Origin: Patescibacteria group bacterium
GTDB lineage: Bacteria; Patescibacteriota; Patescibacteriia; GCA-002772895
Length of the DNA: 45,410 nt
Assembly: GCA_018895765.1 (NCBI GenBank)
Contig: JAHINX010000019.1
Coordinates: 1 to 45,410 of the forward strand
Direction of reading: 5' to 3'
The notes under the pieces were generated by a model. That model searched no databases. It worked only from the letters and a program-made list of their open reading frames with translations, and was not told the origin of the DNA. Shown here one piece after another: positions 1 through 45,410 of this stretch; positions within the stretch are counted from its first letter, which is position 1, and every line of letters starts with the position of its first letter. The position numbers and the translations under genes were made by a program.

Positions 1-1
1 G

Positions 2-781
2 ATGTTTCCCGCGATTGGCGTTGGCTCGCTTCCTTTTCGTGGTGCCTGCAATCCAAACAATATTAATGAATTTGTTGATGAGTACAGAGGCGTGCGCACC
101 GTTTACATCCAATCCGCGTTTCGCTATGATTATCCTTTGGAAGCGGTTAAAAAGAGCATAAAATTTTTAAATAAAAAATTGCCTATTTTAGAGCCGGAGA
201 TATATTCAAAAAAAGAGATTGATATGATTCAAGAAATAAATGAATTAGCCAGCAAGCCATATCGTAAAACAGTAGAAGCTTTGGCGCCCTTTATCAATAA
301 ATTTTCTGAATTTGTTCCAAAAAGAAGGGAACGGCGTTTGCATGTCGGACTTTTTGGCTACGCACGCGCGATTGGGAATAAAAAATTGCCGCGAGCGATT
401 CCATTTACTGCGATTTTGTATTCTTTGGGTGTACCGCCGGAATTTATTGGAACCGGTCGCGCGATTAAAAAATTAAAAAAGGAGCAAGGTTTATTGGTGT
501 CAAAAGTTTATAAAAATCTAAAAAGAGACTTGGTGTATGCTGGAAGATTTTTAAACAGGCATAATTTAAATGAACTGAGCAAGTTGAGGGTTGCGTTTAG
601 AGATATAGAGGAGGATATAAAATATTTGGAGGAAGAGTTGGGTGTTGAATTGGGTCCGTGGTCAAATGAAGATATGATTTATCGCAATTTAACGGGCAAC
701 GTGCTGTTGAAATTAAAAGACGGCAAGGACATATCAGAATTAATTGTAGAAACGGGAAAGTATAGGCGAAGTTTGGGATAA
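2..781 (+). CDS. Phosphoenolpyruvate carboxylase, archaeal-type (PpcA-like), C-terminal 259 aa; 5' end outside window
   Basis: ORF is open to the window edge. The IGVGSLPFRG loop and C-terminal ...YRRSLG resemble archaeal-type PEPC as I recall the family. It is followed directly by an aspartate aminotransferase (oxaloacetate to aspartate). Confidence 0.5.
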   Translation: MFPAIGVGSLPFRGACNPNNINEFVDEYRGVRTVYIQSAFRYDYPLEAVKKSIKFLNKKLPILEPEIYSKKEIDMIQEINELASKPYRKTVEALAPFINKFSEFVPKRRERRLHVGLFGYARAIGNKKLPRAIPFTAILYSLGVPPEFIGTGRAIKKLKKEQGLLVSKVYKNLKRDLVYAGRFLNRHNLNELSKLRVAFRDIEEDIKYLEEELGVELGPWSNEDMIYRNLTGNVLLKLKDGKDISELIVETGKYRRSLG

Positions 782-792
782 GTCATAAATCT

Positions 793-1947
793 ATGATTTC
801 AAAAAGAATTTTACAGTTGGAAGCTTCTTCAACAGCAGAAATTAATAAGCGCGTTTTGGAGTTGCGTCAGCAGGGCGCCAGTGTTATTTCGTTTGGAATT
901 GGGGAGCCGAATTTTAATGTGCCTCAAGAAGTAAAAGATGCTGTTAAAAAGGCAGTTGATGAAAATTTTTCAAAATATACGGCAGGTGACGGCACTCCGG
1001 AATTAAAAAAAGCAATTATAGAAAAATTGAAAACAGAAAATAATATTGAGTATGCGGAGAAGAATATAATCGCAAGCGCAGGCGCGAAGCAGTGTATATA
1101 TAACGCTTTTCAGGCTTTGTTAAATCCGGGCGATGAAGTTATTTTGTCAACGCCATATTGGGTGAGCTACCCGGCGCAAATAGGGTTGGCTGGCGGAGTT
1201 CCGGTTTATGCGGCGACAGGAAAGGATTTTGTTTTGCGCGCGGAATTTTTGGAGCCACTAATTAGCGAAAAAACGAAGGTTATTGTTTTAAATAGTCCAA
1301 ACAATCCAACCGGCGCTGTTATCCCAAAAGAAGATCTTTTAAAAATAGCCCGCCTTGCGATTGCGAAAAATATATTTATTATTTCCGATGAAGTTTATGA
1401 ATATTTTGTATATGGCGCGGAACATACGAGTATTGCTTCTTTGAGCGAAGAAATAAAAAATAGAACTTTAACAATAAACGCGCTATCAAAAAGTTTTGCA
1501 ATGACTGGCTGGCGATTGGGATATGCCGCCGGTCCGGAGGAGATTGTTGCCGGAATGAAAAAATTGCAGGAGCAAAGCACATCCAATCCTTGCGGGCTGG
1601 CGCAAAAGGCCGCCACCACCGCTTTAAATTTGGGAAAGAGCCGGGTAAAAGACGTTGTGGATGATTTTAAGGATAAAAGAGATTTTGTCTGCGGGTTTTT
1701 GGAGGCACTGGGGATTGATTTTGTTTTGCCAAGCGGTGCGTTTTATGTTTTTTTTGATGTATCAAAATATTTTAAAGGCGAAATTAATAGTTCTGTGGAT
1801 TTTTGCAAAAAATTATTGGAGCGGTCGGGGGTTGCGCTGATGCCCGGCGTTTCTTTTGGAGAAGATAACTATGTTCGGCTTTCTTATGCAGTAGATATAA
1901 AAGATTTGGAAGAAGGAATGAAAAGGATTAAAGACTATTTGGCGTAA
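793..1947 (+). CDS. Class I PLP-dependent aminotransferase (aspartate aminotransferase-like)
   Basis: 384 aa, full length, with NSPNNPTG and SKSFAMTGWRLGY (PLP-lysine) motifs. Confidence 0.9.
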   Translation: MISKRILQLEASSTAEINKRVLELRQQGASVISFGIGEPNFNVPQEVKDAVKKAVDENFSKYTAGDGTPELKKAIIEKLKTENNIEYAEKNIIASAGAKQCIYNAFQALLNPGDEVILSTPYWVSYPAQIGLAGGVPVYAATGKDFVLRAEFLEPLISEKTKVIVLNSPNNPTGAVIPKEDLLKIARLAIAKNIFIISDEVYEYFVYGAEHTSIASLSEEIKNRTLTINALSKSFAMTGWRLGYAAGPEEIVAGMKKLQEQSTSNPCGLAQKAATTALNLGKSRVKDVVDDFKDKRDFVCGFLEALGIDFVLPSGAFYVFFDVSKYFKGEINSSVDFCKKLLERSGVALMPGVSFGEDNYVRLSYAVDIKDLEEGMKRIKDYLA

Positions 1948-2008
1948 GCGCATTGTTTAGAAGCTTATGAGTAAGGCTTTACTTTGCTCATAAGAAGATG
2001 TGCTATAA

Positions 2009-2037
2009 TTGACAAAAATTGGGAATGGTGGTAATTT
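2009..2037 (+). promoter_or_regulatory. Sigma70-type promoter: TTGACA-17 nt-TAATTT with TGn extended -10
   Basis: TTGACA at 2009-2014 and TGgTAATTT ending at 2037, about 24 nt upstream of the 2061 ORF. Confidence 0.6.
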
Positions 2038-2060
2038 TTATTTTAGGAAGGAGGTGAGAG

Positions 2061-2279
2061 ATGATTTGGTATTTGCTTTTTATCTTTTGCGGATTGGTTG
2101 TGGGGTTTTTTGTCGGACGCTGGCATATGGATAGAGAATTGGCTAAGATGATGAATGAAAGAATATTGATGATTACTAGAACCGCAGAAGATGCAATCTT
2201 GAAACAAAGGATAGAAAAGAATAAAGCAGAGGCTGACTTGCTTTTGTCAAAAGTAAATTTGGAGGAAAAAGATGACTGA
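2061..2279 (+). CDS. Small membrane protein (72 aa), unknown function
   Basis: N-terminal TM helix IWYLLFIFCGLVVGFFVG. A strong SD (GGAAGGAGGTGAGAG) lies directly upstream. Confidence 0.55.
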   Translation: MIWYLLFIFCGLVVGFFVGRWHMDRELAKMMNERILMITRTAEDAILKQRIEKNKAEADLLLSKVNLEEKDD

Positions 2280-2439
2280 TCACGAACGCTGTAGGCAAAT
2301 AAGTATGCTTGCTCTTATTGCTCAAGCCGCGCCATCAGAGTTTGACCGTACTAAAAAACAGATAGAAAGCGGAGAGCTGGGGCTTACCGATGAATATAAA
2401 AAACTAGCGTTAAAGCTCATTGAAACAAAAAAGAAATAA
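2272..2439 (+). CDS. Small ORF (55 aa), unknown function; below the 60-aa cutoff of the ORF track
   Basis: ATG 2272 overlaps the previous stop by 8 nt and is preceded by GGAGGAAAAAG. A terminator follows it. Confidence 0.35.
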   Translation: MTDHERCRQISMLALIAQAAPSEFDRTKKQIESGELGLTDEYKKLALKLIETKKK

Positions 2440-2448
2440 TAATATTTT

Positions 2449-2477
2449 AACAATGGCACTACCCATTGTTTTTTATT
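2449..2477 (+). terminator. Rho-independent terminator
   Basis: AACAATGG / CCATTGTT 8-bp stem followed by TTTTATT. Confidence 0.6.
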
Positions 2478-2587
2478 ATTGGGAATATAGGCAATGAACA
2501 TACCATAGTATGTTCATTGAAGTTGTGGATAAGTCGGGAACCGCTCATTTGCTCCGATTGGAAAGAGAGGGTAAAATAATAACAGCA

Positions 2588-2677
2588 ATCCGCACTGATA
2601 TCCGCACGGATAGGTGTCGCGGATCGTCCGTCGGCTGACGGACTCCCGCGAGATTGCCACGCTTCACTCGCAATGAC
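2588..2677. repeat. Composite GC-rich repeat island: ATCCG/CGGAT cluster, long hairpin 2617-2651, then one AGATTGCCACG...CTCGCAATGAC unit (2651-2677)
   Basis: The same words recur at 21888-21960, 23296-23446 and 29424-29519. The hairpin is TCGCGG..GTCCGT cggctg ACGGAC..CCGCGA. Confidence 0.7.
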
Positions 2678-2811
2678 CCTTCTTCGCCCTTCGGGCTTCA
2701 AAGGGCACGGCAGATTTTTATACATAATACTGGATCCTAAATCAAGTTCAGGATGACAAATAATAAGTCGCGAAGCGACACAAAGTTACCTTACTACTTA
2801 CTACTAATTTT

Positions 2812-5800
2812 ATGTTTTGCCACCTCCACACACATTCTCACTATTCATTATTAGACGGACTGCCGAAGATTCCGGATATTGTTAATCGCGCGAAAGAGCT
2901 CGGAATGACAGCGGTCGCCCTTACAGACCATGGAACAACCTATGGTCTTATTGAGTTTTATAAAGCCTGTAAAAAAGCGGATATAAAACCAATTTTGGGA
3001 GTAGAGGCATATGTGGCGAGAAGAGGACATACCGACAAAGAGCCTGGAGTAGATACTAAGCCATATCACCTTGTGCTTCTTGCAAAAAATAAAGAGGGTT
3101 ATGAAAATATATTACGCCTTACATCAATAGCTCATCTTGATGGTTTCTATTATAAGCCCCGGATAGATAAAGAACTTTTGAAAAAATACGGCAAGGGAAT
3201 AATCGGGCTTTCCGCCTGTTTGAACGGCGAAATAGCGCGTGCGGTGCTCTCGGACAATATGGAAACAGCCGAACGGGCACTTGCAGAGTATAAAGATATT
3301 TTTGGCGAAGGAAATTTTTATTTGGAAATACAGCCTCAAACCGCCACAAAAAATAATGATCAGTCGCTTGCTAACGCGCGTCTTATAGAGCTTGCCAAAA
3401 AGACCAATACGCCTCTTGTTGCCACCAAAGATGTACATTATATAAACTTTGAAGATAAAGAGGCGCAGGATGCCCTTTTATGTATTCAGACGGGTACTAC
3501 TTTAGATAACCCAGATCGATTGAGTATGATGGATATTGATTGCTCTTTTTCTACAGAAGGGGATATGCGAGAGTGGTTTCCCGATACGCCCGAAGCAATA
3601 GAGAATACGGAAAAAATTGCCGAAGCTTGTAATGTAGAACTAGAGCTTGGCGGAAATATTTTGCCAAAATTTAAAACGCCAAATGGAAAATCGGATGTGG
3701 ATTATTTGCGCGAGCTTTGCGAAGAAGGTGTTAAAAAAAGATATAAAGAGATAACGCCGGAGGTCCGCGAACGTTTGGAATGGGAGCTTGATACTATCAA
3801 TAAAATGGGATTTGCTTCCTACTTTTTGATAGTTGCGGATTTTGTAAAATATGCAAAAGGCGAGGGGATAGTTGTCGGTCCGGGCCGTGGAAGCGCGGCT
3901 GGTTCAATTGTTTCTTACGTCCTTAGAGTTACCGACCTTGACCCAATACATTACAAATTACTTTTTGAAAGATTTTTAAATCCGGACAGAATATCAATGC
4001 CTGATATTGATATGGATTTTGCTGACATCAAACGTCATAAAGTTATTGAATATGTTATGGAAAAGTATGGGCGGGACAAGGTGGCCGGTATTATAACATT
4101 TGGAACAATGATGGCGCGCGCGGCAGTACGCGATGTGGGCAGGGTAATGGGTTTGCCATACGGAGAAGTGGACCGGATTGCAAAAATGATTCCAACTCCT
4201 GTGCAGGGCAGACATACACCTCTTTCACAGCATGTTGAAGAAGTAAAAGAGCTCCGCGAGCTATATAATGATAATCCGGATATAAAACGCCTTTTGGATT
4301 TGTCTATAAAAATGGAAGGAACCGTCCGCCACGCCTCACAGCACGCTTGTGCTGTGGTAATTGCCGATAAACCGCTTATGGAATATACTGCAATTCAAAA
4401 GGCACAGGGCGGAGATGTAGAAAGCGTAACCCAATATTCAATGAAGCCGATTGAAGATGTTGGCTTGCTTAAAATGGACTTTTTGGGGCTATCTAATCTT
4501 TCCATTATTCAGGATACGATAGAGATTGTTGAAGCAGTGAGTAAAATTGAAACAGGTGAAGGAACAAAAATTGATATAGAAAAAATACCACTTAATGATA
4601 AAAAGACATTTAATATTTTATCGCGCGCAGAGACGACTGGTGTTTTTCAACTTGAATCCTCTGGAATGAAGCGATATATAAAAGAACTCCAGCCAACAGA
4701 CATAGAAGACATTATTGCTATGGTGGCGTTGTATCGTCCGGGACCGATGCAATTTATTGAGTCATTTATTAATAGAAAACATGGCAGAGAAAAAATAAAA
4801 TATATGCATCCTTCTATGGAGAATGCATTGAAAAATACTTATGGTATTCCTGTTTATCAGGAACAGGTTATGCAAATATCAAAAGATATGGCAGGATTTA
4901 CTGGCGGAGAAGCGGATACTTTGCGTAAGGCGATGGGAAAAAAGATTGCTGAGTTGATGGCGAAGATGCGCGCAAAGTTTATTGCCGGCGCAACGACACA
5001 GGGTATATCAAAACAAATAGCAATAGAAGTTTTTAAGACATTAGAAGATTTTGCCGCTTATGGATTTAATCGATGTTTGACGGGAGATACGGAAGTTGTT
5101 GACATTAAAACAGGTAAAAAAGCAACGATAGTAGAACTTTATAAAGACAATAAATTAGTAAAAAATATTTTAGCATTGGAAGAAGGAACATTAAAATTTA
5201 AAAAAGCTAAGATAGAAAAAGTTTTTAGCAATGGAATAAAAGCAGTTTATGAACTAACTACGAAATTAGGCAGAAAAATTAAAGCAACCGACAATCATCC
5301 GTTTTTTATGTTTGATGGGTGGGTATTGCTCAAAGATTTAAAGATTGGGGATAAAATTGCCGTCCCAAGAGAATTAAATTTAAAACTAAATAGATATGAA
5401 ATAGATGATAAGCATTTGATTTTATTAGGTTATTTGATCGCTGAAGGCAATTTATGTCATCCCCATACATTTTATTTTTATTCTTCTAGTAAGGAAGAAA
5501 TAGACGACTATGTAAGTAATTTGGAGAGATTTGATAACACAAGAGCAACTATTAATCATAAAAAAAAGACTGCATCTATCCACACTGCGCGCAAGATTCT
5601 AAATCAAAAATCAGAAGCGATTGAATGGATTAGAAAAATTGGCGTTATGAATAAAAGAGCAACTGAAAAAGAATTGCCTGACTTTGTGTATGAGTTAAAC
5701 GAAAGGCAGCTGTCTTTATTGATATCAAAAATATTTCAAGGTGATGGATGTATCACTGTAAAGCGGAAACATCCTGAAATTTATTATGCTACCTCGTCAA

Positions 5801-7653
5801 TAAAGTTATCAAAGCAAATACATCATTTATTGTTGCGTTTGAATATTGTAAGTTCTATAAAAAAGAAAAAATTTAAATATCGGGGTGGTATTAAAATTGG
5901 GTATACCCTTCATATAAATCGTTATAGCAATATTGAAACATTTATAACAAAGATCGGCTGTTATTTTGTGGGACAGAAAAAAAGAGCGATAAAGCACATT
6001 TTAAAGACGCATCCTATATTAAATGGAACGATAAAAGCTAACGCGGCAAGAGGCAGTCGCGATATCGTACCGATAGAAATCTTAAGCCTAATAAAAAAAG
6101 AAATACAAAATAAGGGATATGCCTTGCGATCTTTTGCTAGGAAATATAGAATAGCAGAACGATTATTATTTGCCGATAAAATTAAGAAAGGGTTTTTGCG
6201 TGAAACCTTGGGCAATATAGCCGATATTTTAAAATCCAAAGAAATCAAAAAATATGCTAAAAGCGATATTTATTGGGACGAGATAGCCAGCATAAAATAT
6301 ACCGGAGAAGAAAAAACTTACGATTTAACAGTTTCTAAGTATCATAATTTTGTAGCCAATGATATTGTTGTGCATAATTCGCATGCAGCTTGTTATGCTA
6401 TGATCGCTTATCGCACAGCATATCTAAAAGCCAATTGGCCAAATTGTTTTATGGCGGCTTTGATGAATAGTGATTATGGAAATCTTGACCGAATTACAAT
6501 AGAAGTGGAAGAGTGTAAATCTTTGGGATTAGAAGTTCTTCCGCCTGATATTAATGAGTCATATTCAAAATTTTCTGTTGTGCCAAAAACAAATAAAATC
6601 CGTTTCGGTCTTTTGGCTATTAAAAATGTCGGAAGCGATATTGCGGATGCGATAATTAAAGAGCGCAAGGAAAATGGAAAGTTTGAATCATCGGAGGACT
6701 TTTTGGAACGTATTAATCATAAAAATTTGAATAAAAAATCTTTGGATGCGCTTGTGAAGTGCGGGGCAATGGATGCATTGGGCGCGAGGGCGGAGATGCT
6801 TCATAATATGCAGAAGATGCTGGATTTTAACAGAGAAATCCGTGCAGCAGCAGAAAAAACAACTGCCTGCCTTTTTGGCGGAGATGTGCTTTCCAAGCCG
6901 ACTTTGCAGATGGAACCGGCTGAACCGATAGAGAAAAAAGAAATTTTGGCTTGGGAAAAAGAGCTTCTCGGGCTTTATGTGAGCGCTCATCCGTTTTTGG
7001 ATATAAAGCCGTTAATAGCAGATTTAATTAAAAATATTGATGAGCTAAAAGAAATGAAAGACGGAAACTGGGTAAATGTTGCCGGCGTGATAACAAAAAT
7101 CCATAGCATTAGAACAAAAAAGAACGAACCGATGTGTTTTGTAACTATAGAAGATGGAATGTCTTCATTTGAGATCGTTGTTTTCCCTGGGGTGCTGGAA
7201 GGAACCCGTGAATTATGGCAAGAAGATAGTATTGTAATTGTCGGCGGGCGTCTTTCTTTTAAAGATGGGGAAATAAAAGTGCTGGCAAATAAGGTAGAGG
7301 TTGTGAGTGTTGATAATATGGAAAAAATAAAATCCGATTTTACATCGGTAAAATCGGATAAATCCCAAATCCCAAATCCCAAATCCCAACAAAACTCCAG
7401 CCCTCAAGTTCAAGATTCCGAAACTATTAGCGTCCCGACTCCCAATAGTGTGAAGGAATTTTTTAATGGTAATATTGCGCTAAAAGATGACGGATTATAT
7501 ATTTCTTTGCCAAAAACAATGAAGAAAGCGCAAGTGGAACATATAAAATTATTATTACAAAAACACCCGGGAGATACCCAAGTGTTTTTGGCTTTGCCGG
7601 ATAAGCCGGCAATTAAAACTAGTTTTAAGGTTGACGCGGAAAAATTTATTTAA
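2812..7653 (+). CDS. dnaE: DNA polymerase III alpha subunit (DnaE), intein-containing precursor
   Basis: PHP domain (HLHTHSHYSLLDG), GPGRGSAAGS, MPDIDMDF, OB fold and C-terminal domain. The conserved GFN(K/R)-SHAA motif is split by a 435-aa insert. Confidence 0.97.
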   Translation: MFCHLHTHSHYSLLDGLPKIPDIVNRAKELGMTAVALTDHGTTYGLIEFYKACKKADIKPILGVEAYVARRGHTDKEPGVDTKPYHLVLLAKNKEGYENILRLTSIAHLDGFYYKPRIDKELLKKYGKGIIGLSACLNGEIARAVLSDNMETAERALAEYKDIFGEGNFYLEIQPQTATKNNDQSLANARLIELAKKTNTPLVATKDVHYINFEDKEAQDALLCIQTGTTLDNPDRLSMMDIDCSFSTEGDMREWFPDTPEAIENTEKIAEACNVELELGGNILPKFKTPNGKSDVDYLRELCEEGVKKRYKEITPEVRERLEWELDTINKMGFASYFLIVADFVKYAKGEGIVVGPGRGSAAGSIVSYVLRVTDLDPIHYKLLFERFLNPDRISMPDIDMDFADIKRHKVIEYVMEKYGRDKVAGIITFGTMMARAAVRDVGRVMGLPYGEVDRIAKMIPTPVQGRHTPLSQHVEEVKELRELYNDNPDIKRLLDLSIKMEGTVRHASQHACAVVIADKPLMEYTAIQKAQGGDVESVTQYSMKPIEDVGLLKMDFLGLSNLSIIQDTIEIVEAVSKIETGEGTKIDIEKIPLNDKKTFNILSRAETTGVFQLESSGMKRYIKELQPTDIEDIIAMVALYRPGPMQFIESFINRKHGREKIKYMHPSMENALKNTYGIPVYQEQVMQISKDMAGFTGGEADTLRKAMGKKIAELMAKMRAKFIAGATTQGISKQIAIEVFKTLEDFAAYGFNRCLTGDTEVVDIKTGKKATIVELYKDNKLVKNILALEEGTLKFKKAKIEKVFSNGIKAVYELTTKLGRKIKATDNHPFFMFDGWVLLKDLKIGDKIAVPRELNLKLNRYEIDDKHLILLGYLIAEGNLCHPHTFYFYSSSKEEIDDYVSNLERFDNTRATINHKKKTASIHTARKILNQKSEAIEWIRKIGVMNKRATEKELPDFVYELNERQLSLLISKIFQGDGCITVKRKHPEIYYATSSIKLSKQIHHLLLRLNIVSSIKKKKFKYRGGIKIGYTLHINRYSNIETFITKIGCYFVGQKKRAIKHILKTHPILNGTIKANAARGSRDIVPIEILSLIKKEIQNKGYALRSFARKYRIAERLLFADKIKKGFLRETLGNIADILKSKEIKKYAKSDIYWDEIASIKYTGEEKTYDLTVSKYHNFVANDIVVHNSHAACYAMIAYRTAYLKANWPNCFMAALMNSDYGNLDRITIEVEECKSLGLEVLPPDINESYSKFSVVPKTNKIRFGLLAIKNVGSDIADAIIKERKENGKFESSEDFLERINHKNLNKKSLDALVKCGAMDALGARAEMLHNMQKMLDFNREIRAAAEKTTACLFGGDVLSKPTLQMEPAEPIEKKEILAWEKELLGLYVSAHPFLDIKPLIADLIKNIDELKEMKDGNWVNVAGVITKIHSIRTKKNEPMCFVTIEDGMSSFEIVVFPGVLEGTRELWQEDSIVIVGGRLSFKDGEIKVLANKVEVVSVDNMEKIKSDFTSVKSDKSQIPNPKSQQNSSPQVQDSETISVPTPNSVKEFFNGNIALKDDGLYISLPKTMKKAQVEHIKLLLQKHPGDTQVFLALPDKPAIKTSFKVDAEKFI
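5074..6378 (+). mobile_element. Intein with LAGLIDADG homing-endonuclease domain inside DnaE
   Basis: Begins CLTGDTEVV right after ...AAYGFNR and ends ...DIVVHN, followed by SHAACYAM. LAGLIDADG-type motifs are LLGYLIAEGN and LISKIFQGDGCI. Excision restores GFNR-SHAACYA. Confidence 0.9.
7360..7387 (+). repeat. (AAATCCC)x4 perfect heptanucleotide microsatellite inside dnaE
   Basis: Four exact units encode KSQIPNPKSQ in the linker before the DnaE C-terminal domain. Confidence 0.95.
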
Positions 7654-8449
7654 ATTTTTCCAGATATCTTTTTGTTGATTCTATCTCAGACTCCTCTTCT
7701 CTTATGTGTTTTCTTGCTTCTTCTTTTTCTTTTTCAGTTGCACCTTCGTCTTCCAGTACTTCCTTATAATCAATAATTATTTTTTCTCCAAAATCAATTG
7801 CATCCTCCAGACCATCCAAATACGCTTTTTTCTGTTCGGGTTTGAGTTTTGCAAAGGCATTTTTTAATTCTTCATCCGGGACAGTGATAAATTCTGCAAG
7901 CCCGCGTCTCAAATTAGCTAGCTCTTCCGTAGTTATCATTTCAATTTTATCTTCTGCTAAAGAATTAATAAGTTTTGAAAGAGAATTTCTTTTTTCTTTC
8001 AATTCTTTTATTTTATCTTCGGCGTCCTCTTCGCTTGCCTCGCGCAATATGTCAATTTGGTCATCCAACGATAACTGGGCCTTTTCCAGCTCATCCAAAA
8101 ATTTTCCCTGTTCTTCCTCATTCATATCCCTAAATTTTTCTGCAAAGCCGTCTTTTTGCGCCAATAGCATTTCTGCGGTTTTTACATCAAATACAGAGGC
8201 GTTTTCTTCTGTCCTGTAAAGTTTTTTATAAAGATTTAGATTTCCTTGCTCATCAATGTGCGTTCTATATTTTGCTTCCGGGTCAAAATCAATTTTTTTA
8301 CCGTCGGCATCGCGTAGCTCCACTGTTTTGAAGCGGTCGACGATATTATATTTTAATAAATTTTCTACCTGAGTATGCGTTGTCGGGGGAGCCAGCTCTT
8401 CTTTTTTTATTTTTTTCTTCTCTATATTGTCTTTTTGTTTATTGTCCAT
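7646..8449 (-). CDS. Hypothetical acidic K/E-rich coiled-coil protein (267 aa)
   Basis: Long ORF with no recognisable motif. Its 3' end overlaps the dnaE 3' end by 8 nt (convergent). Confidence 0.6.
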   Translation of the reverse strand: MDNKQKDNIEKKKIKKEELAPPTTHTQVENLLKYNIVDRFKTVELRDADGKKIDFDPEAKYRTHIDEQGNLNLYKKLYRTEENASVFDVKTAEMLLAQKDGFAEKFRDMNEEEQGKFLDELEKAQLSLDDQIDILREASEEDAEDKIKELKEKRNSLSKLINSLAEDKIEMITTEELANLRRGLAEFITVPDEELKNAFAKLKPEQKKAYLDGLEDAIDFGEKIIIDYKEVLEDEGATEKEKEEARKHIREEESEIESTKRYLEKFK

Positions 8450-8461
8450 ATATTATTGTGA

Positions 8462-9484
8462 TTATTTTTTAGGTTTTAATTTTGGATTTTTAAAGTTTTT
8501 CAATTCCGCATCCTCAATTTTAAATCCCGGAGAAATATGCTTTGGGTCCATATGCAAATATTCTATCAAGTCTTTTTTTGTTTCGGCATATGCTTTGTTG
8601 AGTTCGTTCCAGTTATCTATATCAATTTTACCTTTTTGTTTATTTTTTACAATAATATCATAGTTTTTCACTTCGTCTAAAGCTGCCGACGCTATCATTA
8701 GAATCTGTTTTCTCATAGCGGGTCTAATACTCTCTACTGCCGTATCGCTATCCCCGAGATATTTATTAAGAAGAATCTGAATTTTATGTCTTATGTCTAT
8801 TTTTCTTTCAATAACTTTCTGAAAATCATCTTCAGACATTGGTGTTGCCGATACTACGGCTAAGATTTCGGCAAAGCTTTCTAAAAGCCCAGCTTCTTTT
8901 ATTTTTTTTTCTTCTTTTGTTCCGGGCGCGTTTTTAATCGTCATACCGATAAAGCTGTCTTTTTTTTGCGCTTTTTCTCCTAGCCCCAGATAATCTATTA
9001 TTTCTTCTTTTTGTTTTTCATAAATTTTTTCCAAGTTTTCAAGGCTTTGTAGCAGTTCATCTTTTTCTTTATTAGAAAGGGTGTTAATATTTTTTCCTTG
9101 GCTAAGCTCTAGAGCTTCTTTTCTGTAAGTTTCTGATAAAAGATCTTCTATAATATAAAGTAGGCGTAGCTTGAGGTCTTCTTTTACCTCGTGGCCTTCT
9201 GTTTCCTGAATATCAAAAGCGCTTAATATTTTTTTTATTTTTATAGATGTATCCATTTCCGGAGAGATAAGCTCTTTGAATTTTTTTTCATCAATGCGCC
9301 TGTCAGTACCTTCGGATAAGATATGGAACATATCATCAAAAAGAACGTCTTCGTAAGCGGCGGACTCATCTTCAATCGCGCTAAATTTTACCGGAGCATC
9401 TTCTTGGATTAGAGGGCTGGAAAAGATAGTTTTTTCATATGCTTCCGGTACTCTTTGTTTTTTTTGAGGTTGGAGCCTTTCCAT
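8462..9484 (-). CDS. Hypothetical acidic protein (340 aa)
   Basis: Long ORF preceded by a near-consensus promoter (9511-9539). No recognisable motif. Confidence 0.65.
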   Translation of the reverse strand: MERLQPQKKQRVPEAYEKTIFSSPLIQEDAPVKFSAIEDESAAYEDVLFDDMFHILSEGTDRRIDEKKFKELISPEMDTSIKIKKILSAFDIQETEGHEVKEDLKLRLLYIIEDLLSETYRKEALELSQGKNINTLSNKEKDELLQSLENLEKIYEKQKEEIIDYLGLGEKAQKKDSFIGMTIKNAPGTKEEKKIKEAGLLESFAEILAVVSATPMSEDDFQKVIERKIDIRHKIQILLNKYLGDSDTAVESIRPAMRKQILMIASAALDEVKNYDIIVKNKQKGKIDIDNWNELNKAYAETKKDLIEYLHMDPKHISPGFKIEDAELKNFKNPKLKPKK

Positions 9485-9510
9485 AGAGTTATAGAGGTTA
9501 AGATAACAAC

Positions 9511-9539
9511 ATTATAGCATATTTTAGGTAATTTGTCAA
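9511..9539 (-). promoter_or_regulatory. Sigma70-type promoter TTGACA-17-TATAAT with TGc extended -10
   Basis: The reverse complement reads cTTGACAaattacctaaaatatgcTATAAT, about 27 nt upstream of ATG 9484. Confidence 0.7.
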
Positions 9540-9596
9540 GTTTTCGCTAGTTAAAATTTTACCATTTTTTTCTAAAATATGACAATTTTTAGCTTC

Positions 9597-9625
9597 TTGC
9601 GTTAAGTCACAGGCTTTGATAAAAT
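9597..9625 (+). promoter_or_regulatory. Candidate promoter TTGCGT-17-TAAAAT (TGa), giving a near-leaderless transcript
   Basis: The -10 ends 11 nt before ATG 9637. Confidence 0.4.
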
Positions 9626-9636
9626 GATTATATAAT

Positions 9637-10758
9637 ATGTTAACTCAGAAAAAGGGAGGAGTTTTCAAAAAAATAGGTATATTGTTCGTAAGCTCTATTC
9701 TGGTGCTATTTTTTATCGTGATGTATATGGCCCTGTCCCGTGCGACGATTGTTATAGAGCCAAAGGAAGAAACAATCAGCGCTGATTTGTTTGTAACGGT
9801 AAAATCTGCAAACCTTACGAAAGGTGATATCTTGGGCAAAATGGCAACAACAACAATATCCCGCGAAGCATCTTATACTGTAAGCGGAGACGACCGCGAG
9901 GTTCCGGCTAAGGCCGAAGGCGAAGTGATTATTTATAATAAATACGGCAAAGACCAGCAGTTAATTGCCACTACAAGGTTTTTATCGGACAATGGTGTTT
10001 TATTCAGGCTGGTAAATGGAATAAATGTTCCGGCTGGAAAGAGTGTTACAGCGCTTATACGGGCGGATAGCGAAGGAAAAGAGGGAGAGGTCGCGATATC
10101 CCACTTTACAATTCCTGGATTAAGCAACGATTTGCAAAAATATATTTATGGAGAGAGCGAAAAAGTGATGACAGGTGGAACTAAAAAGGTTGCAGCCCTA
10201 ACACAAGAGGCTATTGATGAGGCAGTAGATAACCTAAAATTAACCCTGATAACTGAAGCAAAAGAAAAGCTAAAAGATAAAATTACCTTAGACAGTACTT
10301 TTGTCGGAATTGCTTATAGTGGCGATATTAAAGATGGTAAAATAAGCGCTAAGCCGGGAGATACCGTTGACAGTTTTAAAGTTAGTATAATAATGGACGT
10401 TGTTGGCATTGCATATAGTAAAGATCTGGAAGAACAGGCAGCAAAGACTTTGGCGGGCATTATTTATTCCGACAGAAAGCTTACGTCATCCAATCTTCTA
10501 AGTCTGCAACCGGAAGTTGAAACTGTTGATCTTGAAGCTGGAGCTGCAAATATGAAAGTCGCGATAGAAGGAAAAACAATCATAAATTCCAATAGTCAAA
10601 TTTTTGATAAGGAAAAAATGGCCGGAATGTCGGCAGAAGAAGTAAAAGAATATTTGAGCCAATATGCGGGCGTAGAAAGCGTAGAAATAAAATTTTTTCC
10701 GTTTTGGCTTGATAAGGTGCCAAAATTGAGGGATCATATAAAGGTTGTAGTAAGATAA
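9637..10758 (+). CDS. Hypothetical membrane-anchored protein (373 aa)
   Basis: N-terminal TM helix (IGILFVSSILVLFFIVMYMAL), then a beta-rich soluble region. Confidence 0.65.
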   Translation: MLTQKKGGVFKKIGILFVSSILVLFFIVMYMALSRATIVIEPKEETISADLFVTVKSANLTKGDILGKMATTTISREASYTVSGDDREVPAKAEGEVIIYNKYGKDQQLIATTRFLSDNGVLFRLVNGINVPAGKSVTALIRADSEGKEGEVAISHFTIPGLSNDLQKYIYGESEKVMTGGTKKVAALTQEAIDEAVDNLKLTLITEAKEKLKDKITLDSTFVGIAYSGDIKDGKISAKPGDTVDSFKVSIIMDVVGIAYSKDLEEQAAKTLAGIIYSDRKLTSSNLLSLQPEVETVDLEAGAANMKVAIEGKTIINSNSQIFDKEKMAGMSAEEVKEYLSQYAGVESVEIKFFPFWLDKVPKLRDHIKVVVR

Positions 10759-10764
10759 TATAAA

Positions 10765-10795
10765 TAGCGTATAGCGATTAGCATTTAGCGTTTAG
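10765..10795 (+). repeat. Heptamer stop-codon array, TAG x5 at exact 7-nt spacing (TTAGCG family copy 1)
   Basis: TAG at 10765, 10772, 10779, 10786 and 10793, between the 9637 ORF stop and thrS. Confidence 0.9.
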
Positions 10796-10804
10796 TTAAT
10801 GTTG

Positions 10805-10819
10805 TGTCGCTTTGCGACA
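10805..10819 (+). promoter_or_regulatory. TGTCGC-ttt-GCGACA hairpin 8 nt upstream of the thrS start
   Basis: The same GTCGC-N3-4-GCGAC hairpin is seen upstream of dnaE (2767-2779) and the SEDS gene (34021-34036). Confidence 0.4.
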
Positions 10820-10826
10820 AATTATT

Positions 10827-12677
10827 ATGGCAAAAGAAAATATAGAATTAGTGAGACATGGCGCGGCTCATTTATTGGCGGTGGCAGTGCAAAAACTGTA
10901 TCCAAAAACTCGGTTCGGAGTCGGGCCTGTTGTTGATAATGGTTTTTATTATGATATGGAAGTAAGGGGATATGACGGTAAGGAAGTCGCTCTTGGCGAG
11001 GCGGAAATGAAAAAGATAGAAAAACAAATGAAAAAAATGAAAGCGCAGGGATTAAAATTTGTTCGCAAGGAAATGAGTATAGCCTCTGCGATTACAATGT
11101 TCAAAAAACTTGATCAAAAATATAAAGTTGAATTATTGGAGGATTTGAAGAAAAAGGGGACTACAAGAATTCAAGAAAACAAGAAAACAATAAAACAAGA
11201 AAACAAAAAAGTCACTATTTATGAATTGGGAGATTTTGTTGATTTGTGTCGAGGACCGCATGTTGCTTCTACAAAAGATATAAAAATCTTTAAACTGCAA
11301 AAGCTCGCCGGCGCGTATTGGCGAGGAAATGAAAAAAATAAAATGTTAACCCGCATTTATGGTTTAGCATTTGAAACCGAGAAAGAAATGGAAGATTATT
11401 TGCATATGCAGGAAGAGGCAGAACGTCGCGATCACAGAAAACTAGGTAAAGAGTTGGAATTATTTTTAATTGACCCGGTTGTTGGGTTGGGGCTTCCTTT
11501 GTGGCAGCCGAAAGGTGCGCTGGTTTGGCAAATTATAGAAAATTATTGGCATAAGGAACACTTGGAAAACGGTTATGACTTGGTAAGGAGCCCGCATATT
11601 GGAAACCGCGCACTCTGGGAAAAATCAGGCCATTGGAACTTTTATAGCGATAGTATGTATCCGCCGATGGAAGTGACAAAAACCCTTGAAGACGTTAAAA
11701 AAGGTAGAAAGGGGGAAGGGAAGGCAGAAGAATACTTAATTAAGCCGATGAATTGCCCTTTTCACGTGCAAATTTATAAATCCAGGCCTTGGTCTTATCG
11801 TGACTTGCCTTTACGTTGGGCAGAGTGTGGGACAGTTTACCGTTATGAAAAATCAGGCGAAATATCGGGGCTTACGCGCGTGCGCGGATTTACGCAGGAT
11901 GATGCTCATATTGTTTGCGCGGAGAGTCAGGTTGAGGCAGAGCTAAAACGGGTAATAAAATTTATTAAAAAAATATTTTCCACTTTTGGATTTAAAGAAT
12001 ATAAGATTTATTTATCTTTGCGTGACCCAAAAGATAAGAAAAAATATGCTGGGAATGATAAAGGCTGGAATTTTACTGAAAAAGTATTGGAAAAGGTGGC
12101 AAAAGCTGAAAAGCTTGATTATGTAAAAGAAGAAGGCGAAGCAGCTTTTTACGGGCCAAAACTGGATTTCAAAATCAAGGATGTTTTGGGCAGAGAATGG
12201 CAATGTTCAACTTTGCAGTTTGATTTTAATTTGCCGGAACGTTTTGGCATGGTTTTCAAAAATTCTGCGGGAAAAGAAGAACAGCCATATATGTTGCATC
12301 GCGCGTTATTCGGTTCGTTTGAAAGATTTATTGGGCTTTTAATTGAGCACTATGCTGGCGCTTTTCCATTGTGGCTTAGCCCTGTTCAGGTGCAGATTGT
12401 GCCTGTGGGCGAAGCGCATAAAAAAATATGCCAAGATTTATCGGAAAAAATAAAACAGGTTGGCGCAAGGGTTTTTGTTGACGAATCGGATGAAACTGTT
12501 GGGTACAAAATACGCAAGGCGGAAAAAGATAAGGTTCCGTATATGGTTGTAATAGGCGATAAAGAAAAGGATTTGAAAAAAGTTTCTGTGCGTGAAAGAG
12601 GCTCCAAGGGTACATATGAGATACCTGTGGATAAGTTTTTGGAGAAAATAGTAGAAGAGATAGGGCAGAAAAAATAA
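10827..12677 (+). CDS. thrS: Threonyl-tRNA synthetase (no N-terminal TGS domain)
   Basis: HRKLGKELELF, a class II core and an anticodon-binding C-terminus. It begins at the HGAAHLLA editing-domain region. ATG 10827 is preferred over TTG 10812. Confidence 0.93.
   Translation: MAKENIELVRHGAAHLLAVAVQKLYPKTRFGVGPVVDNGFYYDMEVRGYDGKEVALGEAEMKKIEKQMKKMKAQGLKFVRKEMSIASAITMFKKLDQKYKVELLEDLKKKGTTRIQENKKTIKQENKKVTIYELGDFVDLCRGPHVASTKDIKIFKLQKLAGAYWRGNEKNKMLTRIYGLAFETEKEMEDYLHMQEEAERRDHRKLGKELELFLIDPVVGLGLPLWQPKGALVWQIIENYWHKEHLENGYDLVRSPHIGNRALWEKSGHWNFYSDSMYPPMEVTKTLEDVKKGRKGEGKAEEYLIKPMNCPFHVQIYKSRPWSYRDLPLRWAECGTVYRYEKSGEISGLTRVRGFTQDDAHIVCAESQVEAELKRVIKFIKKIFSTFGFKEYKIYLSLRDPKDKKKYAGNDKGWNFTEKVLEKVAKAEKLDYVKEEGEAAFYGPKLDFKIKDVLGREWQCSTLQFDFNLPERFGMVFKNSAGKEEQPYMLHRALFGSFERFIGLLIEHYAGAFPLWLSPVQVQIVPVGEAHKKICQDLSEKIKQVGARVFVDESDETVGYKIRKAEKDKVPYMVVIGDKEKDLKKVSVRERGSKGTYEIPVDKFLEKIVEEIGQKK
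11173..11204 (+). repeat. Octanucleotide tandem repeat (AAGAAAAC-like x4) inside thrS
   Basis: Sequence aagaaaac aagaaaac aataaaac aagaaaac encodes QENKKTIKQENKK. Confidence 0.85.
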
Positions 12678-12697
12678 AATACACTAAAAGATTATTA

Positions 12698-12726
12698 AAA
12701 AAACCGCCTTTTACGGCGGTTTTTTA
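12698..12726. terminator. Bidirectional rho-independent terminator between convergent thrS and the 12746 ORF
   Basis: AAAAAAACCGCC ttttac GGCGGTTTTTT. Confidence 0.8.
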
Positions 12727-12745
12727 GTAGTGTATTTATGAAATT

Positions 12746-13768
12746 TTATGCCTTTACATTAGATCCAATGCCTTTTATAGACATTGAGCGTCCATGAATA
12801 TATATCCGACTTCTGTTTTTTGGGGTGAGCTGTTCTATGGCATCGGCAAATTTTTTGCTATGTATCTTCAGATGTTTGTTGTGGGCGCTTGATGTTATAT
12901 TATATTGCGCTATAAAGGTATCAAATTCTTTTATGTCTGCCGGGTCGAGCTTTCTCCGTACATTAAATTTTTTCCATATTCCTCCGCGCGTGACATCATA
13001 ACCGAATTTATTGAATAAGAGATTTTCTATCCGTTCTCTTCGTTCATCTAAAATTTCTATATTTTCTGAAGAGCTCTCATATTCTTCCCAGGAAAGATCC
13101 ATGCTTTCCAGCCCTTTTTTATAATACATATCCAAACTTTTTGCTTGCGCCGCTATCATAGCTTCTTTTTCTTTTGGGTTTAATTTTTCCAGATGAGCTA
13201 ACATATTATCTTCATCTATTTTATCTCCCTCTTCAAACCATTTTTGTTCCAATTTGCCAAAATTTTTATTAACTTCAGGCATATCTTCAATCTTAAACCA
13301 TTCATTATTATCTTCTATAGTATCGACATCGCTTAAATCAAATTTATTTTCAATATCATTGGACGGTTTTTCTTCTTCTATCATATCATCAGTTATTTCA
13401 ATTTCTTCTGGCTCATTTAAGGCTTGACGCAGTACCTCTGTTCTTTCTTTTGATTTTTTTTCTTTTTTATCTTTTTTGTCCCCGCCAAATAATATCTCTT
13501 TTCTTAGATTTTGAAGCCTCTCTAGTTGCTTGAATGTTTCTTTTGTCCGCTCGGTTTTTGAGCCTTGTTCCCATTTTTTCATTTTTTCTTGTGCATCGTC
13601 AACGATCTCGTTTAGCGTATTTTCAAAATCTTTTTCTTTCGCTTTCATAACCTTCCGTTTTATTTGCTGTGGGAGATCATTTATTTTTTCTTCTATCTCC
13701 TTTACTTTTTCTTCATCTTTGAAATGTTTTTTAAGATAAGGCAATTCAAAGGGGTCTTGCTTTTTCAT
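12746..13768 (-). CDS. Hypothetical K/E-rich protein (340 aa)
   Basis: Long ORF with no recognisable motif. Confidence 0.6.
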   Translation of the reverse strand: MKKQDPFELPYLKKHFKDEEKVKEIEEKINDLPQQIKRKVMKAKEKDFENTLNEIVDDAQEKMKKWEQGSKTERTKETFKQLERLQNLRKEILFGGDKKDKKEKKSKERTEVLRQALNEPEEIEITDDMIEEEKPSNDIENKFDLSDVDTIEDNNEWFKIEDMPEVNKNFGKLEQKWFEEGDKIDEDNMLAHLEKLNPKEKEAMIAAQAKSLDMYYKKGLESMDLSWEEYESSSENIEILDERRERIENLLFNKFGYDVTRGGIWKKFNVRRKLDPADIKEFDTFIAQYNITSSAHNKHLKIHSKKFADAIEQLTPKNRSRIYIHGRSMSIKGIGSNVKA

Positions 13769-13809
13769 ATTTTATAAGTTAATTATATTAATTACATTAT
13801 ACCTTATTC

Positions 13810-13836
13810 TTGATTTTTTAGGCAATTTGTTATAAT
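13810..13836 (+). promoter_or_regulatory. Promoter with extended -10 (TGtTATAAT); the -10 ends 10 nt before ATG, so the mRNA is leaderless-like
   Basis: TTGATT at 13810 and TATAAT at 13831-13836. The miaB ATG is at 13847. Confidence 0.5.
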
Positions 13837-13846
13837 ATAAGCGAAT

Positions 13847-15190
13847 ATGTTAAAGAATCTTAAATATAAAATAGTTACCTATGGATGCCAGATGAATAAA
13901 GCAGATAGTGAGAGGATTGAGGCATTATTGGATTTAAATGGTTTTGAATGCGCTTCTAAAGCAGAAGACGCTGATTTAATTTTAATAAATACTTGTTCTG
14001 TGCGTCAGACGGCAGAAGATCGGGTTTATGGGGCTATATATAATTTTTCTAAATTAAAAAAGAAAAAGCCCCATTTATTGCTAGGCGTAACTGGTTGCAT
14101 GGCTGGAAGGGATAAAAATGGCGCAATTCGTAATAAGTTTTTTTCTGCTCTTAATAATGGAGGAATCAAGGGTGGCCCGATAGATTTATTTTTCGAAATT
14201 ACTGATTTGCCTAAATTGCCAGAGATGATTGCTGAAAAATGGAAAAATAAAACTGTAGGGAGCTTAGCTCCCTACAGTAAAAAAATGGGTTATTTGGGGA
14301 TTGTGCCAAAGCCGGCTGAGTGGTGGAGGGGATGCGTTGTAATCCAAACAGGATGCTCTAAATATTGTACATATTGCGTTGTTCCATACGCGCGGGGCTC
14401 GGAGAAAAATAGATCTCTCGGCGCGGTTTTGAAAGAAGCGCGCACCCTAGTGAAAAAAGGAGCGAAAGAGATAATTTTACTCGGACAGGCAGTGAACAGT
14501 CATCCAAAATTTGCAGAAATATTAAAAAAAATAAACCAGATAGAAGGCGTAAACCGTACTAGTTTTGCATCGGCGCATCCAATGCATATGACGCCAGATG
14601 TTATAAGGGCGCTTGCTTTATCTAAGGTAGTAAATTATTTGCATTTGCCAGTTCAGTCGGGAAATGATGAGGTCTTGCGTAAGATGAATCGTAATTATAC
14701 TCGTGAAAAATATTTGCAAATAATTCGGCGCATACGCAAAGTTCGGCCGGATATTGCTTTGGCGACAGATATTATCGTTGGATTTCCCGGAGAAACACGC
14801 AAGCAGTTTCAGGATACGGTTTCGCTTTATAAAAAATGCGATTTTGATTTGAGTTATAATGCAATCTATTCTCCGAGAACAGGGACGTCCGCCTATAAAG
14901 CATTTAAGGATGATGTATCGCGCGAGGAAAAACGCCGAAGATGGCGCGTTTTGCAGGAATTGATGGAGCGTAATGTTTTGCGAAAAAATAAAAAATATTT
15001 TAATCAGACTGTTGAGGTATTGGTTGATGGATGCAGGGCGGGGAATTGCTATGGTTTGTCGCGGGAATATAAAAGGGTGGTATTTAAGGGAGATAAGCGG
15101 TTGATAGGGGAGATTGTTAATGTAAAAATTATAAAAGCAAAAGAGTGGGAGCTCAATGGGGAAATTACTAATTACGAATATGAAAAATAA
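13847..15190 (+). CDS. miaB: tRNA-2-methylthio-N6-dimethylallyladenosine synthase (radical SAM methylthiotransferase)
   Basis: YGCQMN N-domain, CSKYCTYCVVPYARG radical-SAM cluster motif and a TRAM-like C-terminus. Confidence 0.92.
   Translation: MLKNLKYKIVTYGCQMNKADSERIEALLDLNGFECASKAEDADLILINTCSVRQTAEDRVYGAIYNFSKLKKKKPHLLLGVTGCMAGRDKNGAIRNKFFSALNNGGIKGGPIDLFFEITDLPKLPEMIAEKWKNKTVGSLAPYSKKMGYLGIVPKPAEWWRGCVVIQTGCSKYCTYCVVPYARGSEKNRSLGAVLKEARTLVKKGAKEIILLGQAVNSHPKFAEILKKINQIEGVNRTSFASAHPMHMTPDVIRALALSKVVNYLHLPVQSGNDEVLRKMNRNYTREKYLQIIRRIRKVRPDIALATDIIVGFPGETRKQFQDTVSLYKKCDFDLSYNAIYSPRTGTSAYKAFKDDVSREEKRRRWRVLQELMERNVLRKNKKYFNQTVEVLVDGCRAGNCYGLSREYKRVVFKGDKRLIGEIVNVKIIKAKEWELNGEITNYEYEK
14253..14278. 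repeat. Perfect 25-bp palindrome CTGTAGGGAGCT-T-AGCTCCCTACAG in frame in miaB
   Basis: Encodes (T)VGSLAPYS. 24 nt are identical to 15372-15395 in miaA. Confidence 0.95.
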
Positions 15191-16082
15191 ACTACCAAAG
15201 TTAATCGTTATGTTGGGGCCGACGGCGAGTGGGAAGACTGAGCTTGCGATTAAGCTGGCGAAAAAGTTCAATGGCGAGATTGTCAATGCCGATTCGCGAG
15301 CGATTTACTGCGATATGAAAGTGGGAACCGACAGGCCGGGAAAAAATGAAGGTGGTGTGCGTCATCACTTAGTAGGGAGCTTAGCTCCCTACAGTGAGTT
15401 TAGCTTGGCGGAATATAAGAAGTTGGCTGTGGATAAGATTAATGATATTTTAAAGCGGGGGAAACAGCCGTTTTTAGTTGGGGGAACTTGGCTTTATATT
15501 TCTGCAATTACAAATAATTTGGAAATACCAAGCGTTAAGCCAAATAAAGTGTGGCGAAAAAGCCAAGAAAAATTTGAATCGGAAACGCTTTATAAAAAAT
15601 TACAAAAATTGGACCCGAAAGCCGCGGAACGGATTCATCCGAACGATAAACGCAGAATTATTCGCGCGCTTGAAGTGATTAATTTTAGCGGGAAAAAAAT
15701 ATCTGAACAACAAAAAAAAGGTGCGCCTATTTTTAATGTTTTAAAAATAGGGATTAAAAGAGATTTGAGTGAGGTTGAAAAGCGTGTAAGGGGACGGATA
15801 AAAACAAAAATGGGGGATGCGCTGATTCGCGAGACACGCCGTTTATTAAAAAAATATAGTTTAAAATTGCCGGCAATGTCTGGACTGGGATATCCAGAAA
15901 TGACAAGATATATAAAAGGCGAGCTTAGCAAAAAAGAGGCATTCGAGCTTTTAGCAAAAAATACGCGTCGGTTTGCAAGATATCAGACAAATACTTTTCG
16001 TCAGGATAAAAAAATTAAGTGGGTGAAGGGCGCAACTGATGCCGCGGAAAAAATTAAAAAGTTTATAAAAAATTCCGGGTAA
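15180..16082 (+). CDS. miaA: tRNA dimethylallyltransferase
   Basis: GPTASGKT P-loop, LVGGTWLY, and a family-typical length from ATG 15180. The start overlaps the miaB stop (ATGAAAAATAA). Confidence 0.9.
   Translation: MKNKLPKLIVMLGPTASGKTELAIKLAKKFNGEIVNADSRAIYCDMKVGTDRPGKNEGGVRHHLVGSLAPYSEFSLAEYKKLAVDKINDILKRGKQPFLVGGTWLYISAITNNLEIPSVKPNKVWRKSQEKFESETLYKKLQKLDPKAAERIHPNDKRRIIRALEVINFSGKKISEQQKKGAPIFNVLKIGIKRDLSEVEKRVRGRIKTKMGDALIRETRRLLKKYSLKLPAMSGLGYPEMTRYIKGELSKKEAFELLAKNTRRFARYQTNTFRQDKKIKWVKGATDAAEKIKKFIKNSG
15372..15395. repeat. Second copy of palindrome GTAGGGAGCTTAGCTCCCTACAGT, in frame in miaA
   Basis: Identical 24-mer in the same reading frame (VGSLAPYS). Confidence 0.95.
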
Positions 16083-16137
16083 ACCGGGATTTTTTAGAGC
16101 AATAATTATTGTGTAGAGAGTTTTTTTTCTACTCTTC

Positions 16138-16219
16138 TCCCCCTTTGGAAAAGGGGGATTAAGGGGGATTTAATAATAAATTTATAAATCCCTCCTGCCC
16201 TCCCTTTTCCAAAGGGAGG
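16138..16219. repeat. Triple-hairpin palindromic element (family B, copy 1)
   Basis: H1 is TCCCCCTT tggaa AAGGGGGA. H2 is GGGGGATTTA..TAAATCCCTCC. H3 is CCTCCCTT ttcca AAGGGAGG. It lies between convergent miaA and gatB. Confidence 0.85.
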
Positions 16220-16241
16220 AACTTGCTACAATGTTTAATTT

Positions 16242-17789
16242 CTATTTCTCAATTTTTTCAATAAGCATCTCTTTTGCCACCTCGGGATTTGCCTTTCCTT
16301 TTGATTCTTTCATTACCTGGCCGACTAAAAACATAATTGCAGTTTGTTTTCCAGCCTTATAGTCGCTCGACGCCGCTTGATGTTCGTTCACTACTTTTTC
16401 AATAATTTTGTCCATCTCGCCTTCATCTTCTTTCATCGCACCCAAGTCATGCTTATCTATTAGTTGTGACGGATCTCCGCCCGCCTCTGTCATCATTTCC
16501 AAAAGTTTCAGGGCATTTGGCCCGGAGATTTTATTTTCGTAAACCAAAATTATAAACTCGGCAAAATTTTCCGGAGTTATTTTTAAAATACGTATATCTA
16601 TGGCGTTTTGCGCCATAATTCCGCCAAGTTTGTTGATAAACCATCCAGAATAAAGCTTTGCCATTTTTTCTCCGTATTTATCCCAAATTTCTGTTTCCGT
16701 TCCTTCGATATTTGGCATAGACATAAGCCATGAAATAAGCTCTGACAGGGCGCGCTCGGTATATTCTGCTTTGTATGGGTCTTCGGTTAAAATTTCTGCA
16801 TCAGCCATAGAAAAGCCATATTCATCCATAAACCGGTATTTGCGCGCGCGCGGAAGTTCGGGAAGCATTTCTTTTTGCTTGTCGCGGATTTCTGCAAGCT
16901 CCATTGGCGGAAGGTCTGGTTCGGGAAAGTAGCGGTAGTCGCTTGAGCCCTCTTTTGTTCGCTGTTCAGTCGTGACGCCCTTTGCGTCGTCCCATCCGCG
17001 GGTTGTTTGGACATTGCTGGGTAAACCTGTGTCTTCCCAATGTTTTGTTTGGCGGGCGATTTCATACTCCAGTGCCCGCTCAACCGAGCGAAAAGAATTT
17101 AGATTTTTTATTTCTGTTTTTGGGTTTAATTGCATGGCCCAGCCTTCATCCGGTGCGGCTTTTTCTACATATTCGCGCATAGAAATATTTGCGTCGCAAC
17201 GGAGCTGGCCTTTTTCCATATCAGCGTCAGACACGCCAAGATAGCGCATAATTTTACGCAGTTCCTGCAAAAATATTTTTGCTTCTTGCGGAGAACGGAT
17301 GTCCGGCTCGCTGACGATCTCGGCAAGTGGAGTTCCCCCGCGATTATAATCCACAAGAGTTATTGTTTTGTCGGCATTGTGGTTATTTTTTGCTGCGTCT
17401 TCTTCCATATGGAGACGAGTGATGCCAATGCGAGCAGTCCGTACCCCTTCTTTTGTCGGCACATCTATCTCTAAAAATCCGGTTTCTCCCACAGGCAAAT
17501 CAAATTGGGAAATCTGATATCCCTTTGGCAAGTCGGGATAAAAATAATGTTTACGGTCAAATTTTGAATGTTCGTTTATTCTGCAATTTAAGGCAAGGGA
17601 GGCAAGGACGCCCATTTTTACAGCCTCTTTATTTATAACAGGCAAAACACCCGGCTGGCCGGTGCAGACAGGGCAGATGGTCGTATTCGGATTTTCATAC
17701 TCCCCGCGGTTTGAGCATCCGCAAAACATTTTTGATTTTGTTTTTAGCTGGACGTGTATTTCCAAGCCAATGACGGGTTCGAGGTTCAT
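16242..17789 (-). CDS. gatB: Asp/Glu-tRNA amidotransferase subunit B
   Basis: MNLEPVIGLEIHVQL..., full-length GatB including the C-terminal YqeY-like tail. Confidence 0.95.
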   Translation of the reverse strand: MNLEPVIGLEIHVQLKTKSKMFCGCSNRGEYENPNTTICPVCTGQPGVLPVINKEAVKMGVLASLALNCRINEHSKFDRKHYFYPDLPKGYQISQFDLPVGETGFLEIDVPTKEGVRTARIGITRLHMEEDAAKNNHNADKTITLVDYNRGGTPLAEIVSEPDIRSPQEAKIFLQELRKIMRYLGVSDADMEKGQLRCDANISMREYVEKAAPDEGWAMQLNPKTEIKNLNSFRSVERALEYEIARQTKHWEDTGLPSNVQTTRGWDDAKGVTTEQRTKEGSSDYRYFPEPDLPPMELAEIRDKQKEMLPELPRARKYRFMDEYGFSMADAEILTEDPYKAEYTERALSELISWLMSMPNIEGTETEIWDKYGEKMAKLYSGWFINKLGGIMAQNAIDIRILKITPENFAEFIILVYENKISGPNALKLLEMMTEAGGDPSQLIDKHDLGAMKEDEGEMDKIIEKVVNEHQAASSDYKAGKQTAIMFLVGQVMKESKGKANPEVAKEMLIEKIEK

Positions 17790-17794
17790 AAGAA

Positions 17795-17825
17795 TAGCGT
17801 TTAGCGTTTAGCAATTAGCGTTTAG
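17795..17825. repeat. Heptamer stop-codon array (TTAGCG family copy 2)
   Basis: TAG at 17795, 17802, 17809, 17816 and 17823 on the + strand. TAA is at 7-nt spacing on the - strand (TTA at 17801, 17808, 17815, 17822). Confidence 0.9.
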
Positions 17826-17878
17826 TGAATATAATATAATTTTATGGGTTTTGGGAGGATTTGTCAAAAAATAATTTT

Positions 17879-17899
17879 AGGAGGTCGGGAACCAGAAAA
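17879..17899. repeat. Solo, internally deleted right end of the family C palindromic element
   Basis: AGGAGGTCGGGA|ACCAGAAAA equals 19481-19492 joined to 19522-19530. Confidence 0.7.
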
Positions 17900-17927
17900 A
17901 AACAGAAATCCGCCCTTGGGCGGATTT
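17896..17927 (-). terminator. Rho-independent terminator of the 17967 membrane-protein gene
   Basis: AAATCCGCCC tt GGGCGGATTT with a U-run on the minus strand. Confidence 0.75.
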
Positions 17928-17934
17928 TACCATA

Positions 17935-17958
17935 CTACACGCTACATACTACATGCTA
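17935..17958 (-). repeat. GTAGNNN heptamer trailer, TAG x4 on the minus strand
   Basis: CTA at 17935, 17942, 17949 and 17956, just downstream of stop 17967-17969. Confidence 0.85.
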
Positions 17959-17966
17959 CTTTCTCA

Positions 17967-18689
17967 TTATTTCCTAACTTCTCTAAATACAATTGTTCCG
18001 ACGATGGCATAAATCGGGGTAAAAAAGGCGGCGATTAGGTCGGAAACAAATAAAATAATCAGATTTAGGCCGAGTCCAGCTTCTTGCGTGTCTATTACCG
18101 ATTGCCCAATTATAAGTCCAATAAGATTAAAAATCCCTGCCAATGCCAGGTAAGCGATAATCGCCCAAAATATATTAGGCACGACAAGACGTCCAAAAAT
18201 CGGCCAAAATCTTCCGCGTGAGAGTTCGTGGCTTTCTTTCAAAAGTTCCATTCCTTTCTTTTTTTCCAGGATTGCGATGTACATTACAAAAGCATACCAG
18301 ACGGTAAAAATCACGCCCGGAACAATAAATAATATAAATCCGCCAGCTGTAATCAACCCGGCTAAAATACTGATAAAAATTGCCGGCCAATAAACTCCAA
18401 AAATATCTTTTAAGCTGATATCCGGCTTTTTATTGCTTAAAAACTTGTCTGTATAATATATGATGGCGATAAGCACGACGAAATTTACAAGATATGCTAA
18501 AAAGGAGATAAAGCCGGAAATTAAAAATTTTGCGATATTCGGCAATGTTAGGAATTGGTCAATTAAAACCGCGCTCAAACTCGTCAAAGCGGAAAGAATA
18601 AAAATAGCTCCTAAAAAAGGAAGATATTGTTTAAATTTTGAAGTATATGTCTCCCAGGAAAGACGTATTATCTCAGCAATTTTTAACAT
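17967..18689 (-). CDS. Hypothetical polytopic membrane protein (240 aa)
   Basis: About six hydrophobic helices. No specific family recognised. Confidence 0.7.
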   Translation of the reverse strand: MLKIAEIIRLSWETYTSKFKQYLPFLGAIFILSALTSLSAVLIDQFLTLPNIAKFLISGFISFLAYLVNFVVLIAIIYYTDKFLSNKKPDISLKDIFGVYWPAIFISILAGLITAGGFILFIVPGVIFTVWYAFVMYIAILEKKKGMELLKESHELSRGRFWPIFGRLVVPNIFWAIIAYLALAGIFNLIGLIIGQSVIDTQEAGLGLNLIILFVSDLIAAFFTPIYAIVGTIVFREVRK

Positions 18690-18719
18690 AGAGCTTAGTA
18701 TTAATTTTAATACTATATA

Positions 18720-19397
18720 TTATATCATTTTTGAAACAATTGCCCAAATTTTTTCGTGGATATGGTCTATGGAAAGAAGTTCGCCGTCCTCTTCGCATTT
18801 TATCCGCACCCAATTATTCATTTCTGAAACAAGACGGAGAGATTGTTCGTGAGAATCCATTTGGTGTTCTACGCTGGATTCTGCGCCATCTTTTTTTGCG
18901 CCGCCGGTATAATTACGGGTAGCTTTTTTTTCAATAAGGACTTGCGATGTCTCCGGTTCGACATCAAGATATATAATGAGGTCGGGGCGGGGTATTCCAA
19001 AAACCCCATGTTCAATTTTATCCAGCCATTTTAGAAATGTCCGGCGTTCTTCCTCATCCTTTATTTTTCCTCCCTGATGAATCTGGTTTCCGCTTACATA
19101 GCGGTCTAGAAGAATAATTTTTCCTTGCGCAAGCCATTTGCGGATTTTTTCGCTTGACTCATATCTGTCGGCGGCATAGAGGGTGGAGGCAAGGTATGGA
19201 TTAAACTTTGTTGGATCGCCAAAATCTCCACGCAAAAAACAACCGATAATATTTCCAAAATGGTTGTTATAATATTGAGGAAAATCCAAGGTTTCTATTT
19301 TGCGACCCTCATCAATAAAGTGCTCTATAAGTTTTTTTGTTTGTGTCGCTTTGCCGGAACCGTCGGTCCCGTCAATGACTATTAATTTGCCTTGCAT
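18720..19397 (-). CDS. tmk: Thymidylate kinase
   Basis: IVIDGTDGSGKATQ P-loop and a full-length dTMP kinase layout. Confidence 0.92.
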   Translation of the reverse strand: MQGKLIVIDGTDGSGKATQTKKLIEHFIDEGRKIETLDFPQYYNNHFGNIIGCFLRGDFGDPTKFNPYLASTLYAADRYESSEKIRKWLAQGKIILLDRYVSGNQIHQGGKIKDEEERRTFLKWLDKIEHGVFGIPRPDLIIYLDVEPETSQVLIEKKATRNYTGGAKKDGAESSVEHQMDSHEQSLRLVSEMNNWVRIKCEEDGELLSIDHIHEKIWAIVSKMI

Positions 19398-19410
19398 ATT
19401 TCTTTAATTT

Positions 19411-19530
19411 TTTTCTGGTTCCCGACATCAATACAAAATTTTTCCCGAGTCCCGACCTCAAAACAAATACGGGGAACTTTAGGAGGTCGGGACTCGGGAA
19501 AAGAACTATAGAATGTTGGGAACCAGAAAA
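19411..19530. repeat. Nested perfect inverted-repeat element (family C)
   Basis: Outer arms are 13 bp (19411-19423 and 19518-19530). Inner arms are 19 bp (19441-19459 and 19483-19501). Both pairs are perfect. Confidence 0.9.
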
Positions 19531-19534
19531 GATT

Positions 19535-19575
19535 TGAACTTTGAAATTTATTGAAAATTGATCATTGATAATTGA
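19535..19575 (+). repeat. Heptamer array with TGA x6 (TGAAAAT-like units)
   Basis: TGA at 19535, 19542, 19552, 19559, 19566 and 19573. Confidence 0.85.
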
Positions 19576-19584
19576 AAATTGTTT

Positions 19585-21024
19585 TTATTTGCTTCCCGCC
19601 GTAGATACTGTTTCATCCGAAAGGTCAACGCGGATATATTTAGCAAGTAGGGGATGGACGCGCTCTATTTCGCGCCAGCATTCTTGTGCGATTCTGCGAT
19701 AAGAAATATGTCCTTTTTTTCCGGAGCGGAGAGGTATAAAGTGATGAAGTTCTCGTAGATTCCATGTAAAAAGAGTTCGTTTGCGGAAGGCAAGGGGGAT
19801 TATATATTGGGCTTCGTCTGGGAATTGTTTATAAATTTTGTGATACGCCTCTTCTGCAACTGCCATTGCGTTTTTAAATCCCGTTTCATATCCAGCTTCA
19901 ATAATATCGTCTGGTATTGAAAATCCATGTTCTATTGTAACCTTCTGATTAGTTTGTGTTGCCATTCTGTGGCGCTGGACATCACGGAAGGCCCCATAAT
20001 CCATTAGAGTATCAAAGGTGTAATAAATATGCTCCAGTTCACGCAAAGGCCGATCAAACGGATTTCTACGCTTTAATGCTTCATCTATAATGGCTGTTTT
20101 TATTGCGTTTGGTATTTTTTCTATTTTTGATTTTATTTGTGAATAAGGTAAGTTGCTATTTCTATATAAAAGAGCTGAGACCAACTTGTTTTCTGCGTCT
20201 TTGTCATAATCAACGAGCTTTACTGGAAGATTACTCCCAGCTGGTTCATTATTAAAGAGCCATGAGCTAAGATGCGCCAACTCTTTATCGGTTTCCATTA
20301 AATAGGGGTTTTTGTCTGCGAATTTTTCTAAAGTTGGGGTTACTTTGCTGGCTACTTCTTTTAATTCTGTGCCGATTTCTTGCATTTCTTCTAAAGGATG
20401 TGACATGAGTTTTGTAATAGCCCAATCAAGATTTCGCGCGTTTATTGTCATCCCTAGATTAGTTTGGGTTGATGCTGGAAGAAGATATCGTACATTATCG
20501 CAGACCTTTGCTTTACAAATAGAATTATACATTTTTTCGCCCATGTCTGGTTTTTTTGGATCTTTTTTCTTTATAAATTCCATCATTGGCTCGGAAAGAG
20601 CCTCATAAACTTGAAACAAATAATCCCCAGCGCGCTCGTAAATATCTTTCAGGTCGGACTTCATAATCCGTTCAGGTTTTAGATATCTATTTTTATCAAA
20701 AACTTGATAGCGGGTAGATTTTTCAGTGTATGATGCCAGTCTATTATCTTCTACAACTTTTGTTGCTAAAATTGATATATTCTCTAAGGCGATAGAAATA
20801 ATTGCGTGTTCAGCAACAGATGAATGTCCATAACCAACAACCCATTTTTCATGAAATTCGCTTGATTTTTCTTCTGTTAATTCTTTTGCTATCTCATCAA
20901 ATGACTCGGGTGATCGTGAGCATTTAGCAAAACAGACGGCCTTTACTTCTGGCGTTAATCCTTCCAGAGTATAGATCCTTCGTTTATTTTTTGTATCCTC
21001 TTGTGGGTAGGTGTCGTTTGACAT
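19585..21024 (-). CDS. thyX: FAD-dependent thymidylate synthase, long tandem-domain form
   Basis: Two ThyX-like halves. The N half has GHSSVAEH...DNRLASYTEKSTRY and the C half has FRDVQRHRMATQ. Confidence 0.75.
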   Translation of the reverse strand: MSNDTYPQEDTKNKRRIYTLEGLTPEVKAVCFAKCSRSPESFDEIAKELTEEKSSEFHEKWVVGYGHSSVAEHAIISIALENISILATKVVEDNRLASYTEKSTRYQVFDKNRYLKPERIMKSDLKDIYERAGDYLFQVYEALSEPMMEFIKKKDPKKPDMGEKMYNSICKAKVCDNVRYLLPASTQTNLGMTINARNLDWAITKLMSHPLEEMQEIGTELKEVASKVTPTLEKFADKNPYLMETDKELAHLSSWLFNNEPAGSNLPVKLVDYDKDAENKLVSALLYRNSNLPYSQIKSKIEKIPNAIKTAIIDEALKRRNPFDRPLRELEHIYYTFDTLMDYGAFRDVQRHRMATQTNQKVTIEHGFSIPDDIIEAGYETGFKNAMAVAEEAYHKIYKQFPDEAQYIIPLAFRKRTLFTWNLRELHHFIPLRSGKKGHISYRRIAQECWREIERVHPLLAKYIRVDLSDETVSTAGSK

Positions 21025-21107
21025 AGGTTTTTTAAGGTTATAGTATTAGTTAAGAGTTCTTTTAATTAGTTTATAACAAAGCGTGGGAGCGCGCAAGGAG
21101 GACGAAA

Positions 21108-21857
21108 ATGCTTGAAAATGAAGCGAGAAAAGATTTTTTACAATTCATTGCAGAGCTTCCGGAAGATGAAGACGGCTTTGAGCTTGGCCTGCATTATGGT
21201 TTTTTCCAAAAATTGGCAAATGTATTAAAAGCAGAGTATAGGTGGCAAAAATATGCGATGAAAAACCGTAGCGTCCAGGGAGGCGGAGAAGGACAGGAAT
21301 TTTCCGAAACGCTAATGGACCATATGCTTCATAAGTTTATGATTGCCTCGGAAATGGTTGCGACCGAAATGGGTTATGGCGGACACAAGAGTTTGGAGAT
21401 TAGGCGGCGCCATCTCTATCTGTCTTTTTTTATGTATGGCTTGGGCATGGCTACTTATGGCGAAGTATCTTTAATGGATAAGGATACAAGGGATTTGTCG
21501 CAGGAAGATGACACTTTTCTGAATCTGTTAAAAAACTATCCGGAAGTGGTACACGGACCATTTAGAAGAGCATACGAACTTTCGCAAGAAAGAGATAGAG
21601 CGATTTTGGCCGGCGAAAGCTTGGGCAGTATTTCTGTAACCGGAAGATTTTTGTGGGCGATAGTTGTGGCAACATTTTTGGATAAATCGCTTTATGAGGT
21701 AAGGCATGGTCAGCTTGCTTTTGCAAACACGTTTCATAATGTTTGGGAGGACATTCAACCCTTAATGAGAGAATTTTATTCTTTTAGAATTAAGGTTTTG
21801 CCGCTTTTGCCGGAAATTATGGAATATATGGAAAGATATCCACGCTGGACTGAATAA
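21108..21857 (+). CDS. HD-superfamily-like protein (YfbR/HDDC2-like fold) lacking the HD dyad
   Basis: RW..., ETLMDHMLH, then FFMYGLGMATYGEVS where HD..E...GD is expected. The C-terminal ~55 aa are paralogous to the next gene. SD AAGGAGG lies upstream. Confidence 0.5.
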   Translation: MLENEARKDFLQFIAELPEDEDGFELGLHYGFFQKLANVLKAEYRWQKYAMKNRSVQGGGEGQEFSETLMDHMLHKFMIASEMVATEMGYGGHKSLEIRRRHLYLSFFMYGLGMATYGEVSLMDKDTRDLSQEDDTFLNLLKNYPEVVHGPFRRAYELSQERDRAILAGESLGSISVTGRFLWAIVVATFLDKSLYEVRHGQLAFANTFHNVWEDIQPLMREFYSFRIKVLPLLPEIMEYMERYPRWTE

Positions 21858-21882
21858 TCCTCATTTTTATGGGGATTTTTTG
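21856..21882 (+). terminator. Rho-independent terminator
   Basis: AATCCTCA ttttta TGGGGATT followed by TTTTT. Confidence 0.65.
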
Positions 21883-21887
21883 TAAAG

Positions 21888-21960
21888 AGATTGCCACGGA
21901 TTTATAGCGGATTTACGCGGATATGATAATTACGGATAAGAGAGGACAAATGCGGATATT
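21888..21960. repeat. AGATTGCCACG box followed by five same-orientation CGGAT words
   Basis: CGGAT at 21897, 21908, 21918, 21933 and 21953. TGTGGATAA follows at 21967-21975. Confidence 0.8.
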
Positions 21961-22162
21961 ATTAGTTGTGGATAACTTTTGGATTTACATTAATATAAAA
22001 GAGGTTTAAACTTTAAAGTAAGCTCTTTGAAAAAGGCAGAATAGAGTTCGTTTTTCGTCCAAAGGACTATGAAGGACATTCTTCTTTTATTAACACAGGT
22101 ATTGCCTCTTTTTGTAAGAGGCAGTGCCATTCGAAGCTTTTTGCGATAGCAAAGAGCGAAGA

Positions 22163-23254
22163 ATGGAGGAAAAAATGGCTCAAGAAGAAAGAGTATTAAG
22201 AACGCATTTGGATATAATAAGAGAATTGGTTGAAGTATTATGTTCGGAAAAAGGCATTAATGCAAGAGAGTTGGATGATGGTAAACTGGAATATAAAATA
22301 GCTGACGAACGCGTTTTGAGCTTTCTAATGCGGAAATATAAAATGCCACGGTATGGAGCAGAAGGTATTTTAAGTCACTTGTTTATGAAGGGGCTGATTG
22401 AATTTCATCAAAGTGAACACAGCTCTGTATGGTATTGGATAGTGATCAAAGTTAGCGGACGCGACCTTGCAAAAAATCAAAAAATAGCAGAAGCGCCACC
22501 TGCCAGGCAAGCGCTTAGAAATTATCTGTTTTCTTTAAGGGATGCCGGAAGAAAGATAGACTTAGCAGAGTTTACTGGATTTTGCCGATTATTTACTAAT
22601 TCATTGGCAGAAGAAAAAAGATATGAGCTTTTGGCCGGTTTGAGCAGAAAATATAATTTTTCAGAGTCAGGCGAGGCTTTGCCGGAAGCGGTTTTAACTC
22701 ACACGGCATTTGATACGCCTTTTTTGGGAAATATGATGCTCGCGCTTGAAGAGGATGAGGAAACGGCTTGTTGTAATTTTTTGGATGGTAGATTGCTACA
22801 ACTTGCCTTTTTTGTTCATGATTTTGCCGAAGGAATCAGTTTGAAGGGCGATGTTGATTTTGTAAATAAGAATAGCGCAATTGAAAAAGAAGAAGAGGAG
22901 GCCTTAGAGTTATTACTTTCGGTAGTTTCGCCTGCGTTGGCAAAAAGAATCAGAAAAGCTACTCTTGTCGTGGAAGAGGTTCCGCCGATTTGGCGGAGAG
23001 GGGAGACGCCCGAAAAAGCAAGCTGGAACGGGCAGTTCTTTAATGCTGTAGAAAATGCCGGTTATATTTCTCGCGCGCTTTATGAGGTGCAGGCGGGAAA
23101 TATTCCTTTTGGCAATGTATTTTTTGACCAGCAGGAAAAAGTTGAATATTATGTGAAAAAGTTTGAATCCTTTAGAGCTTTTATTGAACCGTATTTGGAG
23201 CTTATGCAAGAATTCCGAGAAAAATATAAAAATGCGCCATGGCGTAAACAATAA
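22163..23254 (+). CDS. Winged-helix-like N-terminal region fused to an HD-like (YfbR/HDDC2-type) domain
   Basis: FFVHDFAEGISLKGDVDF...EKEEEEALELL matches the HD-x-AE-x-x-x-GD...EEK signature of 5'-deoxynucleotidases. Start is ATG 22163 or ATG 22175 (GGAGGA lies between them). GTG 22124 is unlikely. Confidence 0.55.
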   Translation: MEEKMAQEERVLRTHLDIIRELVEVLCSEKGINARELDDGKLEYKIADERVLSFLMRKYKMPRYGAEGILSHLFMKGLIEFHQSEHSSVWYWIVIKVSGRDLAKNQKIAEAPPARQALRNYLFSLRDAGRKIDLAEFTGFCRLFTNSLAEEKRYELLAGLSRKYNFSESGEALPEAVLTHTAFDTPFLGNMMLALEEDEETACCNFLDGRLLQLAFFVHDFAEGISLKGDVDFVNKNSAIEKEEEEALELLLSVVSPALAKRIRKATLVVEEVPPIWRRGETPEKASWNGQFFNAVENAGYISRALYEVQAGNIPFGNVFFDQQEKVEYYVKKFESFRAFIEPYLELMQEFREKYKNAPWRKQ

Positions 23255-23280
23255 AAATCCTGACAAATTGTCAGGATTTT
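23255..23280 (+). terminator. Terminator hairpin AAATCCTGACAA a TTGTCAGGATTT
   Basis: 12-bp perfect arms immediately after stop 23252-23254, followed by a T-run. Confidence 0.7.
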
Positions 23281-23295
23281 ATAATAGCGGTTTTT

Positions 23296-23446
23296 TTGCT
23301 GTCATTGCGAGGAGGCCTGCCCCGTAGTGAGCTTGCTCTACTACTAGGGTACTCCGACGTGGCAATCTAATTGCAAAAAGACGAGATTGCCACGCCCCGC
23401 TCCAGTTTTTGGGGAACTGGGGCGGGACTCGCAATGACGGAGGGTT
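23296..23446. mobile_element. MITE-like palindromic element (family A) flanked by a 28-bp direct duplication
   Basis: Terminal IR is GTCATTGCGAG (23301-23311) and CTCGCAATGAC (23428-23438). Inner IR is CGTGGCAATCT and AGATTGCCACG. Direct repeats at 23268-23295 and 23447-23474 match at 27 of 28 positions. Confidence 0.75.
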
Positions 23447-23457
23447 TTGTCAGGATT

Positions 23458-24507
23458 TTATAATAGTGGTTTTTGGAGAGAAGATAATTTTGTGATAATT
23501 AATGTTTTGAATTGGGAAATATTTTCATTATCCCAAAAAAACCAGTTTTCCGCCGCTTTTGGCAAAAATCTGTCTGAGGAAAAATTTTTATGCAAATAAT
23601 GTTCTTTTAATGGCCATGTTAGATCTGCTGATGCGAGGCGGAGCATGTCAGGTATAATTTCCAATTCTTTTTGTGTCAGGGGATTGATGTTGTGATATGT
23701 GCTCAAAAACATTTCTGCTTTTTCAAAGCTTAATGGAGTATGAAAATTCCATGTCCAATCTGTTTTGCAGGCAAAAACCATTGCGCAGATAACTTCCCAT
23801 ATTCTTGGCTGATGTTTTGCCAGCTCCCAATCAACAACAGCAGAGACCTCTCCTTTTTCATTGAAAAGCATATTGGCGGCATGAAAATCACCGTGAATAA
23901 GAAGAGCCGGAAGGGCGTCTGTCTCAATTTTTGGCGACAGATGCAACTCATTGATTTTATGAGCCAAGATACTATTTATTTCTTTGTCAAAATCATCAAA
24001 AAATTGTTTTTTTGATAAATGTTTTATTACGTCAGAGTAAAGATGATCCAGCGCCCCGCGACTCCAAATTGGCACCACCGGCTCCAGATCAAGAGGAATG
24101 TTTTTTGCTAAATAATGGTAGCGGGCTAAAGTTTTCGCGATATTTATAAGTTCTTCGTCGGTTACACTATTTGTTGCTACTCTTGTGTGACCGGAGATAT
24201 AGTCAAAAAAAGTGAAGCGTTTGTTGTCTATTTCTGTAAGTGTATCGTCCTCTTTGTTTTTTATAAGTCCAGGGACGGGAAATTTTTGTTCTTTTAAATA
24301 TGCCAACAATTGATGTTCCCGTGAAATGCGCTCATTGGTTTCGCGCAAATATTTTTTCAAAAAAAATTTTCCCTTGCTTGTTTCAATAATGTAATTATCG
24401 TTTGTAAATCCGCCTTCCGCCCGGCTCAGGTTGGAAAATGTTCCCAATTCGTATTGAGATAAAAGAGAGGGGATGTCCTGTACCATTTGTCGCATTTTTT
24501 CTTGCAT
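23458..24507 (-). CDS. Phosphotransferase of the APH/choline-kinase (protein-kinase-like) family
   Basis: LIHGDFHAANMLF catalytic loop, VVDWELA metal-binding motif and an N-lobe FFLKKY. Confidence 0.75.
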   Translation of the reverse strand: MQEKMRQMVQDIPSLLSQYELGTFSNLSRAEGGFTNDNYIIETSKGKFFLKKYLRETNERISREHQLLAYLKEQKFPVPGLIKNKEDDTLTEIDNKRFTFFDYISGHTRVATNSVTDEELINIAKTLARYHYLAKNIPLDLEPVVPIWSRGALDHLYSDVIKHLSKKQFFDDFDKEINSILAHKINELHLSPKIETDALPALLIHGDFHAANMLFNEKGEVSAVVDWELAKHQPRIWEVICAMVFACKTDWTWNFHTPLSFEKAEMFLSTYHNINPLTQKELEIIPDMLRLASADLTWPLKEHYLHKNFSSDRFLPKAAENWFFWDNENISQFKTLIITKLSSLQKPLL

Positions 24508-24517
24508 ACATTTTTAT

Positions 24518-24600
24518 ACCCTCCTTTGGAAAAGGAGGGTTGGGGAGGATTTATGAATATATAATTAAATCCCCCTTACTCCCCCTTCTCCGAAGGGGGA
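24518..24600. repeat. Triple-hairpin palindromic element (family B, copy 2)
   Basis: H1 is ACCCTCCTT tggaa AAGGAGGGT. H2 is GGGGAGGATTTA..TAAATCCCCC. H3 is TCCCCCTT ctccg AAGGGGGA. H3 supplies the last 8 codons of the 24576 CDS. Confidence 0.85.
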
Positions 24601-25175
24601 AAAGTATTTATAAATCCGTCAATCTTTTTTTTGAATTCTTCCATCGAGCCGGTGTTTACAATTGTACAGTCAGCCATGGCGATTGGGCCGGCTTTATCCA
24701 GGTTTTCTATTTCCGCAAAGTCGCGCGCCCTCGCTTCTTCTTTGCTAAAATTTCTGTTCCGCAAATCAATATCATCTTTATCTGAAAATCTTTTTGAAAT
24801 CCGTTCATAGCGGAGTTCGGGCGGAGCATAGATAGCAACTATGGTTAGGCGCTCGTTATAATAATCTTTTAAAATTTTATATTCATCCCAGCTGTAAAGT
24901 CCGTCGGCAACAAGATTTTTATCTTCCAAAACTTTATCAAATTTTGGGATATTTAAAGTTGCATAAGCGCCCATTCCATGCTCTTTGCGTATTGCTTCGC
25001 GGACTTCTCTTTCGTTTTTTTCATTGGGTTCTAATCCGCGTTCTTTTATGATATCTAGAGTAATTTGTCCAAAACGGACAAAACCCCATCCGTGCGCAAC
25101 AAACGCGTCTGCTAAAATACTTTTGCCGGAACCGCACATCCCGACGATGGCAATTATTTTATTTTTATTATTCAT
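24576..25175 (-). CDS. P-loop nucleoside/nucleotide kinase-like protein (adenylate-kinase / dephospho-CoA-kinase-like)
   Basis: Walker A IVGMCGSGKS near the N-terminus, 199 aa. Substrate not inferable. Confidence 0.55.
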   Translation of the reverse strand: MNNKNKIIAIVGMCGSGKSILADAFVAHGWGFVRFGQITLDIIKERGLEPNEKNEREVREAIRKEHGMGAYATLNIPKFDKVLEDKNLVADGLYSWDEYKILKDYYNERLTIVAIYAPPELRYERISKRFSDKDDIDLRNRNFSKEEARARDFAEIENLDKAGPIAMADCTIVNTGSMEEFKKKIDGFINTFPPSEKGE

Positions 25176-25193
25176 AATTTATTTAACTGAACC

Positions 25194-25217
25194 CTAATTG
25201 CTAATCGCTAAACGCTA
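25194..25217. repeat. Heptamer stop-codon array (TTAGCG family copy 3, inverted)
   Basis: CTA at 25194, 25201, 25208 and 25215 (TAG on the minus strand). TAA at 25195, 25202 and 25209 on the plus strand. Confidence 0.9.
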
Positions 25218-25219
25218 TT

Positions 25220-25795
25220 TTAATATATTTGCCCGAAATTATTGGGCGGTTCTTTTTTCTGCTCTATTGGTACATTCTCTTCCAATATAACTGCTTTCTC
25301 GTCTATTTTTTCTATATTTTTTTCAAACAATCTTTTTATATTATTATTCCATTCTTGATTGGGCTCGTAAAAGACAACCTCAAGTCCGGCTGTTTTTAAA
25401 TAATCTATTGCCTGTGAGTTGCGGTAGATTGTTTCAATAACGATTCTTTTAATTCCCGCGGCAACAATATATTTACAGCAATGGATACAGGGCGAATAAA
25501 GCGCGTAAAGAGTAGCACCTTCGGTAGTTTGACCGGCAACTGTGGCGGCTTGCAAAATCGCGTTATGTTCGGCATGGATTGTGCGGACGCAGTGCCCTTC
25601 TTCCATAAGATGTCCGGCTTCGCTGTCGCAATGTGGAAGCCCGGGTGGAGAACCATTATATCCTGTGGAAATAATTCTTTTATTTTTAACCAAAACCGCG
25701 CCAGCGCGAAGTCTGTCGCAAGTGCTTCTGGTTGCGACAATGCGGGCGATTGCCATAAAGTAGTCGTCCCATGAAGGACGGATAAAATTTTGCAT
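25220..25795 (-). CDS. comEB: Deoxycytidylate (dCMP) deaminase
   Basis: HAEHNAI and PCIHCCK zinc-binding motifs, with a ~40-aa C-terminal tail. Confidence 0.88.
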   Translation of the reverse strand: MQNFIRPSWDDYFMAIARIVATRSTCDRLRAGAVLVKNKRIISTGYNGSPPGLPHCDSEAGHLMEEGHCVRTIHAEHNAILQAATVAGQTTEGATLYALYSPCIHCCKYIVAAGIKRIVIETIYRNSQAIDYLKTAGLEVVFYEPNQEWNNNIKRLFEKNIEKIDEKAVILEENVPIEQKKEPPNNFGQIY

Positions 25796-25819
25796 ATAGT
25801 ATTTGGAATAGAGTATAAC

Positions 25820-26080
25820 TTATTCCTCAATTATTTCTTCAATTTCGCCTCCTAATTCATCAAAGAGTTCCACCTGTTCTTTTAGATAATCCAATGTTTC
25901 TTGTTCTTCAGGGGTAAGTTCGCCTTTTATTTCCAGCTCCAGCATTTGTGCGCGCATACCTTCGAAATATTCGTTTGCTTCCATAGCTTCCGGAGATATT
26001 TCTTCTTCTGCCGCCATTTCCGGCGACTCTAAATTTTCTTCAGGTTTTTCTTCGCCTTTCGGCGGATTTTCAAATGTCAT
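25820..26080 (-). CDS. Hypothetical very acidic small protein (86 aa)
   Basis: E/D-rich ORF with its own TTGACT-17-TAGAAT promoter. Confidence 0.5.
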   Translation of the reverse strand: MTFENPPKGEEKPEENLESPEMAAEEEISPEAMEANEYFEGMRAQMLELEIKGELTPEEQETLDYLKEQVELFDELGGEIEEIIEE

Positions 26081-26112
26081 ATTTTTTTGTTTAATTATTA
26101 ATGACTATCTAT

Positions 26113-26141
26113 ATTCTAAAACATAGAAAGAGGAGAGTCAA
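26113..26141 (-). promoter_or_regulatory. Promoter TTGACT-17-TAGAAT
   Basis: The reverse complement reads TTGACTctcctctttctatgtttTAGAAT, about 33 nt upstream of ATG 26080. Confidence 0.55.
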
Positions 26142-26161
26142 AGTTTTGAAATATATAATTC

Positions 26162-26186
26162 AAAATACCCCGCTTTTGCGGGATAT
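26162..26186 (-). terminator. Rho-independent terminator after rplA
   Basis: The minus-strand RNA AUCCCGC aaaa GCGGGGU is followed by AUUUUG. Confidence 0.65.
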
Positions 26187-26209
26187 TTTGGTGAGTTATG
26201 AGCGAGGTA

Positions 26210-26950
26210 TTAGATGCTCAATTTTATTCCAGGGCCCATGCTTGTGGATAAAACCAAACCCTTAATAAATACTCCTTTTGAAGACGCAGGTTTTGATTTT
26301 TTCAAAACAGTAATAAAGGCCTCAATATTTTCTTTTAGCGCATTATCGTCAAATGATAATTTTCCAAGAGCAACGTGCAGATTGGCGGTATCGTCATTTT
26401 TAAAAACGATTTTTCCTTTTTTCAATTGCTCTACAGCGTCTTTTATTTTTGTTGTGATCGTATCATTTTTAGGAGACGGCATCATGCCCTTAGGTCCCAG
26501 TATTTTTGCCAACGGCGCCATTTTTGGCATTATATCAGGCGTAGCAACCGCTACATCAAAATCAATTTTTCCCGATTGTTTTATTTGGTTGATGAGTTCT
26601 TCGCCTCCGACAATGTCGGCTCCGCTTGCTTTCGCATCTTTTTCATTTTTTTCGCTTGTAAAAACTGCGATGCGGAGGGTTTTGCCTGTTCCATAAGGGA
26701 GAACGACTGTTCCGCGGACTTGTTCTTCGCCTTTTTTTGGATCAATACCAAGACGAGCATGAAGCTCCACTGATGGATCAAATTTTACCTTAGAAGTTTC
26801 TCTCGCGAATTTTATTGCTTCTTCAACAGAGTATGTTTTGCTTTTATTAAATCCCGTGTTTTCTTCCTGCTTTTTTAGGATTTCTTCTTTTGGCACTTCT
26901 GTTTTTGCTACTATTTTTTTGTTTTTTTGTTTTTTTGTTTTTTTTGCCAT
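26210..26950 (-). CDS. rplA: Ribosomal protein L1 with lysine-rich N-terminal extension
   Basis: GTVVLPYGTGKTLRIAVF and a full L1 fold-length sequence. Confidence 0.93.
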   Translation of the reverse strand: MAKKTKKQKNKKIVAKTEVPKEEILKKQEENTGFNKSKTYSVEEAIKFARETSKVKFDPSVELHARLGIDPKKGEEQVRGTVVLPYGTGKTLRIAVFTSEKNEKDAKASGADIVGGEELINQIKQSGKIDFDVAVATPDIMPKMAPLAKILGPKGMMPSPKNDTITTKIKDAVEQLKKGKIVFKNDDTANLHVALGKLSFDDNALKENIEAFITVLKKSKPASSKGVFIKGLVLSTSMGPGIKLSI

Positions 26951-26969
26951 ATTTATTTCGTGGTAAAGC

Positions 26970-27003
26970 GTTGTGGATAAGTCTATAACGAGTTATCAAC
27001 AAC
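26970..27003. promoter_or_regulatory. Imperfect 11-bp inverted repeat GTTGTGGATAA / TTATCAACAAC in the rplK-rplA spacer
   Basis: 10 of 11 arm positions pair. It contains a perfect and a one-mismatch DnaA-box 9-mer. Confidence 0.5.
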
Positions 27004-27010
27004 TCCCACA

Positions 27011-27031
27011 AATGTTAAATGTTAAATGTCA
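27011..27031. repeat. Heptamer array (AAATGTT)x3 just downstream of the rplK stop
   Basis: aaatgtt aaatgtt aaatgtc. The TTAA core gives TAA on both strands. Confidence 0.8.
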
Positions 27032-27035
27032 GGTG

Positions 27036-27458
27036 TTATTTTACTTCAATTCCCATTTGTCTTGCCGTTCCTTCTATAGTTTTCATTGCCGCTTCAATAT
27101 CGTTTGCATTTAAGTCAGGCATTTTTTTCTCGGCAATTTCTTTTATCTGCGCTTTTGTGACGGTACCAACTTTTTCTGCCAGCGGTTTTCCAGAACCTTT
27201 TTTAATTCCGGCCGCTTTTTTTAAAAGTTCTGACGCAGGTGGAGTTTTTAGCTTGAATGTATAACTCCTGTCTTCATAGACAGAAATTTCTACAGGAATT
27301 ATTTCTCCGCGCATATCTTTTGTCGCATCATTGTATTTTGCGCAGAACTCGGCGATATTAAGTCCATGCTGACCCAATGCCGGACCAACCGGAGGCGCTG
27401 GATTTGCCGCGCCGGCAGGAATTTGCAATTTTATAACTGTTTTTATTTTTTTTGCCAT
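27036..27458 (-). CDS. rplK: Ribosomal protein L11
   Basis: [27 protein letters not shown]. Confidence 0.97.
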
Positions 27459-27534
27459 AATAATTATTTTTTACAAGATATTATAGAAGCCGTTTTTGTT
27501 ATAACGATAATATCTATTTTATTTTTTGAATTTA

Positions 27535-28077
27535 TTATATCTTTTTTACCTGAAGAAAATCTAATTCTACGGGTGTTTCACGTCCAAATACATTTACAAG
27601 TACTTTGACTTTTCCACGCTCATTATCAACATTATCAATCTTTCCTTCAGAATTTTTAAACGGACCATCTATAATGCGTACTGCGTCGCCGATTTCAACA
27701 TCAATCTTATATTGTGGCTCGTCCACGCCCATTCTTTTTTGCAAAGCTTTTATTTCTTCTTCAGAAAGTGGAGTAGGTATTGTTCCTGTTCCGATAAACC
27801 CTGTTACGTTTGGAGTGTTTCTGACCATATACCAGCTATCGTCAGTCACCATCATATCAACCAGGACATAGCCGGGGAATATTTTTTCCGTTACTACTTT
27901 TCTTTTTCCATTTCTAATCTTTATTTTTTTTTCGGTTGGAATCAGCACATCAAAAATTTTGTCATGCATATCGTATGACTCGATGCGTTGTTTTAAATTT
28001 TCGGTAACGTTTTCTTCGTATCCGGAATAAGTGTGGATAGCATACCACTGTCTTCCGCGTTCTAATTGTTTGGCCAT
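27535..28077 (-). CDS. nusG: Transcription termination/antitermination factor NusG
   Basis: WYAIHTYSGYE NGN domain and KOW motif GDAVRIIDGPFKNSEGKI. The start is taken at MAKQLERG (28077). Confidence 0.93.
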   Translation of the reverse strand: MAKQLERGRQWYAIHTYSGYEENVTENLKQRIESYDMHDKIFDVLIPTEKKIKIRNGKRKVVTEKIFPGYVLVDMMVTDDSWYMVRNTPNVTGFIGTGTIPTPLSEEEIKALQKRMGVDEPQYKIDVEIGDAVRIIDGPFKNSEGKIDNVDNERGKVKVLVNVFGRETPVELDFLQVKKI

Positions 28078-28083
28078 ATAAAT

Positions 28084-28114
28084 TAGCTTGTAGGAATTAG
28101 CTTGTAGCCTATAG
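28084..28114 (+). repeat. Heptamer stop-codon array, TAG x5
   Basis: TAG at 28084, 28091, 28098, 28105 and 28112, between the secE stop and the nusG start. Confidence 0.9.
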
Positions 28115-28140
28115 GCCAAAAACTAAATCCTCCCCCTTAA

Positions 28141-28323
28141 TTATTTTATCAAGTTTTCTAATCCTAAAGTTAGAAAATAATCCAAGATGCCGAAAAAGGC
28201 AGCAACGCCTAAAGAAATCGCAATCACCAAAATAGTGTAATTGGTTGTTTCTTTTTTGTTGGGCCAAACCACTTTTTTGAGTTCGGCTTTTGATTCAAAG
28301 ATATACTTTATCACTTTGTTCAT
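28141..28323 (-). CDS. secE: Preprotein translocase subunit SecE
   Basis: 60 aa with KVVWPNKKET and a single C-terminal TM helix, in the canonical position upstream of nusG. Confidence 0.82.
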   Translation of the reverse strand: MNKVIKYIFESKAELKKVVWPNKKETTNYTILVIAISLGVAAFFGILDYFLTLGLENLIK

Positions 28324-28390
28324 AAACTTATATATTTATTATGTTTTGATTCTAAAAAGAGACCCGCAGGTCTACTTAATTTCTATTATT

Positions 28391-28420
28391 AATATAGCAT
28401 AAATACGCTATATTTGTCAA
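28391..28420 (-). promoter_or_regulatory. Promoter TTGACA-18-TATATT with TGc extended -10 (secE-nusG-rplKA operon)
   Basis: The reverse complement reads cTTGACAaatatagcgtatttatgcTATATT. Confidence 0.65.
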
Positions 28421-28480
28421 GAGCTTTACAAGATTAGAGATTTGTGCTAAATTTAGGTTGGAAAGGAGGTTGGAAATAAC

Positions 28481-28705
28481 TTGCAAAAAGATCAAATCCT
28501 CCGCGTAGTCCTTTATATTTTTATTTTGATTCTTATGCTTGATGGAATGGCATATATGATTGGAAAGAAGAATTTTCCCGTACTCCGTTGGGCTTTACAC
28601 AAAATCAAGGGTGTTTGTATCTGGACTTTGAAGTTTCCGTTCCGCGCGCTTCACGCCGGCTTTAAAGCTCTTTTCAAAACGAAAAAGAAAGGAGAGGGGA
28701 GATGA
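28481..28705 (+). CDS. Small membrane protein (74 aa), TTG start
   Basis: SD AAAGGAGG 9 nt upstream. TM helix VLYIFILILMLDGMAYMI. Confidence 0.45.
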   Translation: MQKDQILRVVLYIFILILMLDGMAYMIGKKNFPVLRWALHKIKGVCIWTLKFPFRALHAGFKALFKTKKKGEGR

Positions 28706-28983
28706 AAAAAGTATTTTTACTTTTGGTGATTATTTTTTGTTTTGTAGGATGCATGACTAAAGAAGAGATTGGGCAACGTATAATAAAAAGAGCAAGAAAT
28801 TCGGTTCAGTCCATATACTATATCAAGGACTATAGGTCGGATATCTGTTTTGCGACGAAGTGTTGGTTTCAATTTCATTGCGAAGAATTAGCTATGGTGC
28901 CTTGCACAGAAAAGGTAATGTCATTGATTGTCAATCCGCGCGAGGAATGCAAAAAAGAATGCCCCAAAGAAGGCAAGAATTAA
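28702..28983 (+). CDS. Small cysteine-rich putative lipoprotein (93 aa)
   Basis: Lipobox-like LLLVIIFCFVGC. The ATGA overlaps the previous ORF. SD GGAGAGGGGAG. Confidence 0.55.
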   Translation: MKKVFLLLVIIFCFVGCMTKEEIGQRIIKRARNSVQSIYYIKDYRSDICFATKCWFQFHCEELAMVPCTEKVMSLIVNPREECKKECPKEGKN

Positions 28984-28994
28984 ACAAGAAAAAA

Positions 28995-29022
28995 AGGCCT
29001 GATTAATCCGGGCCTATTTTTA
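28995..29022 (+). terminator. Rho-independent terminator
   Basis: AGGCCTG attaatc CGGGCCT followed by ATTTTTAT. Confidence 0.6.
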
Positions 29023-29026
29023 TAGA

Positions 29027-29054
29027 TTGACTTTTTTTTAAAATCTGTTAAAAT
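29027..29054 (+). promoter_or_regulatory. Promoter TTGACT-16-TAAAAT with TGt extended -10
   Basis: TTGACT at 29027-29032 and TAAAAT at 29049-29054. Confidence 0.55.
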
Positions 29055-29076
29055 ATTTTTAGAAAAGGAGGACGCG

Positions 29077-29382
29077 ATGAGGAACCTTTTTGGAGTATTT
29101 GTACTTATGGTTGCCTTTTTTGTATCTGGATGTATGGCGACAATGCGGACAAAAAATATTGCAATGGAAGAGTGCAAAATTCCGCCGTCAGTAACAGAAT
29201 GTCATTTGGTTTATTATCACAACTACGAAACCAAACAAGAGCGTTATAACGGCGTAGTGAAGAGTAAGGTTACTTGCAAGATGATGAGGAAGCTAATGAA
29301 GGGGAGGCATTGCACAGGAGAGTATAAGATATATACTAAGCCAGAAACAAGAGATAATCATAATAGTCATAATAATATTTAA
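29077..29382 (+). CDS. Small cysteine-containing putative lipoprotein (101 aa)
   Basis: Lipobox-like LMVAFFVSGC. SD AAAAGGAGG upstream. Confidence 0.55.
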   Translation: MRNLFGVFVLMVAFFVSGCMATMRTKNIAMEECKIPPSVTECHLVYYHNYETKQERYNGVVKSKVTCKMMRKLMKGRHCTGEYKIYTKPETRDNHNSHNNI

Positions 29383-29423
29383 CGTGAACTCAGCCGGGCA
29401 AAAGTCCGGTTTTTTTGTTAAAA

Positions 29424-29519
29424 GATTCCCACAGATTTCTAACGGATTCTCACGGATATGATAGACGGATAATCCGCGAAATCCAATCGGTGGAAATCCG
29501 TTAGTAATCCGTGGAAATC
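29424..29519. repeat. AGATTCCCACA box followed by a convergent CGGAT / ATCCG cluster
   Basis: CGGAT at 29443, 29453 and 29466. ATCCG at 29472, 29496 and 29507. Confidence 0.8.
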
Positions 29520-29544
29520 AAAACGCCCCATTTATTTGGGACGC
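29520..29544 (-). terminator. Rho-independent terminator after gyrB (needs G-U pairs, so strand-specific)
   Basis: The minus-strand RNA GCGUCCC aaauaaau GGGGCGU is followed by UUUU. Confidence 0.55.
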
Positions 29545-29567
29545 TTTAAATATTGAGATAGCTACTG

Positions 29568-32891
<3,324 letters not shown>

Positions 32892-32920
32892 TTAACTTTT
32901 TTAGTAATAATTACTATTAT

Positions 32921-32949
32921 ATTTTAGCATATAATTTATTATGTTGCAA
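32921..32949 (-). promoter_or_regulatory. Promoter TTGCAA-17-TAAAAT with TGc extended -10 (gyrB)
   Basis: The reverse complement reads cTTGCAAcataataaattatatgcTAAAAT. Confidence 0.6.
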
Positions 32950-32986
32950 GCCGATATGATATAATCAAAATAAGTAAAAAATATTT

Positions 32987-33907
32987 ATGGCATTTAATCC
33001 AAATCAAGAATCAGTGGGTCCGCCCGAAGCGCAAAGTCAGAGTTCTACTAAAAAGCCGGCTGATAAAGAAGGAGAGCTAAAGGCGTCTTTCAAATTTAGT
33101 TTTTGGTTTTTTAGAAATAAGCCCTTTTTAAAAAAAGTTTTCATGGGCCTTGTTATTGTTGTTGTTGCCGCGCCCTGGACTTATACTTTGATTTGGCTTT
33201 TGGATTGGGCGGTAATAACAGGTCCCAAGGAACGTGCTAACTTAAATACAATTTTAGATATCAAAGTAAGTCAGGAGGCGCTCGCAAATATTGCCGCCAC
33301 GCCTCTCTATTTTAGCGAAGCGGAAATATTTGCCGGCGGAATAGGCCAGTATGATATTTTTAGCCAAGTTAAAAATCAGAATGCTAAATGGTGGATGGAG
33401 TTTCAATATCGTTTTGTGGGAGAGGGTTTGGAAGGCGATTGGCGGAATGGCTTTGTATTGCCGGATGAAACAAAATATATAACAAATCTTGGAGTAGAAC
33501 GAGCTTTTCGCCCGCGTAATATCCGTTTGGAAACAAGAGATATAAAATATCACCGGATAAATAATCATTTAATACCGGATTATGCGGAATTTAAAAAAGA
33601 GCGGATGGATATTGTTGTAAGCGATACTGATTTTGACCCGCGGGCGATACAAAATAAAAAGAATATCGCGCTTTTGAGCTTTATGGCAAAAAATAATACA
33701 GCCTATGATTATTGGTTAATCGGATTTTATACTTATCTTTATCGCGGAGACCAGCTTGTGGCGCTGAATTATATTGGCGCGACGGAGTTTTTATCAGGCG
33801 AATCGCGCGATTTGGAAATTTATTTTTACGAAGGTCTTCCGGCAGTATCAAGATATGAGATTGTGCCGGAGCTGAATATTTTTGATGAAGATGGGTATAT
33901 AAGATAA
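32987..33907 (+). CDS. Hypothetical membrane-anchored protein (306 aa)
   Basis: One TM helix (VFMGLVIVVVAAPWTYTLIWLL), then a soluble domain. Confidence 0.6.
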   Translation: MAFNPNQESVGPPEAQSQSSTKKPADKEGELKASFKFSFWFFRNKPFLKKVFMGLVIVVVAAPWTYTLIWLLDWAVITGPKERANLNTILDIKVSQEALANIAATPLYFSEAEIFAGGIGQYDIFSQVKNQNAKWWMEFQYRFVGEGLEGDWRNGFVLPDETKYITNLGVERAFRPRNIRLETRDIKYHRINNHLIPDYAEFKKERMDIVVSDTDFDPRAIQNKKNIALLSFMAKNNTAYDYWLIGFYTYLYRGDQLVALNYIGATEFLSGESRDLEIYFYEGLPAVSRYEIVPELNIFDEDGYIR

Positions 33908-33928
33908 GGGATGATATTATAAAGTATT

Positions 33929-33956
33929 TCCGCGCCTTTTGGCGCGGATTTTATTT
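33929..33956 (+). terminator. Rho-independent terminator
   Basis: TCCGCGCC tttt GGCGCGGA followed by TTTTATTT. Confidence 0.8.
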
Positions 33957-33983
33957 ACAAGACTTGTGGATAAGTGGTAATAT

Positions 33984-34011
33984 GATTTCAGATTTATGAT
34001 TTAAGATTTTA
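33984..34011. repeat. Heptamer array (GATTTNN)x4
   Basis: gatttca gatttat gatttaa gatttta, with stop triplets on both strands. Confidence 0.8.
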
Positions 34012-34020
34012 TTATTGATC

Positions 34021-34036
34021 TGTCGCGCAAGCGACA
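34021..34036 (+). promoter_or_regulatory. TGTCGC-gcaa-GCGACA hairpin upstream of the SEDS gene
   Basis: 6-bp stem with a GNRA-type loop, 27 nt before ATG 34063. Confidence 0.4.
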
Positions 34037-34062
34037 TAACATTTTCAATCAGCAATTATATT

Positions 34063-35154
34063 ATGGATTTTAAACAAGGTTTTATACAAAAATTTGATTG
34101 GATGTTGTTTTTTCCTGTTTTTCTTTTGGGAGCCATAGGGCTTGTAGCGATTTATTCTACCGATCTAGGAGAAGCGATTGCCGATTTTGCCAATTTTAAA
34201 AAACAGCTTTTAACTTTTGTTGTAGGCATTTTTTTTGTTTTTGTTATAGCTGCGCTTAATTACCGCCAGCTTAAAAATGCAAAAAATCTATTGTATTTTA
34301 TCGGACTTTTGCTTTTAGGCGGAGTTCTTGTTTTTGGAGAAACCATTAGAGGCACGACAGGCTGGTTTTATTTGGGCCCGTTTTCTTTTCAGCCGGTTGA
34401 AATTATAAAAATAATTTTAGTGATTTTTTTGGCTGATTATTTTGCCCGTGAAGGCAGGCGGTTGTTTTCTTTTTGGGATATCATAAAAAGTTTGGTTGCG
34501 GTTGTGATTTTTATTGCCTTAGTGCTTTTCCAGCCGGACTTGGGCTCATCAATAATTTTGTTTTTGGCATGGGCCGGGATGCTTGTTGTTTCGCGGGTCA
34601 GAAAAAAACATCTGATTATCATATTTTTGGCTTTTTTTGCAGTTAGTCTGGTTTCGTGGTTTTTCGTATTAGAAGATTTTCAAAAGGATCGTATAATGGT
34701 TTTTGCAAATCCGGAACTTGACCCTTTGGGCGCGGGATATAATATTAAACAATCCATTATTGCAATTGGGTCTGGTGGCATATTGGGAAAGGGCTTGGGT
34801 TTTGGCTCTCAGAGCCAGCTTAGATTTTTGCCTGAAGCGCACACGGATTTTATTTTTGCCTTAATCGCGGAAGAAATGGGCTTTATAATGGTATTTTTTA
34901 TAATTGCGCTTTATACGTTGTTTTTTTATAGAATTTTAAAAATAGTAAAAGAGACAAAGATTGACTTTAATGCTTATGTGGCAATTGGCTTTTTAATGCT
35001 TTTTTTAAGCGAAACTCTGATAAATATAGGTATGAATATTGGTCTTATGCCAGTAACGGGGATTGCTTTGCCATTTGTAAGCTTGGGAGGGAGCTCCCTT
35101 ATTTCCAGCTTTATTATGGTGGGTATTCTGGAGAGTATAAAGGTAAGAAGCTAA
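34063..35154 (+). CDS. SEDS-family peptidoglycan polymerase (RodA/FtsW)
   Basis: About 10 TM helices, with GYNIKQSIIAIGSGGILGKGLG and LPEAHTDFIFALIAEEMGF. The start is taken at MDFKQGF. Confidence 0.9.
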   Translation: MDFKQGFIQKFDWMLFFPVFLLGAIGLVAIYSTDLGEAIADFANFKKQLLTFVVGIFFVFVIAALNYRQLKNAKNLLYFIGLLLLGGVLVFGETIRGTTGWFYLGPFSFQPVEIIKIILVIFLADYFAREGRRLFSFWDIIKSLVAVVIFIALVLFQPDLGSSIILFLAWAGMLVVSRVRKKHLIIIFLAFFAVSLVSWFFVLEDFQKDRIMVFANPELDPLGAGYNIKQSIIAIGSGGILGKGLGFGSQSQLRFLPEAHTDFIFALIAEEMGFIMVFFIIALYTLFFYRILKIVKETKIDFNAYVAIGFLMLFLSETLINIGMNIGLMPVTGIALPFVSLGGSSLISSFIMVGILESIKVRS

Positions 35155-35206
35155 AATCTTGACTATGTTTAAATAATGTGCTATTCTTATAAATAATCTA
35201 ACAAGC

Positions 35207-35230
35207 TAAAACCTAATACCTAAAATCTAA
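35207..35230 (+). repeat. Heptamer stop-codon array, TAA x4
   Basis: TAA at 35207, 35214, 35221 and 35228 (also 35194 and 35199), ending 4 nt before the rplY ATG. Confidence 0.88.
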
Positions 35231-35234
35231 TTTT

Positions 35235-35888
35235 ATGAGCGTTATATTAAATTCAGAACTAAGAGGAGAAAAGACAATTTCAGATTTAAGAGCCGGAGGC
35301 AAGATAACTGCCGAGCTTTATGGTCCTGAAATCAAAAATCAGAGCGTACTTTTGGATTATAAAGAATTTGATAAAGTTTATAATGAGGCTGGTGAATCAT
35401 CTCTTGTTGTTGTAAAAGCTCCGGATGGCACAGATATAAACGTTCTAATTGTTGAAGTTCAATATCATCCTATAAGCGGAAAATATATAAATGTTGATTT
35501 GCGCCAGGTTTCTATGAAAGAAAAAATAGAAGCCGATGTTGAGTTGAAATTTATTGGCGAAGCGCCGGCAGTTAAGAGTCTTGGCGGAACTTTTATTCCT
35601 GCAAAAAATACACTTACCATAAAGGCATTGCCATCTGATTTGATTAGCGAAATTGAAATTGATATTTCTGGACTTGTCACTTTTGATGATAAAATAACAG
35701 TAGCGGATATAAAATTAGCGCCTGGAATTGAAGTTATGGATGCGCCAGAAGCATTGGTTGCCATTATAACAGAACCGCAAGAAGAGGAAGCGGCAGTCAC
35801 GCCGGAAAGTGAAGCGGAACGCGTTGCTTCTGTAGAAGTTGCCGGAGAAAAGAAAGAAGAAGGTGAAGAAGAGAAAAAGGGAGAATAA
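35235..35888 (+). CDS. rplY: Ribosomal protein L25 / Ctc form
   Basis: LRAGGKITAELYG, a two-domain length and an acidic tail. Confidence 0.85.
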   Translation: MSVILNSELRGEKTISDLRAGGKITAELYGPEIKNQSVLLDYKEFDKVYNEAGESSLVVVKAPDGTDINVLIVEVQYHPISGKYINVDLRQVSMKEKIEADVELKFIGEAPAVKSLGGTFIPAKNTLTIKALPSDLISEIEIDISGLVTFDDKITVADIKLAPGIEVMDAPEALVAIITEPQEEEAAVTPESEAERVASVEVAGEKKEEGEEEKKGE

Positions 35889-35914
35889 AATTATCTCATT
35901 GTTAAATTGTCAGA

Positions 35915-36982
35915 ATGAAAAATAAGATAGATATAAAATTAGCAGTTAGCTTTTGTTTATTTTGTTTGATAGCTTTAACGGCTGTAAGCCTTGTTTTATG
36001 GCAAGGTCTCCGGCCGTTTTTTGTTTCTGAAAAAATTAGCATTATTCTTTCTGAAAAGCCAAAAGCTTGCGCTCTGTATCGCTTGCTTGATGGAGTCTGT
36101 TTAGGAGATGGAGAGACGGAAAAATATCCGATTGCGGTTATGATAGATAATAAATATGAAGCCAGGCCATGGTCCGGACTTTCTTTTGCCGGACTTGTTT
36201 ATGAAGCGCCGGTTGAAGGCGGAATAACAAGATTTTTGGCAGTATTCTCTACTGATCGGACGATAGATAAAATAGGGCCTGTAAGAAGTGTGCGCCCATA
36301 TTTTATTGATTGGGCGATGGATATCGGTGCAATGCTTTTTCATGTCGGCGGTTCTCCGGAAGCGCTTGGTATTATAAATGGAGACGCCGATATTAAGCAA
36401 TTTGATTTGGATCAGTATTTTGGCGGGGTTTATTATTGGAGAAGCGAAGATAGGATTGCTCCGCATAATGTTTATACCTCAAGTGAACGTTTGGATAAAG
36501 CGAGAGTTGCAAAACTTTCCGAAGAACCGACAGTTGATTTTGCTTCTTGGCAGTTTAAAGAAGACGTTTATGAATCGGAAAGAGGAGAGGACGGCGCGAC
36601 AATTAAAATAGAGTTCAGCAACTCCAGCACTTATGATGCGGATTGGACGTATGACAGAAATAAAAATATTTATATTAGGCAGGATGGCGAATTAGCCGCG
36701 CAGGATTTGGACGGCTCGCTTATTATTGCAAAAAATATAGCTGTGCTTGAAGCCGATATTTTGATTATTGATTCAATGAGCCGCAGAAAAATTACAACAA
36801 TAGGGAGTGGATATGCGTTGATTTTTCAGGATGGAAAAAAAATAGAAGCGGTTTGGGAGAAGGATGATAGATGGAACAGGCTCCGTTTTTATGACAAAAA
36901 CGGAGATGAAATAAGATTTAACCGTGGAACAACCTGGGTAGAAGTAATGTCGGATTTGGAAAAAGTAGTTGGTAGTATGTAG
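35915..36982 (+). CDS. DUF3048-family protein (YerB-like), membrane-anchored
   Basis: N-terminal TM helix, with YPIAVMIDN...ARPWSGLSFAGLVYEAPVEGGITRFLAVF as I recall for DUF3048. Confidence 0.65.
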   Translation: MKNKIDIKLAVSFCLFCLIALTAVSLVLWQGLRPFFVSEKISIILSEKPKACALYRLLDGVCLGDGETEKYPIAVMIDNKYEARPWSGLSFAGLVYEAPVEGGITRFLAVFSTDRTIDKIGPVRSVRPYFIDWAMDIGAMLFHVGGSPEALGIINGDADIKQFDLDQYFGGVYYWRSEDRIAPHNVYTSSERLDKARVAKLSEEPTVDFASWQFKEDVYESERGEDGATIKIEFSNSSTYDADWTYDRNKNIYIRQDGELAAQDLDGSLIIAKNIAVLEADILIIDSMSRRKITTIGSGYALIFQDGKKIEAVWEKDDRWNRLRFYDKNGDEIRFNRGTTWVEVMSDLEKVVGSM

Positions 36983-36989
36983 TAAGTAG
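36966..36989 (+). repeat. GTAGNNN heptamer trailer, TAG x4, including the real stop of the DUF3048 gene
   Basis: TAG at 36966, 36973, 36980 (the stop) and 36987. Confidence 0.88.
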
Positions 36990-37081
36990 TATGGGAAAAA
37001 TGACGTAAAAAGCATCATTTTATTATTGGAAAAATTTATGATTTGTGGTAATGTATTGGTTAGGTAAAAGAGGAGGGCAAA

Positions 37082-37264
37082 GTGACAAAGGAAGATTTCG
37101 CAAAATTAATAAGAGAGGTATTGAAAGATAAGGAGTTATCTGAAAAGCTTTGCGATGAAGTCGGTGTTAGCTTGAGTACACTGGGGAGGTGGTCAAAGGA
37201 TGGGCATAAATTGCCGCAAGCAGTAAGAGACCGAGTAGTAAATTGGTTAAGTAACAAAAAATAA
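37082..37264 (+). CDS. Mini HTH protein (60 aa, Cro/YdaS-like), GTG start
   Basis: VGVSLSTLGRWSKDGHKLP helix-turn-helix pattern. SD AAGAGGAGGG upstream and a terminator downstream. Confidence 0.5.
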   Translation: MTKEDFAKLIREVLKDKELSEKLCDEVGVSLSTLGRWSKDGHKLPQAVRDRVVNWLSNKK

Positions 37265-37288
37265 ATGACGCAATAAAGCGTCATTTTA
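37265..37288 (+). terminator. Rho-independent terminator
   Basis: ATGACGC aataaa GCGTCAT followed by TTT. Confidence 0.7.
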
Positions 37289-37306
37289 TATTATCCATAC
37301 TGCACA

Positions 37307-37323
37307 CTACTTACTACGTACTA
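37307..37323 (-). repeat. GTAGNNN heptamer trailer on the minus strand, including the real prmC stop
   Basis: CTA at 37307, 37314 (the stop) and 37321. About 25 of 30 nt are identical to 17930-17959. Confidence 0.85.
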
Positions 37324-38285
37324 CATTTCATTACTCGCCATTTACCCGAAAGGTCTTTTGTAAATTCTATTTTTTTTGGTTTGAGTATTTTTTGTGCCAG
37401 TTTTTCTATCGCTGGTTTTTGTTTTGCGCCGATTTCTATTATTAATGTAATATTATTAATTTTTATATCGCGGATTTGTTCAAATAATTTTTTGTAAATC
37501 TCTGTGCCGGTTTTTCCTCCGACCAGCGCCCCCTTTGGTTCGTGGCGCTTTACTTCGGGTTGAGCTTTGGTCCATTCTTCTTGGGAGAGGTAGGGGAGAT
37601 TGGCGGTAATTACTATCGGGTTCCCGACTCCCGATAGTTTATTTTTCGAGTTTTTCACAGATTTTTCCGCTAAGCTTAGTATATCAAGAGATGGTTTCTT
37701 AATGTACAGTAAATCACCTTTTTTTATTGTGATTTTTGCGCCGAGCGCGTGGGCATTTTTTTGCGTCAGCGCTATTGCCTTGGGGCTGATTTCTATTGCC
37801 AACACGCGGGTGCGCGGGAATTCTTTTTTCAAAGTGATTGCAATTGCTCCGCTTCCAACCCCTACATCAACTATTTTTAAACTATTGGAAGCCAGGCTTC
37901 CAATAGTTTTTTTTGCGACGTCGATTAGGGTCTCGGTGTCCGGGCGGGGGATGAGGACGGCCGGAGAGACAAAAAAGTTTCGGCTGTAAAATTCTTTTTT
38001 GCCTGTGATGTAGGCGATTGGCTCGCGCTTTCTGCGACGAGCGATAAATTTTTTGTATTTTGCAATTTGCGCGGAAGTTAATTTTTTTTCAGGGTAAGTG
38101 AATAAAAATTCTTTTGGCTTGCCGAGCACAAAGGAAAGCAAAATTTCCGCATCCAAGAAAGCGGTATTAAAGGTCGACTTTAAATACCCCTTTCTTTTTT
38201 CCGTGTTTTTCGTAGTCCCGACAAGTCGGGACGAAGAATCGGTGAGATTTTTTACGCCCCATTTTAGGGCCTCGCTTATTGTCAT
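37314..38285 (-). CDS. prmC: Release-factor glutamine N5-methyltransferase (PrmC/HemK) with two ~22-aa inserts
   Basis: VDVGVGSGAIAI SAM motif and an NLPY variant of NPPY, located upstream of prfA. Confidence 0.88.
   Translation of the reverse strand: MTISEALKWGVKNLTDSSSRLVGTTKNTEKRKGYLKSTFNTAFLDAEILLSFVLGKPKEFLFTYPEKKLTSAQIAKYKKFIARRRKREPIAYITGKKEFYSRNFFVSPAVLIPRPDTETLIDVAKKTIGSLASNSLKIVDVGVGSGAIAITLKKEFPRTRVLAIEISPKAIALTQKNAHALGAKITIKKGDLLYIKKPSLDILSLAEKSVKNSKNKLSGVGNPIVITANLPYLSQEEWTKAQPEVKRHEPKGALVGGKTGTEIYKKLFEQIRDIKINNITLIIEIGAKQKPAIEKLAQKILKPKKIEFTKDLSGKWRVMKCST
37613..37637. repeat. In-frame palindrome CTATCGGG-ttcccgact-CCCGATAG inside prmC
   Basis: Encodes LSGVGNPI. It shares the 10-mer GGTTCCCGAC with 19417-19426. 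Confidence 0.85.
38215..38232. repeat. In-frame palindrome GTCCCGAC-aa-GTCGGGAC inside prmC
   Basis: Encodes SRLVGT. It has the same 8-mer arms as the family C inner arms (19449-19456). Confidence 0.85.
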
Positions 38286-38310
38286 ATACTTTTATCTTAC
38301 GCTATTTCAA

Positions 38311-38347
38311 TAAATAAAAAAATATTCAGAGCCCAACTCTGAATATT
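38311..38347 (-). terminator. Rho-independent terminator after prfA
   Basis: AATATTCAGAG cccaa CTCTGAATATT, 11-bp perfect arms, with a U-run on the minus strand. Confidence 0.7.
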
Positions 38348-38401
38348 AGAAAGAGATGTATTTTGCAAACGGAGAATGCCAGACGTTATTGCAAGATGTC
38401 A

Positions 38402-39418
38402 TTATTTTCCCTCCTGTCTGTCCGCTTCTTTTAGTTTTTCGATAATTGGTTTTATTTCGCCACTTAATATTTTTTCCATATTATGCCAGGATTCTTTGAT
38501 GCGGTGGTCGGTTATTCTGTCCTGTGGATAATTATATGTACGGATTTTTTCGCTTCGGTCGCCAGTTCCGATTTGTGATTTTCTCATTTCTCGCTCTTCT
38601 TTTTTACGCTTTTCTTGTTCTATATCAAATAGTCGCGCGCGCATAATTTCTATTGCGCGTAATTTGTTTTGTTGTTGAGACTTTTGGTCTTGGCATTTTA
38701 CGATGAGTCCTGTTGGAACGTGCGTTAAAATAATTGCGGAATATGTTGTATTAACAGATTGTCCGCCAGGACCTTGTGAGGTTGATGTTTTGATCTCTAA
38801 ATCTTTTGGGTCTATTTTAAATTCTATTTCATCAACTTCCGGTAGTACGGCAACGGTGGCGGCGGAAGTATGGATTCGTCCGCTTTTTTCTGTTTCAGGG
38901 ATTCTTTGAACGCGGTGGACGCCACTTTCATATTTTAGCCAGCCATAAACACCTTCACCATCTATTTTAGCAATTATTTCTTTAAATCCGCCAATTCCAA
39001 TTTGGTTTGAAGACAAAATTTTTACATCCCATCCCATATTTTCGGCAAAATGTGAATACATTCTGAAAAGCTCGGCGCTAAAAAGCGCAGCTTCATCTCC
39101 GCCTGTTCCGGCGCGAATTTCTATGATAATTGATTTTTTATCTAATGGATTTTTTGGGGAAAGACTTTCTTCTATTTCTTTTTTTTCTTTTTCCAGATTT
39201 GGTAGTTCTGACTCTAATTCCGGATCTTTTTTTGCGGTTTCAATATCTACTTCTATCAGTTCTAGCCTTTTCATTAATTCTATAGTTTCTTTTAATTTGG
39301 CATATTCTTTGTTCAATTTTTTAAATTTTTCCGGATTAGAAAAAATAGCCGGTTCTGATAGTTGGCCTTCCAATTCTTTTAACTGTTCTTCGGTTTTAAT
39401 GATTTTTTCTTTATCCAT
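38402..39418 (-). CDS. prfA: Peptide chain release factor 1
   Basis: RIHTSAATVAVLPE and SQGPGGQSVNTT (GGQ). Confidence 0.95.
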   Translation of the reverse strand: MDKEKIIKTEEQLKELEGQLSEPAIFSNPEKFKKLNKEYAKLKETIELMKRLELIEVDIETAKKDPELESELPNLEKEKKEIEESLSPKNPLDKKSIIIEIRAGTGGDEAALFSAELFRMYSHFAENMGWDVKILSSNQIGIGGFKEIIAKIDGEGVYGWLKYESGVHRVQRIPETEKSGRIHTSAATVAVLPEVDEIEFKIDPKDLEIKTSTSQGPGGQSVNTTYSAIILTHVPTGLIVKCQDQKSQQQNKLRAIEIMRARLFDIEQEKRKKEEREMRKSQIGTGDRSEKIRTYNYPQDRITDHRIKESWHNMEKILSGEIKPIIEKLKEADRQEGK

Positions 39419-39433
39419 ATTTATATGATATAC

Positions 39434-39465
39434 AAAATCCGCCTTAATAGAAAGAGGCGGATTTT
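39434..39465 (-). terminator. Rho-independent terminator after rpmE
   Basis: AAAATCCGCC ... GGCGGATTTT. Confidence 0.75.
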
Positions 39466-39482
39466 GTTAAAATTTTATTTAA

Positions 39483-39791
39483 CTATTTTCCAGTTTCTTC
39501 TGTTTTTACTTTTTTTACTTTTTCGGCGCGTCTTTTTACCTGGGCTTTGCGTTTTACAGCTTTGCCTTTTCTGTCTTTTCCAACAGATTCTTTTTTAGCC
39601 ATTTTTTCCTGAAATTTTTCTACACGCCTTGCGGTATCAACTATTTTTTGTTTGCCAGTATAGAACGGGTGGCAACTTGAGCAAAGCTCTGTTTTTATTT
39701 CTGGCTCAGTACTGCCAATAACAAATCCCATGCCACAGGCGCATGTTATTTTTGCATCTTTGTGATAAGTTGGGTGAATGTCTTTTTTCAT
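39483..39791 (-). CDS. rpmE: Ribosomal protein L31 with lysine-rich C-terminal extension
   Basis: [10 protein letters not shown]...[13 protein letters not shown]. Confidence 0.93.
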
Positions 39792-39845
39792 AAAAATTAA
39801 CTTTAAACTTTTATCTTTGTTAGCTTTTTAAAGCTGTATAAAAAT

Positions 39846-39874
39846 ATATTATCATATACTTGACAAATTGTCAA
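39846..39874 (-). promoter_or_regulatory. Promoter TTGACA-17-TAATAT (TGa) for rpmE, interleaved with the opposite-strand promoter
   Basis: The reverse complement reads TTGACAatttgtcaagtatatgaTAATAT. Confidence 0.55.
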
Positions 39875-39888
39875 TATTGTGCTATATT
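39860..39888 (+). promoter_or_regulatory. Promoter TTGACA-17-TATATT (TGc) for the 39909 ORF
   Basis: cTTGACAaattgtcaatattgtgcTATATT. Confidence 0.6.
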
Positions 39889-39908
39889 ATGAGCAAATAG
39901 GAGGTGAG

Positions 39909-40289
39909 ATGACAAATTTTTTGCTTTTTTTAATCATTTGCTTTGTTTTTGTGATATTTGTGATGCAATTTGCATCTTTGCTTGGTCAGGCAAAGAAAAA
40001 CGCTGAGGAAAAAAAGCAAGTACAGATCGTCCAAGAATCATTTCGTAATAGCATCCACATAGTTGAAGAGCGGGAGGAGTATTGCACTAGAGCTACTTAT
40101 TCTTATGTTATGAGGGACGATAGTCCAATAGTTACTTATCTTGTTTATAATGATGGGCCAGAGCGTATTTCCCTTTCTACAAACAAGGGCAAAAGCGCGC
40201 GGTTGAATGTTTACGGAATAGACCAAATTAAGCTTTTGGGAGCGGCAATCCAGCATCAGAAAGGATCGCTTTTCGATAGAGGCGTGTAG
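39909..40289 (+). CDS. Hypothetical membrane-anchored protein (126 aa)
   Basis: ATG 39909 is preceded by TAGGAGGTGAG. TM helix FLLFLIICFVFVIFVM. Confidence 0.5.
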   Translation: MTNFLLFLIICFVFVIFVMQFASLLGQAKKNAEEKKQVQIVQESFRNSIHIVEEREEYCTRATYSYVMRDDSPIVTYLVYNDGPERISLSTNKGKSARLNVYGIDQIKLLGAAIQHQKGSLFDRGV

Positions 40290-40303
40290 GTGTATATATT
40301 TTT

Positions 40304-40335
40304 AGCGCCCCGAAGTACTCCGGGGCGCTTTTTTT
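40304..40335 (+). terminator. Rho-independent terminator
   Basis: AGCGCCCCG aagtactc CGGGGCGCT followed by TTTTTTT. Confidence 0.85.
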
Positions 40336-40354
40336 GTCTAAAATAACTATCGGG

Positions 40355-40383
40355 TTGACAAATATTTACAAATATGATAATTT
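40355..40383 (+). promoter_or_regulatory. Promoter TTGACA-17-TAATTT (TGa) for rpsB-tsf
   Basis: gTTGACAaatatttacaaatatgaTAATTT. Confidence 0.55.
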
Positions 40384-40424
40384 ATTATAAAATTGTAATA
40401 ACTAATCCCACACATCTTGCGTCT

Positions 40425-40450
40425 CCTTAAATCGCATGAGAAATTTAAGG
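40425..40450 (+). promoter_or_regulatory. Hairpin in the ~95-nt rpsB leader
   Basis: CCTTAAAT cgcatgagaa ATTTAAGG, 28 nt before the ATG. Confidence 0.35.
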
Positions 40451-40478
40451 GCAACCGGCAGGGTGGAGGTCAAATAAT

Positions 40479-41264
40479 ATGGCAAATCTTCCAGCTTTAT
40501 TGGAAATGCTAAAAGCAGGCGCCCACTTTGGGCACCGAACATCAAAATGGCATCCTAATATGGAGCCATTCATTTTTACGGACAGAAACGGAGTCCACAT
40601 CATTAACCTGGAAAAAACTCAGGAACAGCTTGAAAAAGCTGGAGAGTTTTTGAAAAATCTAGGAATGGAAGGCGGGACTCTTCTTTTTGTTGGAACGAAA
40701 AAGCAAGCGCAAGATATAGTTTGCGAAGCGGCGGCAAAATGCGAAATGCCCTATGTAAAAGAACGTTGGATTGGCGGAACTCTGACAAATTTTCCAACAA
40801 TCAAAAAAAGAATTGATCATTTTGTGGATTTGGAAAATAAGCAAAAATCCGGCGGATTGGAAAAATATACCAAAAAAGAACAAAACGAATTTGGCAAAGA
40901 GATAGAAGGATTGAGAAGAAGAATTGGTGGGCTTGTAAAGCTTCCCAAGCTTCCTGACGCAATATTTATTCTTGATGTAAAAACAGAGAAAACAGCTCTG
41001 CGCGAAGCCAAGAAAAAAAATATACCAATTGTTGCCGTTTGTGATACTAATGTAAATCCTGATGGAATCAAATATCCAATTCCCGCCAATGATGATGCTT
41101 TGAAATCAATAAAAATTATTGTAGAATATATTGCAGAAGCATTTAAAGAAGGAAAAGATTTGGCTCCGGCAAAAGCGCAGATGAAAAAAATTCAGGAAGA
41201 AAAGAAAAAGGAATCAGAGGTTAAGAATAAGGAATTAGGGGAGGAAAAGAAGGAAGAAAAATAA
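40479..41264 (+). CDS. rpsB: Ribosomal protein S2
   Basis: LLEMLKAGAHFGHRTSKWHPNM... It is one of the few core genes with a GGAGG SD. Confidence 0.96.
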   Translation: MANLPALLEMLKAGAHFGHRTSKWHPNMEPFIFTDRNGVHIINLEKTQEQLEKAGEFLKNLGMEGGTLLFVGTKKQAQDIVCEAAAKCEMPYVKERWIGGTLTNFPTIKKRIDHFVDLENKQKSGGLEKYTKKEQNEFGKEIEGLRRRIGGLVKLPKLPDAIFILDVKTEKTALREAKKKNIPIVAVCDTNVNPDGIKYPIPANDDALKSIKIIVEYIAEAFKEGKDLAPAKAQMKKIQEEKKKESEVKNKELGEEKKEEK

Positions 41265-41267
41265 GTG

Positions 41268-41298
41268 TAACTTGTAACTTGTAACTTGTAACTCGTAA
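41268..41298 (+). repeat. Heptamer stop-codon array (TAACTTG)x5
   Basis: TAA at 41268, 41275, 41282, 41289 and 41296, following the rpsB stop at 41262. Confidence 0.92.
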
Positions 41299-41331
41299 AA
41301 TGTGTTGCTTCATAACATGTAATTAAAAATA

Positions 41332-41364
41332 ATTACGAATTACGGATTACAGATTACGGATTAC
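41332..41364 (-). repeat. Heptamer array (ATTACNN)x5 giving TAA x5 on the minus strand
   Basis: TTA at 41333, 41340, 41347, 41354 and 41361. Confidence 0.9.
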
Positions 41365-41372
41365 TTTTTGAT

Positions 41373-41954
41373 ATGGACACATCGATAATTACAAAACTTC
41401 GCCAGATGACCGGGTGTGGAATGATGGATTGCAAAAATGTACTTGAAGAAGTGGATGGTGATTTGGAAAAAGCCGTAGAGGTGCTTCGCAAAAAGGGGAT
41501 TGCAAAAGCAACTAAACGAGGAGAACGCGAAACTCGCGAAGGGCTTGTTGTAAGCTATATTCATTCAAATAATAGAATTGGCGTTTTGCTGGAGCTTTTA
41601 TCAGAAACGGATTTTGTAGCAATGAATAGTGGGTTCCGCGAACTTGCAAATGATATTGCAATGCATATTGCGGCAATGAATCCCGTATATTTATCCGAGA
41701 CAGATGTTCCGGAAGATGTTTTAAATAAAGAAAGAGAGATTTATGCCGAAGAGTTTGAAGGTGCGGGTAAATCGCAGGAAGTTGTGGATAAAATCGTTGA
41801 AGGAAAAATGGTAAAATTTTATGAAGAAAATTGCCTTTTGAATCAAAGATTTATAAAAGATGAAGATGTAACTATAGATGAATTGGTAAAAGGAAAAGTT
41901 GGTGTAATTGGAGAAAATATCCAGATTGGGAGATTTTCTAGATTTGAAATCTAG
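41373..41954 (+). CDS. tsf: Elongation factor Ts (short form)
   Basis: LRQMTGCGMMDCKNVLEE UBA-like N-terminus, immediately after rpsB. Confidence 0.93.
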   Translation: MDTSIITKLRQMTGCGMMDCKNVLEEVDGDLEKAVEVLRKKGIAKATKRGERETREGLVVSYIHSNNRIGVLLELLSETDFVAMNSGFRELANDIAMHIAAMNPVYLSETDVPEDVLNKEREIYAEEFEGAGKSQEVVDKIVEGKMVKFYEENCLLNQRFIKDEDVTIDELVKGKVGVIGENIQIGRFSRFEI

Positions 41955-41994
41955 TAACACAGATTTTTAAAACAATAATAATATAGATATCATT

Positions 41995-42020
41995 AAAAGG
42001 CCATCTGCGGGTGGTCTTTT
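41995..42020 (+). terminator. Rho-independent terminator after tsf
   Basis: AAAAGGCCATC tgcg GGTGGTCTTTT (two G-U pairs). Confidence 0.6.
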
Positions 42021-42046
42021 AAAATATTTGCATGATATACTAGTTT

Positions 42047-42071
42047 ATGTGCAGAATCCAATCTCGCACAT
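42047..42071 (+). repeat. REP hairpin copy 1 (ATGTGCAGAATCCAATCTCGCACAT)
   Basis: Lies 24 nt upstream of the RAYT start, with ATGTGC/GCACAT arms. Confidence 0.85.
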
Positions 42072-42094
42072 AATAAAAATTAATAAAAAGTTTT

Positions 42095-42781
42095 ATGATT
42101 AGACCAACACTATCAGTGAATGACCATGCACATATTTATAATAGAGGAGTAGATAAGCGTATTGTTTTTAATGAAAACGCGGACTACGCGAGATTTGTTC
42201 ATACGTTGTATATATGTAACGATACAGAGTTTACTGTGAAGAATTTAAATCGAATGATTGAAAATGTGCAGAATCCAATCTTGCACATCGGAGAACGAAC
42301 CGGTGAGAGATTTGTAGATATTTTATGTTTTACGTTAATGCCGAATCATTTTCATCTTTTATTAAGACAAAATATTGATAAGGGGATATCCAAGTTTATG
42401 CATAAAATTGGTATTGCTTATACATTATACTTTAATTTAAAAAATGAACGAACGGGGTCTTTGTTTGAGGGCAAGTATAAATATAAAATTGTAAATAATG
42501 AGCAGTATTTGGTTTATTTATCCCAGTATATTCATTTAAATCCAATAAAAATTATAGAGCCGAAGTGGAAAGAGAAGGGGATAACTAATTGGAAACAGGC
42601 CAATGATTTTTTGGAAATGTATAAGTGGTCGAGTTATCAAGATTATATTGGTATTAAAAACCTTCCGTCGGTTATTAATCCGGGATTATTGGGAGAATAT
42701 TATGAAAAACCAGAGAAGTATAAAAAATTTGTAAATAGTTATTTGGTTGAAGATCTAGATAAGATTATAAATCTATCATAA
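42095..42781 (+). CDS. REP-associated tyrosine transposase (RAYT, IS200/IS605-like Y1 HUH enzyme)
   Basis: HUH motif MPNHFHLLL and catalytic-Tyr motif YIHLNPIK, flanked by REP copies. Confidence 0.85.
   Translation: MIRPTLSVNDHAHIYNRGVDKRIVFNENADYARFVHTLYICNDTEFTVKNLNRMIENVQNPILHIGERTGERFVDILCFTLMPNHFHLLLRQNIDKGISKFMHKIGIAYTLYFNLKNERTGSLFEGKYKYKIVNNEQYLVYLSQYIHLNPIKIIEPKWKEKGITNWKQANDFLEMYKWSSYQDYIGIKNLPSVINPGLLGEYYEKPEKYKKFVNSYLVEDLDKIINLS
42264..42288 (+). repeat. REP copy 2, inside the RAYT coding sequence (1 mismatch)
   Basis: ATGTGCAGAATCCAATCTTGCACAT encodes NVQNPILHI. Confidence 0.85.
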
Positions 42782-42805
42782 TGTGCAGAATCCAATCTCG
42801 CACAT
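42781..42805 (+). repeat. REP copy 3, starting at the last base of the RAYT stop
   Basis: Identical 25-mer. Confidence 0.9.
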
Positions 42806-42836
42806 TATGTATTTATTTTTTTGTTATTGCCTTCTC

Positions 42837-42861
42837 GTGTGCGAGATTGGATTCTGCACAT
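42837..42861 (-). repeat. REP copy 4, inverted (24 of 25)
   Basis: GTGTGCGAGATTGGATTCTGCACAT. It forms an inverted doublet with copy 3. Confidence 0.88.
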
Positions 42862-42883
42862 AGGAAGGGATGTAAGAAGTTAT

Positions 42884-42918
42884 AAAAAAGACCACCCGTG
42901 ATTTTGGGTGGTTTTTTG
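42884..42918. terminator. Bidirectional terminator
   Basis: AAAAAAGACCACCC gtgatttt GGGTGGTTTTTT. Confidence 0.75.
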
Positions 42919-42920
42919 GT

Positions 42921-43196
42921 TTATTCCTTGATGGCTTGTGAATTTAGTTCGATTGTGAGCGCGTATTTGACGCGCCTTTTGATATATCTAACTGCTTTTA
43001 TTTGTTGATATGGCGAAGGAAGTTGAATTTTTTCTTTCCAGGCAAGAATTTCTCTTTGGGTTGCCTGAAGGCCATAAGCTAATTCGATTTCATTTCCGTC
43101 CCTAAGCTTTAAAAATCCTGTAACTATTTTTGCAAATGTTTCTGTATCACCGGCAGTATAATTTTCACAAAGAACGATGAGCTCCTCTTTTGTCAT
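42921..43196 (-). CDS. Small HTH-like protein (91 aa), distant paralog of the 37082 ORF
   Basis: GLQATQREILAWKEKIQLP parallels GVSLSTLGRWSKDGHKLP. The ATGA start overlaps the upstream ORF. Confidence 0.5.
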   Translation of the reverse strand: MTKEELIVLCENYTAGDTETFAKIVTGFLKLRDGNEIELAYGLQATQREILAWKEKIQLPSPYQQIKAVRYIKRRVKYALTIELNSQAIKE

Positions 43197-43660
43197 TTTA
43201 GTTTACCTTTTAACTTACTGAGATTGGTATCCACTTTTTTCAGCTCGGCAATAAGCGTTTTTCTATGATATTCAAGTTCTTCTATTTTTCCGGCTATATT
43301 TTTCGCGCACTCTACTTTTAATGCCAATCTTTTCATTTTTTTCCACGCTTTTTTGTCCGGATTAGTCCGAAGTAGAGCTTTGTGCTTTAGCTTTATGGTT
43401 TTTCCATCCGGAGTAATTGCTTGTGCGTTGGCGCCACAATCTATTGATTCAACCCAGCATTTTTTAGTAATTTCGCCATTTTCGGTCAGCTTAATATCAA
43501 ATAGCCCGCCATTGCCGTGAAAAATTTCTGCGCCGGAAATTGTTTCATTGCCATCGCGGAGAACAATTTTTCCTCCTAATCTCATAAAGTTTCCTTCGCA
43601 ATCGCAGGTATAGAATAATATCTGCCATTCTGATTTTTGTGTCATCCAATCTTCCTCCAT
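43193..43660 (-). CDS. Hypothetical protein (155 aa; Cys-containing beta-rich N-domain plus C-terminal coiled coil)
   Basis: ATG 43660, or ATG 43645 preceded by GGAGGA. No family recognised. Confidence 0.5.
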   Translation of the reverse strand: MEEDWMTQKSEWQILFYTCDCEGNFMRLGGKIVLRDGNETISGAEIFHGNGGLFDIKLTENGEITKKCWVESIDCGANAQAITPDGKTIKLKHKALLRTNPDKKAWKKMKRLALKVECAKNIAGKIEELEYHRKTLIAELKKVDTNLSKLKGKLK

Positions 43661-43825
43661 TCTTCGCGCTAGCGGAGAATGCCCTTCGTAGCCTTCTTGA
43701 GGTTCGTAGCTTTACGCGAAGAACCTGGCGAAGAATGGGCCTCATTAATAGCCCAATCTTCAGTAAGCGCTTCGAATGGCACGCCTTTGCTTTACCTTAA
43801 TCCATTTTTATAAAATTTGCAAGGG

Positions 43826-43834
43826 TGGTATAAT
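43826..43834 (+). promoter_or_regulatory. Extended -10 element TGgTATAAT upstream of gap
   Basis: TATAAT at 43829-43834. No well-spaced -35 element. Confidence 0.4.
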
Positions 43835-43874
43835 TGTATAAAGTAAATTAACTATTAATTAGTTGAATAATTTT

Positions 43875-44879
43875 ATGATAAGAGTTGCGATAAATGGTTT
43901 TGGCCGGATTGGCCGAAATACTTTTAAAGCCGGTTTTGGCCGGGCTGATTTAAAAAATATAGAATGGGTTGCTGTAAACGACCTGACAGAGCCGGCGAAC
44001 CTGGCATATCTTTTAAAACACGATACGGTTTATCGTGATTATGATAAAAAAGTAAGCTATGATGACAAGCATCTAATAGTAAATGGAAAAAAAATTAGCG
44101 TTCTTGCGGAGCGTGATCCTGCAAAACTTCCCTGGAAAAAATTGAAAATCGATGTTGTTTTAGAATGCACTGGTATTTTCCGAGATAAAGAATCCGCTGG
44201 CGCGCACTTAAAAGCAGGCGCAAAAAAAGTTATTATCAGCGCGCCTTCAAAAGGCGAAGGCGTTGAAACATATCTTTTGGGAGTGAATGCAGAAAAATAC
44301 AACAAAGAACGGGTTATAGATATGGGCTCTTGCACGACAAATTGCATTGCGCCGGCAATGGCGGTTTTACAATCTGCTTTTGGTGTGGAAAAAGCGCTGA
44401 TGACAACGGTTCACGGCTATACGGCGGACCAGCGCCTGGTGGATGCGCCGCATAAAGATTACAGAAGAGGAAGAACTGCAGGAGAAAATATAATTCCCAC
44501 AACAACCGGCGCGGCAATAGCTACGACAAAAACAATTCCGGAGCTTCAGGGAAAATTTGACGGAATATCTATCCGTGTGCCGGTTTCAGCCGGTTCAATA
44601 TCGGATTTTACATGTCTTCTCAAAAAAAATGTTACGGCAGAGCAAGTGAATAACGCTTTTAAGCGGGCTGCCAAAAATCCGATTTATAAAGGCATCCTAG
44701 CCGTGACCGAGGAGCCGATTGTTTCGTCCGATATTTTAGGTAATCCATATTCTTCAATTATTGATTTGCCGTTTACAAAAGTAGTTGGCGGAAATATGGT
44801 AAAGATTTTGGCTTGGTATGATAATGAATGGGGATATTCCAATCGGCTTATAGAAATGGTGAAAGAAATACAAAAATAA
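43875..44879 (+). CDS. gap: Glyceraldehyde-3-phosphate dehydrogenase, type I
   Basis: VAINGFGRIGRN and catalytic SCTTNCIAP. ATG 43875 is preferred over TTG 43863. Confidence 0.96.
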   Translation: MIRVAINGFGRIGRNTFKAGFGRADLKNIEWVAVNDLTEPANLAYLLKHDTVYRDYDKKVSYDDKHLIVNGKKISVLAERDPAKLPWKKLKIDVVLECTGIFRDKESAGAHLKAGAKKVIISAPSKGEGVETYLLGVNAEKYNKERVIDMGSCTTNCIAPAMAVLQSAFGVEKALMTTVHGYTADQRLVDAPHKDYRRGRTAGENIIPTTTGAAIATTKTIPELQGKFDGISIRVPVSAGSISDFTCLLKKNVTAEQVNNAFKRAAKNPIYKGILAVTEEPIVSSDILGNPYSSIIDLPFTKVVGGNMVKILAWYDNEWGYSNRLIEMVKEIQK

Positions 44880-44935
44880 ATGACCAATTTCCCAAATCCC
44901 AATGACCAATGAAGGGGGGAAATGACCAATAAATT

Positions 44936-45410
44936 ATGAAAATAAGGAGCATTAAACAAGTGAAGAATTTAAAAAGAAAGCGGGTTTTAGTCCGTGTTGA
45001 TTATAATCTGCCTTTTAAAAATGGAAAACCGGATCTAAAGGAAGACCTGCGGATAAGGGCAAGTTTTGAAACAGTAAAATATTTACAAAAAAGAGGTGCT
45101 GTTATTATTTTAGTTTCTCACTTGGGAAGACCGGCAAAGCGCGAAAAATCTCTATCTCTCGCTCCGGTTGCAAAATATCTAAGTAAGAAACTTTTTCTTA
45201 AGGTTAATTTTATAAAAGATGATTTAATAAAAAAAGATATTTCCAAAAAAATCAGGCCGGGAATAAATTTTTTGGAAAATATCCGTTTTTATAAAGAAGA
45301 AGATCTGGACGATAAGCGATTTGCAGAGAAATTGGCAAAGCTGGGAGACATTTTTGTAAATGAAGCGTTTTCTGTTTCGCATAGAAATAACACATCTATT
45401 TGTTCTATAC
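44936..45410 (+). CDS. pgk: Phosphoglycerate kinase, N-terminal part; 3' end outside window
   Basis: KRKRVLVRVDYNLPF, ILVSHLGRP and FVNEAFSVSHR. It is not in the ORF track because it runs off the window. Start is ATG 44936 or GTG 44960 (AAGGAG upstream). Confidence 0.9.
   Translation, partial: MKIRSIKQVKNLKRKRVLVRVDYNLPFKNGKPDLKEDLRIRASFETVKYLQKRGAVIILVSHLGRPAKREKSLSLAPVAKYLSKKLFLKVNFIKDDLIKKDISKKIRPGINFLENIRFYKEEDLDDKRFAEKLAKLGDIFVNEAFSVSHRNNTSICSI

Follow-up and report, generated by a model that had tools for sequence, protein, structure and literature searches.

What are the runs of tandem 7-nt units that recur at gene boundaries along a 45,410-nt stretch of DNA from a Patescibacteria genome (contig JAHINX010000019.1; the whole stretch is called the window below), and do the stop triplets within these units serve translation? 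A first-pass annotation had listed such arrays, pointed out that a stop triplet repeated every 7 nt passes through all three reading frames, and offered four candidate roles. The listed arrays are all present at the coordinates given, two of them in need of correction: the one placed at 19535-19573 does contain the TGA triplets, but with a 3-nt register shift (spacings of 7, 10, 7, 7 and 7), the clean array being 19550-19581, and the "degenerate example" at 44881-44932 is no period-7 array, consisting of three copies of TGACCAA, which we take to be an STRR2-like unit, 22 and 19 nt apart. Arrays at 7360-7389, 2790-2805 and 39797-39818, and the full extent of the one at 37299-37322, had been overlooked (Table 1). 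The genes beside the arrays are housekeeping genes (thrS, gatB, nusG, rplA, rplY, tsf, dnaE), the closest relatives of ThrS and NusG are all from Patescibacteria, and a search of the window for known RNA families and tRNAs returned none. These relatives led to the rejection of a cyanobacterial source, which the analogy with STRR repeats and the TGACCAA copies at 44881 had suggested.

Table 1. Period-7 arrays of the window, with their units and immediate surroundings
Position	Strand	Unit and copies	Setting
2790..2805		CTTACTA x2.3	6 nt before the dnaE start, just 3' of hairpin GTCGCGAAGCGAC (2767-2779)
7360..7389	+	AAATCCC x4.3	dnaE ORF, towards its 3' end (KSQIPNPKSQ in translation); no other array of the window lies in a coding sequence; unit stop-free on either strand
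10762..10799	+	family 1, copy A: TAGCGTA TAGCGAT TAGCATT TAGCGTT TAGTTAA	begins 6 nt past the stop of ORF 9637-10758, with the thrS start 31 nt beyond its end; hairpin GTCGCTTTGCGAC (10806-10818) comes after it
17790..17828	+	family 1, copy B	fills the gatB leader, gatB ATG 5 nt away; lies between this ATG and a sigma-70-like promoter (minus strand, TTGACA at 17867, TAAAAT ending at 17839)
17925..17965	-	family 2, copy E: GAGAAA GTAGCAT GTAGTAT GTAGCGT GTAGTAT GGTAAAA (minus strand)	7 nt past the stop of membrane-protein gene 17967-18689; terminator hairpin 17927-17906 directly next
19550..19581		ATTGAAA x4.6	3 nt past the thyX stop (thyX on minus strand)
25183..25220	-	family 1, copy C	between dCMP-deaminase stop and AAA-kinase start
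27011..27031		AATGTTA x3	rplK-rplA spacer, 4 nt past the rplK stop; identical in an independent Logan assembly
28084..28114		TAGNNNN x5	between secE and nusG, 6 nt short of the nusG ATG; matches at 100% with a 14-nt period as well
33984..34011		GATTTNN x4	upstream of ftsW, followed by hairpin GTCGCGCAAGCGAC (34022-34035); the only array more than 8 nt from any CDS end
35206..35230		CTAAAAC x3.6	rplY leader, ends 4 nt before the ATG; partly present in related loci L083 and L085
36959..36999	+	family 2, copy D	DUF3048 gene reads into the block, its stop codon being the third TAG (36980-36982)
37290..37330	-	family 2, copy F	overlaps the prmC stop codon (37316-37314); then a hairpin and T-run
39797..39818		TTAACTT x3.1 (80% matches)	5 nt before the rpmE start
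41266..41298		TGTAACT x4.7	1 nt past the rpsB stop; pairs imperfectly, as left arm, with the inverted array at 41332..41364
41332..41364		ATTACGG x4.7	tsf start follows after 8 nt; right arm opposite 41266..41298

The period reported by the annotation is borne out, and it is specifically seven. A 3-mer repeated at least four times at 7-nt spacing occurs at 14 loci of the window, compared with a mean of 0.36 and a maximum of 2 in 100 shuffles of the window, and the same criterion yields 0-2 loci for each of the periods 4-6 and 8-14; a 4-mer repeated four times at spacing 7 is found at 10 loci where 0.01 are expected. The spacers alone (5,773 nt) contain 10 period-7 arrays against 0.10 expected and none of period 5, 6, 8, 9 or 10, and the program TRF assigns 18 of its 65 rows for the window to period 7 and three to period 14. 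Counted as head-to-tail 7-nt units in at least three copies, there are 14 strict loci and two weaker ones, with 13-15 arrays intergenic, so that about 6% of the spacer DNA is array. Unit sequences do vary from locus to locus, as had been noted. An assembly artefact as the source of the arrays was ruled out by a matching metagenome-assembled genome (MAG), GCA_022012845.1 at NCBI, which agrees with 13.9 kb of the window at 99.98% identity with no indels, and by a separate Logan assembly of run SRR11548473, in which 26916-28078 is reproduced exactly. The three SNPs relative to the MAG all fall outside arrays, which disposes of a concentration of SNPs within them; in this sole same-population comparison (13.9 kb, 10 arrays, only three SNPs) no length polymorphism was seen. 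A further 17.4 kb of flank beyond the window added one array only.

The same excess is present in related genomes. Across 2.10 Mb of related loci, 171 intergenic arrays have period 7, against 7-29 at periods 4, 5, 8, 10 and 11, and in 1.31 Mb there are 140 loci of period 7 against 13-20 at each of these other periods. With TRF, the intergenic sequence of the 2.1 Mb gives 66 repeats of period 7, 60 of period 14, 12 of period 21 and 3-20 of others; the excess is thus confined to period 7 together with 14 and 21, its multiples. The bias is visible at the two-copy stage, with 194 exact period-7 duplications where the decay over periods 4-6 predicts about 55. The intergenic 12.5% of the relatives' sequence holds 171 arrays and the remainder 84, a density about 14 times higher in spacers than in ORFs, and the 255 arrays comprise 155 distinct canonical units; array units are A+T- and TA-rich and very diverse. 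Taken together, these data make it probable that the arrays are heptanucleotide microsatellites similar to the short tandemly repeated repetitive (STRR) sequences of cyanobacteria, arising by slippage and block copying and surviving only in unconstrained leaders and trailers. Of the candidate roles originally proposed, that of slippage hot spots agrees with this best-supported explanation.

The position of the arrays at gene boundaries, also claimed at the outset, is pronounced. Of the 13 intergenic arrays of the window, 12 have a start or stop codon no more than 8 nt away, where uniform placement within their own spacers predicts 3.7, and none of 200,000 simulations reached 12. Among the relatives, 55 of 164 arrays adjoin a stop codon, 2.5 times the 22 expected from uniform placement, and 3' ends have adjoining arrays no less often than 5' ends do. 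One could suppose that the arrays were selected as frame-independent stop pads, a stop every 7 nt halting ribosomes in any frame between packed genes; the excess beside stop codons would fit such a role, the arithmetic holds for units that bear a stop, and the DUF3048 and prmC genes draw their stop codon from an array. The stop content itself, however, is at the level expected from composition: 13 of 14 window units bear a stop on either strand against 11.2 after permuting unit letters (P=0.18), and among the 171 intergenic arrays of the relatives (2.1 Mb) the fraction of stop-bearing units is 84.2%, against 83.1 +/- 2.4% when permuted. The non-stop triplet TAC/GTA is as enriched in arrays (1.94x) as the stop triplets TAG/CTA (2.15x) and TAA/TTA (1.53x), the over-represented triplets being those that contain TA in general, stops or not. 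Sense and antisense strands are equal in every subset: in co-directional spacers the stop fraction is 0.69 sense and 0.66 antisense, the sense-strand counts are 20 TAG to 21 CTA and 52 TAA to 46 TTA, and stops number 24 sense and 24 antisense in arrays adjoining stop codons and 28 and 27 in those adjoining starts. A sense-strand bias was sought for every triplet, and none was found.

Individual arrays lead to the same result. The TAGs that had been counted at 28084-28112 and 17795-17823 are antisense to the flanking genes nusG, secE and gatB, each of which is encoded on the minus strand. In the mRNA sense, the unit at 17795 is CTAAACG, with a TAA, and that at 28084 is CTANNNN, which yields a stop in some units only; at 41332 and 19550 the mRNA strand is free of stop triplets within the array. 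Moreover, the same junctions have spacers of 1-12 nt in most relatives. The stop codons of the arrays follow from their A+T-rich composition and are no translation device, and the view of each unit's stop as part of a selected pad is largely refuted already; we regard it as extremely unlikely. An apparent enrichment of stop triplets (84% of units against 63% of random intergenic 7-mers) disappears once unit composition is fixed. The statement that most genes lack a Shine-Dalgarno motif was correct (6 of 37 have one). A link between the arrays and Shine-Dalgarno poverty was considered and dropped: all these lineages are poor in such motifs (about 25%), and usage of the motif shows no correlation with array density (rho=-0.02). 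The unstructured landing pads proposed by the annotation may be a role of some arrays, 54% of which have a predicted folding energy of zero; selection for unstructured RNA was nevertheless rejected, since shuffling an array does not make it any more structured (P=0.28).

Comparison between species reveals a rapid turnover. In a syntenic congener (locus L083; main HSPs at 82-84% nucleotide identity) there is one array where the window has 10. Nothing matching the arrays at 17795, 19550 and 25194 is found there; the site corresponding to 17935 has a different heptamer, (TAATTCG)x2, the rplK-rplA spacer has about one AATGTTA copy only, and at thyX the whole 187-nt spacer that contains 19550..19581 is reduced to 16 nt. 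After the deaminase stop, a single nucleotide precedes the start of the next gene (TAA-T-ATG). The product of that gene is weakly similar to the AAA-kinase of the window. The secE-nusG spacer measures 3-12 nt in most of 76 relatives, and about 10 of these have unrelated heptamer arrays directly before the nusG ATG. Conservation of the array upstream of thrS was considered and rejected, the relatives having at this place a sequence that resembles the T-box motif, nothing, or unrelated arrays. Density is patchy as well: among the 105 loci that reach 8 kb or more, 38 lack arrays (chi-square 366, 104 degrees of freedom). Arrays turn over fast between related species, and their density differs greatly by lineage.

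Several features of the units speak against a view based on slippage. Cores such as TAG are invariant while the remaining positions vary; in the nusG leader, L083 keeps 13 of 15 positions of the TAG core and 9 of 20 non-core positions (manual count); the sharing of units between unrelated genomes (195) exceeds by 2.2 times the 87 +/- 9 expected from composition; and neighbouring arrays are related in 42 of 67 cases, compared with about 29% of random pairs. Some of these features are those that binding arrays would have, that is, sites at which an oligomeric nucleic-acid-binding protein with a 7-nt register regulates the adjacent housekeeping genes. Invariant cores of 3-5 nt, the TAG core held at the nusG leader while the spacer bases diverged, unit sharing above the expectation, the use of genome-specific families at several sites, and the presence of a TAG/CTA core in 8 of 14 window arrays, this being the most enriched triplet, all point in that direction. 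On the other side stand the 155 different units across relatives, the congener's orthologous sites mostly without arrays, and an orientation that is random with respect to transcription, a point against RNA binding; the core-plus-variable pattern would also result from duplication of already diverged units, as the 14-nt periods indicate. We consider such binding arrays, in which each genome's protein would read a short core, for example TAG plus four free bases, decidedly unlikely.

A model for a protein of this kind is the antiterminator HutP, which reads (UAG-N4)x3. The window resembles its target in having TAGs at exact 7-nt spacing in leaders (10765, 25194 on the minus strand, and others), but the TAGs are often antisense (17795, 28084), several TAG arrays follow stop codons, and many arrays have no TAG. 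The window arrays do not present UAG at 7-nt spacing on the transcribed leader strand as a HutP-type site would, and a scan of 40 window proteins detected no HutP-family protein or other candidate domain. The arrays are a feature of the DNA, with no orientation relative to transcription.

Block copying is most evident in two families. The three copies of family 1 (TAGCGTT) are 86-89% identical, lie 7-14 kb apart in both orientations, have sharp boundaries and share the same variants unit by unit; family 2 (GTAGYRT) has three copies with shared flanks. Neither family was found in any of the 160 other loci, and in other genomes unit families are likewise reused at several sites. Slippage does not supply the copying mechanism that such sharply bounded blocks require. 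Alternatively, the arrays may be heptamer blocks of about 40 nt that spread actively to new spacers, as miniature mobile elements or in another way, through transposase-like or recombination copying, slippage in place being a secondary process. Besides the boundaries, the shared variant order and the common flanks of family 2, this is suggested by the finding that the copies are more alike than orthologous coding DNA of the window and L083 (about 83%), by their absence from both comparable L083 sites, one of which is the TAA-T-ATG junction, by the restriction of both families to this genome among the loci compared, by the same pattern in other genomes, and by a RAYT-like Y1 transposase gene of the window (42095-42781) with flanking repeats of its own. 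These repeats, TGTGCAGAATCCAATCTCGCACA, are unrelated in sequence to the arrays, no heptamer arrays flank the gene, family 1 has no terminal inverted repeats, target-site duplication or hairpin, and there is no clean pair of filled and empty sites. Only three copies per family are visible, as the analysis covered only 63 kb of this genome, and ectopic gene conversion between existing arrays could mimic spread. Dispersal as the main process seems unlikely on balance. In a further form of it, modules of about 40 nt would be actively copied into the scarce free positions beside start and stop codons of a streamlined CPR genome, the 7-nt register being the footprint of a copying or binding protein; it is prompted by the identical order of variants within block copies, the absence at the congener's orthologous sites and the flush placement at coding ends, and we allow it a small chance. 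Should it be true, the arrays would constitute a mobile or recognised element of a new kind, which might account for the bias towards heptamers that has long gone unexplained in bacterial repeats.

Neighbouring arrays can also face each other. In 25 of 67 neighbouring pairs the two arrays are inverted copies of one family, against 14% of random pairs. The rpsB-tsf pair (41266..41298 and 41332..41364) forms 6-bp helices separated by single mismatches and followed by TTTTT (UUUUU in the transcript), and the inverted pair at 18112-18187 of related locus L092 folds with the same regularity, 6-bp helices with single mismatches (z=-4.7). On these grounds the arrays might be building blocks of hairpins, their inverted pairs acting as terminators, attenuators or processing sites in RNA or DNA. 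Arrays are mostly single, however, and in 17 of the 67 neighbouring pairs the two have direct orientation; the rpsB-tsf stem has no advantage on the sense strand (-22.8 kcal/mol, z=-1.9) over the antisense strand (-23.7, z=-4.0). In the gatB spacer, where the order is stop, array, terminator, promoter, array, start, the pair at 17795 and 17935 brackets a terminator and a promoter, and the two arms would therefore not share a transcript. Conventional GC-rich terminators exist too, and a hairpin role is very unlikely. Sense-specific G-U pairing in the rpsB-tsf pair was also examined and discarded, the antisense strand folding equally well.

Under the microsatellite explanation, strand slippage would create the arrays and change their length, favouring a 7-nt register, and whole blocks of about 40 nt would in addition be copied to new spacers in this genome. 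Slippage alone would not account for the preference for seven, a step that is borrowed from the literature. Arrays would persist only where a compact genome has unconstrained bases, that is, between a stop codon and the terminator hairpin, or between the promoter or previous stop and the next start, the leaders of a largely Shine-Dalgarno-independent organism being presumably free of sequence requirements. Survival in unconstrained leaders and trailers only would explain why arrays hug gene ends. As units with a non-triplet period and a stop would not survive within genes, stop-bearing units would consequently be intergenic only. Longer leaders and trailers, an occasional stop codon and an occasional hairpin stem would be side effects with no designed function. 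Arrays are also seen to hug CDS ends more closely than unconstrained space strictly demands, which is unfavourable to slippage plus such a filter.

Heptanucleotide repeats have been an unexplained oddity of bacteria since the cyanobacterial STRRs and, as later papers describe it, a survey published in 2007. Their occurrence in very small, compact genomes, with about 6% of the window's spacers made up of arrays, implies that the bias is no luxury of large genomes. Congeners rich and poor in arrays can be compared, which is what finding the responsible factor requires, and the block-copy families hint at a dispersal mechanism. For annotation, the arrays mark where genes end and at times provide the stop codon; they should not be called regulatory stop pads.

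The original statement that no function had been described overlooks a published literature on heptanucleotide repeats (PMC4679880, PMC4692102). The repeats are of a known kind, and the literature searched, which contained nothing relevant on heptamer or simple sequence repeats of Patescibacteria, has no report of them for CPR bacteria. It includes the STRRs of cyanobacteria, three tandem heptanucleotides in Calothrix PCC 7601 (PMC4692102), and STRR sequences of Calothrix and Nostoc have been used for fingerprinting (PMC5088731). The window shares with them tandem 7-nt units, several genome-specific families each dispersed over many intergenic sites, and an unassigned function. It differs in that the host is a Patescibacteria MAG and no cyanobacterium, that the units are A+T- and TA-rich (TAGCGTT, GTAGTAT, TGTAACT and others), unlike the cyanobacterial ones, and that the arrays are short (3-5 copies) and flush with coding ends; the TGACCAA copies at 44881-44932 are not in tandem.

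REP and REPIN elements, which are mobilised by RAYT transposases (PMC3116915), are likewise short, genome-specific, dispersed intergenic elements that often form inverted pairs, and the window has a RAYT-like gene. REPs are imperfect palindromes, whereas the window arrays are tandem direct heptamers whose units are not palindromic, stems arising only from pairs of arrays; what flanks the Y1 transposase gene (42095-42781) is an unrelated 23-nt repeat of its own and not the repeat of the arrays. Simple sequence repeats of phase variation lie in the promoters or ORFs of surface or virulence genes, whose expression switches with the number of copies, and the array neighbours are housekeeping genes. 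Rehm 2015 described heptamer arrays in Xanthomonas and Nostoc with the units GGGAATC and GGGGA(T/C)T (PMC4692102), similar in being intergenic, in varying widely in length and sequence at the same junctions of close species, and in including some inverted pairs. Those units are G-rich and can form G-quadruplexes; here runs of G/C are depleted, GGG/CCC standing at 0.26x.

MacGregor 2015 reported TAACTGA direct repeats in marine Beggiatoaceae, some Cyanobacteria and Bacteroidetes, located just upstream of starts and restricted to non-coding DNA by stops in all frames (PMC4679880). Both systems have 2-6 tandem heptamers, mostly in spacers and a few nucleotides from a start, also in ribosomal-protein operons. 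TAACTGA is a single unit in strongly forward orientation, whereas the window and its relatives have many units without orientation bias, and their arrays are as numerous at 3' ends as at 5' ends. None of the window's array units is TAACTGA, and no TAACTGA tandems occur in the loci compared, among them L081, L163 and L164, copies from the same genome that span about half the window.

A further parallel is the survey by Mrazek, Guo and Shah (2007), which, as later papers relate, found heptamers in excess among long simple sequence repeats of prokaryotes. Earlier authors have put forward slippage and a polymerase footprint as the cause (PMC4679880, PMC4692102). Heptamers vary in length and sequence among close relatives and can form inverted pairs (PMC4679880, PMC4692102). 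The surveyed genomes with repeats of 5-11 nt that are singled out belong to phyla other than Patescibacteria, namely Burkholderia, Cyanobacteria, Actinobacteria and Xanthomonas (PMC4679880). The survey is older than the CPR genomes, the host genome here is small and compact, and block-copy families and tight abutment to starts and stops do not appear in these secondary descriptions. As they portray it, the survey shares with the present data a period of seven above its neighbours, the exclusion of non-triplet periods from coding DNA, a phylogenetically scattered occurrence and slippage as the proposed origin. The window is a genuine case of the heptanucleotide repeat excess known from cyanobacteria and other bacteria.

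Short head-to-tail arrays of 7-nt units, listed in the first-pass annotation and lying mostly between genes, are present on reading the sequence. Two sites needed correction: the array at 19535-19573 is genuine with a 3-nt register shift inside it, and 44881-44932 contains three dispersed TGACCAA copies rather than a tandem array. Arrays at 2790, 7360 and 39797 had been overlooked. Within each array a core of 3-5 bases is constant, and the other positions differ among copies. The arrays are not assembly artefacts; the NCBI MAG contig matches the window over 13.9 kb at 99.98% with zero indels, the sequence of 26916-28078 is identical in an independent Logan assembly, and the three SNPs between window and NCBI MAG all fall outside arrays.

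TRF assigns period 7 to 18 of its 65 rows for the window and period 14 to three more. The claimed period specificity is borne out by a unit-agnostic count of loci where a given 3-mer, homopolymers excluded, is found four or more times at constant spacing, with chance levels from 100 dinucleotide-preserving shuffles: 14 loci at spacing 7, well above the shuffles (0.36 expected, maximum 2), compared with a chance-level 0-2 at spacings 4-6 and 8-14. The 4-mer version gives 10 loci at spacing 7 versus 0.01 expected, and curated spacers alone (5.8 kb) contain 10 period-7 arrays where 0.10 would be expected, with zero at periods 5, 6, 8, 9 and 10. The arrays also cluster at gene ends, as annotated: 12 of the 13 lying wholly in spacers are at most 8 nt from a start or stop codon, versus 3.7 expected under uniform placement inside each array's own spacer (0 of 200,000 simulations reach 12). 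Since neither period nor position behaves as chance predicts, this part of the observation stands. The DUF3048 gene and prmC each take their stop codon from a further array that overlaps it. The sole array within a coding sequence, AAATCCC x4.3 at 7360-7389 in the dnaE tail, has no stop triplet in its unit on either strand; it encodes KSQIPNPKSQ within DnaE's C-terminal tail, and AAATCCC is complementary to TTTAGGG, the telomere unit of the plant type. Arrays may hug gene ends because terminator and promoter would take up the middle of a spacer, leaving trailers and SD-free leaders as the only unconstrained bases; in the gatB spacer, one array lies between the stop and the terminator and another between the promoter and the start.

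The annotation further held that every unit carries a stop triplet, and listed frame-independent translation stop pads among the candidate roles. Heptamers with stops in all frames have been described as confined to non-coding DNA (MacGregor, PMC4679880), and 84% of array units contain a stop on either strand versus 63% of random intergenic 7-mers. Nevertheless, when the letters are permuted within each unit, a stop occurs in 83.1 +/- 2.4% of units versus 84.2% observed, leaving a small residue in per-strand stop content (0.640 versus 0.573 +/- 0.021 permuted); restricted to the window, the count is 13 stop-bearing units out of 14 versus 11.2 expected (P=0.18). TA-containing triplets are enriched in general (TAG/CTA 2.15x, TAA/TTA 1.53x, the non-stop TAC/GTA 1.94x) and G/C-rich ones depleted. 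Nor is there a strand effect in co-directional spacers, where stop-bearing units make up 69% on the sense and 66% on the antisense strand (sense-strand counts: TAG 20 versus CTA 21, TAA 52 versus TTA 46), or in arrays 0-10 nt past a stop codon (24 stops versus 24, sense versus antisense) or 0-12 nt ahead of a start (28 versus 27); requiring stops in all three frames gives the same symmetry. The stop rate is therefore the one AT-rich composition yields, an outcome the annotation itself had named as refuting. The stops come from composition, and a role as translation stop devices is extremely improbable.

The pattern extends to relatives. In the window together with 80 species-genome thrS loci and 80 metagenomic nusG loci (2.10 Mb in all, 12.5% intergenic on a crude ORF map), 171 period-7 arrays are intergenic and 84 lie elsewhere, with 7-29 intergenic arrays at each of periods 4, 5, 8, 10 and 11. 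Intergenic TRF counts are 66, 60 and 12 at periods 7, 14 and 21, and 3-20 at others, and exact two-copy duplications number 194 at period 7 versus about 55 predicted by the decay over periods 4-6. The distribution is patchy: among the 105 loci that are 8 kb or longer, 38 are array-free, some others have 5-6 arrays per 10 kb (heterogeneity chi-square 366, 104 degrees of freedom), and density is unrelated to G+C content or to Shine-Dalgarno usage (rho=-0.02). The 255 arrays comprise 155 canonical units, and different loci have units in common 2.2x more than composition predicts.

The alignment with the syntenic congener L083 covers 16840-39190, its main HSPs at 82-84% nucleotide identity, and includes ten strict arrays in the window versus one in L083. 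The gatB-leader array (17795) is missing there, its adjoining promoter-like block being identical base for base; (TAATTCG)x2 occupies the site of the 17935 array; and the tmk-thyX spacer measures 16 nt versus 187 nt in the window. L083 reads TAA-T-ATG at the end of the dCMP-deaminase gene and continues into a gene with only weak similarity to the kinase of the window; the window's own spacer at this point is 44 nt long and mostly array. Only the nusG-leader array is recognisably common to both, its TAG core kept at 13/15 positions versus 9/20 elsewhere (manual count on the alignment). That a binding protein reads the 7-nt register is rather unlikely. In most of 76 relatives a spacer of 3-12 nt separates secE from nusG, about ten lineages have unrelated heptamer arrays immediately 5' of the nusG ATG, and the region upstream of thrS behaves likewise. 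The arrays are thus labile and dispensable, arising anew again and again at similar kinds of site. In many of the Patescibacteria relatives a GTGGAACCGCG-type sequence with a terminator-like hairpin behind it lies about 60-110 nt upstream of thrS and looks, by sequence, like a candidate T-box leader; the window has a heptamer array and a small hairpin there.

Some window arrays are block copies of about 40 nt, in two families of three. Unit for unit, family 1 copies depart from the consensus in the same way (G to A in unit 3, for instance); they have a common final unit TAGTKAA and a sharp drop of similarity at both ends; family 2 copies always sit on a stop codon directly ahead of a terminator hairpin. 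Neither family occurs in the other fetched loci, and other array-rich genomes have analogous dispersed families. Block copies resemble one another more closely than the coding DNA of window and L083 orthologues does, which implies recent copying. Slippage does not explain these families, and active dispersal as mini-elements is conceivable, if unlikely; 17.4 kb of flank beyond the window adds one array (63 kb of this genome covered). Among 67 pairs of arrays less than 400 nt apart, 25 are related as inverted and 17 as direct repeats, far above random pairs. Inverted pairs fold into 6-bp helices with single mismatches between. In the rpsB-tsf pair folding is equally good on the sense and antisense strands, which gives no hint of a role peculiar to RNA. 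That the arrays are building blocks of hairpins is very unlikely. Individual arrays are essentially unstructured (zero MFE in 54%) and no less structured than their own shuffles, and no Rfam family or tRNA is involved.

A cyanobacterial host, a lead from the STRR repeats (short tandemly repeated repetitive heptanucleotides), is ruled out by the ThrS relatives (best 55-62% identity) and NusG relatives, all Patescibacteria/CPR MAGs; the window is essentially GCA_022012845.1. The genes mapped with Pfam scans are of a housekeeping kind: dnaE and gyrB (each with an intein), thrS, miaB, miaA, gatB, tmk, thyX, secE-nusG-rplK-rplA, ftsW, rplY, prmC, prfA, rpmE, rpsB-tsf, a Y1 transposase and gap. A Shine-Dalgarno-like motif precedes only 6 of 37 genes, in keeping with the earlier remark that they are SD-less; in many of the genes a -10 box lies near the ATG. 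The dnaE intein contains a LAGLIDADG domain, and the NCBI MAG contig ends inside dnaE. Between DUF3048 and prmC, where the ORF list has only an opposite-strand ORF, a GTG-start ORF of ~60 residues preceded by AAGAGGAGGG has a strong Shine-Dalgarno motif, as few genes here do; its product looks like a helix-turn-helix protein, and the stretch appears to be missing from L083.

Other repeats accompany the arrays (see table). A small GTCGC-N3-4-GCGAC hairpin or palindrome occurs just upstream of three genes (0.08 matches expected), each time adjoining a heptamer array in either orientation, the composite preceding the gene; it may be a shared regulatory site. TTGTGGATAAG, which includes the perfect DnaA-box 9-mer TGTGGATAA, occurs 9 times (at most 1 mismatch; 0.82 expected), and the copies at 26971 and 33964 are kept in L083. 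Since GC skew is positive over most of the window, the motif may be strand-polar, or its copies may form a set of DnaA/TF sites. Four copies of a 23-nt imperfect palindrome, TGTGCAGAATCCAATCTCGCACA, flank the Y1 (IS200-like) transposase gene, whose best NCBIfam match is REP-associated tyrosine transposase at 37 bits, under the cutoff of 80; this layout, here in a CPR genome, resembles that of RAYT/REP. The 82-nt G/C-rich self-complementary CCCCCTTTGGAAAAGGGGGATT elements, 75-83% alike in both senses, resemble long terminator hairpins working in both directions. A 30-36-nt element, TTTAGGAGGTCGGGAACCAGAAAA, is repeated, direct and inverted, in the gatB and tmk-thyX spacers, the latter wholly absent from L083 (16 nt remain).

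Features of the window and of related loci
Feature	Position or locus	Strand	Context
Array family 1	10762-10799, 17790-17828, 25183-25220 (reversed)		86-89% identical
Array family 2	36959-36999, 17925-17965, 37290-37330		common flanks
GTCGC-N3-4-GCGAC hairpin	2767-2779		dnaE
GTCGC-N3-4-GCGAC hairpin	10806-10818		thrS
GTCGC-N3-4-GCGAC hairpin	34022-34035		ftsW
TTGTGGATAAG	2523, 12625, 15427, 20137, 21966, 26242, 26971, 33964, 41782	+	
TGTGCAGAATCCAATCTCGCACA	42048, 42265, 42782	+	region 42048-42862
TGTGCAGAATCCAATCTCGCACA	42838	-	region 42048-42862
Y1 transposase gene	42095-42781		
CCCCCTTTGGAAAAGGGGGATT element, copy 1	16134-16221		between convergent miaA and gatB
CCCCCTTTGGAAAAGGGGGATT element, copy 2	24520-24604		between APH and AAA-kinase genes (both minus strand); enters kinase 3' end
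TTTAGGAGGTCGGGAACCAGAAAA element	17867-17902, 19408-19443, 19470-19530		
dnaE with intein	2812-7653		
gyrB with intein	29568-32885		
GTG-start ORF	about 37114-37293	+	between DUF3048 and prmC
GTGGAACCGCG-type thrS leader	L010, L012, L026, L029, L036, L046, L059, L068 (relatives)		

The arrays, specific in period, biased to non-coding DNA, neutral as to strand, rapidly turned over, patchy and in part block-copied, are best interpreted as heptanucleotide microsatellites of the cyanobacterial STRR or heptamer-dominated long SSR kind. Slippage would be their generator and a polymerase-related 7-nt register the cause of the period, as the literature hypothesizes. Comparing congeners rich and poor in arrays gives a way into the long-standing "why seven?" question. 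The literature searched contains no report of such arrays in CPR/Patescibacteria; the phenomenon itself is of a known kind. Cyanobacterial STRRs are of the same kind, although the host here belongs to the Patescibacteria. So are the heptamer-dominated long simple sequence repeats of many prokaryotes (Mrazek 2007, as relayed in PMC4679880 and PMC4692102). The heptamer repeats of Rehm et al. (PMC4692102) form inverted pairs and vary rapidly among close relatives, and the window arrays likewise include inverted pairs and are labile.

Follow-up and report, generated by a model that had tools for sequence, protein, structure and literature searches.

The miaB-miaA locus and its shared palindrome

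The window analysed here, a 45,410-nt stretch of Patescibacteria DNA, carries adjacent intact genes for a tRNA methylthiotransferase (MiaB) and a tRNA dimethylallyltransferase (MiaA), together with dnaE, prmC and a Y1 (HUH) transposase gene (Table 1). The longest ORF of miaA begins at 15156, upstream of the start of the database protein. Both tRNA modification genes contain the 24-mer GTAGGGAGCTTAGCTCCCTACAGT, exactly and on the forward strand, at 14255-14278 and 15372-15395, so that the two copies lie 1117 bp apart. As an earlier note on this DNA had reported, the two copies share one frame and encode VGSLAPYS. That note described the miaB copy as a 25-bp palindrome with 12-bp arms; it is really a perfect palindrome of 27 bp with 13-bp arms (referred to as P1), which reads TVGSLAPYS in the linker that joins the UPF0004 domain to the radical-SAM domain and is predicted to fold into an RNA hairpin of -20.6 kcal/mol (z = -7.1). 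In miaA, the arms are only 10 bp long because the left triplet is TTA, encoding the Leu of HHL, rather than ACT, and the peptide is accordingly (L)VGSLAPYS.

Table 1. Genes, hairpins and hairpin-containing sites in the window.
Feature	Position	Strand	Description
Superfamily member	7423..7449		in the C-terminal tail of DnaE; ACTATTAGCGTCCCGACTCCCAATAGT, one mismatch to the pattern; peptide TISVPTPNS
miaB	13847..15190	+	tRNA methylthiotransferase; intact 447-aa ORF; P0241, 100% identity; PF00919, PF04055 and PF01938
P1 in miaB	14252..14278		perfect 27-bp palindrome ACTGTAGGGAGCT-T-AGCTCCCTACAGT, 13-bp arms
miaA	15180..16082	+	tRNA dimethylallyltransferase; intact ORF; P0001; start of database protein 15180
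P1 in miaA	15369..15395		15372-15395 (24 nt) identical to the miaB copy
prmC	37314..38285	-	release-factor glutamine methyltransferase; P0121; carries two superfamily members
Third superfamily member	37612..37638		in prmC; ACTATCGGGTTCCCGACTCCCGATAGT, 9-bp stem, 9-nt loop
P2, sister subfamily	37881..37907		in prmC (- strand); perfect 27-nt palindrome ACTATTGGAAGCC-A-GGCTTCCAATAGT
Member of second 27-nt hairpin group	38321..38347		intergenic; AATATTCAGAG-CCCAA-CTCTGAATATT
P5	42047..42071	+	hairpin ATGTGCAGAATCCAATCTCGCACAT, 24 nt upstream of transposase start
RAYT-like Y1 (HUH) transposase	42095..42781	+	228 aa; PF01797, 34.4 bits (cut-off 23)
P5 copy	42264..42288	+	in frame within the transposase ORF (NVQNPILHI), variable region
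P5 copy	42781..42805	+	abuts the transposase stop codon
P5 copy	42837..42861	-	inverted; forms a REPIN-like doublet with 42781-42805

Chance and common descent of miaA and miaB had been dismissed as sources of the 24-nt identity, and this judgement is borne out. None of 100 dinucleotide shuffles yielded any match. The window contains no third copy of the 24-mer when up to three mismatches are allowed. The earlier statement that it occurs nowhere else in the window thus holds for the 24-mer itself, but not for its relatives, which are present at three further sites in dnaE and prmC.

A superfamily of 27-nt hairpins

These relatives share the superfamily pattern ACTNTNGG-N11-CCNANAGT (consensus ACTRTHGG-N11-CCDAYAGT). 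Searching the window with this pattern recovered four more or less intact members, one each in dnaE and miaB and two in prmC, versus 0.04 expected; together with the miaA 24-mer, all five superfamily copies of the window lie inside ORFs. P2 reads TIGSLASNS in the PrmC linker ahead of the SAM-binding motif and has a predicted hairpin of -15.9 kcal/mol, and the second prmC member uses the other open frame, giving the peptide LSGVGNPIV. The intergenic hairpin at 38321..38347 belongs to another 27-nt group, relatives of which are found in frame in ArgS (locus L008) and also in locus L003. Derivation of the palindrome from a tRNA or another known RNA was considered and rejected: the window contains no ARAGORN find and no Rfam match at the gathering threshold, and the sole matches in related loci were an unrelated LOOT RNA and a tRNA-Ser.

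At 27 nt, the unit spans exactly nine codons. In the stem alignment, 84.6% of cells are paired (32-46% in slid controls), 7 of the 13 stem pairs are changed on both sides, and the covariation score was reached by none of 500 shuffles; T5, G7 and G8 and their partners are invariant. One relative, ACTATAGGG...CCCTATAGT in locus L020, is P1 with a single compensated pair. Subfamilies with asymmetric loops were found in both orientations. TIGSRK[PS]DS occurs in the PrmC of L018 and the MiaB of L021, and its reverse complement TIGFPTS[DN] in the MiaB of L021 and the PrmC of L018; TVGSETPYS is likewise shared by the PrmC of L019 and the MiaB of L020. In P1, a CT dinucleotide lies directly 5' of GTAG, which is base-paired with CTAC, and other subfamilies have ATAG, ATTG or ATCG in place of GTAG. 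The ends of the patches are variable, either ACT or AGT being missing from the 24-nt copies.

Sites as well as sequences recur among the family. PrmC orthologs occur with or without the 9-aa unit, and some have two tandem units. The window PrmC carries P2 where that of L016 carries a P1 variant, with a near-identical upstream flank, and in the PrmC and MiaB linkers generally the same columns are occupied by different subfamilies in different genomes. The linker frame of the unit encodes a bland peptide, T-V/I-G-x-x-x-P/S-Y/N/D-S, one frame contains stop codons, and reversed P1 places a TAA in the linker frame. Since the unit is nine codons long with one bland frame and one stop frame, the copies that survive in genes are those that are in frame, in the same orientation and in tolerant linkers, and it is for this reason that the miaB-miaA pair looks coordinated, though it is not. 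The hairpins also account for the odd, poorly conserved peptides of this form in Parcubacteria proteins.

Replacement of coding sequence in miaA

The MiaA patch aligns without gaps to 60 orthologs and to the solved Bacillus halodurans MiaA (PDB 2QGN), in which IDIKDPSE faces VGSLAPYS. The patch therefore replaces native MiaA sequence without adding length, as had been proposed. The broader proposal, that neither gene has gained length, is exact for MiaA and approximate for MiaB, whose patch is length-neutral compared to the closest relative and is followed just downstream by a 2-codon indel in a variable linker. Overwriting of a conserved HHL(I/L)D-x-x-DP segment had also been suggested; the replacement is confirmed, but the conservation was overstated, as the clade-native segment is HHLV[N/G]F..P[D/N]K and the patch residues V, G, A and P are already in use among relatives. 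At the nucleotide level, the native segment of relatives has only 11-13 of 24 nt in common with the patch and forms a weak quasi-palindrome (CTTGT.GG...CC.ACAAG, -7.4 kcal/mol).

The same patch is present in the miaA of locus L007, a gene that does not adjoin miaB and is preceded by a tRNA-Ser gene and an integrase gene; the flanks of the two miaA genes are approximately 75% identical, versus complete identity over 29 nt across the patch. In the MiaA of locus L022, the same columns hold a different subfamily, with a 24-nt match to an intergenic copy in that genome. The patch is absent from the miaA and miaB of the closest relatives. At least at this MiaA site, two or three lineages have had native, length-constrained coding sequence overwritten. 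Because identity rises to 86-89% in two 90-nt intervals at or after the patch, a recombination tract common to the window and L007 was considered there; it was rejected, as all relatives are conserved in this region and, once multiple testing is allowed for, the excess is marginal. Neither are the palindromes tied to the three genes between miaB and miaA that the window lacks relative to locus L011, as the junction does not lie at the palindromes. Because the more distant L021 also has adjacent miaB and miaA, these genes are a lineage-specific insertion in L011.

Dispersal beyond the window

Outside the window, the exact 21-nt core of P1 was found on nine contigs of one metagenome, in frame in ArgS, a GT2-like glycosyltransferase and the MiaA ortholog, and in intergenic positions in at least four other loci; about half of the metagenome P1 copies are intergenic. 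Close P1 variants are present in PrmC, ThyX, a Dus-like gene and DnaE. The superfamily pattern gave 13 further copies in loci of at least seven other samples. Locus L022 has four to five in 11.6 kb, and the density is about 1 per 10-20 kb. Among the matches obtained, the 27-nt unit is restricted to Parcubacteria-type contigs. No superfamily copy was found in 41.7 kb of the CG10 lineage (L011 and L028), the closest relative. Proteins with the same patch (P0003) are on record from NCBI, JGI, ENA and Logan assemblies.

Pointing out that MiaA and MiaB act one after the other on tRNA position A37, the earlier note had raised a shared site for regulation, processing or recombination. Given the P1 copies in ArgS, the glycosyltransferase and spacers, and the variants in PrmC, ThyX, the Dus-like gene and DnaE, this proposal does not stand: the 24-mer is a dispersed repeat in unrelated genes, an outcome which the note itself had named as evidence against a functional link. 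The hairpins should therefore not be taken for gene-specific regulatory signals.

Two wider origins were also examined. A phage origin was rejected, the palindrome having no matches in viral contigs. A wide taxonomic spread was rejected as well: the 21-nt core occurs once in 185,579 species-representative genomes, in an Anaerolineaceae MAG and with different ends, and was taken as unrelated, since 596 Gb should contain about 0.5-1 match to 20 specified bases by chance. No target-site duplication was found in the flanks of ten P1 copies. The sole duplication seen, CCCACAATCTCAATT in L010, is part of another repeat.

The Y1 transposase and its hairpins

The transposase encoded in the window contains the HUH motif NHFHLLL and the tyrosine motif YLSQYIHLNP, of which NHFH and YIHLNP do not vary among 40 homologs. 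Its best and only NCBIfam match is NF047646 (REP-associated tyrosine transposase), at 37 bits and below the cut-off of 80, and its profile matched 4ER8 (E = 0.037) and ISDra2 TnpA (E = 0.04) equally weakly, so that the sequence favours neither a RAYT nor an IS200-type assignment. The gene is surrounded by copies of P5, a hairpin unrelated to P1 and P2. Similarly, each of the homologs in L023, L024, L026 (two genes) and L028 has flanking hairpins of a family of its own, and the flanking hairpins in L023 are perfect odd-centred palindromes like P1. In the two relatives compared, there is a single, syntenic ortholog; that of the CG10 relative is 85% identical and adjoins the gene for EF-Ts. These features suggest a domesticated gene rather than an IS. 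Y1 HUH fold motifs, vertical inheritance (as judged from the syntenic ortholog) and inverted flanking hairpins are traits that it has in common with RAYTs.

Within the window, no transposase gene is flanked by P1 or P2, and the P1-bearing loci L002-L010 contain no homolog. Pfam scans of 20 ORFs in these loci detected no Y1 transposase near the P1 copies; the domains and genes that were found include PIN, NYN, a tyrosine integrase, restriction-modification genes and a vault-like protein. A search for the cognate enzyme, based on the superfamily peptide signature, gave no match in 150 representatives of the RAYT-like family. Since the CG10 relative has the 85% identical ortholog without any superfamily copy in 41.7 kb, the window transposase is probably not the mobiliser of P1; that mobiliser is probably a paralog located elsewhere in the genome.

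Comparison with known systems

The nearest known system is REP/REPIN-RAYT, in particular the perfect-palindrome group 3, exemplified by the 23-nt REP of Stenotrophomonas maltophilia (PMC3733652; PMC8266576). REPs are 20-40 bp long and form subfamilies with complementary stem changes (PMC3733652), and the present unit resembles them as a short dispersed stem-loop whose 27 nt fall within the 20-40 nt range, with co-existing subfamilies distinguished by complementary stem changes, a GTAG beside a CT dinucleotide in P1, and hairpin-flanked Y1 HUH genes in the window and its relatives. TnpA_REP cuts at a CT dinucleotide on the 5' or 3' side of the hairpin and is capable of strand transfer (PMC8266576). 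The dissemination of REP-type repeats is still described as poorly understood (PMC8266576). There are also differences. The tetranucleotide here is paired and varies by subfamily (GTAG, ATAG, ATTG, ATCG), whereas REPs have a conserved unpaired GTAG (or CGTC). REPs are mainly extragenic, whereas all window copies are intragenic, and an exact nine-codon unit of 27 nt, with some copies replacing coding sequence at unchanged length, is unlike REPs. Unlike in a REPtron, the hairpin that flanks the Y1 gene of the window is P5 rather than P1 or P2. As regards copy number, REPs usually exceed 100 copies per genome; here, for the stretches covered, there are five copies in the 45 kb of the window and four to five in 11.6 kb of L022, and P1 lies on nine contigs of one metagenome. 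Intragenic in-frame REPs have been described in Opitutus terrae, Thauera and Rickettsia conorii (PMC3733652), and Patescibacteria are not among the phyla listed in the REP surveys consulted. Our literature search found nothing specific on such elements in Patescibacteria.

In-frame palindromes in housekeeping genes, tolerated in loops and linkers and also present in spacers, with insertion sites common to related species, are features that the hairpins share with the Rickettsia palindromic elements. These elements (RPE-1 to RPE-8) were reportedly described by Ogata et al. as "protein-coding palindromes". They are roughly 100-150 bp long and always add length, whereas the unit found here is 27 nt, can be length-neutral, and differs in both sequence and phylum. 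RPE-4 and RPE-6 are cited in a REP survey (PMC3733652). The subterminal ssDNA hairpins of IS200/IS605 and derived palindrome-associated elements, in which a tetranucleotide guide 5' of the hairpin selects the cleavage site (PMC8266576), are of the kind recognised by Y1 HUH transposases, as the present hairpins may be; unlike in those elements, there is no IS body and no asymmetry of left and right ends. Unlike in a MITE, the whole unit is the palindrome, with no terminal repeats around an internal segment and, in the ten P1 flanks, no target-site duplication.

Origin and spread of the hairpins

Copies are scattered over unrelated genes and spacers, and mirrored changes among subfamilies preserve the stem. 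We consider it likely that the 24-mer represents P1, a subfamily within a selfish, REP-like superfamily of 27-nt hairpins in a Parcubacteria clade, and that it is probably moved by a hairpin-specific HUH enzyme. The option of a footprint of a palindromic element, raised in the earlier note, was essentially correct. We infer that the hairpins would spread on single-stranded DNA via a Y1 HUH transposase of the RAYT type. Besides insertion, as in the 9-aa gain of PrmC, the elements may replace, at equal length, either hairpins already in place or native sequence that resembles a hairpin. This could come about by cleavage with strand transfer on both sides of the hairpin or by ectopic templating. 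Such overwriting would yield the length-neutral MiaA patch and would let subfamilies turn over at fixed sites.

A stronger version, which we put forward as a tentative and rather unlikely idea, is enzyme-mediated cassette exchange as the means of spread of a Patescibacteria-specific class of nine-codon, REP-like hairpins, in which the HUH (RAYT-type) transposase would cut both sides of a resident hairpin or hairpin-like sequence and paste in a donor hairpin of equal length. If so, conserved coding DNA such as the HHL-segment of MiaA would be overwritten in frame and linker peptides of housekeeping proteins repeatedly rewritten, providing natural-history evidence on REP dissemination and a new route of protein-sequence change. 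Overwriting, if enzyme-mediated, would suggest an exchange reaction by cleavage and strand transfer. For the dissemination of REP-type repeats, this lineage, with its nine-codon unit, subfamily replacement at fixed housekeeping sites and MiaA overwrite, offers a clean natural record.

The same hairpin family could instead have dispersed without a dedicated enzyme, by ectopic gene conversion or replication template-switching, with the stem ends ACTNTNGG and CCNANAGT as microhomology and the palindromes regenerated by intrastrand template switching. Length-neutral patches, subfamily turnover at fixed sites, variable patch ends in the 24-nt copies, the weak quasi-palindrome already present in the native MiaA segment and the relative that has a RAYT ortholog but no copies are all compatible with this. 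However, 8 nt of microhomology is very short for recombination, native sites match the patch at only 11-13 of 24 nt, net insertion at new sites (the PrmC unit and the tandem doublets) is hard to explain, and homologs of the window transposase are consistently flanked by hairpins; we regard such enzyme-free spread as unlikely. It is still less probable that the hairpins are selected functional elements, either RNA hairpins at domain boundaries that act in translation pausing or mRNA stability, or DNA sites of a dimeric protein. Palindromic protein-binding sites such as parS, NBS and matS are also found inside genes. The linker sites of MiaB, PrmC and MiaA are occupied across proteins of 45-70% identity with compensated stems, copies lie between domains in MiaB, PrmC and ArgS, and the predicted hairpins are very stable. 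Against this, elements are also present in spacers, gene tails and the ORF of the transposase itself, loops and stems vary freely among subfamilies, the closest relative keeps the genes without hairpins at any of these sites, the window has no Rfam match at the gathering threshold, and identical 27-mers at unrelated loci require copying rather than selection in situ.

The remaining alternatives appear far weaker than selfish spread. The identical copies in adjacent, functionally linked genes, and the same patch in the MiaA ortholog of another organism, might suggest that a shared hairpin couples miaB and miaA. With 24- to 27-mers also present in ArgS, the glycosyltransferase and spacers, further members in DnaE and PrmC of the window, the patched miaA of the other organism not beside miaB, and unpatched miaA and miaB in the closest relatives, such coupling is very improbable. 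An artefact of assembly or sequencing (an adapter or chimeric palindrome) would fit the origin of every metagenome match from one sample and the position of some matches close to contig ends, but can hardly produce in-frame, length-preserving patches in intact genes, the same patch in proteins of NCBI, JGI, ENA and Logan assemblies, and related subfamilies in at least seven independent samples; we give it next to no credence. The uptake sequences of Pasteurellaceae and Neisseriaceae (USS/DUS) are asymmetric motifs of 9-12 nt that occur about once per kb, arise by point mutation, and also lie in frame and length-neutrally in coding DNA. The palindrome resembles them as an exact short motif, in frame without length change, with a preferred frame, in less conserved parts of proteins, and its identity across organisms approximately 25% diverged would suit accumulation by uptake bias and homologous replacement. 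Nevertheless, a block-copied palindrome of 27 nt far exceeds known signals, its density of about 1 per 10-20 kb is much lower, many differing subfamilies co-exist, and the 45 kb of the window hold two exact copies with none at one to three mismatches and hence no graded near-matches, so that an uptake signal is also very doubtful. A tyrosine-recombinase (dif-like) site, considered in view of the integrase gene upstream of the L007 miaA and a fragment in L022, found no support, and both genes would be lost if the miaB and miaA copies recombined with each other. As a separate observation, three contigs end in P1-P2; such hairpins can break metagenome assemblies.

A palindrome shared by miaB and miaA

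The 24-mer GTAGGGAGCTTAGCTCCCTACAGT has two exact copies in the window, in the intact ORFs of miaB and miaA, both encoding VGSLAPYS. None of 100 dinucleotide-preserving shuffles of the window matched it and no third window copy was found at up to three mismatches, which bears out the earlier note in reporting an identical in-frame palindrome in the two genes. The miaB palindrome (P1) is perfect, as that note had it, but spans 27 bp with 13-bp arms (ACTGTAGGGAGCT-T-AGCTCCCTACAGT) and not 25 bp with 12-bp arms; in miaA the arms are 10 bp because TTA stands for ACT. P1 is predicted to form a very stable hairpin (-20.6 kcal/mol, z = -7.1). No tRNA genes or Rfam matches were found in the window, which covers all 45,410 bp of this contig of a Parcubacteria/Patescibacteria MAG.

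Read in frame 1, P1 gives the peptide T-V-G-S-L-A-P-Y-S, which is bland and linker-like; two TAG codons interrupt frame 2, and frame 3 is open (R-E-L-S-S-L). When P1 is reversed, the central base changes TTA to TAA in frame 1. With this layout, purifying selection alone would leave in-frame copies of the same orientation, an explanation of the common frame that rests directly on sequence.

Coordinates of the palindromes, repeats and associated genes (window positions unless a locus is named)
Feature	Position	Setting
24-mer GTAGGGAGCTTAGCTCCCTACAGT	14255-14278	miaB
24-mer GTAGGGAGCTTAGCTCCCTACAGT	15372-15395	miaA
MiaB ORF	13847..15190	intact
MiaA ORF	15156/15180..16082	intact
miaB/miaA overlap	15156-15190	
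P1	14252-14278	miaB
P2	37881-37907	prmC, - strand; TIGSLASNS
Superfamily pattern match	7423	DnaE tail
Superfamily pattern match	14252	miaB
Superfamily pattern match	37612	prmC; other open frame, LSGVGNPIV
Superfamily pattern match	37881	prmC
REPtron-like region	42047-42861	
Transposase ORF	42095..42781	228 aa
P5 copy		24 nt upstream of transposase start
P5 copy		abuts transposase stop codon
P5 copy, inverted		30 nt beyond stop-abutting copy
P5 copy, in frame		transposase's own variable region
DnaE, intein	2812-7653	with LAGLIDADG domain
GyrB, intein	29568-32885	- strand
~43-nt TAGCG-rich repeat	2759-2808, 10758-10800, 17788-17830, 25183-25224	
82-nt G-run/C-run block	16134-16221	miaA/gatB convergent spacer
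82-nt G-run/C-run block	24520-24604	
Second hairpin group	38321-38347, 1964-1994; L008 2819-2845; L016 2316-2342; L003 3825-3851	
AAAATCCTGACAAATTGTCAGGATTTT and related TTGTCAGGATTTTATAATAG motifs	23254-23280, 23447-23474, 27470-27497	spacers
ATCCGATTTTAC-ATCG-GTAAAATCGGAT	7332-7359	DnaE C-terminal tail, in frame

Dispersal and covariation of the repeats

The 21-nt core of P1 was scanned through public representative genomes, viral contigs and metagenomes. It had one match in 185,579 representative genomes (chance level), none in viral contigs, and nine contigs in metagenomes, all from one sample. There P1 lies in frame in an arginyl-tRNA synthetase (L008, TVGSLAPYS), in a GT2-like glycosyltransferase (L005) and in a MiaA ortholog at the site matching that of the window (L007), and it is intergenic in L003, L004, L010 and a single locus with three assemblies (L006 and L002/L009). 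P1 is a dispersed repeat and not a feature of miaA and miaB. The coupling of miaA and miaB through the palindrome, as earlier proposed, is thus refuted on its own terms, since P1 also occurs in ArgS, a glycosyltransferase and spacers; the alternative offered with it, the footprint of a palindromic element, was right.

In L002 a second palindrome, ATTGGAAGCCTGGCTTCCAATAGT, immediately adjoins P1, and the same sequence is a perfect 27-mer in the window prmC (P2). The arms of P1 and P2 agree at 9 of 13 positions, and each of the four differences has its mirror change in the opposite arm. The pattern ACTNTNGG-N11-CCNANAGT, allowing one mismatch, has four matches in the window versus 0.04 expected, and the miaA 24-mer is a further member of this superfamily. 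Loci fetched around orthologs in at least seven other samples (ENA, JGI, Logan, NCBI) contain 13 more copies, hosted by ThyX, a Dus-like gene, PrmC, MiaB and spacers. Individual subfamilies recur across different genes and genomes: ACTGTAGGAAGCGAGACTCCCTAYAGT is common to the PrmC of L019 and the MiaB of L020, and ACTATCGGAAGTCGGAAAYCCGATAGT to the PrmC of L018 and the MiaB of L021, both of which also carry its exact reverse complement. The L020 element ACTATAGGG...CCCTATAGT is P1 save for one compensated pair.

When 18 copies were aligned, pairing held in 84.6% of cells versus 32-46% with partners slid, 7 of 13 stem pairs show changes on both sides, and the covariation score was reached by none of 500 shuffles; invariance is limited to T5, G7, G8 and their partners.

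Overwriting, insertion and subfamily turnover

The MiaA patch aligns without gaps to 60 orthologs and the solved B. halodurans enzyme, with VGSLAPYS opposite IDIKDPSE. The earlier view that native sequence was substituted without added length therefore holds; the overwritten segment, taken to be HHL(I/L)D-x-x-DP, is in this clade HHLV[N/G]F..P[D/N]K and not HHLID. Native relatives match the patch at just 11-13 of 24 nt. The miaA genes of the window and L007 are ~75% identical, a similarity no greater than that of either gene to L011, which has no patch, yet 29 nt spanning the patch are the same in both. Exactly the columns of the patch hold another subfamily, GTAGGGCTTCGCAACCCCTACAGT, in a third lineage (L022), where an intergenic copy 5 kb off in the same genome matches it over 24 nt. 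It is implausible that a deletion exactly offset an earlier insertion on two or three occasions, and we conclude that superfamily elements can write over resident or hairpin-like sequence that matches them in length. A XerC/D-like tyrosine integrase lies just upstream of miaA in L007 (1812-2624), with a fragment in L022 (188-538); no functional link between it and the patch was found in these loci.

In PrmC, many clade orthologs have a 9-aa unit at one linker position, directly before the SAM-binding motif (e.g., TIGSLASNS, TVGGFAPYS, TIGLPKPDS, TVGGRTPYS, TIGFPTSNS), in tandem in two of them. The unit is an insertion, because other orthologs, including that of the window's closest relative (CG10 lineage, P0126), do not have it. 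The window carries P2 here versus a P1 variant with two substitutions in L016, and their upstream flanks are near-identical. In the MiaB linker, TVGSLAPYS of the window is aligned with TIGSLAPYS, TIGYHVPNS, TIGLTMSNS, TVGVPVSYS and TIGFPTSDS in relatives, and with VKNTQKPYS, of equal length, in the closest relative. The miaB and miaA genes, which overlap in the window and adjoin each other in L021, are separated in the closest relative (L011 7405-10001) by MarR, AAA_18 kinase-like and ABC ATPase genes; this insertion is specific to that lineage and has no relation to the palindromes.

A Y1 HUH transposase and the possible mode of spread

The window encodes a RAYT-like Y1 HUH transposase with NHFH and YIHLNP motifs; its Pfam Y1_Tnp score is above the cut-off, and its best NCBIfam match, REP-associated tyrosine transposase, is below the cut-off of that model. 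Whether it is of RAYT or IS200 type is not decided by sequence alone. Together with four copies of a hairpin of its own, P5 (ATGTGCAGAATCCAATCTCGCACAT), the gene makes up a REPtron-like locus. The family is large (15,474 cluster representatives), and all homologs with readable context have their own hairpin family alongside, a different one for each: perfect palindromes, odd-centred and 23 and 31 nt long, in L023, where the copy inside the ORF is a 27-nt ACT...ACAGT unit; a REPIN-like doublet in L024; separate hairpins for each gene of a tandem pair in L026; and a perfect 11+3+11 palindrome in L028. The L028 gene, from the CG10 relative, is a syntenic ortholog of the window gene, 85% identical and adjoining EF-Ts, which suggests vertical inheritance and domestication, as described for RAYTs. 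Because this relative has the ortholog and no superfamily copy within 41.7 kb of syntenic DNA, the window transposase probably does not mobilise P1, for which a paralog encoded elsewhere in the genome is the obvious candidate.

REPs are 20-40-bp, mostly extragenic hairpin repeats whose GTAG or CGTC tag is unpaired and whose subfamilies differ by complementary stem changes; copies lying in frame within genes are reported from Opitutus terrae, Thauera and Rickettsia conorii, the last corresponding to RPE-4 and RPE-6 (PMC3733652). TnpA_REP cuts next to the hairpin, at a CT dinucleotide, with GTAG as guide, and performs strand transfer in vitro (PMC8266576). P1 has a similar CT-GTAG-stem-loop layout, and the superfamily works like a REP or RPE. 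Unlike strict REPs, however, its tag is paired and not conserved, its window copies are all intragenic, and a cognate transposase was not found. The nine-codon unit, perfect odd-centred palindromes, and length-neutral overwriting with site-specific turnover, in Patescibacteria, set it apart from REP and RPE. We favor spread via HUH-mediated insertion and cassette exchange, which we infer; the main rival is that enzyme-free ectopic templating spreads the repeats.

Other repeats and features

Two window proteins contain inteins; the GyrB of the relative (L028, 671 aa) has none. The ~43-nt repeat (…AATAGCGTTTAGCGTTTAGCAATTAGCGTTTAGT…) lies directly upstream of a gene start at three of four sites (dnaE, thrS, gatB), which makes it a possible promoter or leader. 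The 82-nt block of G-run/C-run palindromes (CCCCCTTTGGAAAAGGGGG…) is repeated 8.3 kb off in direct and inverted register. A second group of ~27-nt hairpins, starting with (A/T)ATG and ending with CAT(T/A), varies by compensatory stem changes and also occurs in frame in ArgS (NVESSTLNI) and PrmC (YEQRLPLLI). The perfect 27-nt palindrome AAAATCCTGACAAATTGTCAGGATTTT is kept at the orthologous spot in the relative (L011 17472), and the perfect palindrome in the DnaE tail, with 12-bp arms, ends 64 nt ahead of the superfamily copy there.

Among the P1-bearing contigs, L003 contains a LOOT RNA (249-376; Rfam RF03000, 64 bits), and the motif GGGGACATTGTAAAATTCCCCCCACAATCTCAATT is conserved ahead of terminator hairpins in L010 (12910-13040), L002 (1380-1480) and L003 (4850-4930). 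In L010, P1 is flanked by two copies of CCCACAATCTCAATT; either a duplication that accompanied its insertion or a composite repeat of another kind could account for this. Eleven nucleotides of the L020 P1 variant (2050-2076, ACTATAGGGAGC…) match the T7 promoter core (CACTATAGGGAGA), probably by coincidence.

What the first reader, a model, noticed from the sequence alone, without database searches (positions are those of the whole stretch)
21108..23254. Adjacent paralogous HD-like proteins with incomplete, partly complementary metal-ligand sets, one fused to a winged-helix domain
Both ORFs end in a paralogous segment, SLYEVRHGQLAFANTF...FYSFRIKVLPLLPEIMEY versus ALYEVQAGNIPFGNVF...FESFRAFIEPYLELMQEF. 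Both align by eye to YfbR/HDDC2-type 5'-deoxynucleotidases, whose ligand pattern is H...HD...D.

The first ORF keeps the first His (ETLMDHMLH), but the HD dyad position reads YG and the GD position reads GE. The second ORF keeps HD..E...GD (FFVHDFAEGISLKGD), but it appears to have N at the first-His position and N at the last-Asp position, and it carries a wHTH-like N-terminal half.

The pair lies in the middle of the tmk/thyX/dCMP-deaminase cluster. Possible explanations are a heteromeric enzyme, or non-catalytic dNMP-sensing proteins, with the fusion acting as a nucleotide-responsive transcription factor.
Basis: inference. Interest (0 to 1): 0.6.

Follow-up and report, generated by a model that had tools for sequence, protein, structure and literature searches.

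The report
Active nucleotidase beside its dead paralog
In the thymidylate gene cluster of an uncultivated Parcubacteria bacterium, a seemingly complete YfbR-type nucleotide phosphatase fused to a small winged-helix domain sits beside an old duplicate that has lost its metal site but is still kept by selection; the two do not carry complementary half-sites as first proposed.

Summary
The two ORFs are real. ORF1 is 21108-21857 (249 aa). ORF2 is 359 aa from ATG 22175, not from the GTG at 22124. They are paralogs along all of ORF1 (BLASTP 1e-15; clade profiles E 8e-54).

Both belong to the YfbR/HDDC2-type HD phosphohydrolase superfamily. The joint profile hits YfbR 2PAQ at 2.6e-16, and confident AF2 models match YfbR/HDDC2 with TM about 0.7.

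ORF2 has the first His (H176), H215-D216, E219 and D226. At YfbR's D137 column it has Glu (E293), which is near-invariant across about 50 related clusters. The "N" is the next, variable column. There is therefore no complementarity: ORF2 looks like a complete enzyme and ORF1 like a pseudoenzyme.

ORF1's clade is monophyletic, shows omega about 0.11, and keeps YfbR's deoxyribose-recognition residues (R45, W46, E119).

ORF2's N-terminal domain of about 100 aa is winged-helix-like. In relatives it is a separate gene upstream or downstream of the HD gene, which is a Rosetta-stone-type link.

The most likely function is a deoxynucleotidase modulated by a non-catalytic partner. This is inferred, not shown. 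Interest is moderate.

The parts
21018..21046 (+). Promoter-like site (TTGACA-17-TAGTAT) upstream of ORF1, in the 83-nt spacer shared with the divergent thyX gene
   Evidence: Consensus scan. It is a pattern match only.
21108..21857 (+). ORF1: 249-aa catalytically degenerate paralog of a YfbR-like HD phosphohydrolase (pseudoenzyme)
   Evidence: ORF. BLASTP to ORF2 gives 1e-15 and hhalign gives 8e-54. The AF2 model has pLDDT 93.3. Foldseek matches YfbR and HDDC2 with TM 0.66-0.74 and probability about 1. dN/dS is 0.106 against the L001 ortholog. The clade is monophyletic with SH-aLRT 100.
21240..21245 (+). ORF1 R45-W46, equivalent to YfbR R18-W19 (deoxyribose recognition and exclusion of ribose); invariant in the dead clade
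   Evidence: The residue roles come from PMC8177086.
21321..21323 (+). ORF1 H72, equivalent to YfbR H33 (first metal ligand); the only ligand retained
21435..21449 (+). ORF1 Y110-G111 at the HD position and M114 at the catalytic Glu position (HDxxE has become YGLGM)
21459..21464 (+). ORF1 G118-E119 at the GD position (YfbR D77); the position stays acidic throughout the clade
21663..21665 (+). ORF1 V186 in the column of the fourth metal ligand (YfbR D137, family Glu)
21856..21877 (+). Terminator-like hairpin plus T-run directly after ORF1. An equivalent hairpin follows ORF1 orthologs in L001, L010, L012, L013, L014 and L015
21967..21975 (-). TTATCCACA (a perfect DnaA-box 9-mer inside the conserved 13-mer AAAGTTATCCACA) in the ORF1-ORF2 spacer
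   Evidence: Its function is unknown. It is one of 9 copies in the window.
21984..22012 (+). Promoter-like site (TTTACA-17-TAAACT) upstream of ORF2, conserved in L001
22175..23254 (+). ORF2: 359 aa, made of a winged-helix-like N-domain, a linker and an intact YfbR-like HD phosphohydrolase module. The real start is ATG 22175 with GGAGG upstream
   Evidence: The AF2 model has pLDDT 90.4 and pTM 0.79. The reading frame across the fusion junction is reproduced without indels in contigs of two independent metagenome runs.
22175..22462 (+). ORF2 residues 1-96: small winged-helix-like domain (alpha-beta-beta-alpha-alpha-beta-beta). In relatives it is a separate gene, upstream of the HD gene in L001, L016 and L019 and downstream in L021. 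It is fused in L010 and L011
   Evidence: Weak PDB hits are to MarR, PadR, GntR, BlaI and MukE. BFVD local hits to small phage regulators and replisome organizers have probability 0.98-1.0. No Pfam or PDB sequence hit was found.
22502..23251 (+). ORF2 residues 110-359: HD module, paralogous to all of ORF1
   Evidence: Foldseek hits OxsA at 3.4e-4, HDDC2, and YfbR with TM 0.76. The intact-clade profile hits 1XX7 at 4e-6, 3MZO at 4e-5 and 2PAQ at 3e-3.
22700..22702 (+). ORF2 H176, the first metal ligand (equivalent to YfbR H33).
22817..22852 (+). ORF2 H215-D216 (metal ligands), E219 (catalytic Glu) and G225-D226 (equivalent to YfbR D77)
23051..23053 (+). ORF2 E293, in the column of YfbR D137. 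The Glu is near-invariant in the whole subfamily.

Best explanation
The locus encodes a three-module unit built from one ancestral gene pair, inside the deoxypyrimidine (Tmk, ThyX, dCMP deaminase) cluster of a groundwater Parcubacteria (CPR) genome.

(1) ORF2's C-terminal 250 aa is a divergent member of the YfbR-like HD phosphohydrolase family and looks catalytically competent. It has the full conserved set of its subfamily: R149-Y150, H176, H215-D216, E219, D226, K232 and E293, with Glu replacing the usual last Asp family-wide. It most likely hydrolyses 2'-deoxynucleoside 5'-monophosphates. That would oppose the neighbouring kinases and help set deoxypyrimidine pools.

(2) ORF2's N-terminal domain of about 100 aa is a small winged-helix-like domain. 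It is the enzyme's constant partner and is fused, or encoded just upstream or downstream, depending on the lineage.

(3) ORF1 is an ancient tandem duplicate of the enzyme. Its fold is predicted to be kept, and it retains the deoxyribose-recognition residues (R45, W46, E119) and the first His. It has replaced the HD dyad, the catalytic Glu and the fourth ligand with Tyr-Gly, Met and Val. It therefore cannot bind the catalytic metal in the canonical way and is a pseudoenzyme maintained by purifying selection.

The mechanism I consider most likely is that ORF1 binds a deoxyribose-containing ligand (dN or dNMP) without turning it over and modulates the active paralog. The likeliest route is replacement of one subunit of the YfbR-type dimer, giving an enzyme/dead-paralog heterodimer.

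Shown here: paralogy, family and predicted fold, ligand status, selection, synteny, and fusion/fission.

Inferred: catalytic competence of the Glu variant, the substrate, ligand binding by ORF1, and the heterodimer.

Sub-confidences: family and fold 0.9; ORF2 catalytically competent 0.7; ORF1 non-catalytic and functional 0.85; ORF1 acting through ORF2 0.4.
For: Paralogy:
- BLASTP gives 1e-15.
- hhalign gives E 8.3e-54 over 241 columns.

Family:
- 44 of 56 relatives found by the exhaustive profile search hit PF12917 YfbR-like, and 40 hit HD_3.
- The family profile hits YfbR 2PAQ at 2.6e-16, Lin2634 at 5.9e-16, OxsA at 1.4e-13 and HDDC2 at 1e-10.
- The intact clade alone hits 1XX7, 3MZO and 2PAQ.

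Fold:
- AF2 pLDDT is 90.4 for ORF2 and 93.3 for ORF1.
- Foldseek matches YfbR and HDDC2 with TM 0.66-0.76.

Ligands:
- The column table over 56 sequences is.
- Residue-by-residue mapping to YfbR H33, H68, D69, E72, D77 and D137 comes from the alignment, with roles taken from PMC8177086.
- The family Glu aligns with YfbR D137 and with the Lin2634 ISD Asp.

ORF1 is maintained:
- omega is 0.106 against 0.096 for thyX and 0.149 for the ORF2 HD module.
- The dead clade is monophyletic (SH-aLRT 100) and has 7 representatives at the 50% clustering level.
- The ligand replacements are the same across members only 40% identical.

Co-occurrence:
- In every lineage where the contig extends far enough (window, L001-L006, L008, L010, L011, and L012 at least to the start of the winged-helix gene), the dead copy is followed by the winged-helix domain plus the intact copy.
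- Intact copies exist without a dead copy (L016, L020, L021).

Winged-helix partner:
- Searches show the fused, upstream and downstream arrangements.

Shared high long-range divergence:
- ORF1 is 40% identical, the ORF2 HD module 45% and the N-domain about 22%, against 71-78% for the neighbours.

Metabolic context:
- Neighbours are Tmk, ThyX, dCMP deaminase, dUTPase, TK and dNK.
- A YfbR-type enzyme feeding the dTTP pathway is documented in T. brucei (PMC5098729).
Against: - No biochemical data exist for any member of this subfamily.
- A Glu in place of the last Asp ligand is untested, although it is conserved.
- ORF2 itself scores below Pfam's gathering threshold (HD_3 13.3 bits against 22.5).
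- The dead-clade profile alone finds no solved HD structure, so its assignment rests on paralogy and on a predicted fold.
- ORF1 and ORF2 are separate transcription units. A terminator-like hairpin follows ORF1 in all lineages and ORF2 has its own promoter-like site. That is not what is usually seen for obligate heteromers.
- No multimer prediction or co-evolution test could be run, so the heterodimer is pure inference.
- In ORF1 the metal and phosphate site is filled with hydrophobic residues (Y, M/I/V, V). That may abolish nucleotide binding altogether.
- The family is tiny. It was absent from the pattern scans of the GTDB representative genomes, so the comparative sample is small.
Confidence: 0.5

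Rival explanations
1. ORF1 works on its own, independently of ORF2, as a deoxynucleoside or dNMP binding or buffering protein. It could also be an accessory of the divergently transcribed ThyX, for example a sensor or chaperone for dUMP or dTMP.
For: ORF1 has its own promoter-like site and a terminator-like hairpin, which is conserved across lineages. It always lies head-to-head with thyX. It occupies the ancestral position that the single intact HD gene holds in L021. It retains the equivalents of R18, W19 and D77.
Against: It has never been seen without the winged-helix/intact-HD unit downstream where that could be checked. Its long-range divergence rate tracks that of ORF2 and not that of ThyX. 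No interaction data exist for either view.
Confidence: 0.25
2. The winged-helix/HD fusion (ORF2) is primarily a nucleotide-responsive DNA-binding regulator of the BirA type, an enzyme that is also a repressor, and it controls the deoxypyrimidine cluster. ORF1 would act as a co-sensor.
For: The N-domain has winged-helix topology. Its closest structural matches are DNA-binding proteins: MarR, PadR, GntR and BlaI in the PDB, and phage regulators and replisome organizers in BFVD. The fusion and fission pattern shows the domain works together with the HD module. A conserved spacer motif lies upstream of ORF2.
Against: No sequence-level membership in any DNA-binding family was found. The pI of the domain ranges from 5.4 to 10.0 between lineages, and the window's putative recognition helix is poor in basic residues. 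The domain diverges extremely fast (about 18-25% identity between window and L001, whose HD modules are about 80% identical), which is unusual for an operator-binding domain. The conserved spacer 9-mer is a dispersed motif with 9 copies in the window, several of them inside genes. No palindromic operator was seen.
Confidence: 0.2
3. One reading: ORF1 and ORF2 each have an incomplete ligand set and together assemble a composite active site as a heteromeric enzyme.
For: The two proteins are adjacent paralogs of a dimeric enzyme family.
Against: ORF2 has every conserved ligand of its subfamily: H176, H215, D216 and E293. ORF1 contributes nothing that ORF2 lacks. In YfbR the metal site is described as formed by four residues of one chain, H33, H68, D69 and D137 (PMC8177086). 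Intact single-copy relatives exist without a dead partner.
Confidence: 0.03
4. ORF1 has acquired a new catalytic or binding function that does not use the canonical HD metal site. The function could use residues specific to its clade, such as the invariant K76, W183, N211 and D215 and the C-terminal PRWEE tail.
For: The dead clade has its own set of 43 invariant columns, several of which are absent from the intact clade. Purifying selection is strong.
Against: No known chemistry of the HD fold works without the metal site (general knowledge; PMC8177086 describes all characterized members as metalloproteins). There is no positive evidence for this idea.
Confidence: 0.07
5. ORF1 is a decaying gene remnant with no function.
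For: It has lost the catalytic residues.
Against: The reading frame is intact in all lineages. omega is 0.106, similar to thyX. The AF2 model is confident, with pLDDT 93. The gene has persisted across lineages only 40% identical.
Confidence: 0.03

Closest known systems
E. coli YfbR (5'-deoxynucleotidase, PDB 2PAQ/2PAU; Pfam PF12917/PF13023) and its relatives human HDDC2, yeast YGK1 and the T. brucei HD 5'-nucleotidase
   Same: The predicted all-helical HD fold is shared (TM 0.66-0.76). The motif order R-W ... H ... HD..E ... GD ... K ... acidic ligand is the same. The setting is deoxynucleotide metabolism. The trypanosome enzyme also feeds the thymidylate pathway.
   Different: Both window proteins are about 50 aa longer than YfbR. 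Neither reaches the Pfam gathering score directly. The fourth ligand is Glu instead of Asp throughout this subfamily. ORF2 has Tyr for W19 and carries a winged-helix domain. ORF1 lacks three of the four ligands and the catalytic Glu. No activity has been measured.
Lin2634 (PDB 3MZO) and OxsA (PDB 5TK6), which are solved PF12917-type HD phosphohydrolases
   Same: They are the best sequence-profile and fold matches. They align along nearly the whole module, including the C-terminal 'E..GN..F' helix region.
   Different: In the alignments printed here, Lin2634 shows Asp at the last-ligand column where this subfamily has Glu. OxsA acts on oxetanocin tri-, di- and monophosphates with variable metal nuclearity. 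Neither is shown or described here with a dead paralog or a winged-helix partner.
Enzyme/pseudoenzyme paralog pairs in which a dead paralog heterodimerizes with and regulates the active one, for example the trypanosomatid AdoMetDC and deoxyhypusine synthase 'prozymes' (from my own knowledge)
   Same: A duplicated enzyme gene in which one copy has lost catalytic residues, remains under purifying selection, and co-occurs with the active copy.
   Different: Here the interaction and any regulatory effect are hypothetical. The enzyme family is different. This is an analogy of logic, not homology.
BirA-type bifunctional proteins, with an N-terminal winged helix fused to an enzyme that senses its own substrate (from my own knowledge)
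   Same: The architecture is a small N-terminal winged-helix-like domain followed by a small-molecule enzyme.
   Different: The window's domain has no sequence similarity to BirA or to any Pfam wHTH family. DNA binding has not been shown. In relatives the domain is a free-standing protein.

Membership tests
YfbR-like / HD_3 5'-deoxynucleotidase family (PF12917, PF13023) | Direct match to the family HMM above the curated gathering score | tested here: not met
   ORF2 scores HD_3 E=0.078, 13.3 bits against a cut-off of 22.5. ORF1 has no hit. The L001 ortholog P0007 scores E=0.03. NCBIfam gives no hit. Membership is reached only transitively: 44 of 56 relatives hit PF12917, and the family profile hits YfbR at 2.6e-16.
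YfbR-like / HD_3 5'-deoxynucleotidase family (PF12917, PF13023) | All-alpha HD fold superposable on solved members | tested here: met
   AF2 pLDDT is 90.4 and 93.3. For ORF2, Foldseek finds OxsA at E 3.4e-4 and YfbR 2paq_A with TM 0.76. For ORF1 it finds YfbR and HDDC2 with TM 0.66-0.74 and probability 0.99-1.0. These are predicted structures, not solved ones.
YfbR-like / HD_3 5'-deoxynucleotidase family (PF12917, PF13023) | Metal ligand set H...HD...D (YfbR H33, H68, D69, D137), tested on ORF2 | tested here: inconclusive
   H176, H215 and D216 are present. The fourth position is E293, a Glu instead of Asp, and that Glu is near-invariant in the subfamily. The change is chemically conservative, but whether Glu ligates the metal is untested.
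YfbR-like / HD_3 5'-deoxynucleotidase family (PF12917, PF13023) | Metal ligand set H...HD...D, tested on ORF1 | tested here: not met
   Only H72 is kept. The HD dyad is Y110-G111 and the fourth ligand is V186. The same losses occur in all 8 dead-clade sequences examined, except that P0014 keeps the His of HD.
YfbR-like / HD_3 5'-deoxynucleotidase family (PF12917, PF13023) | Catalytic Glu of the HDxxE motif (YfbR E72) | tested here: met
   Met for ORF2 (E219). Not met for ORF1 (M114; I or V in relatives).
YfbR-like / HD_3 5'-deoxynucleotidase family (PF12917, PF13023) | Deoxyribose-specificity residues R18, W19 and D77 | tested here: met
   ORF1 has R45, W46 and E119 (D in other clade members). 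ORF2 has R149, Y150 and D226, with W or F at the aromatic position in close relatives.
YfbR-like / HD_3 5'-deoxynucleotidase family (PF12917, PF13023) | Metal-dependent dNMP phosphohydrolase activity and a dimeric state | not testable with these tools
   This needs purified protein. No multimer prediction was available.
Winged-helix (wHTH) DNA-binding domains | alpha1-beta1-alpha2-alpha3-beta2-beta3 topology | tested here: met
   DSSP of the AF2 model gives H2-24, E30-32, E37-43, H44-55, H59-71, E75-79 and E87-94, with pLDDT 73-92.
Winged-helix (wHTH) DNA-binding domains | Significant structural or sequence match to a known wHTH family | tested here: inconclusive
   PDB hits to HsmR/MarR, PadR, GntR and BlaI have E 0.2-0.6. 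BFVD local hits to a 93-aa phage regulatory protein (TM 0.59, rmsd 3.0 A, probability 1.00) and to replisome organizers all have E>0.1. No Pfam hit and no PDB sequence-profile hit were found.
Winged-helix (wHTH) DNA-binding domains | DNA binding | not testable with these tools
   Indirect evidence only. The pI is 6.9 in the window, 5.4 in L001, 10.0 in L011 and 9.7 in L016. No palindromic operator was found.
Pseudoenzyme (catalytically dead paralog retained by selection) | Homology to an enzyme, loss of essential catalytic residues, and purifying selection with phylogenetic persistence | tested here: met
   Homology is shown. The lost residues are ones whose substitution inactivates YfbR. omega is 0.106. 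The clade is monophyletic and spans sequences down to 38-44% identity.

The most novel reading that the evidence does not exclude
The dead paralog, the winged-helix module and the active HD enzyme form one co-evolving regulatory device for deoxypyrimidine pools in genome-reduced CPR bacteria. In this reading ORF1 is an allosteric deoxyribose or dNMP sensor subunit that switches the nucleotidase on or off by forming a heterodimer. The winged-helix module either tethers the complex to DNA, for feedback control of the thyX/tmk cluster, or docks it onto another protein. This would be the first prozyme-like regulation in the YfbR/HDDC2 family, and a new kind of dNTP-pool control in organisms whose dNTP-pool control has not been described.
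Probability: 0.15. Interest if true: 0.65.

Novelty: new variant of a known kind. Interest (0 to 1): 0.4.

Why it matters
YfbR/HDDC2-type HD nucleotidases occur in all three domains of life, but their physiological regulation is poorly understood. I found no catalytically dead paralog or dedicated winged-helix partner described for this family in the literature searched.

CPR bacteria have been described as having limited, highly variable biosynthetic repertoires (abstract of PMC7304191), and from general knowledge they depend largely on salvaged nucleotides, so the way they balance deoxynucleotide pools matters for their biology.

This locus offers a compact and testable case of three small soluble proteins or domains. 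It can show how an enzyme duplicate is repurposed after losing its metal site while keeping the sugar-recognition residues.

It also shows that the subfamily uses Glu as the putative fourth metal ligand. That corrects a naive reading of these proteins as incomplete.

If only the ordinary reading holds, an active nucleotidase next to a pseudoenzyme of unclear role, the finding is a modest annotation gain for about 50 clusters of hypothetical proteins.

Tried and rejected
Searches that found nothing:
- Single-sequence Pfam, NCBIfam, PHROGs and PDB searches of ORF1 and ORF2 gave nothing significant. The 5-sequence profile against the PDB also failed. Only the 56-sequence profile worked.
- The word-indexed 5.8-billion-protein search found only near-identical relatives.
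- Only DNA metagenome runs hold the locus, so there is no transcription evidence.

Ideas considered and rejected:
- Composite active site from complementary ligand sets. Rejected because ORF2 is complete.
- ORF2 fusion as an assembly or frameshift artefact. Rejected because the junction is reproduced without indels in two independent runs and fusions also occur in L010 and L011.
- Anti-phage defence module. No PADLOC hit for ORF1 or ORF2, and the cluster is syntenic with housekeeping genes across lineages.
- The spacer DnaA-box-like motif as a specific operator of the winged-helix domain. It is a dispersed motif with 9 copies in the window, several inside coding sequence.
- P0002, an apparent fusion of a POR domain with the ORF2 C-terminus on an 1.8-kb low-coverage contig, is most likely an assembly chimera and was not used.

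Full report
**1. What is there**

The window has two same-strand ORFs at the stated place: 21108-21857 (249 aa, ORF1) and 22124-23254 (376 aa from a GTG). The biologically likely start of the second is ATG 22175, which has GGAGG 7 nt upstream. That gives 359 aa, and it is the form held in the protein database. I use this 359-aa numbering for ORF2.

Neighbours on the opposite strand are:
- GatB, a membrane protein, thymidylate kinase and a 479-aa ThyX on the left;
- an APH-family kinase, an AAA_17/18 nucleotide-kinase-like protein, dCMP deaminase, and then L1, L11 and NusG on the right.

The closest named relative is a hypothetical protein of a 'Parcubacteria group bacterium CG10_big_fil_rev...' MAG. 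The runs that hold the locus are groundwater metagenomes.

**2. Paralogy**

BLASTP aligns the whole of ORF1 with the last 250 residues of ORF2 (24% identity, E=1e-15). After relatives were collected, a profile-profile comparison of the two clades gave probability 100% and E=8.3e-54 over 241 columns.

**3. Family and fold**

Single-sequence searches were nearly blind. ORF2 matched HD_3 at E=0.078, below threshold, and ORF1 matched nothing. The PDB gave nothing for either.

An exhaustive profile search of 1.84 billion cluster representatives returned 57 proteins, 22 of them at E<=1e-10. When 56 family sequences were scanned individually, 44 hit PF12917 (YfbR-like 5'-deoxynucleotidase) and 40 hit HD_3.

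The profile of that alignment hits these solved structures:
- YfbR 2PAQ, 2.6e-16
- Lin2634 3MZO, 5.9e-16
- OxsA, 1.4e-13
- HDDC2, 1e-10
- DatZ, 9e-4

The intact clade alone still reaches 1XX7, 3MZO and 2PAQ. The degenerate clade alone reaches nothing.

AlphaFold2 models built on these alignments are confident: ORF2 has pLDDT 90.4 and pTM 0.79, and ORF1 has pLDDT 93.3 and pTM 0.91. Foldseek places both on YfbR, HDDC2 and OxsA, with TM 0.66-0.76 normalised to the target and probability about 1.

**4. The ligand question**

According to the HD-superfamily review PMC8177086, YfbR binds its Co2+ through H33, H68, D69 and D137. It recognises deoxyribose through R18, W19 and D77, and substitution of any of these inactivates it.

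Counting through the HMMER alignment to 2PAQ (the chain is offset by +2), the family's conserved columns correspond as follows:

| Family column | YfbR residue |
|---|---|
| RW | R18, W19 |
| H | H33 |
| HD | H68, D69 |
| E | E72 |
| GD | D77 |
| E in 'A-V-E-x-x-G-Y' | D137 |

The alignments to Lin2634 show the same E-to-D pairing at its 'ISD'.

The table of these columns for all 56 sequences shows that the Glu is present in essentially every member. The next column is variable (R, I, K, Q, N and others).

ORF2 has R149-Y150, H176, H215-D216, E219, G225-D226, K232 and E293-N294. ORF2 carries the complete conserved set of its subfamily, in which the fourth ligand is Glu.

ORF1 has R45-W46, H72, Y110-G111, M114, G118-E119, K125 and V186. 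That means one ligand of four is kept, the catalytic Glu is lost, and the full deoxyribose-recognition trio is kept. There is no complementarity between the two proteins.

**5. The degenerate copy is old, monophyletic and selected**

The seven representatives with degenerate ligands form one clade (SH-aLRT 100). It is nested among intact ORF2-like proteins inside a 13-member subclade. This points to a single duplication and a single loss of the metal site.

The same replacements (Y or H, G or S, a hydrophobic residue at the Glu position, Val at the fourth ligand) recur in members only 38-44% identical to ORF1.

Against the ortholog in L001, ORF1 has dN/dS of 0.106. That compares with 0.096 for thyX, 0.149 for ORF2's HD module and 0.03 for the APH kinase. 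ORF1 is therefore a maintained pseudoenzyme, not a decaying gene.

**6. Comparative genomics**

- L001-L006, L008 and L009 (82% identity in ORF1) are fully syntenic. ORF2's counterpart there is two genes, a 109-aa protein and a 254-aa HD protein. The ATG of the second overlaps the stop of the first and has its own Shine-Dalgarno sequence.
- L010 and L011 (40% identity in ORF1) have thyX on the opposite strand, then the dead 249-aa gene, then a fused winged-helix/HD protein of 354-383 aa. These are followed on the opposite strand by APH, dUTPase, the AAA kinase and dCMP deaminase.
- The other dead-clade members (P0008, P0011, P0012, P0014) also lie head-to-head with thyX. Their contigs end soon after. 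In L012 the next gene begins with the small-domain sequence.
- Intact copies without a dead copy exist in three settings:
  - L016 and L017: thyX, then a 90-aa small protein, then the HD gene, then APH and dUTPase.
  - L021: the same GatB to NusG synteny, with a single intact HD gene in ORF1's position followed by an 83-aa small protein.
  - L020: the HD gene lies between thymidine kinase and a deoxynucleoside kinase.

The small protein is recognisably the same family throughout (and by eye for L021). Its upstream, downstream and fused arrangements amount to Rosetta-stone-type evidence that it acts together with the HD enzyme.

A simple history is HD followed by wH, then HD-wH-HD' by duplication. 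After that the first copy lost its metal site (the window's lineage) or was lost entirely (L016).

The fusion in the window is not an artefact. A contig of run X1 covers ORF2 with no difference. A contig of an independent study (X5) spans the junction at 22424-22586 with one substitution and no indel.

**7. The N-terminal domain**

The model gives alpha-beta-beta-alpha-alpha-beta-beta for residues 1-96.
- The PDB tail of hits consists of winged-helix proteins (MarR/HsmR, PadR, GntR, BlaI, MukE), all with E>0.1.
- BFVD gives domain-sized local matches to a phage regulatory protein (TM 0.59, rmsd 3.0 A, probability 1.00), to small SSV proteins and to replisome organizers.
- It matches no Pfam family and no PDB sequence profile.
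- It has only two free-standing relatives in 5.8 billion proteins.
- Its pI ranges from 5.4 to 10.0.
- Between the window and L001 it is about 18-25% identical depending on the alignment (pN 0.49), although the attached HD modules are about 80% identical.

I therefore accept 'winged-helix-like' at fold level and regard DNA binding as open.

**8. Rates**

Between the window and the L010 lineage the housekeeping neighbours are 71-78% identical. ORF1 is 40%, ORF2's HD module 45% and the N-domain about 22%. The three modules share a high long-range rate, while short-range omega is low. This is compatible with co-evolving partners but does not prove it.

**9. Mechanism**

I consider ORF2 a functional metal-dependent phosphohydrolase, most probably a 5'-deoxynucleotidase. 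The reasons are the full motif set, the retained D77 equivalent, the aromatic residue after the Arg, and the neighbourhood of TK, dNK, Tmk, ThyX, dUTPase and dCMP deaminase.

There is a documented precedent. A YfbR-type HD nucleotidase most active on dCMP, dUMP and dTMP supplies the thymidylate route in T. brucei (PMC5098729).

ORF1 cannot bind the metal canonically. Because it keeps precisely the residues that in YfbR contact the deoxyribose, the most economical reading is a non-catalytic binder of deoxynucleosides or deoxynucleotides. YfbR is a dimer, and the dead copy is only found together with the intact one. I therefore favour a heterodimer in which ORF1 modulates ORF2, a prozyme-like logic.

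The separate promoter and terminator of ORF1 would allow the ratio of the two proteins to be tuned, but they equally fit a stand-alone role. None of this is shown. The experiments are listed under next steps.

**10. Verdict**

Its most intriguing element, complementary half-sites, is refuted.

What remains is a new variant within a known family: an intact Glu-variant YfbR-like enzyme with a dedicated winged-helix partner, and a conserved dead paralog. It is restricted, as far as could be seen, to a small group of Parcubacteria. Interest is moderate.

Noticed in passing
window 21967-21975 and eight other sites (2524, 12626, 15428, 26243, 26972, 33965, 38523, 41783); L012 and L015 spacers: The perfect DnaA-box 9-mer TTATCCACA occurs 9 times in 45 kb, all on the minus strand, against 0.24 expected by chance. 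Several copies lie inside coding sequence as ...VDK... codons. The extended 13-mer AAAGTTATCCACA is conserved in the spacer between the dead HD gene and the winged-helix gene in four lineages, but its orientation is flipped in L012 and L015.
   Followed up: partly
window 23458-24507 (-): The APH-family kinase is convergent with ORF2. It is the most constrained gene of the cluster (omega 0.03) and is present wherever the winged-helix gene precedes the HD gene (L001, L010, L016, L019). In L020 the intact HD gene is instead flanked by thymidine kinase and a dNK-family kinase. The APH-type kinase could therefore be a non-orthologous deoxynucleoside kinase. Its best NCBIfam hits are homoserine kinase models far below their cut-offs.
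   Followed up: partly
window 24576-25175 (-) and 25220-25795 (-): The AAA_17/18 kinase-like protein matches the kinase part of the PADLOC anti-phage 'dCTPase' model (E=2e-10) and NCBIfam antiphage_deaminase (2e-5). It sits directly next to a dCMP deaminase, so the pair looks like a split version of the kinase-deaminase architecture. The pair is syntenic across all lineages next to the ribosomal protein genes, which argues for a housekeeping role.
   Followed up: no
window about 23255-23457 and 24508-24575; L001 11191-11418; L010 4155-4595: A dUTPase gene lies between the HD/APH unit (directly after the HD and small-protein genes in L021, which lacks APH) and the AAA kinase in L010, L019 and L021, and next to APH in L016. 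It is absent at this position in the window. In L001 a DUF559 (Vsr-like) gene occupies the place. The window has a duplicated 28-nt repeat (23268-23295 and 23447-23474) flanking the APH stop.
   Followed up: no
window 21885-21965: The ORF1-ORF2 spacer of the window carries about 110 extra nucleotides with CGGAT-type word repeats that the otherwise collinear L001 spacer lacks. It is therefore an insertion and not a conserved regulatory element of the pair.
   Followed up: partly
window 22119-22177: Contigs of three independent metagenome runs match only this segment of about 40-60 nt, just upstream of and into the ORF2 start codon, and then continue into unrelated sequence. This suggests a short dispersed repeat or a conserved 5' leader shared with other loci. 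It is not repeated inside the window.
   Followed up: no
L007 827-1543: P0002 joins a pyruvate-ferredoxin-oxidoreductase-like N-terminus to the last 150 or so residues of an ORF2 ortholog on a 1.8-kb contig with coverage 2.7. It is probably an assembly chimera.
   Followed up: no
window 19585-21024 (-): ThyX here is 479 aa, about twice the length of the 191-position Thy1 model, and it matches the Thy1 model in two stretches. It is highly conserved across lineages (76-78% identity).
   Followed up: no

What the first reader, a model, noticed from the sequence alone, without database searches (positions are those of the whole stretch)
37613..38232. prmC carries two in-frame palindromic inserts made of family C repeat words (RPE-like behaviour)
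Compared with E. coli PrmC by eye-alignment, this PrmC has about 22 extra residues before the DAEILL helix and about 22 extra residues just before the N(P/L)PY motif. Each extra segment contains a palindrome.
- GTCCCGAC-aa-GTCGGGAC at 38215-38232, encoding SRLVGT.
- CTATCGGG-ttcccgact-CCCGATAG at 37613-37637, encoding LSGVGNPI.

Their arms reuse words of the intergenic family C element. GTCCCGAC matches 19449-19456 and GGTTCCCGAC matches 19417-19426. This resembles Rickettsia palindromic elements, which insert in frame into protein genes.
Basis: partly seen in the sequence, partly recalled or inferred. Interest (0 to 1): 0.65.

Follow-up and report, generated by a model that had tools for sequence, protein, structure and literature searches.

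The report
Tiny palindromic repeats inside protein genes
In this ultra-small (Patescibacteria) bacterium, the prmC gene and several other housekeeping genes carry short DNA palindromes from a dispersed repeat family that are read through as extra protein loops, which resembles the palindromic elements of Rickettsia but at about one fifth the size and in a lineage where this has not been described.

Summary
They lie in two roughly 22-residue extra segments of PrmC. The closest syntenic genome lacks both segments.

The real unit is a 27-nt, 9-codon palindrome: ACT RTN GGR - 9 nt - YCC NAY AGT. It also sits in frame in miaB, miaA and dnaE of this window, and in unrelated genes on other contigs.

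All 11 prmC orthologues with DNA that carry these loop inserts have palindromes at the same loop sites. The arms show compensatory changes and the centres are sometimes flipped.
- prmC holds 2.3 hairpins per kb, against 0.18 per kb in neighbouring genes.
- Codon shuffling predicts 1.4 hairpins where 27 are seen.

In one related genome, copies in different genes share a single variant, while orthologous sites in other genomes carry different variants. That is concerted evolution.

The link to "family C" rests only on shared 8-10-nt words.

Best reading: selfish, REP/RPE-like mini-palindromes that are tolerated in surface loops, translated, and kept symmetric by template switching or gene conversion. 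They are not members of the RPE families, and they are not the cognate repeats of the RAYT-like transposase found in the window. How they spread is inferred, not shown.

The parts
37314..38285 (-). prmC (release-factor glutamine methyltransferase), 323 aa, with motif N-L-P-Y. It is the host gene of three palindromic sites.
   Evidence: ORF. Pfam PrmC_N plus methyltransferase domains. PDB HemK/PrmC matches at 2e-34.
38215..38232 (.). Palindrome A: GTCCCGAC aa GTCGGGAC, encoding residues 18-24 (SSRLVGT). On the + strand a GTAG tetranucleotide (38212-38215) abuts the stem.
   Evidence: DNA hairpin -7.3 kcal/mol, z = -3.0.
38163..38240 (-). N-terminal extra segment of about 23 residues, absent from the closest relative. 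It contains palindrome A and a second, imperfect hairpin GGTATTTAAAG-TCGA-CCTTTAATACC at about 38163-38190.
   Evidence: Pairwise alignment with L137. Fold -6.9 kcal/mol, z = -2.75. Model pLDDT below 50 at residues 23-25 and 30-39.
37879..37909 (.). The core 27-mer is 37881-37907 and encodes (K)TIGSLASNS(L), just before the D-V-G-V-G-S-G SAM motif (called 'site 1' here).
   Evidence: Fold -13.5 kcal/mol, z = -6.6. The orthologous 27-nt unit is present in all 11 orthologues that carry loop inserts, with compensatory arm changes.
37612..37638 (.). Palindrome C: ACTATCGGG ttcccgact CCCGATAGT, a 27-mer read in frame +1 as LSGVGNPIV, just before N-L-P-Y ('site 2'). The centre contains GGTTCCCGAC.
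   Evidence: The same site and frame in L089 carries the unit with its centre inverted. Model pLDDT below 50 at residues 215-219.
37644..37706 (-). The rest of the site-2 extra segment (about 21 residues, YIKKPSLDILSLAEKSVKNSK), with a 10-bp palindrome CTAAGCTTAG at 37670-37679.
14252..14278 (.). 27-mer ACTGTAGGGAGCT t AGCTCCCTACAGT in frame in miaB, encoding TVGSLAPYS.
   Evidence: The unit is at the same MiaB site in many clade members, decayed in the closest relative and absent from distant ones.
15369..15395 (.). TTAGTAGGGAGCTTAGCTCCCTACAGT in frame in miaA, encoding LVGSLAPYS. The perfect palindrome is 15372-15392. It replaces a segment of equal length in the conserved HHLxD region.
   Evidence: Gap-free alignment to solved MiaA structures. 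Homologue alignment. DNA comparison with L138.
7423..7449 (.). Degenerate 27-mer ACTATTAGCGTCCCGACTCCCAATAGT in the C-terminal tail of dnaE, encoding TISVPTPNS. Its centre resembles that of palindrome C.
19403..19538 (.). Intergenic 'family C' element, a nested inverted repeat. The outer arms hold CTGGTTCCCGACAT and the inner arms are 20 nt, TTTTCCCGAGTCCCGACCTC, 100% complementary. It shares the words GGTTCCCGAC and GTCCCGAC with palindromes C and A.
17870..17900 (.). Partial family C copy (AGGAGGTCGGGAACCAGAAAAAAA) in the gatB upstream spacer. A further GTCGGGAACC is at 2533-2542.

Best explanation
prmC, miaB, miaA and the tail of dnaE in this Patescibacteria genome are colonised by very short palindromic repeat elements.

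**The unit.** The main family is a 27-nt, 9-codon unit: a 9-nt arm, a 9-nt centre and a 9-nt arm, with consensus ACT RTN GGR ... YCC NAY AGT. Palindrome A and the intergenic family C share a core word with it.

**Shown.**
- Identical or near-identical units occur in unrelated genes, in two reading frames and both centre orientations, and in intergenic DNA.
- They never break the reading frame.
- They fall in predicted inter-element loops.

**Inferred.**
- The units are selfish, REP/RPE-like DNA and are translated into neutral surface loops.
- Selection keeps only copies that land in permissive loops. That would explain why the same few sites are occupied in all orthologues.
- The palindromic symmetry is actively renewed at the DNA level. 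The mechanism would be hairpin-templated template switching, which also flips the centres, and/or short-patch conversion from other genomic copies. This would give compensatory arm changes and genome-specific variants.
- The enzyme responsible, if any, is unknown.
For: **1. A dispersed family.**
- The same 27-mer is in miaB and miaA of the window, in a GT2 glycosyltransferase on L116 and in intergenic DNA on L103.
- Related units are in a dus-like gene (L103) and in an L11-L1 spacer (L089).
- The pattern has 4 window hits against 0.16 expected and no hits in 1.33 Mb of unrelated loci.

**2. Acts at the DNA level, not the peptide level.**
- The peptides differ (TIGSLASNS, TVGGRTPYS, LSGVGNPIV) while the symmetry holds.
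- Palindrome C is read in another frame.
- The centres are inverted between orthologues: WIN against L089 at site 2, and L087 against L089/L090 at site 1.

**3. Symmetry is maintained.**
- In 11 orthologues of 45-60% amino-acid identity, 92% of arm cells pair.
- 3 of 9 pairs show double compensatory changes, and 0 of 500 shuffles reach this.
- V pairs with Y and I pairs with N/D again in MiaB.

**4. Turnover and concerted evolution.**
- L089's prmC site 1 and site 2 units are 26/27 identical to each other.
- MiaB from what is probably the same MAG encodes the same variant and its flipped form.
- WIN carries other variants at the orthologous sites.
- The closest genome has a 274-aa prmC with none of these units.

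**5. Enrichment.** prmC holds 2.30 hairpins per kb against 0.18 per kb in other CDS. 27 are observed against 1.4 after codon shuffling.

**6. Loops.** The model has low-pLDDT coil at residues 21-39 and 195-222, and coil at residues 130-136 with a modest pLDDT dip (block mean about 80).

**7. Larger relatives behave like RPEs.**
- A roughly 90-nt composite is intergenic in the window and in frame in L091 prmC.
- An LPAE..GFSAVR.AG element is shared by a MiaA and a PrmC.

**8. Precedent.**
- Intragenic REPs are known (PMC3733652).
- RPEs are known (PMC10969869).
- Template switching as a keeper of coding palindromes has been proposed (PMC6649704).
Against: - No transposition intermediate, target-site duplication or presence/absence polymorphism within a population was seen.
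- In miaA the unit replaces 8-9 codons without changing length. Simple insertion does not explain that.
- The RAYT-like gene in the window is flanked by a different palindrome. The closest relative has that gene but no 27-mers in 41 kb.
- Copy number per genome is unknown. Only 5 units were seen in 45 kb, all of them in CDS.
- Long persistence of perfect hairpins could equally reflect selection for a function.
- Translation of the inserts is inferred from preserved reading frames only.
- The same-MAG assignment in point 4 rests on neighbouring NCBI accession numbers.
Confidence: 0.6

Rival explanations
1. The hairpins are functional structures kept by selection. They could act in the mRNA (pausing, stability, processing) or in DNA (a binding site for a dimeric protein, a replication or transcription signal). 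They sit in translation-related genes (prmC, miaA, miaB).
For: Compensatory arm changes and conserved positions across diverged orthologues. A conserved YCCGAC core in many centres. Stable folds with z from -3 to -8. Enrichment in prmC.
Against: - The centres occur in both orientations relative to transcription, which argues against an RNA loop signal.
- Many units are perfect palindromes with a 0-1-nt centre, which an RNA hairpin does not need.
- The closest relative does without them in prmC, and its miaB copy has decayed.
- The units also occur in a glycosyltransferase, a dus-like gene, dnaE and spacers.
- No Rfam family matches.
Confidence: 0.17
2. The palindromes arise locally. Replication template switching turns quasi-palindromic loop-coding DNA into perfect palindromes, with no mobility between sites.
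For: - Unique long palindromes of 24, 39 and 52 bp in L081 and a 27-bp one in L083 have no seen copies elsewhere.
- In miaA the palindrome uses the pre-existing V-G...P codons.
- Loop flips also occur in an unrelated gut hairpin.
- The mechanism is documented (PMC6649704, PMC5941160).
Against: - Local origin cannot give the identical 27-mer, including its 9-nt centre, in miaB, miaA, a GT2 gene and a spacer.
- It cannot give the same roughly 90-nt composite in a spacer and in L091 prmC.
- It cannot give genome-specific variants shared between genes.
- This process is probably part of the maintenance, not the whole story.
Confidence: 0.13
3. A short peptide motif (T-[IV]-G-x-x-x-[PS]-[YND]-S) is selected at the protein level, and the DNA symmetry is incidental.
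For: The motif recurs in frame 0 in PrmC, MiaB, MiaA, GT2 and a Dus-like protein.
Against: - The I-with-N/D and V-with-Y coupling is explained by base pairing, not by protein chemistry.
- The unit is also read in frame +1 as LSGVGNPIV / LSDFRLPIV.
- It occurs in non-coding spacers.
- It lies in low-confidence loops.
Confidence: 0.04
4. The palindromes are an assembly or amplification artefact, such as inverted chimeras.
For: Perfect palindromes can arise from strand-displacement amplification (PMC9484634, title only).
Against: - The same palindromes appear in independent assemblies: L081 (ENA), L082 (NCBI) and L119 (JGI) at 99.9% identity, and L083/L084 from two Tara samples.
- They are always in frame, at homologous loop sites, in 11 orthologues from different studies.
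Confidence: 0.01

Closest known systems
Rickettsia palindromic elements (RPE)
   Same: Palindromic repeats inserted in frame into unrelated housekeeping genes and also found between genes. The encoded segment is tolerated by the protein fold (PMC10969869). The roughly 90-nt composite and the LPAE..GFSAVR element in related genomes match this behaviour closely.
   Different: - RPEs are about 150 bp, with family-specific conserved peptides. The window units are 18-31 nt.
- RPEs are reported to lose repeat identity with time (statement in PMC6649704). Here symmetry is kept or renewed across orthologues of 45-60% identity, and the centres flip.
- The host lineage is different.
- No sequence relationship to RPE families was tested.
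Intragenic GTAG/CGTC-tagged REPs and REPINs (RAYT-associated)
   Same: - Similar size class: 20-40 nt, stems of 5-13 bp, loops of 2-20 nt.
- REPs occur inside genes in some species and encode short peptide inserts, often as inverted dimers (PMC3733652). L085 and L090 carry such inverted doublets.
- GTAG is present in the GTA variants and next to palindrome A.
- A RAYT-like Y1 transposase is encoded in the window.
   Different: - The RAYT-like gene is flanked by a different palindrome, GTGCAGAATCCAATCTCGCAC.
- GTAG lies inside the paired stem and is absent from the ATY variants.
- All five window copies are intragenic, whereas REPs are mostly extragenic.
- REPs have not been reported in Patescibacteria. 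PMC3733652 lists Proteobacteria, Cyanobacteria, Chloroflexi and PVC.
Coding palindromes in Nematomorpha mitochondrial genes
   Same: Perfect inverted repeats embedded in translated genes. Repeat identity is all-or-nothing, with dynamic gain and loss. Active maintenance by template switching or conversion was proposed, possibly with a parasitic character (PMC6649704). The miaA case here, an equal-length overlay on conserved codons, is similar.
   Different: Those repeats reach 284 bp, are unique to each site, cover conserved protein regions and occur in an organelle. Here the units are 27 nt, belong to dispersed families and sit mostly in variable loops.
Small dispersed repeats (SDR) of Nostoc/Anabaena; 'byp' elements of Magnusiomyces mitochondria
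   Same: SDRs are mobile-looking repeats of about 21-27 nt that can sit inside genes (my recollection of Elhai et al. 2008; cited as SDR in PMC3116915). Byps are short palindromic inserts in coding genes (mentioned in PMC6649704).
   Different: SDR details come from memory and were not checked here. Byps are skipped by translational bypassing and need not keep the frame. Here every unit preserves the frame, which suggests ordinary translation.

Membership tests
Rickettsia palindromic elements (RPE) | A palindromic repeat that can fold into a hairpin | tested here: met
   Perfect arms of 8-15 nt. DNA folds of -7 to -13.5 kcal/mol with z from -3 to -8.
Rickettsia palindromic elements (RPE) | Copies in frame in unrelated ORFs and also in intergenic DNA | tested here: met
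   In frame in prmC, miaB, miaA and dnaE, in a GT2 gene and a dus-like gene on other contigs, and in spacers on L103 and L089.
Rickettsia palindromic elements (RPE) | Element length of about 100-150 bp with a family-specific encoded peptide | tested here: not met
   The window units are 18, 27 and 31 nt. Only the roughly 90-nt composite seen in L091 prmC approaches RPE size. The size reference is PMC10969869.
Rickettsia palindromic elements (RPE) | Sequence similarity to the RPE-1 to RPE-10 consensus sequences | not tested
   No RPE consensus sequences were available in the tools. The lineage is Patescibacteria.
Rickettsia palindromic elements (RPE) | The insert lies in a surface or loop region compatible with the fold | tested here: met
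   AlphaFold model with mean pLDDT 87. The inserts fall in coil or low-pLDDT stretches at residues 21-39, 130-136 and 195-222, between secondary-structure elements. Solvent exposure was not computed.
REP / REPIN (RAYT-mobilised) | A short palindromic repeat of 20-40 nt, often in inverted doublets | tested here: met
   27-nt units. Inverted doublets at prmC site 1 in L085 and L090, and a nested inverted repeat in family C.
REP / REPIN (RAYT-mobilised) | A GTAG (or CGTC) tag at one end | tested here: inconclusive
   GTAG is present in the ACTGTAGG variants and at 38212-38215 next to palindrome A. It is base-paired within the arm, and it is absent from the ACTATYGG variants.
REP / REPIN (RAYT-mobilised) | The cognate RAYT gene is flanked by the same repeat | tested here: not met
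   The Y1 transposase-like ORF at 42095-42781 matches Pfam PF01797 (E 2.8e-8) and NCBIfam REP_Tyr_transpos at 37 bits, below the cut-off of 80. It is flanked by GTGCAGAATCCAATCTCGCAC, not by the 27-mers.
REP / REPIN (RAYT-mobilised) | High copy number, predominantly extragenic | not testable with these tools
   Only 45 kb of the genome is available. Within it, 5 of 5 units are intragenic.
MITE | Terminal inverted repeats plus a target-site duplication | tested here: inconclusive
   The whole unit is an inverted repeat. No flanking direct repeat beyond A-runs was seen at miaB, miaA or prmC.
PrmC/HemK (host gene) | PrmC N-terminal domain, SAM-binding GxGxG motif and N-P-P-Y motif | tested here: met
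   PF17827 at 5.4e-17 plus methyltransferase domains. D-V-G-V-G-S-G is present. The fourth motif is N-L-P-Y, invariant in 25 clade members. The gene lies next to prfA.

The most novel reading that the evidence does not exclude
A clade of Patescibacteria hosts a self-renewing class of 27-nt 'coding palindromes'. They would spread not by classical insertion but by short-patch overwriting of codons at sites that already resemble their arms, as in miaA. They would be re-symmetrised and flipped by hairpin-templated synthesis, so that orthologous sites are kept while their contents are replaced by each genome's current variant. This would be a new mode of selfish-DNA propagation inside genes, and the smallest protein-coding mobile unit known. 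It might be driven by an unidentified hairpin-specific enzyme.
Probability: 0.2. Interest if true: 0.8.

Novelty: new variant of a known kind. Interest (0 to 1): 0.62.

Why it matters
**Protein evolution in reduced genomes.** If these units are what they appear to be, protein length and loop diversity in the reduced genomes of Patescibacteria are shaped partly by tiny palindromic repeats written into genes. That affects several things:
- how orthologues are aligned;
- how hypervariable regions and lineage-specific inserts in CPR proteins are interpreted;
- how gene callers and repeat finders treat these genomes.

**A system for studying how palindromes persist.** The data also offer a compact natural case of how DNA palindromes survive inside essential genes:
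- compensatory arm changes;
- flip-flop centres;
- genome-specific variants at orthologous sites.

Hairpin-templated repair or conversion can be studied here and compared with RPEs, intragenic REPs and mitochondrial coding palindromes.

**Limits.** The underlying phenomenon, palindromic repeats translated within genes, is already known. The novelty lies in the size, the lineage and the dynamics, not in the category.

Tried and rejected
- **Genome-contig scan with the PrmC alignment.** It was useful only as a 1.33-Mb negative control.
- **Metagenome-contig scan for ACTGTAGGG-N9-CCCTACAGT.** About half of the 44 hits are an unrelated human-gut hairpin. Only L101, L103, L116 and L119 belong to this clade.
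- **Census of TVGSLAPYS-containing proteins.** A 9-residue match cannot reach that.
- **Rfam.** No family matched in the window.
- **RAYT link.** The window does encode a RAYT-like protein, but its flanking repeats are a different sequence. The closest relative has the gene without the 27-mers. I therefore do not claim it as the mobilising enzyme.
- **'prmC evolves abnormally fast'.** prmC shows 52% identity against 72-96% for most neighbouring genes. This is better explained by a recombined prfA-prmC block, which is closer to L081 than to the otherwise closest genome.
- **Simple '27-nt insertion' for all copies.** miaA shows equal-length replacement, so this was rejected. In miaB the apparent replacement is a decayed old copy in the relative.
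- **Literature.** Searches for Patescibacteria or CPR combined with palindromes or in-frame inserts found nothing relevant.
Full report
**1.

The ORF 37314..38285 (minus strand, 323 aa) is prmC. It has a PrmC_N domain plus methyltransferase domains and matches solved HemK/PrmC structures at 2e-34. It lies downstream of prfA and rpmE.

- GTCCCGAC-aa-GTCGGGAC is at 38215-38232.
- CTATCGGG-ttcccgact-CCCGATAG is at 37613-37637, and extends to 9-nt arms at 37612-37638.
- They encode SRLVGT and LSGVGNPI.

The extra segments are real.
- Relative to E. coli PrmC, the protein has 22 extra N-terminal residues and 21 extra residues before the N-x-P-Y motif.
- Relative to its closest syntenic relative, it has 23, 8 and 21 extra residues at three sites.

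- The strongest palindrome in the gene is a 31-bp perfect one at 37879-37909. It encodes KTIGSLASNSL, just before the SAM-binding D-V-G-V-G-S-G motif.
- The N-terminal insert holds a second, imperfect hairpin at about 38163-38190.

**2. The family C link is real but thin.**

GTCCCGAC occurs 5 times against 0.27 expected. GGTTCCCGAC occurs 4 times exactly, at 2533, 17884, 19417 and 37619. With up to one mismatch it gives 5 matches against 0.79 expected.

These are genuine repeated words, shared with the nested intergenic inverted repeat at 19403-19538. The similarity does not extend beyond 8-10 nt around a TCCCGAC core.

**3. What the unit really is.**

Palindromes B and C belong to a 27-nt, nine-codon family: ACT RTN GGR, then 9 nt, then YCC NAY AGT.

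The window holds five copies, all inside genes.

| Gene | Coordinates | Sequence or peptide |
|---|---|---|
| miaB | 14252-14278 | ACTGTAGGGAGCTtAGCTCCCTACAGT, TVGSLAPYS |
| miaA | 15369-15395 | LVGSLAPYS |
| prmC site 1 | 37881-37907 | TIGSLASNS |
| prmC site 2 | 37612-37638 | frame +1, LSGVGNPIV |
| dnaE tail | 7423-7449 | degenerate copy, TISVPTPNS |

- The pattern has 4 hits against 0.16 expected in the window.
- It has none in 1.33 Mb of unrelated bacterial prmC loci.

The identical miaB 27-mer occurs in frame in an unrelated GT2 glycosyltransferase (L116) and in a spacer (L103). Relatives occur in a dus-like gene (L103) and in an L11-L1 spacer (L089).

The miaB unit and the prmC site-1 unit differ at 8 of 27 positions. 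All eight form four mirror-image pairs (sequences).

**4. Orthologues.**

I fetched DNA for 10 prmC orthologues of 45-60% identity, all syntenic, plus the closest genome.

Every one of the 11 genes that carry loop inserts (the window's prmC and those 10 orthologues) has perfect palindromes at the variable-length loop sites. All 11 carry a 27-nt unit at the identical codon position of site 1. The arms co-vary: ATT/AAT, ATC/GAT, GTA/TAC, ATA/TAT, GGA/TCC and GGG/CCC.
- 92% of arm cells pair.
- 3 of 9 pairs show double changes.
- 0 of 500 shuffles reach this.

The centres often hold YCCGAC, in either orientation. WIN and L089 carry the same site-2 unit in the same frame with the centre inverted. 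L085 and L090 carry inverted doublets.

Other orthologues carry different palindromes, or none at all.
- L081 has 24-, 39- and 52-bp perfect palindromes.
- L085 and L092 have ATTCCCGC-N4-GCGGGAAT pairs.
- L091 has a roughly 90-nt composite that is intergenic in the window, at 16130-16225 and 24510-24608.
- A MiaA (P0138) and a PrmC (P0004) share an in-frame LPAE..GFSAVR.AG segment.

Across the 12 contigs, prmC holds 2.30 perfect hairpins per kb against 0.18 per kb in other CDS. Codon-shuffled prmC genes give 1.4 +/- 1.1 against 27 observed.

Independent assemblies agree, so this is not an artefact.

**5. Gain, loss and homogenisation.**

The closest genome (L137 and L138, one 104-kb contig) is 72-96% identical for nearly all of the roughly 35 syntenic proteins (one unannotated protein is about 40%). 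Its prmC is 274 aa with no insert and no palindrome.

The low prmC identity (52%) reflects a recombined prfA-prmC block, which is closer to L081.

In MiaB the unit sits at one site in many clade members: TVGSLAPYS, TIGYHVPNS, TIGLTMSNS, TVGVPVSYS, TIGSLAPYS and TIGFPTSDS. It has decayed in the closest relative (VKNTQKPYS, with the right arm CCT TAT AGT surviving). It is absent from distant Patescibacteria.

In MiaA the unit replaces a segment of equal length in the conserved HHLxD region: HHLVGFLLPDKDF becomes HHLVGSLAPYSEF. Solved MiaA structures align to it without gaps. The replacement is shared with an 80%-identical homologue, yet it is absent from the 84%-identical closest relative.

In the L089 genome, prmC site 1 and site 2 are 26/27 identical. 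MiaB from what is probably the same MAG, judged by neighbouring accessions, encodes the same variant and its flipped form. Orthologous sites in the window carry other variants.

The sites are therefore orthologous, but their contents behave like paralogues.

**6. Structure.**

An AlphaFold model (mean pLDDT 87, pTM 0.83) puts all three prmC sites in coil between secondary-structure elements.
- pLDDT is below 50 at residues 23-25, 30-39 and 215-219.
- It dips at residues 130-136.

The other insert sites used by the orthologues also fall between secondary-structure elements.

**7. Interpretation.**

The units act at the DNA level. The peptides differ, two reading frames are used, both centre orientations occur, and copies sit in spacers. 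A peptide motif is therefore unlikely.

Perfect centres of 0-1 nt and centre flips argue against an RNA-loop signal.

Identical units in unrelated genes argue against a purely local origin. Local template switching remains the most economical explanation for the symmetry maintenance and the flips, as proposed for mitochondrial coding palindromes (PMC6649704).

The behaviour matches intragenic REPs (PMC3733652) and RPEs (PMC10969869). Membership in either family fails on defining features.
- Size is wrong for RPEs.
- The cognate-RAYT and extragenic features of REPs are not met.

The window does encode a RAYT-like Y1 transposase (42095-42781), but a different palindrome flanks it.

How copies arrive at a site, by insertion or by short-patch conversion, and whether the inserts are translated, are both inferences.

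**8. Verdict.**

This is a new variant of a known kind: REP/RPE-like palindromic repeats translated within genes. Three things are notable.
- The 27-nt unit size.
- The Patescibacteria host, for which two literature searches combining Patescibacteria or CPR with palindromes found no description.
- The evidence for active symmetry maintenance and within-genome homogenisation.

Noticed in passing
window 42045-42861: A 228-aa RAYT-like Y1 (HUH) transposase ORF at 42095-42781. It matches Pfam PF01797 and, best in NCBIfam, REP-associated tyrosine transposase (below the cut-off). Four copies of its own palindrome GTGCAGAATCCAATCTCGCAC surround it: at 42049, at 42266 (in frame inside its own CDS), at 42783 and, inverted, at 42839. 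The gene and repeat are syntenic, next to tsf, in the closest relative (L137 5018-5773).
   Followed up: partly
window 16130-16225 and 24510-24608: A roughly 90-nt composite palindromic element: CCTCCCTTTggaAAAGGGAGG ... GGGATTT/AAATCCC ... TCCCCCTTTtccAAAGGGGGA. It is intergenic here, and the second copy supplies the last codons of the kinase-like ORF 24576-25175. The same composite is in frame in the C-terminal loop of L091 prmC and upstream of L087 prmC.
   Followed up: partly
window 37314-39418 versus L081 and L137: The prfA-prmC block is closer to L081 (prfA 80%, prmC 60%) than to the otherwise closest genome L137 (72%, 52%). The flanking rpmE, DUF3048, L25 and ftsW genes are much closer to L137 (79-93%). 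This suggests a recombined segment.
   Followed up: partly
window 2812-7653 and 29568-32885: Both dnaE and gyrB contain inteins, with intein splicing-domain matches; dnaE also has a LAGLIDADG match. The gyrB of the closest relative is 671 aa, so it lacks the intein.
   Followed up: no
window 7332-7400: The dnaE C-terminal tail also holds a 28-bp hairpin, ATCCGATTTTAC atcg GTAAAATCGGAT (KSDFTSVKSD), and a tandem AAATCCC x4 repeat (KSQIPNPKSQ). The tail looks like a dump for short repeats.
   Followed up: no
window 37590-37601 (PrmC residues 229-232): The catalytic motif is N-L-P-Y rather than the canonical N-P-P-Y. It is invariant in all 25 aligned Patescibacteria PrmC sequences.
   Followed up: no
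L094/L095 and about 20 other human-gut contigs: An unrelated gut-metagenome hairpin, ACTGTAGGG gcagacagc CCCTACAGT, occurs with its 9-nt loop in both orientations between otherwise identical flanks. This is an independent example of hairpin-loop flipping.
   Followed up: no
window 12746-13768: An unannotated 340-aa protein is only about 40% identical, with 37 gaps, to its syntenic counterpart in the closest genome, while neighbouring genes are 72-96% identical. No palindromes were seen in it.
   Followed up: no
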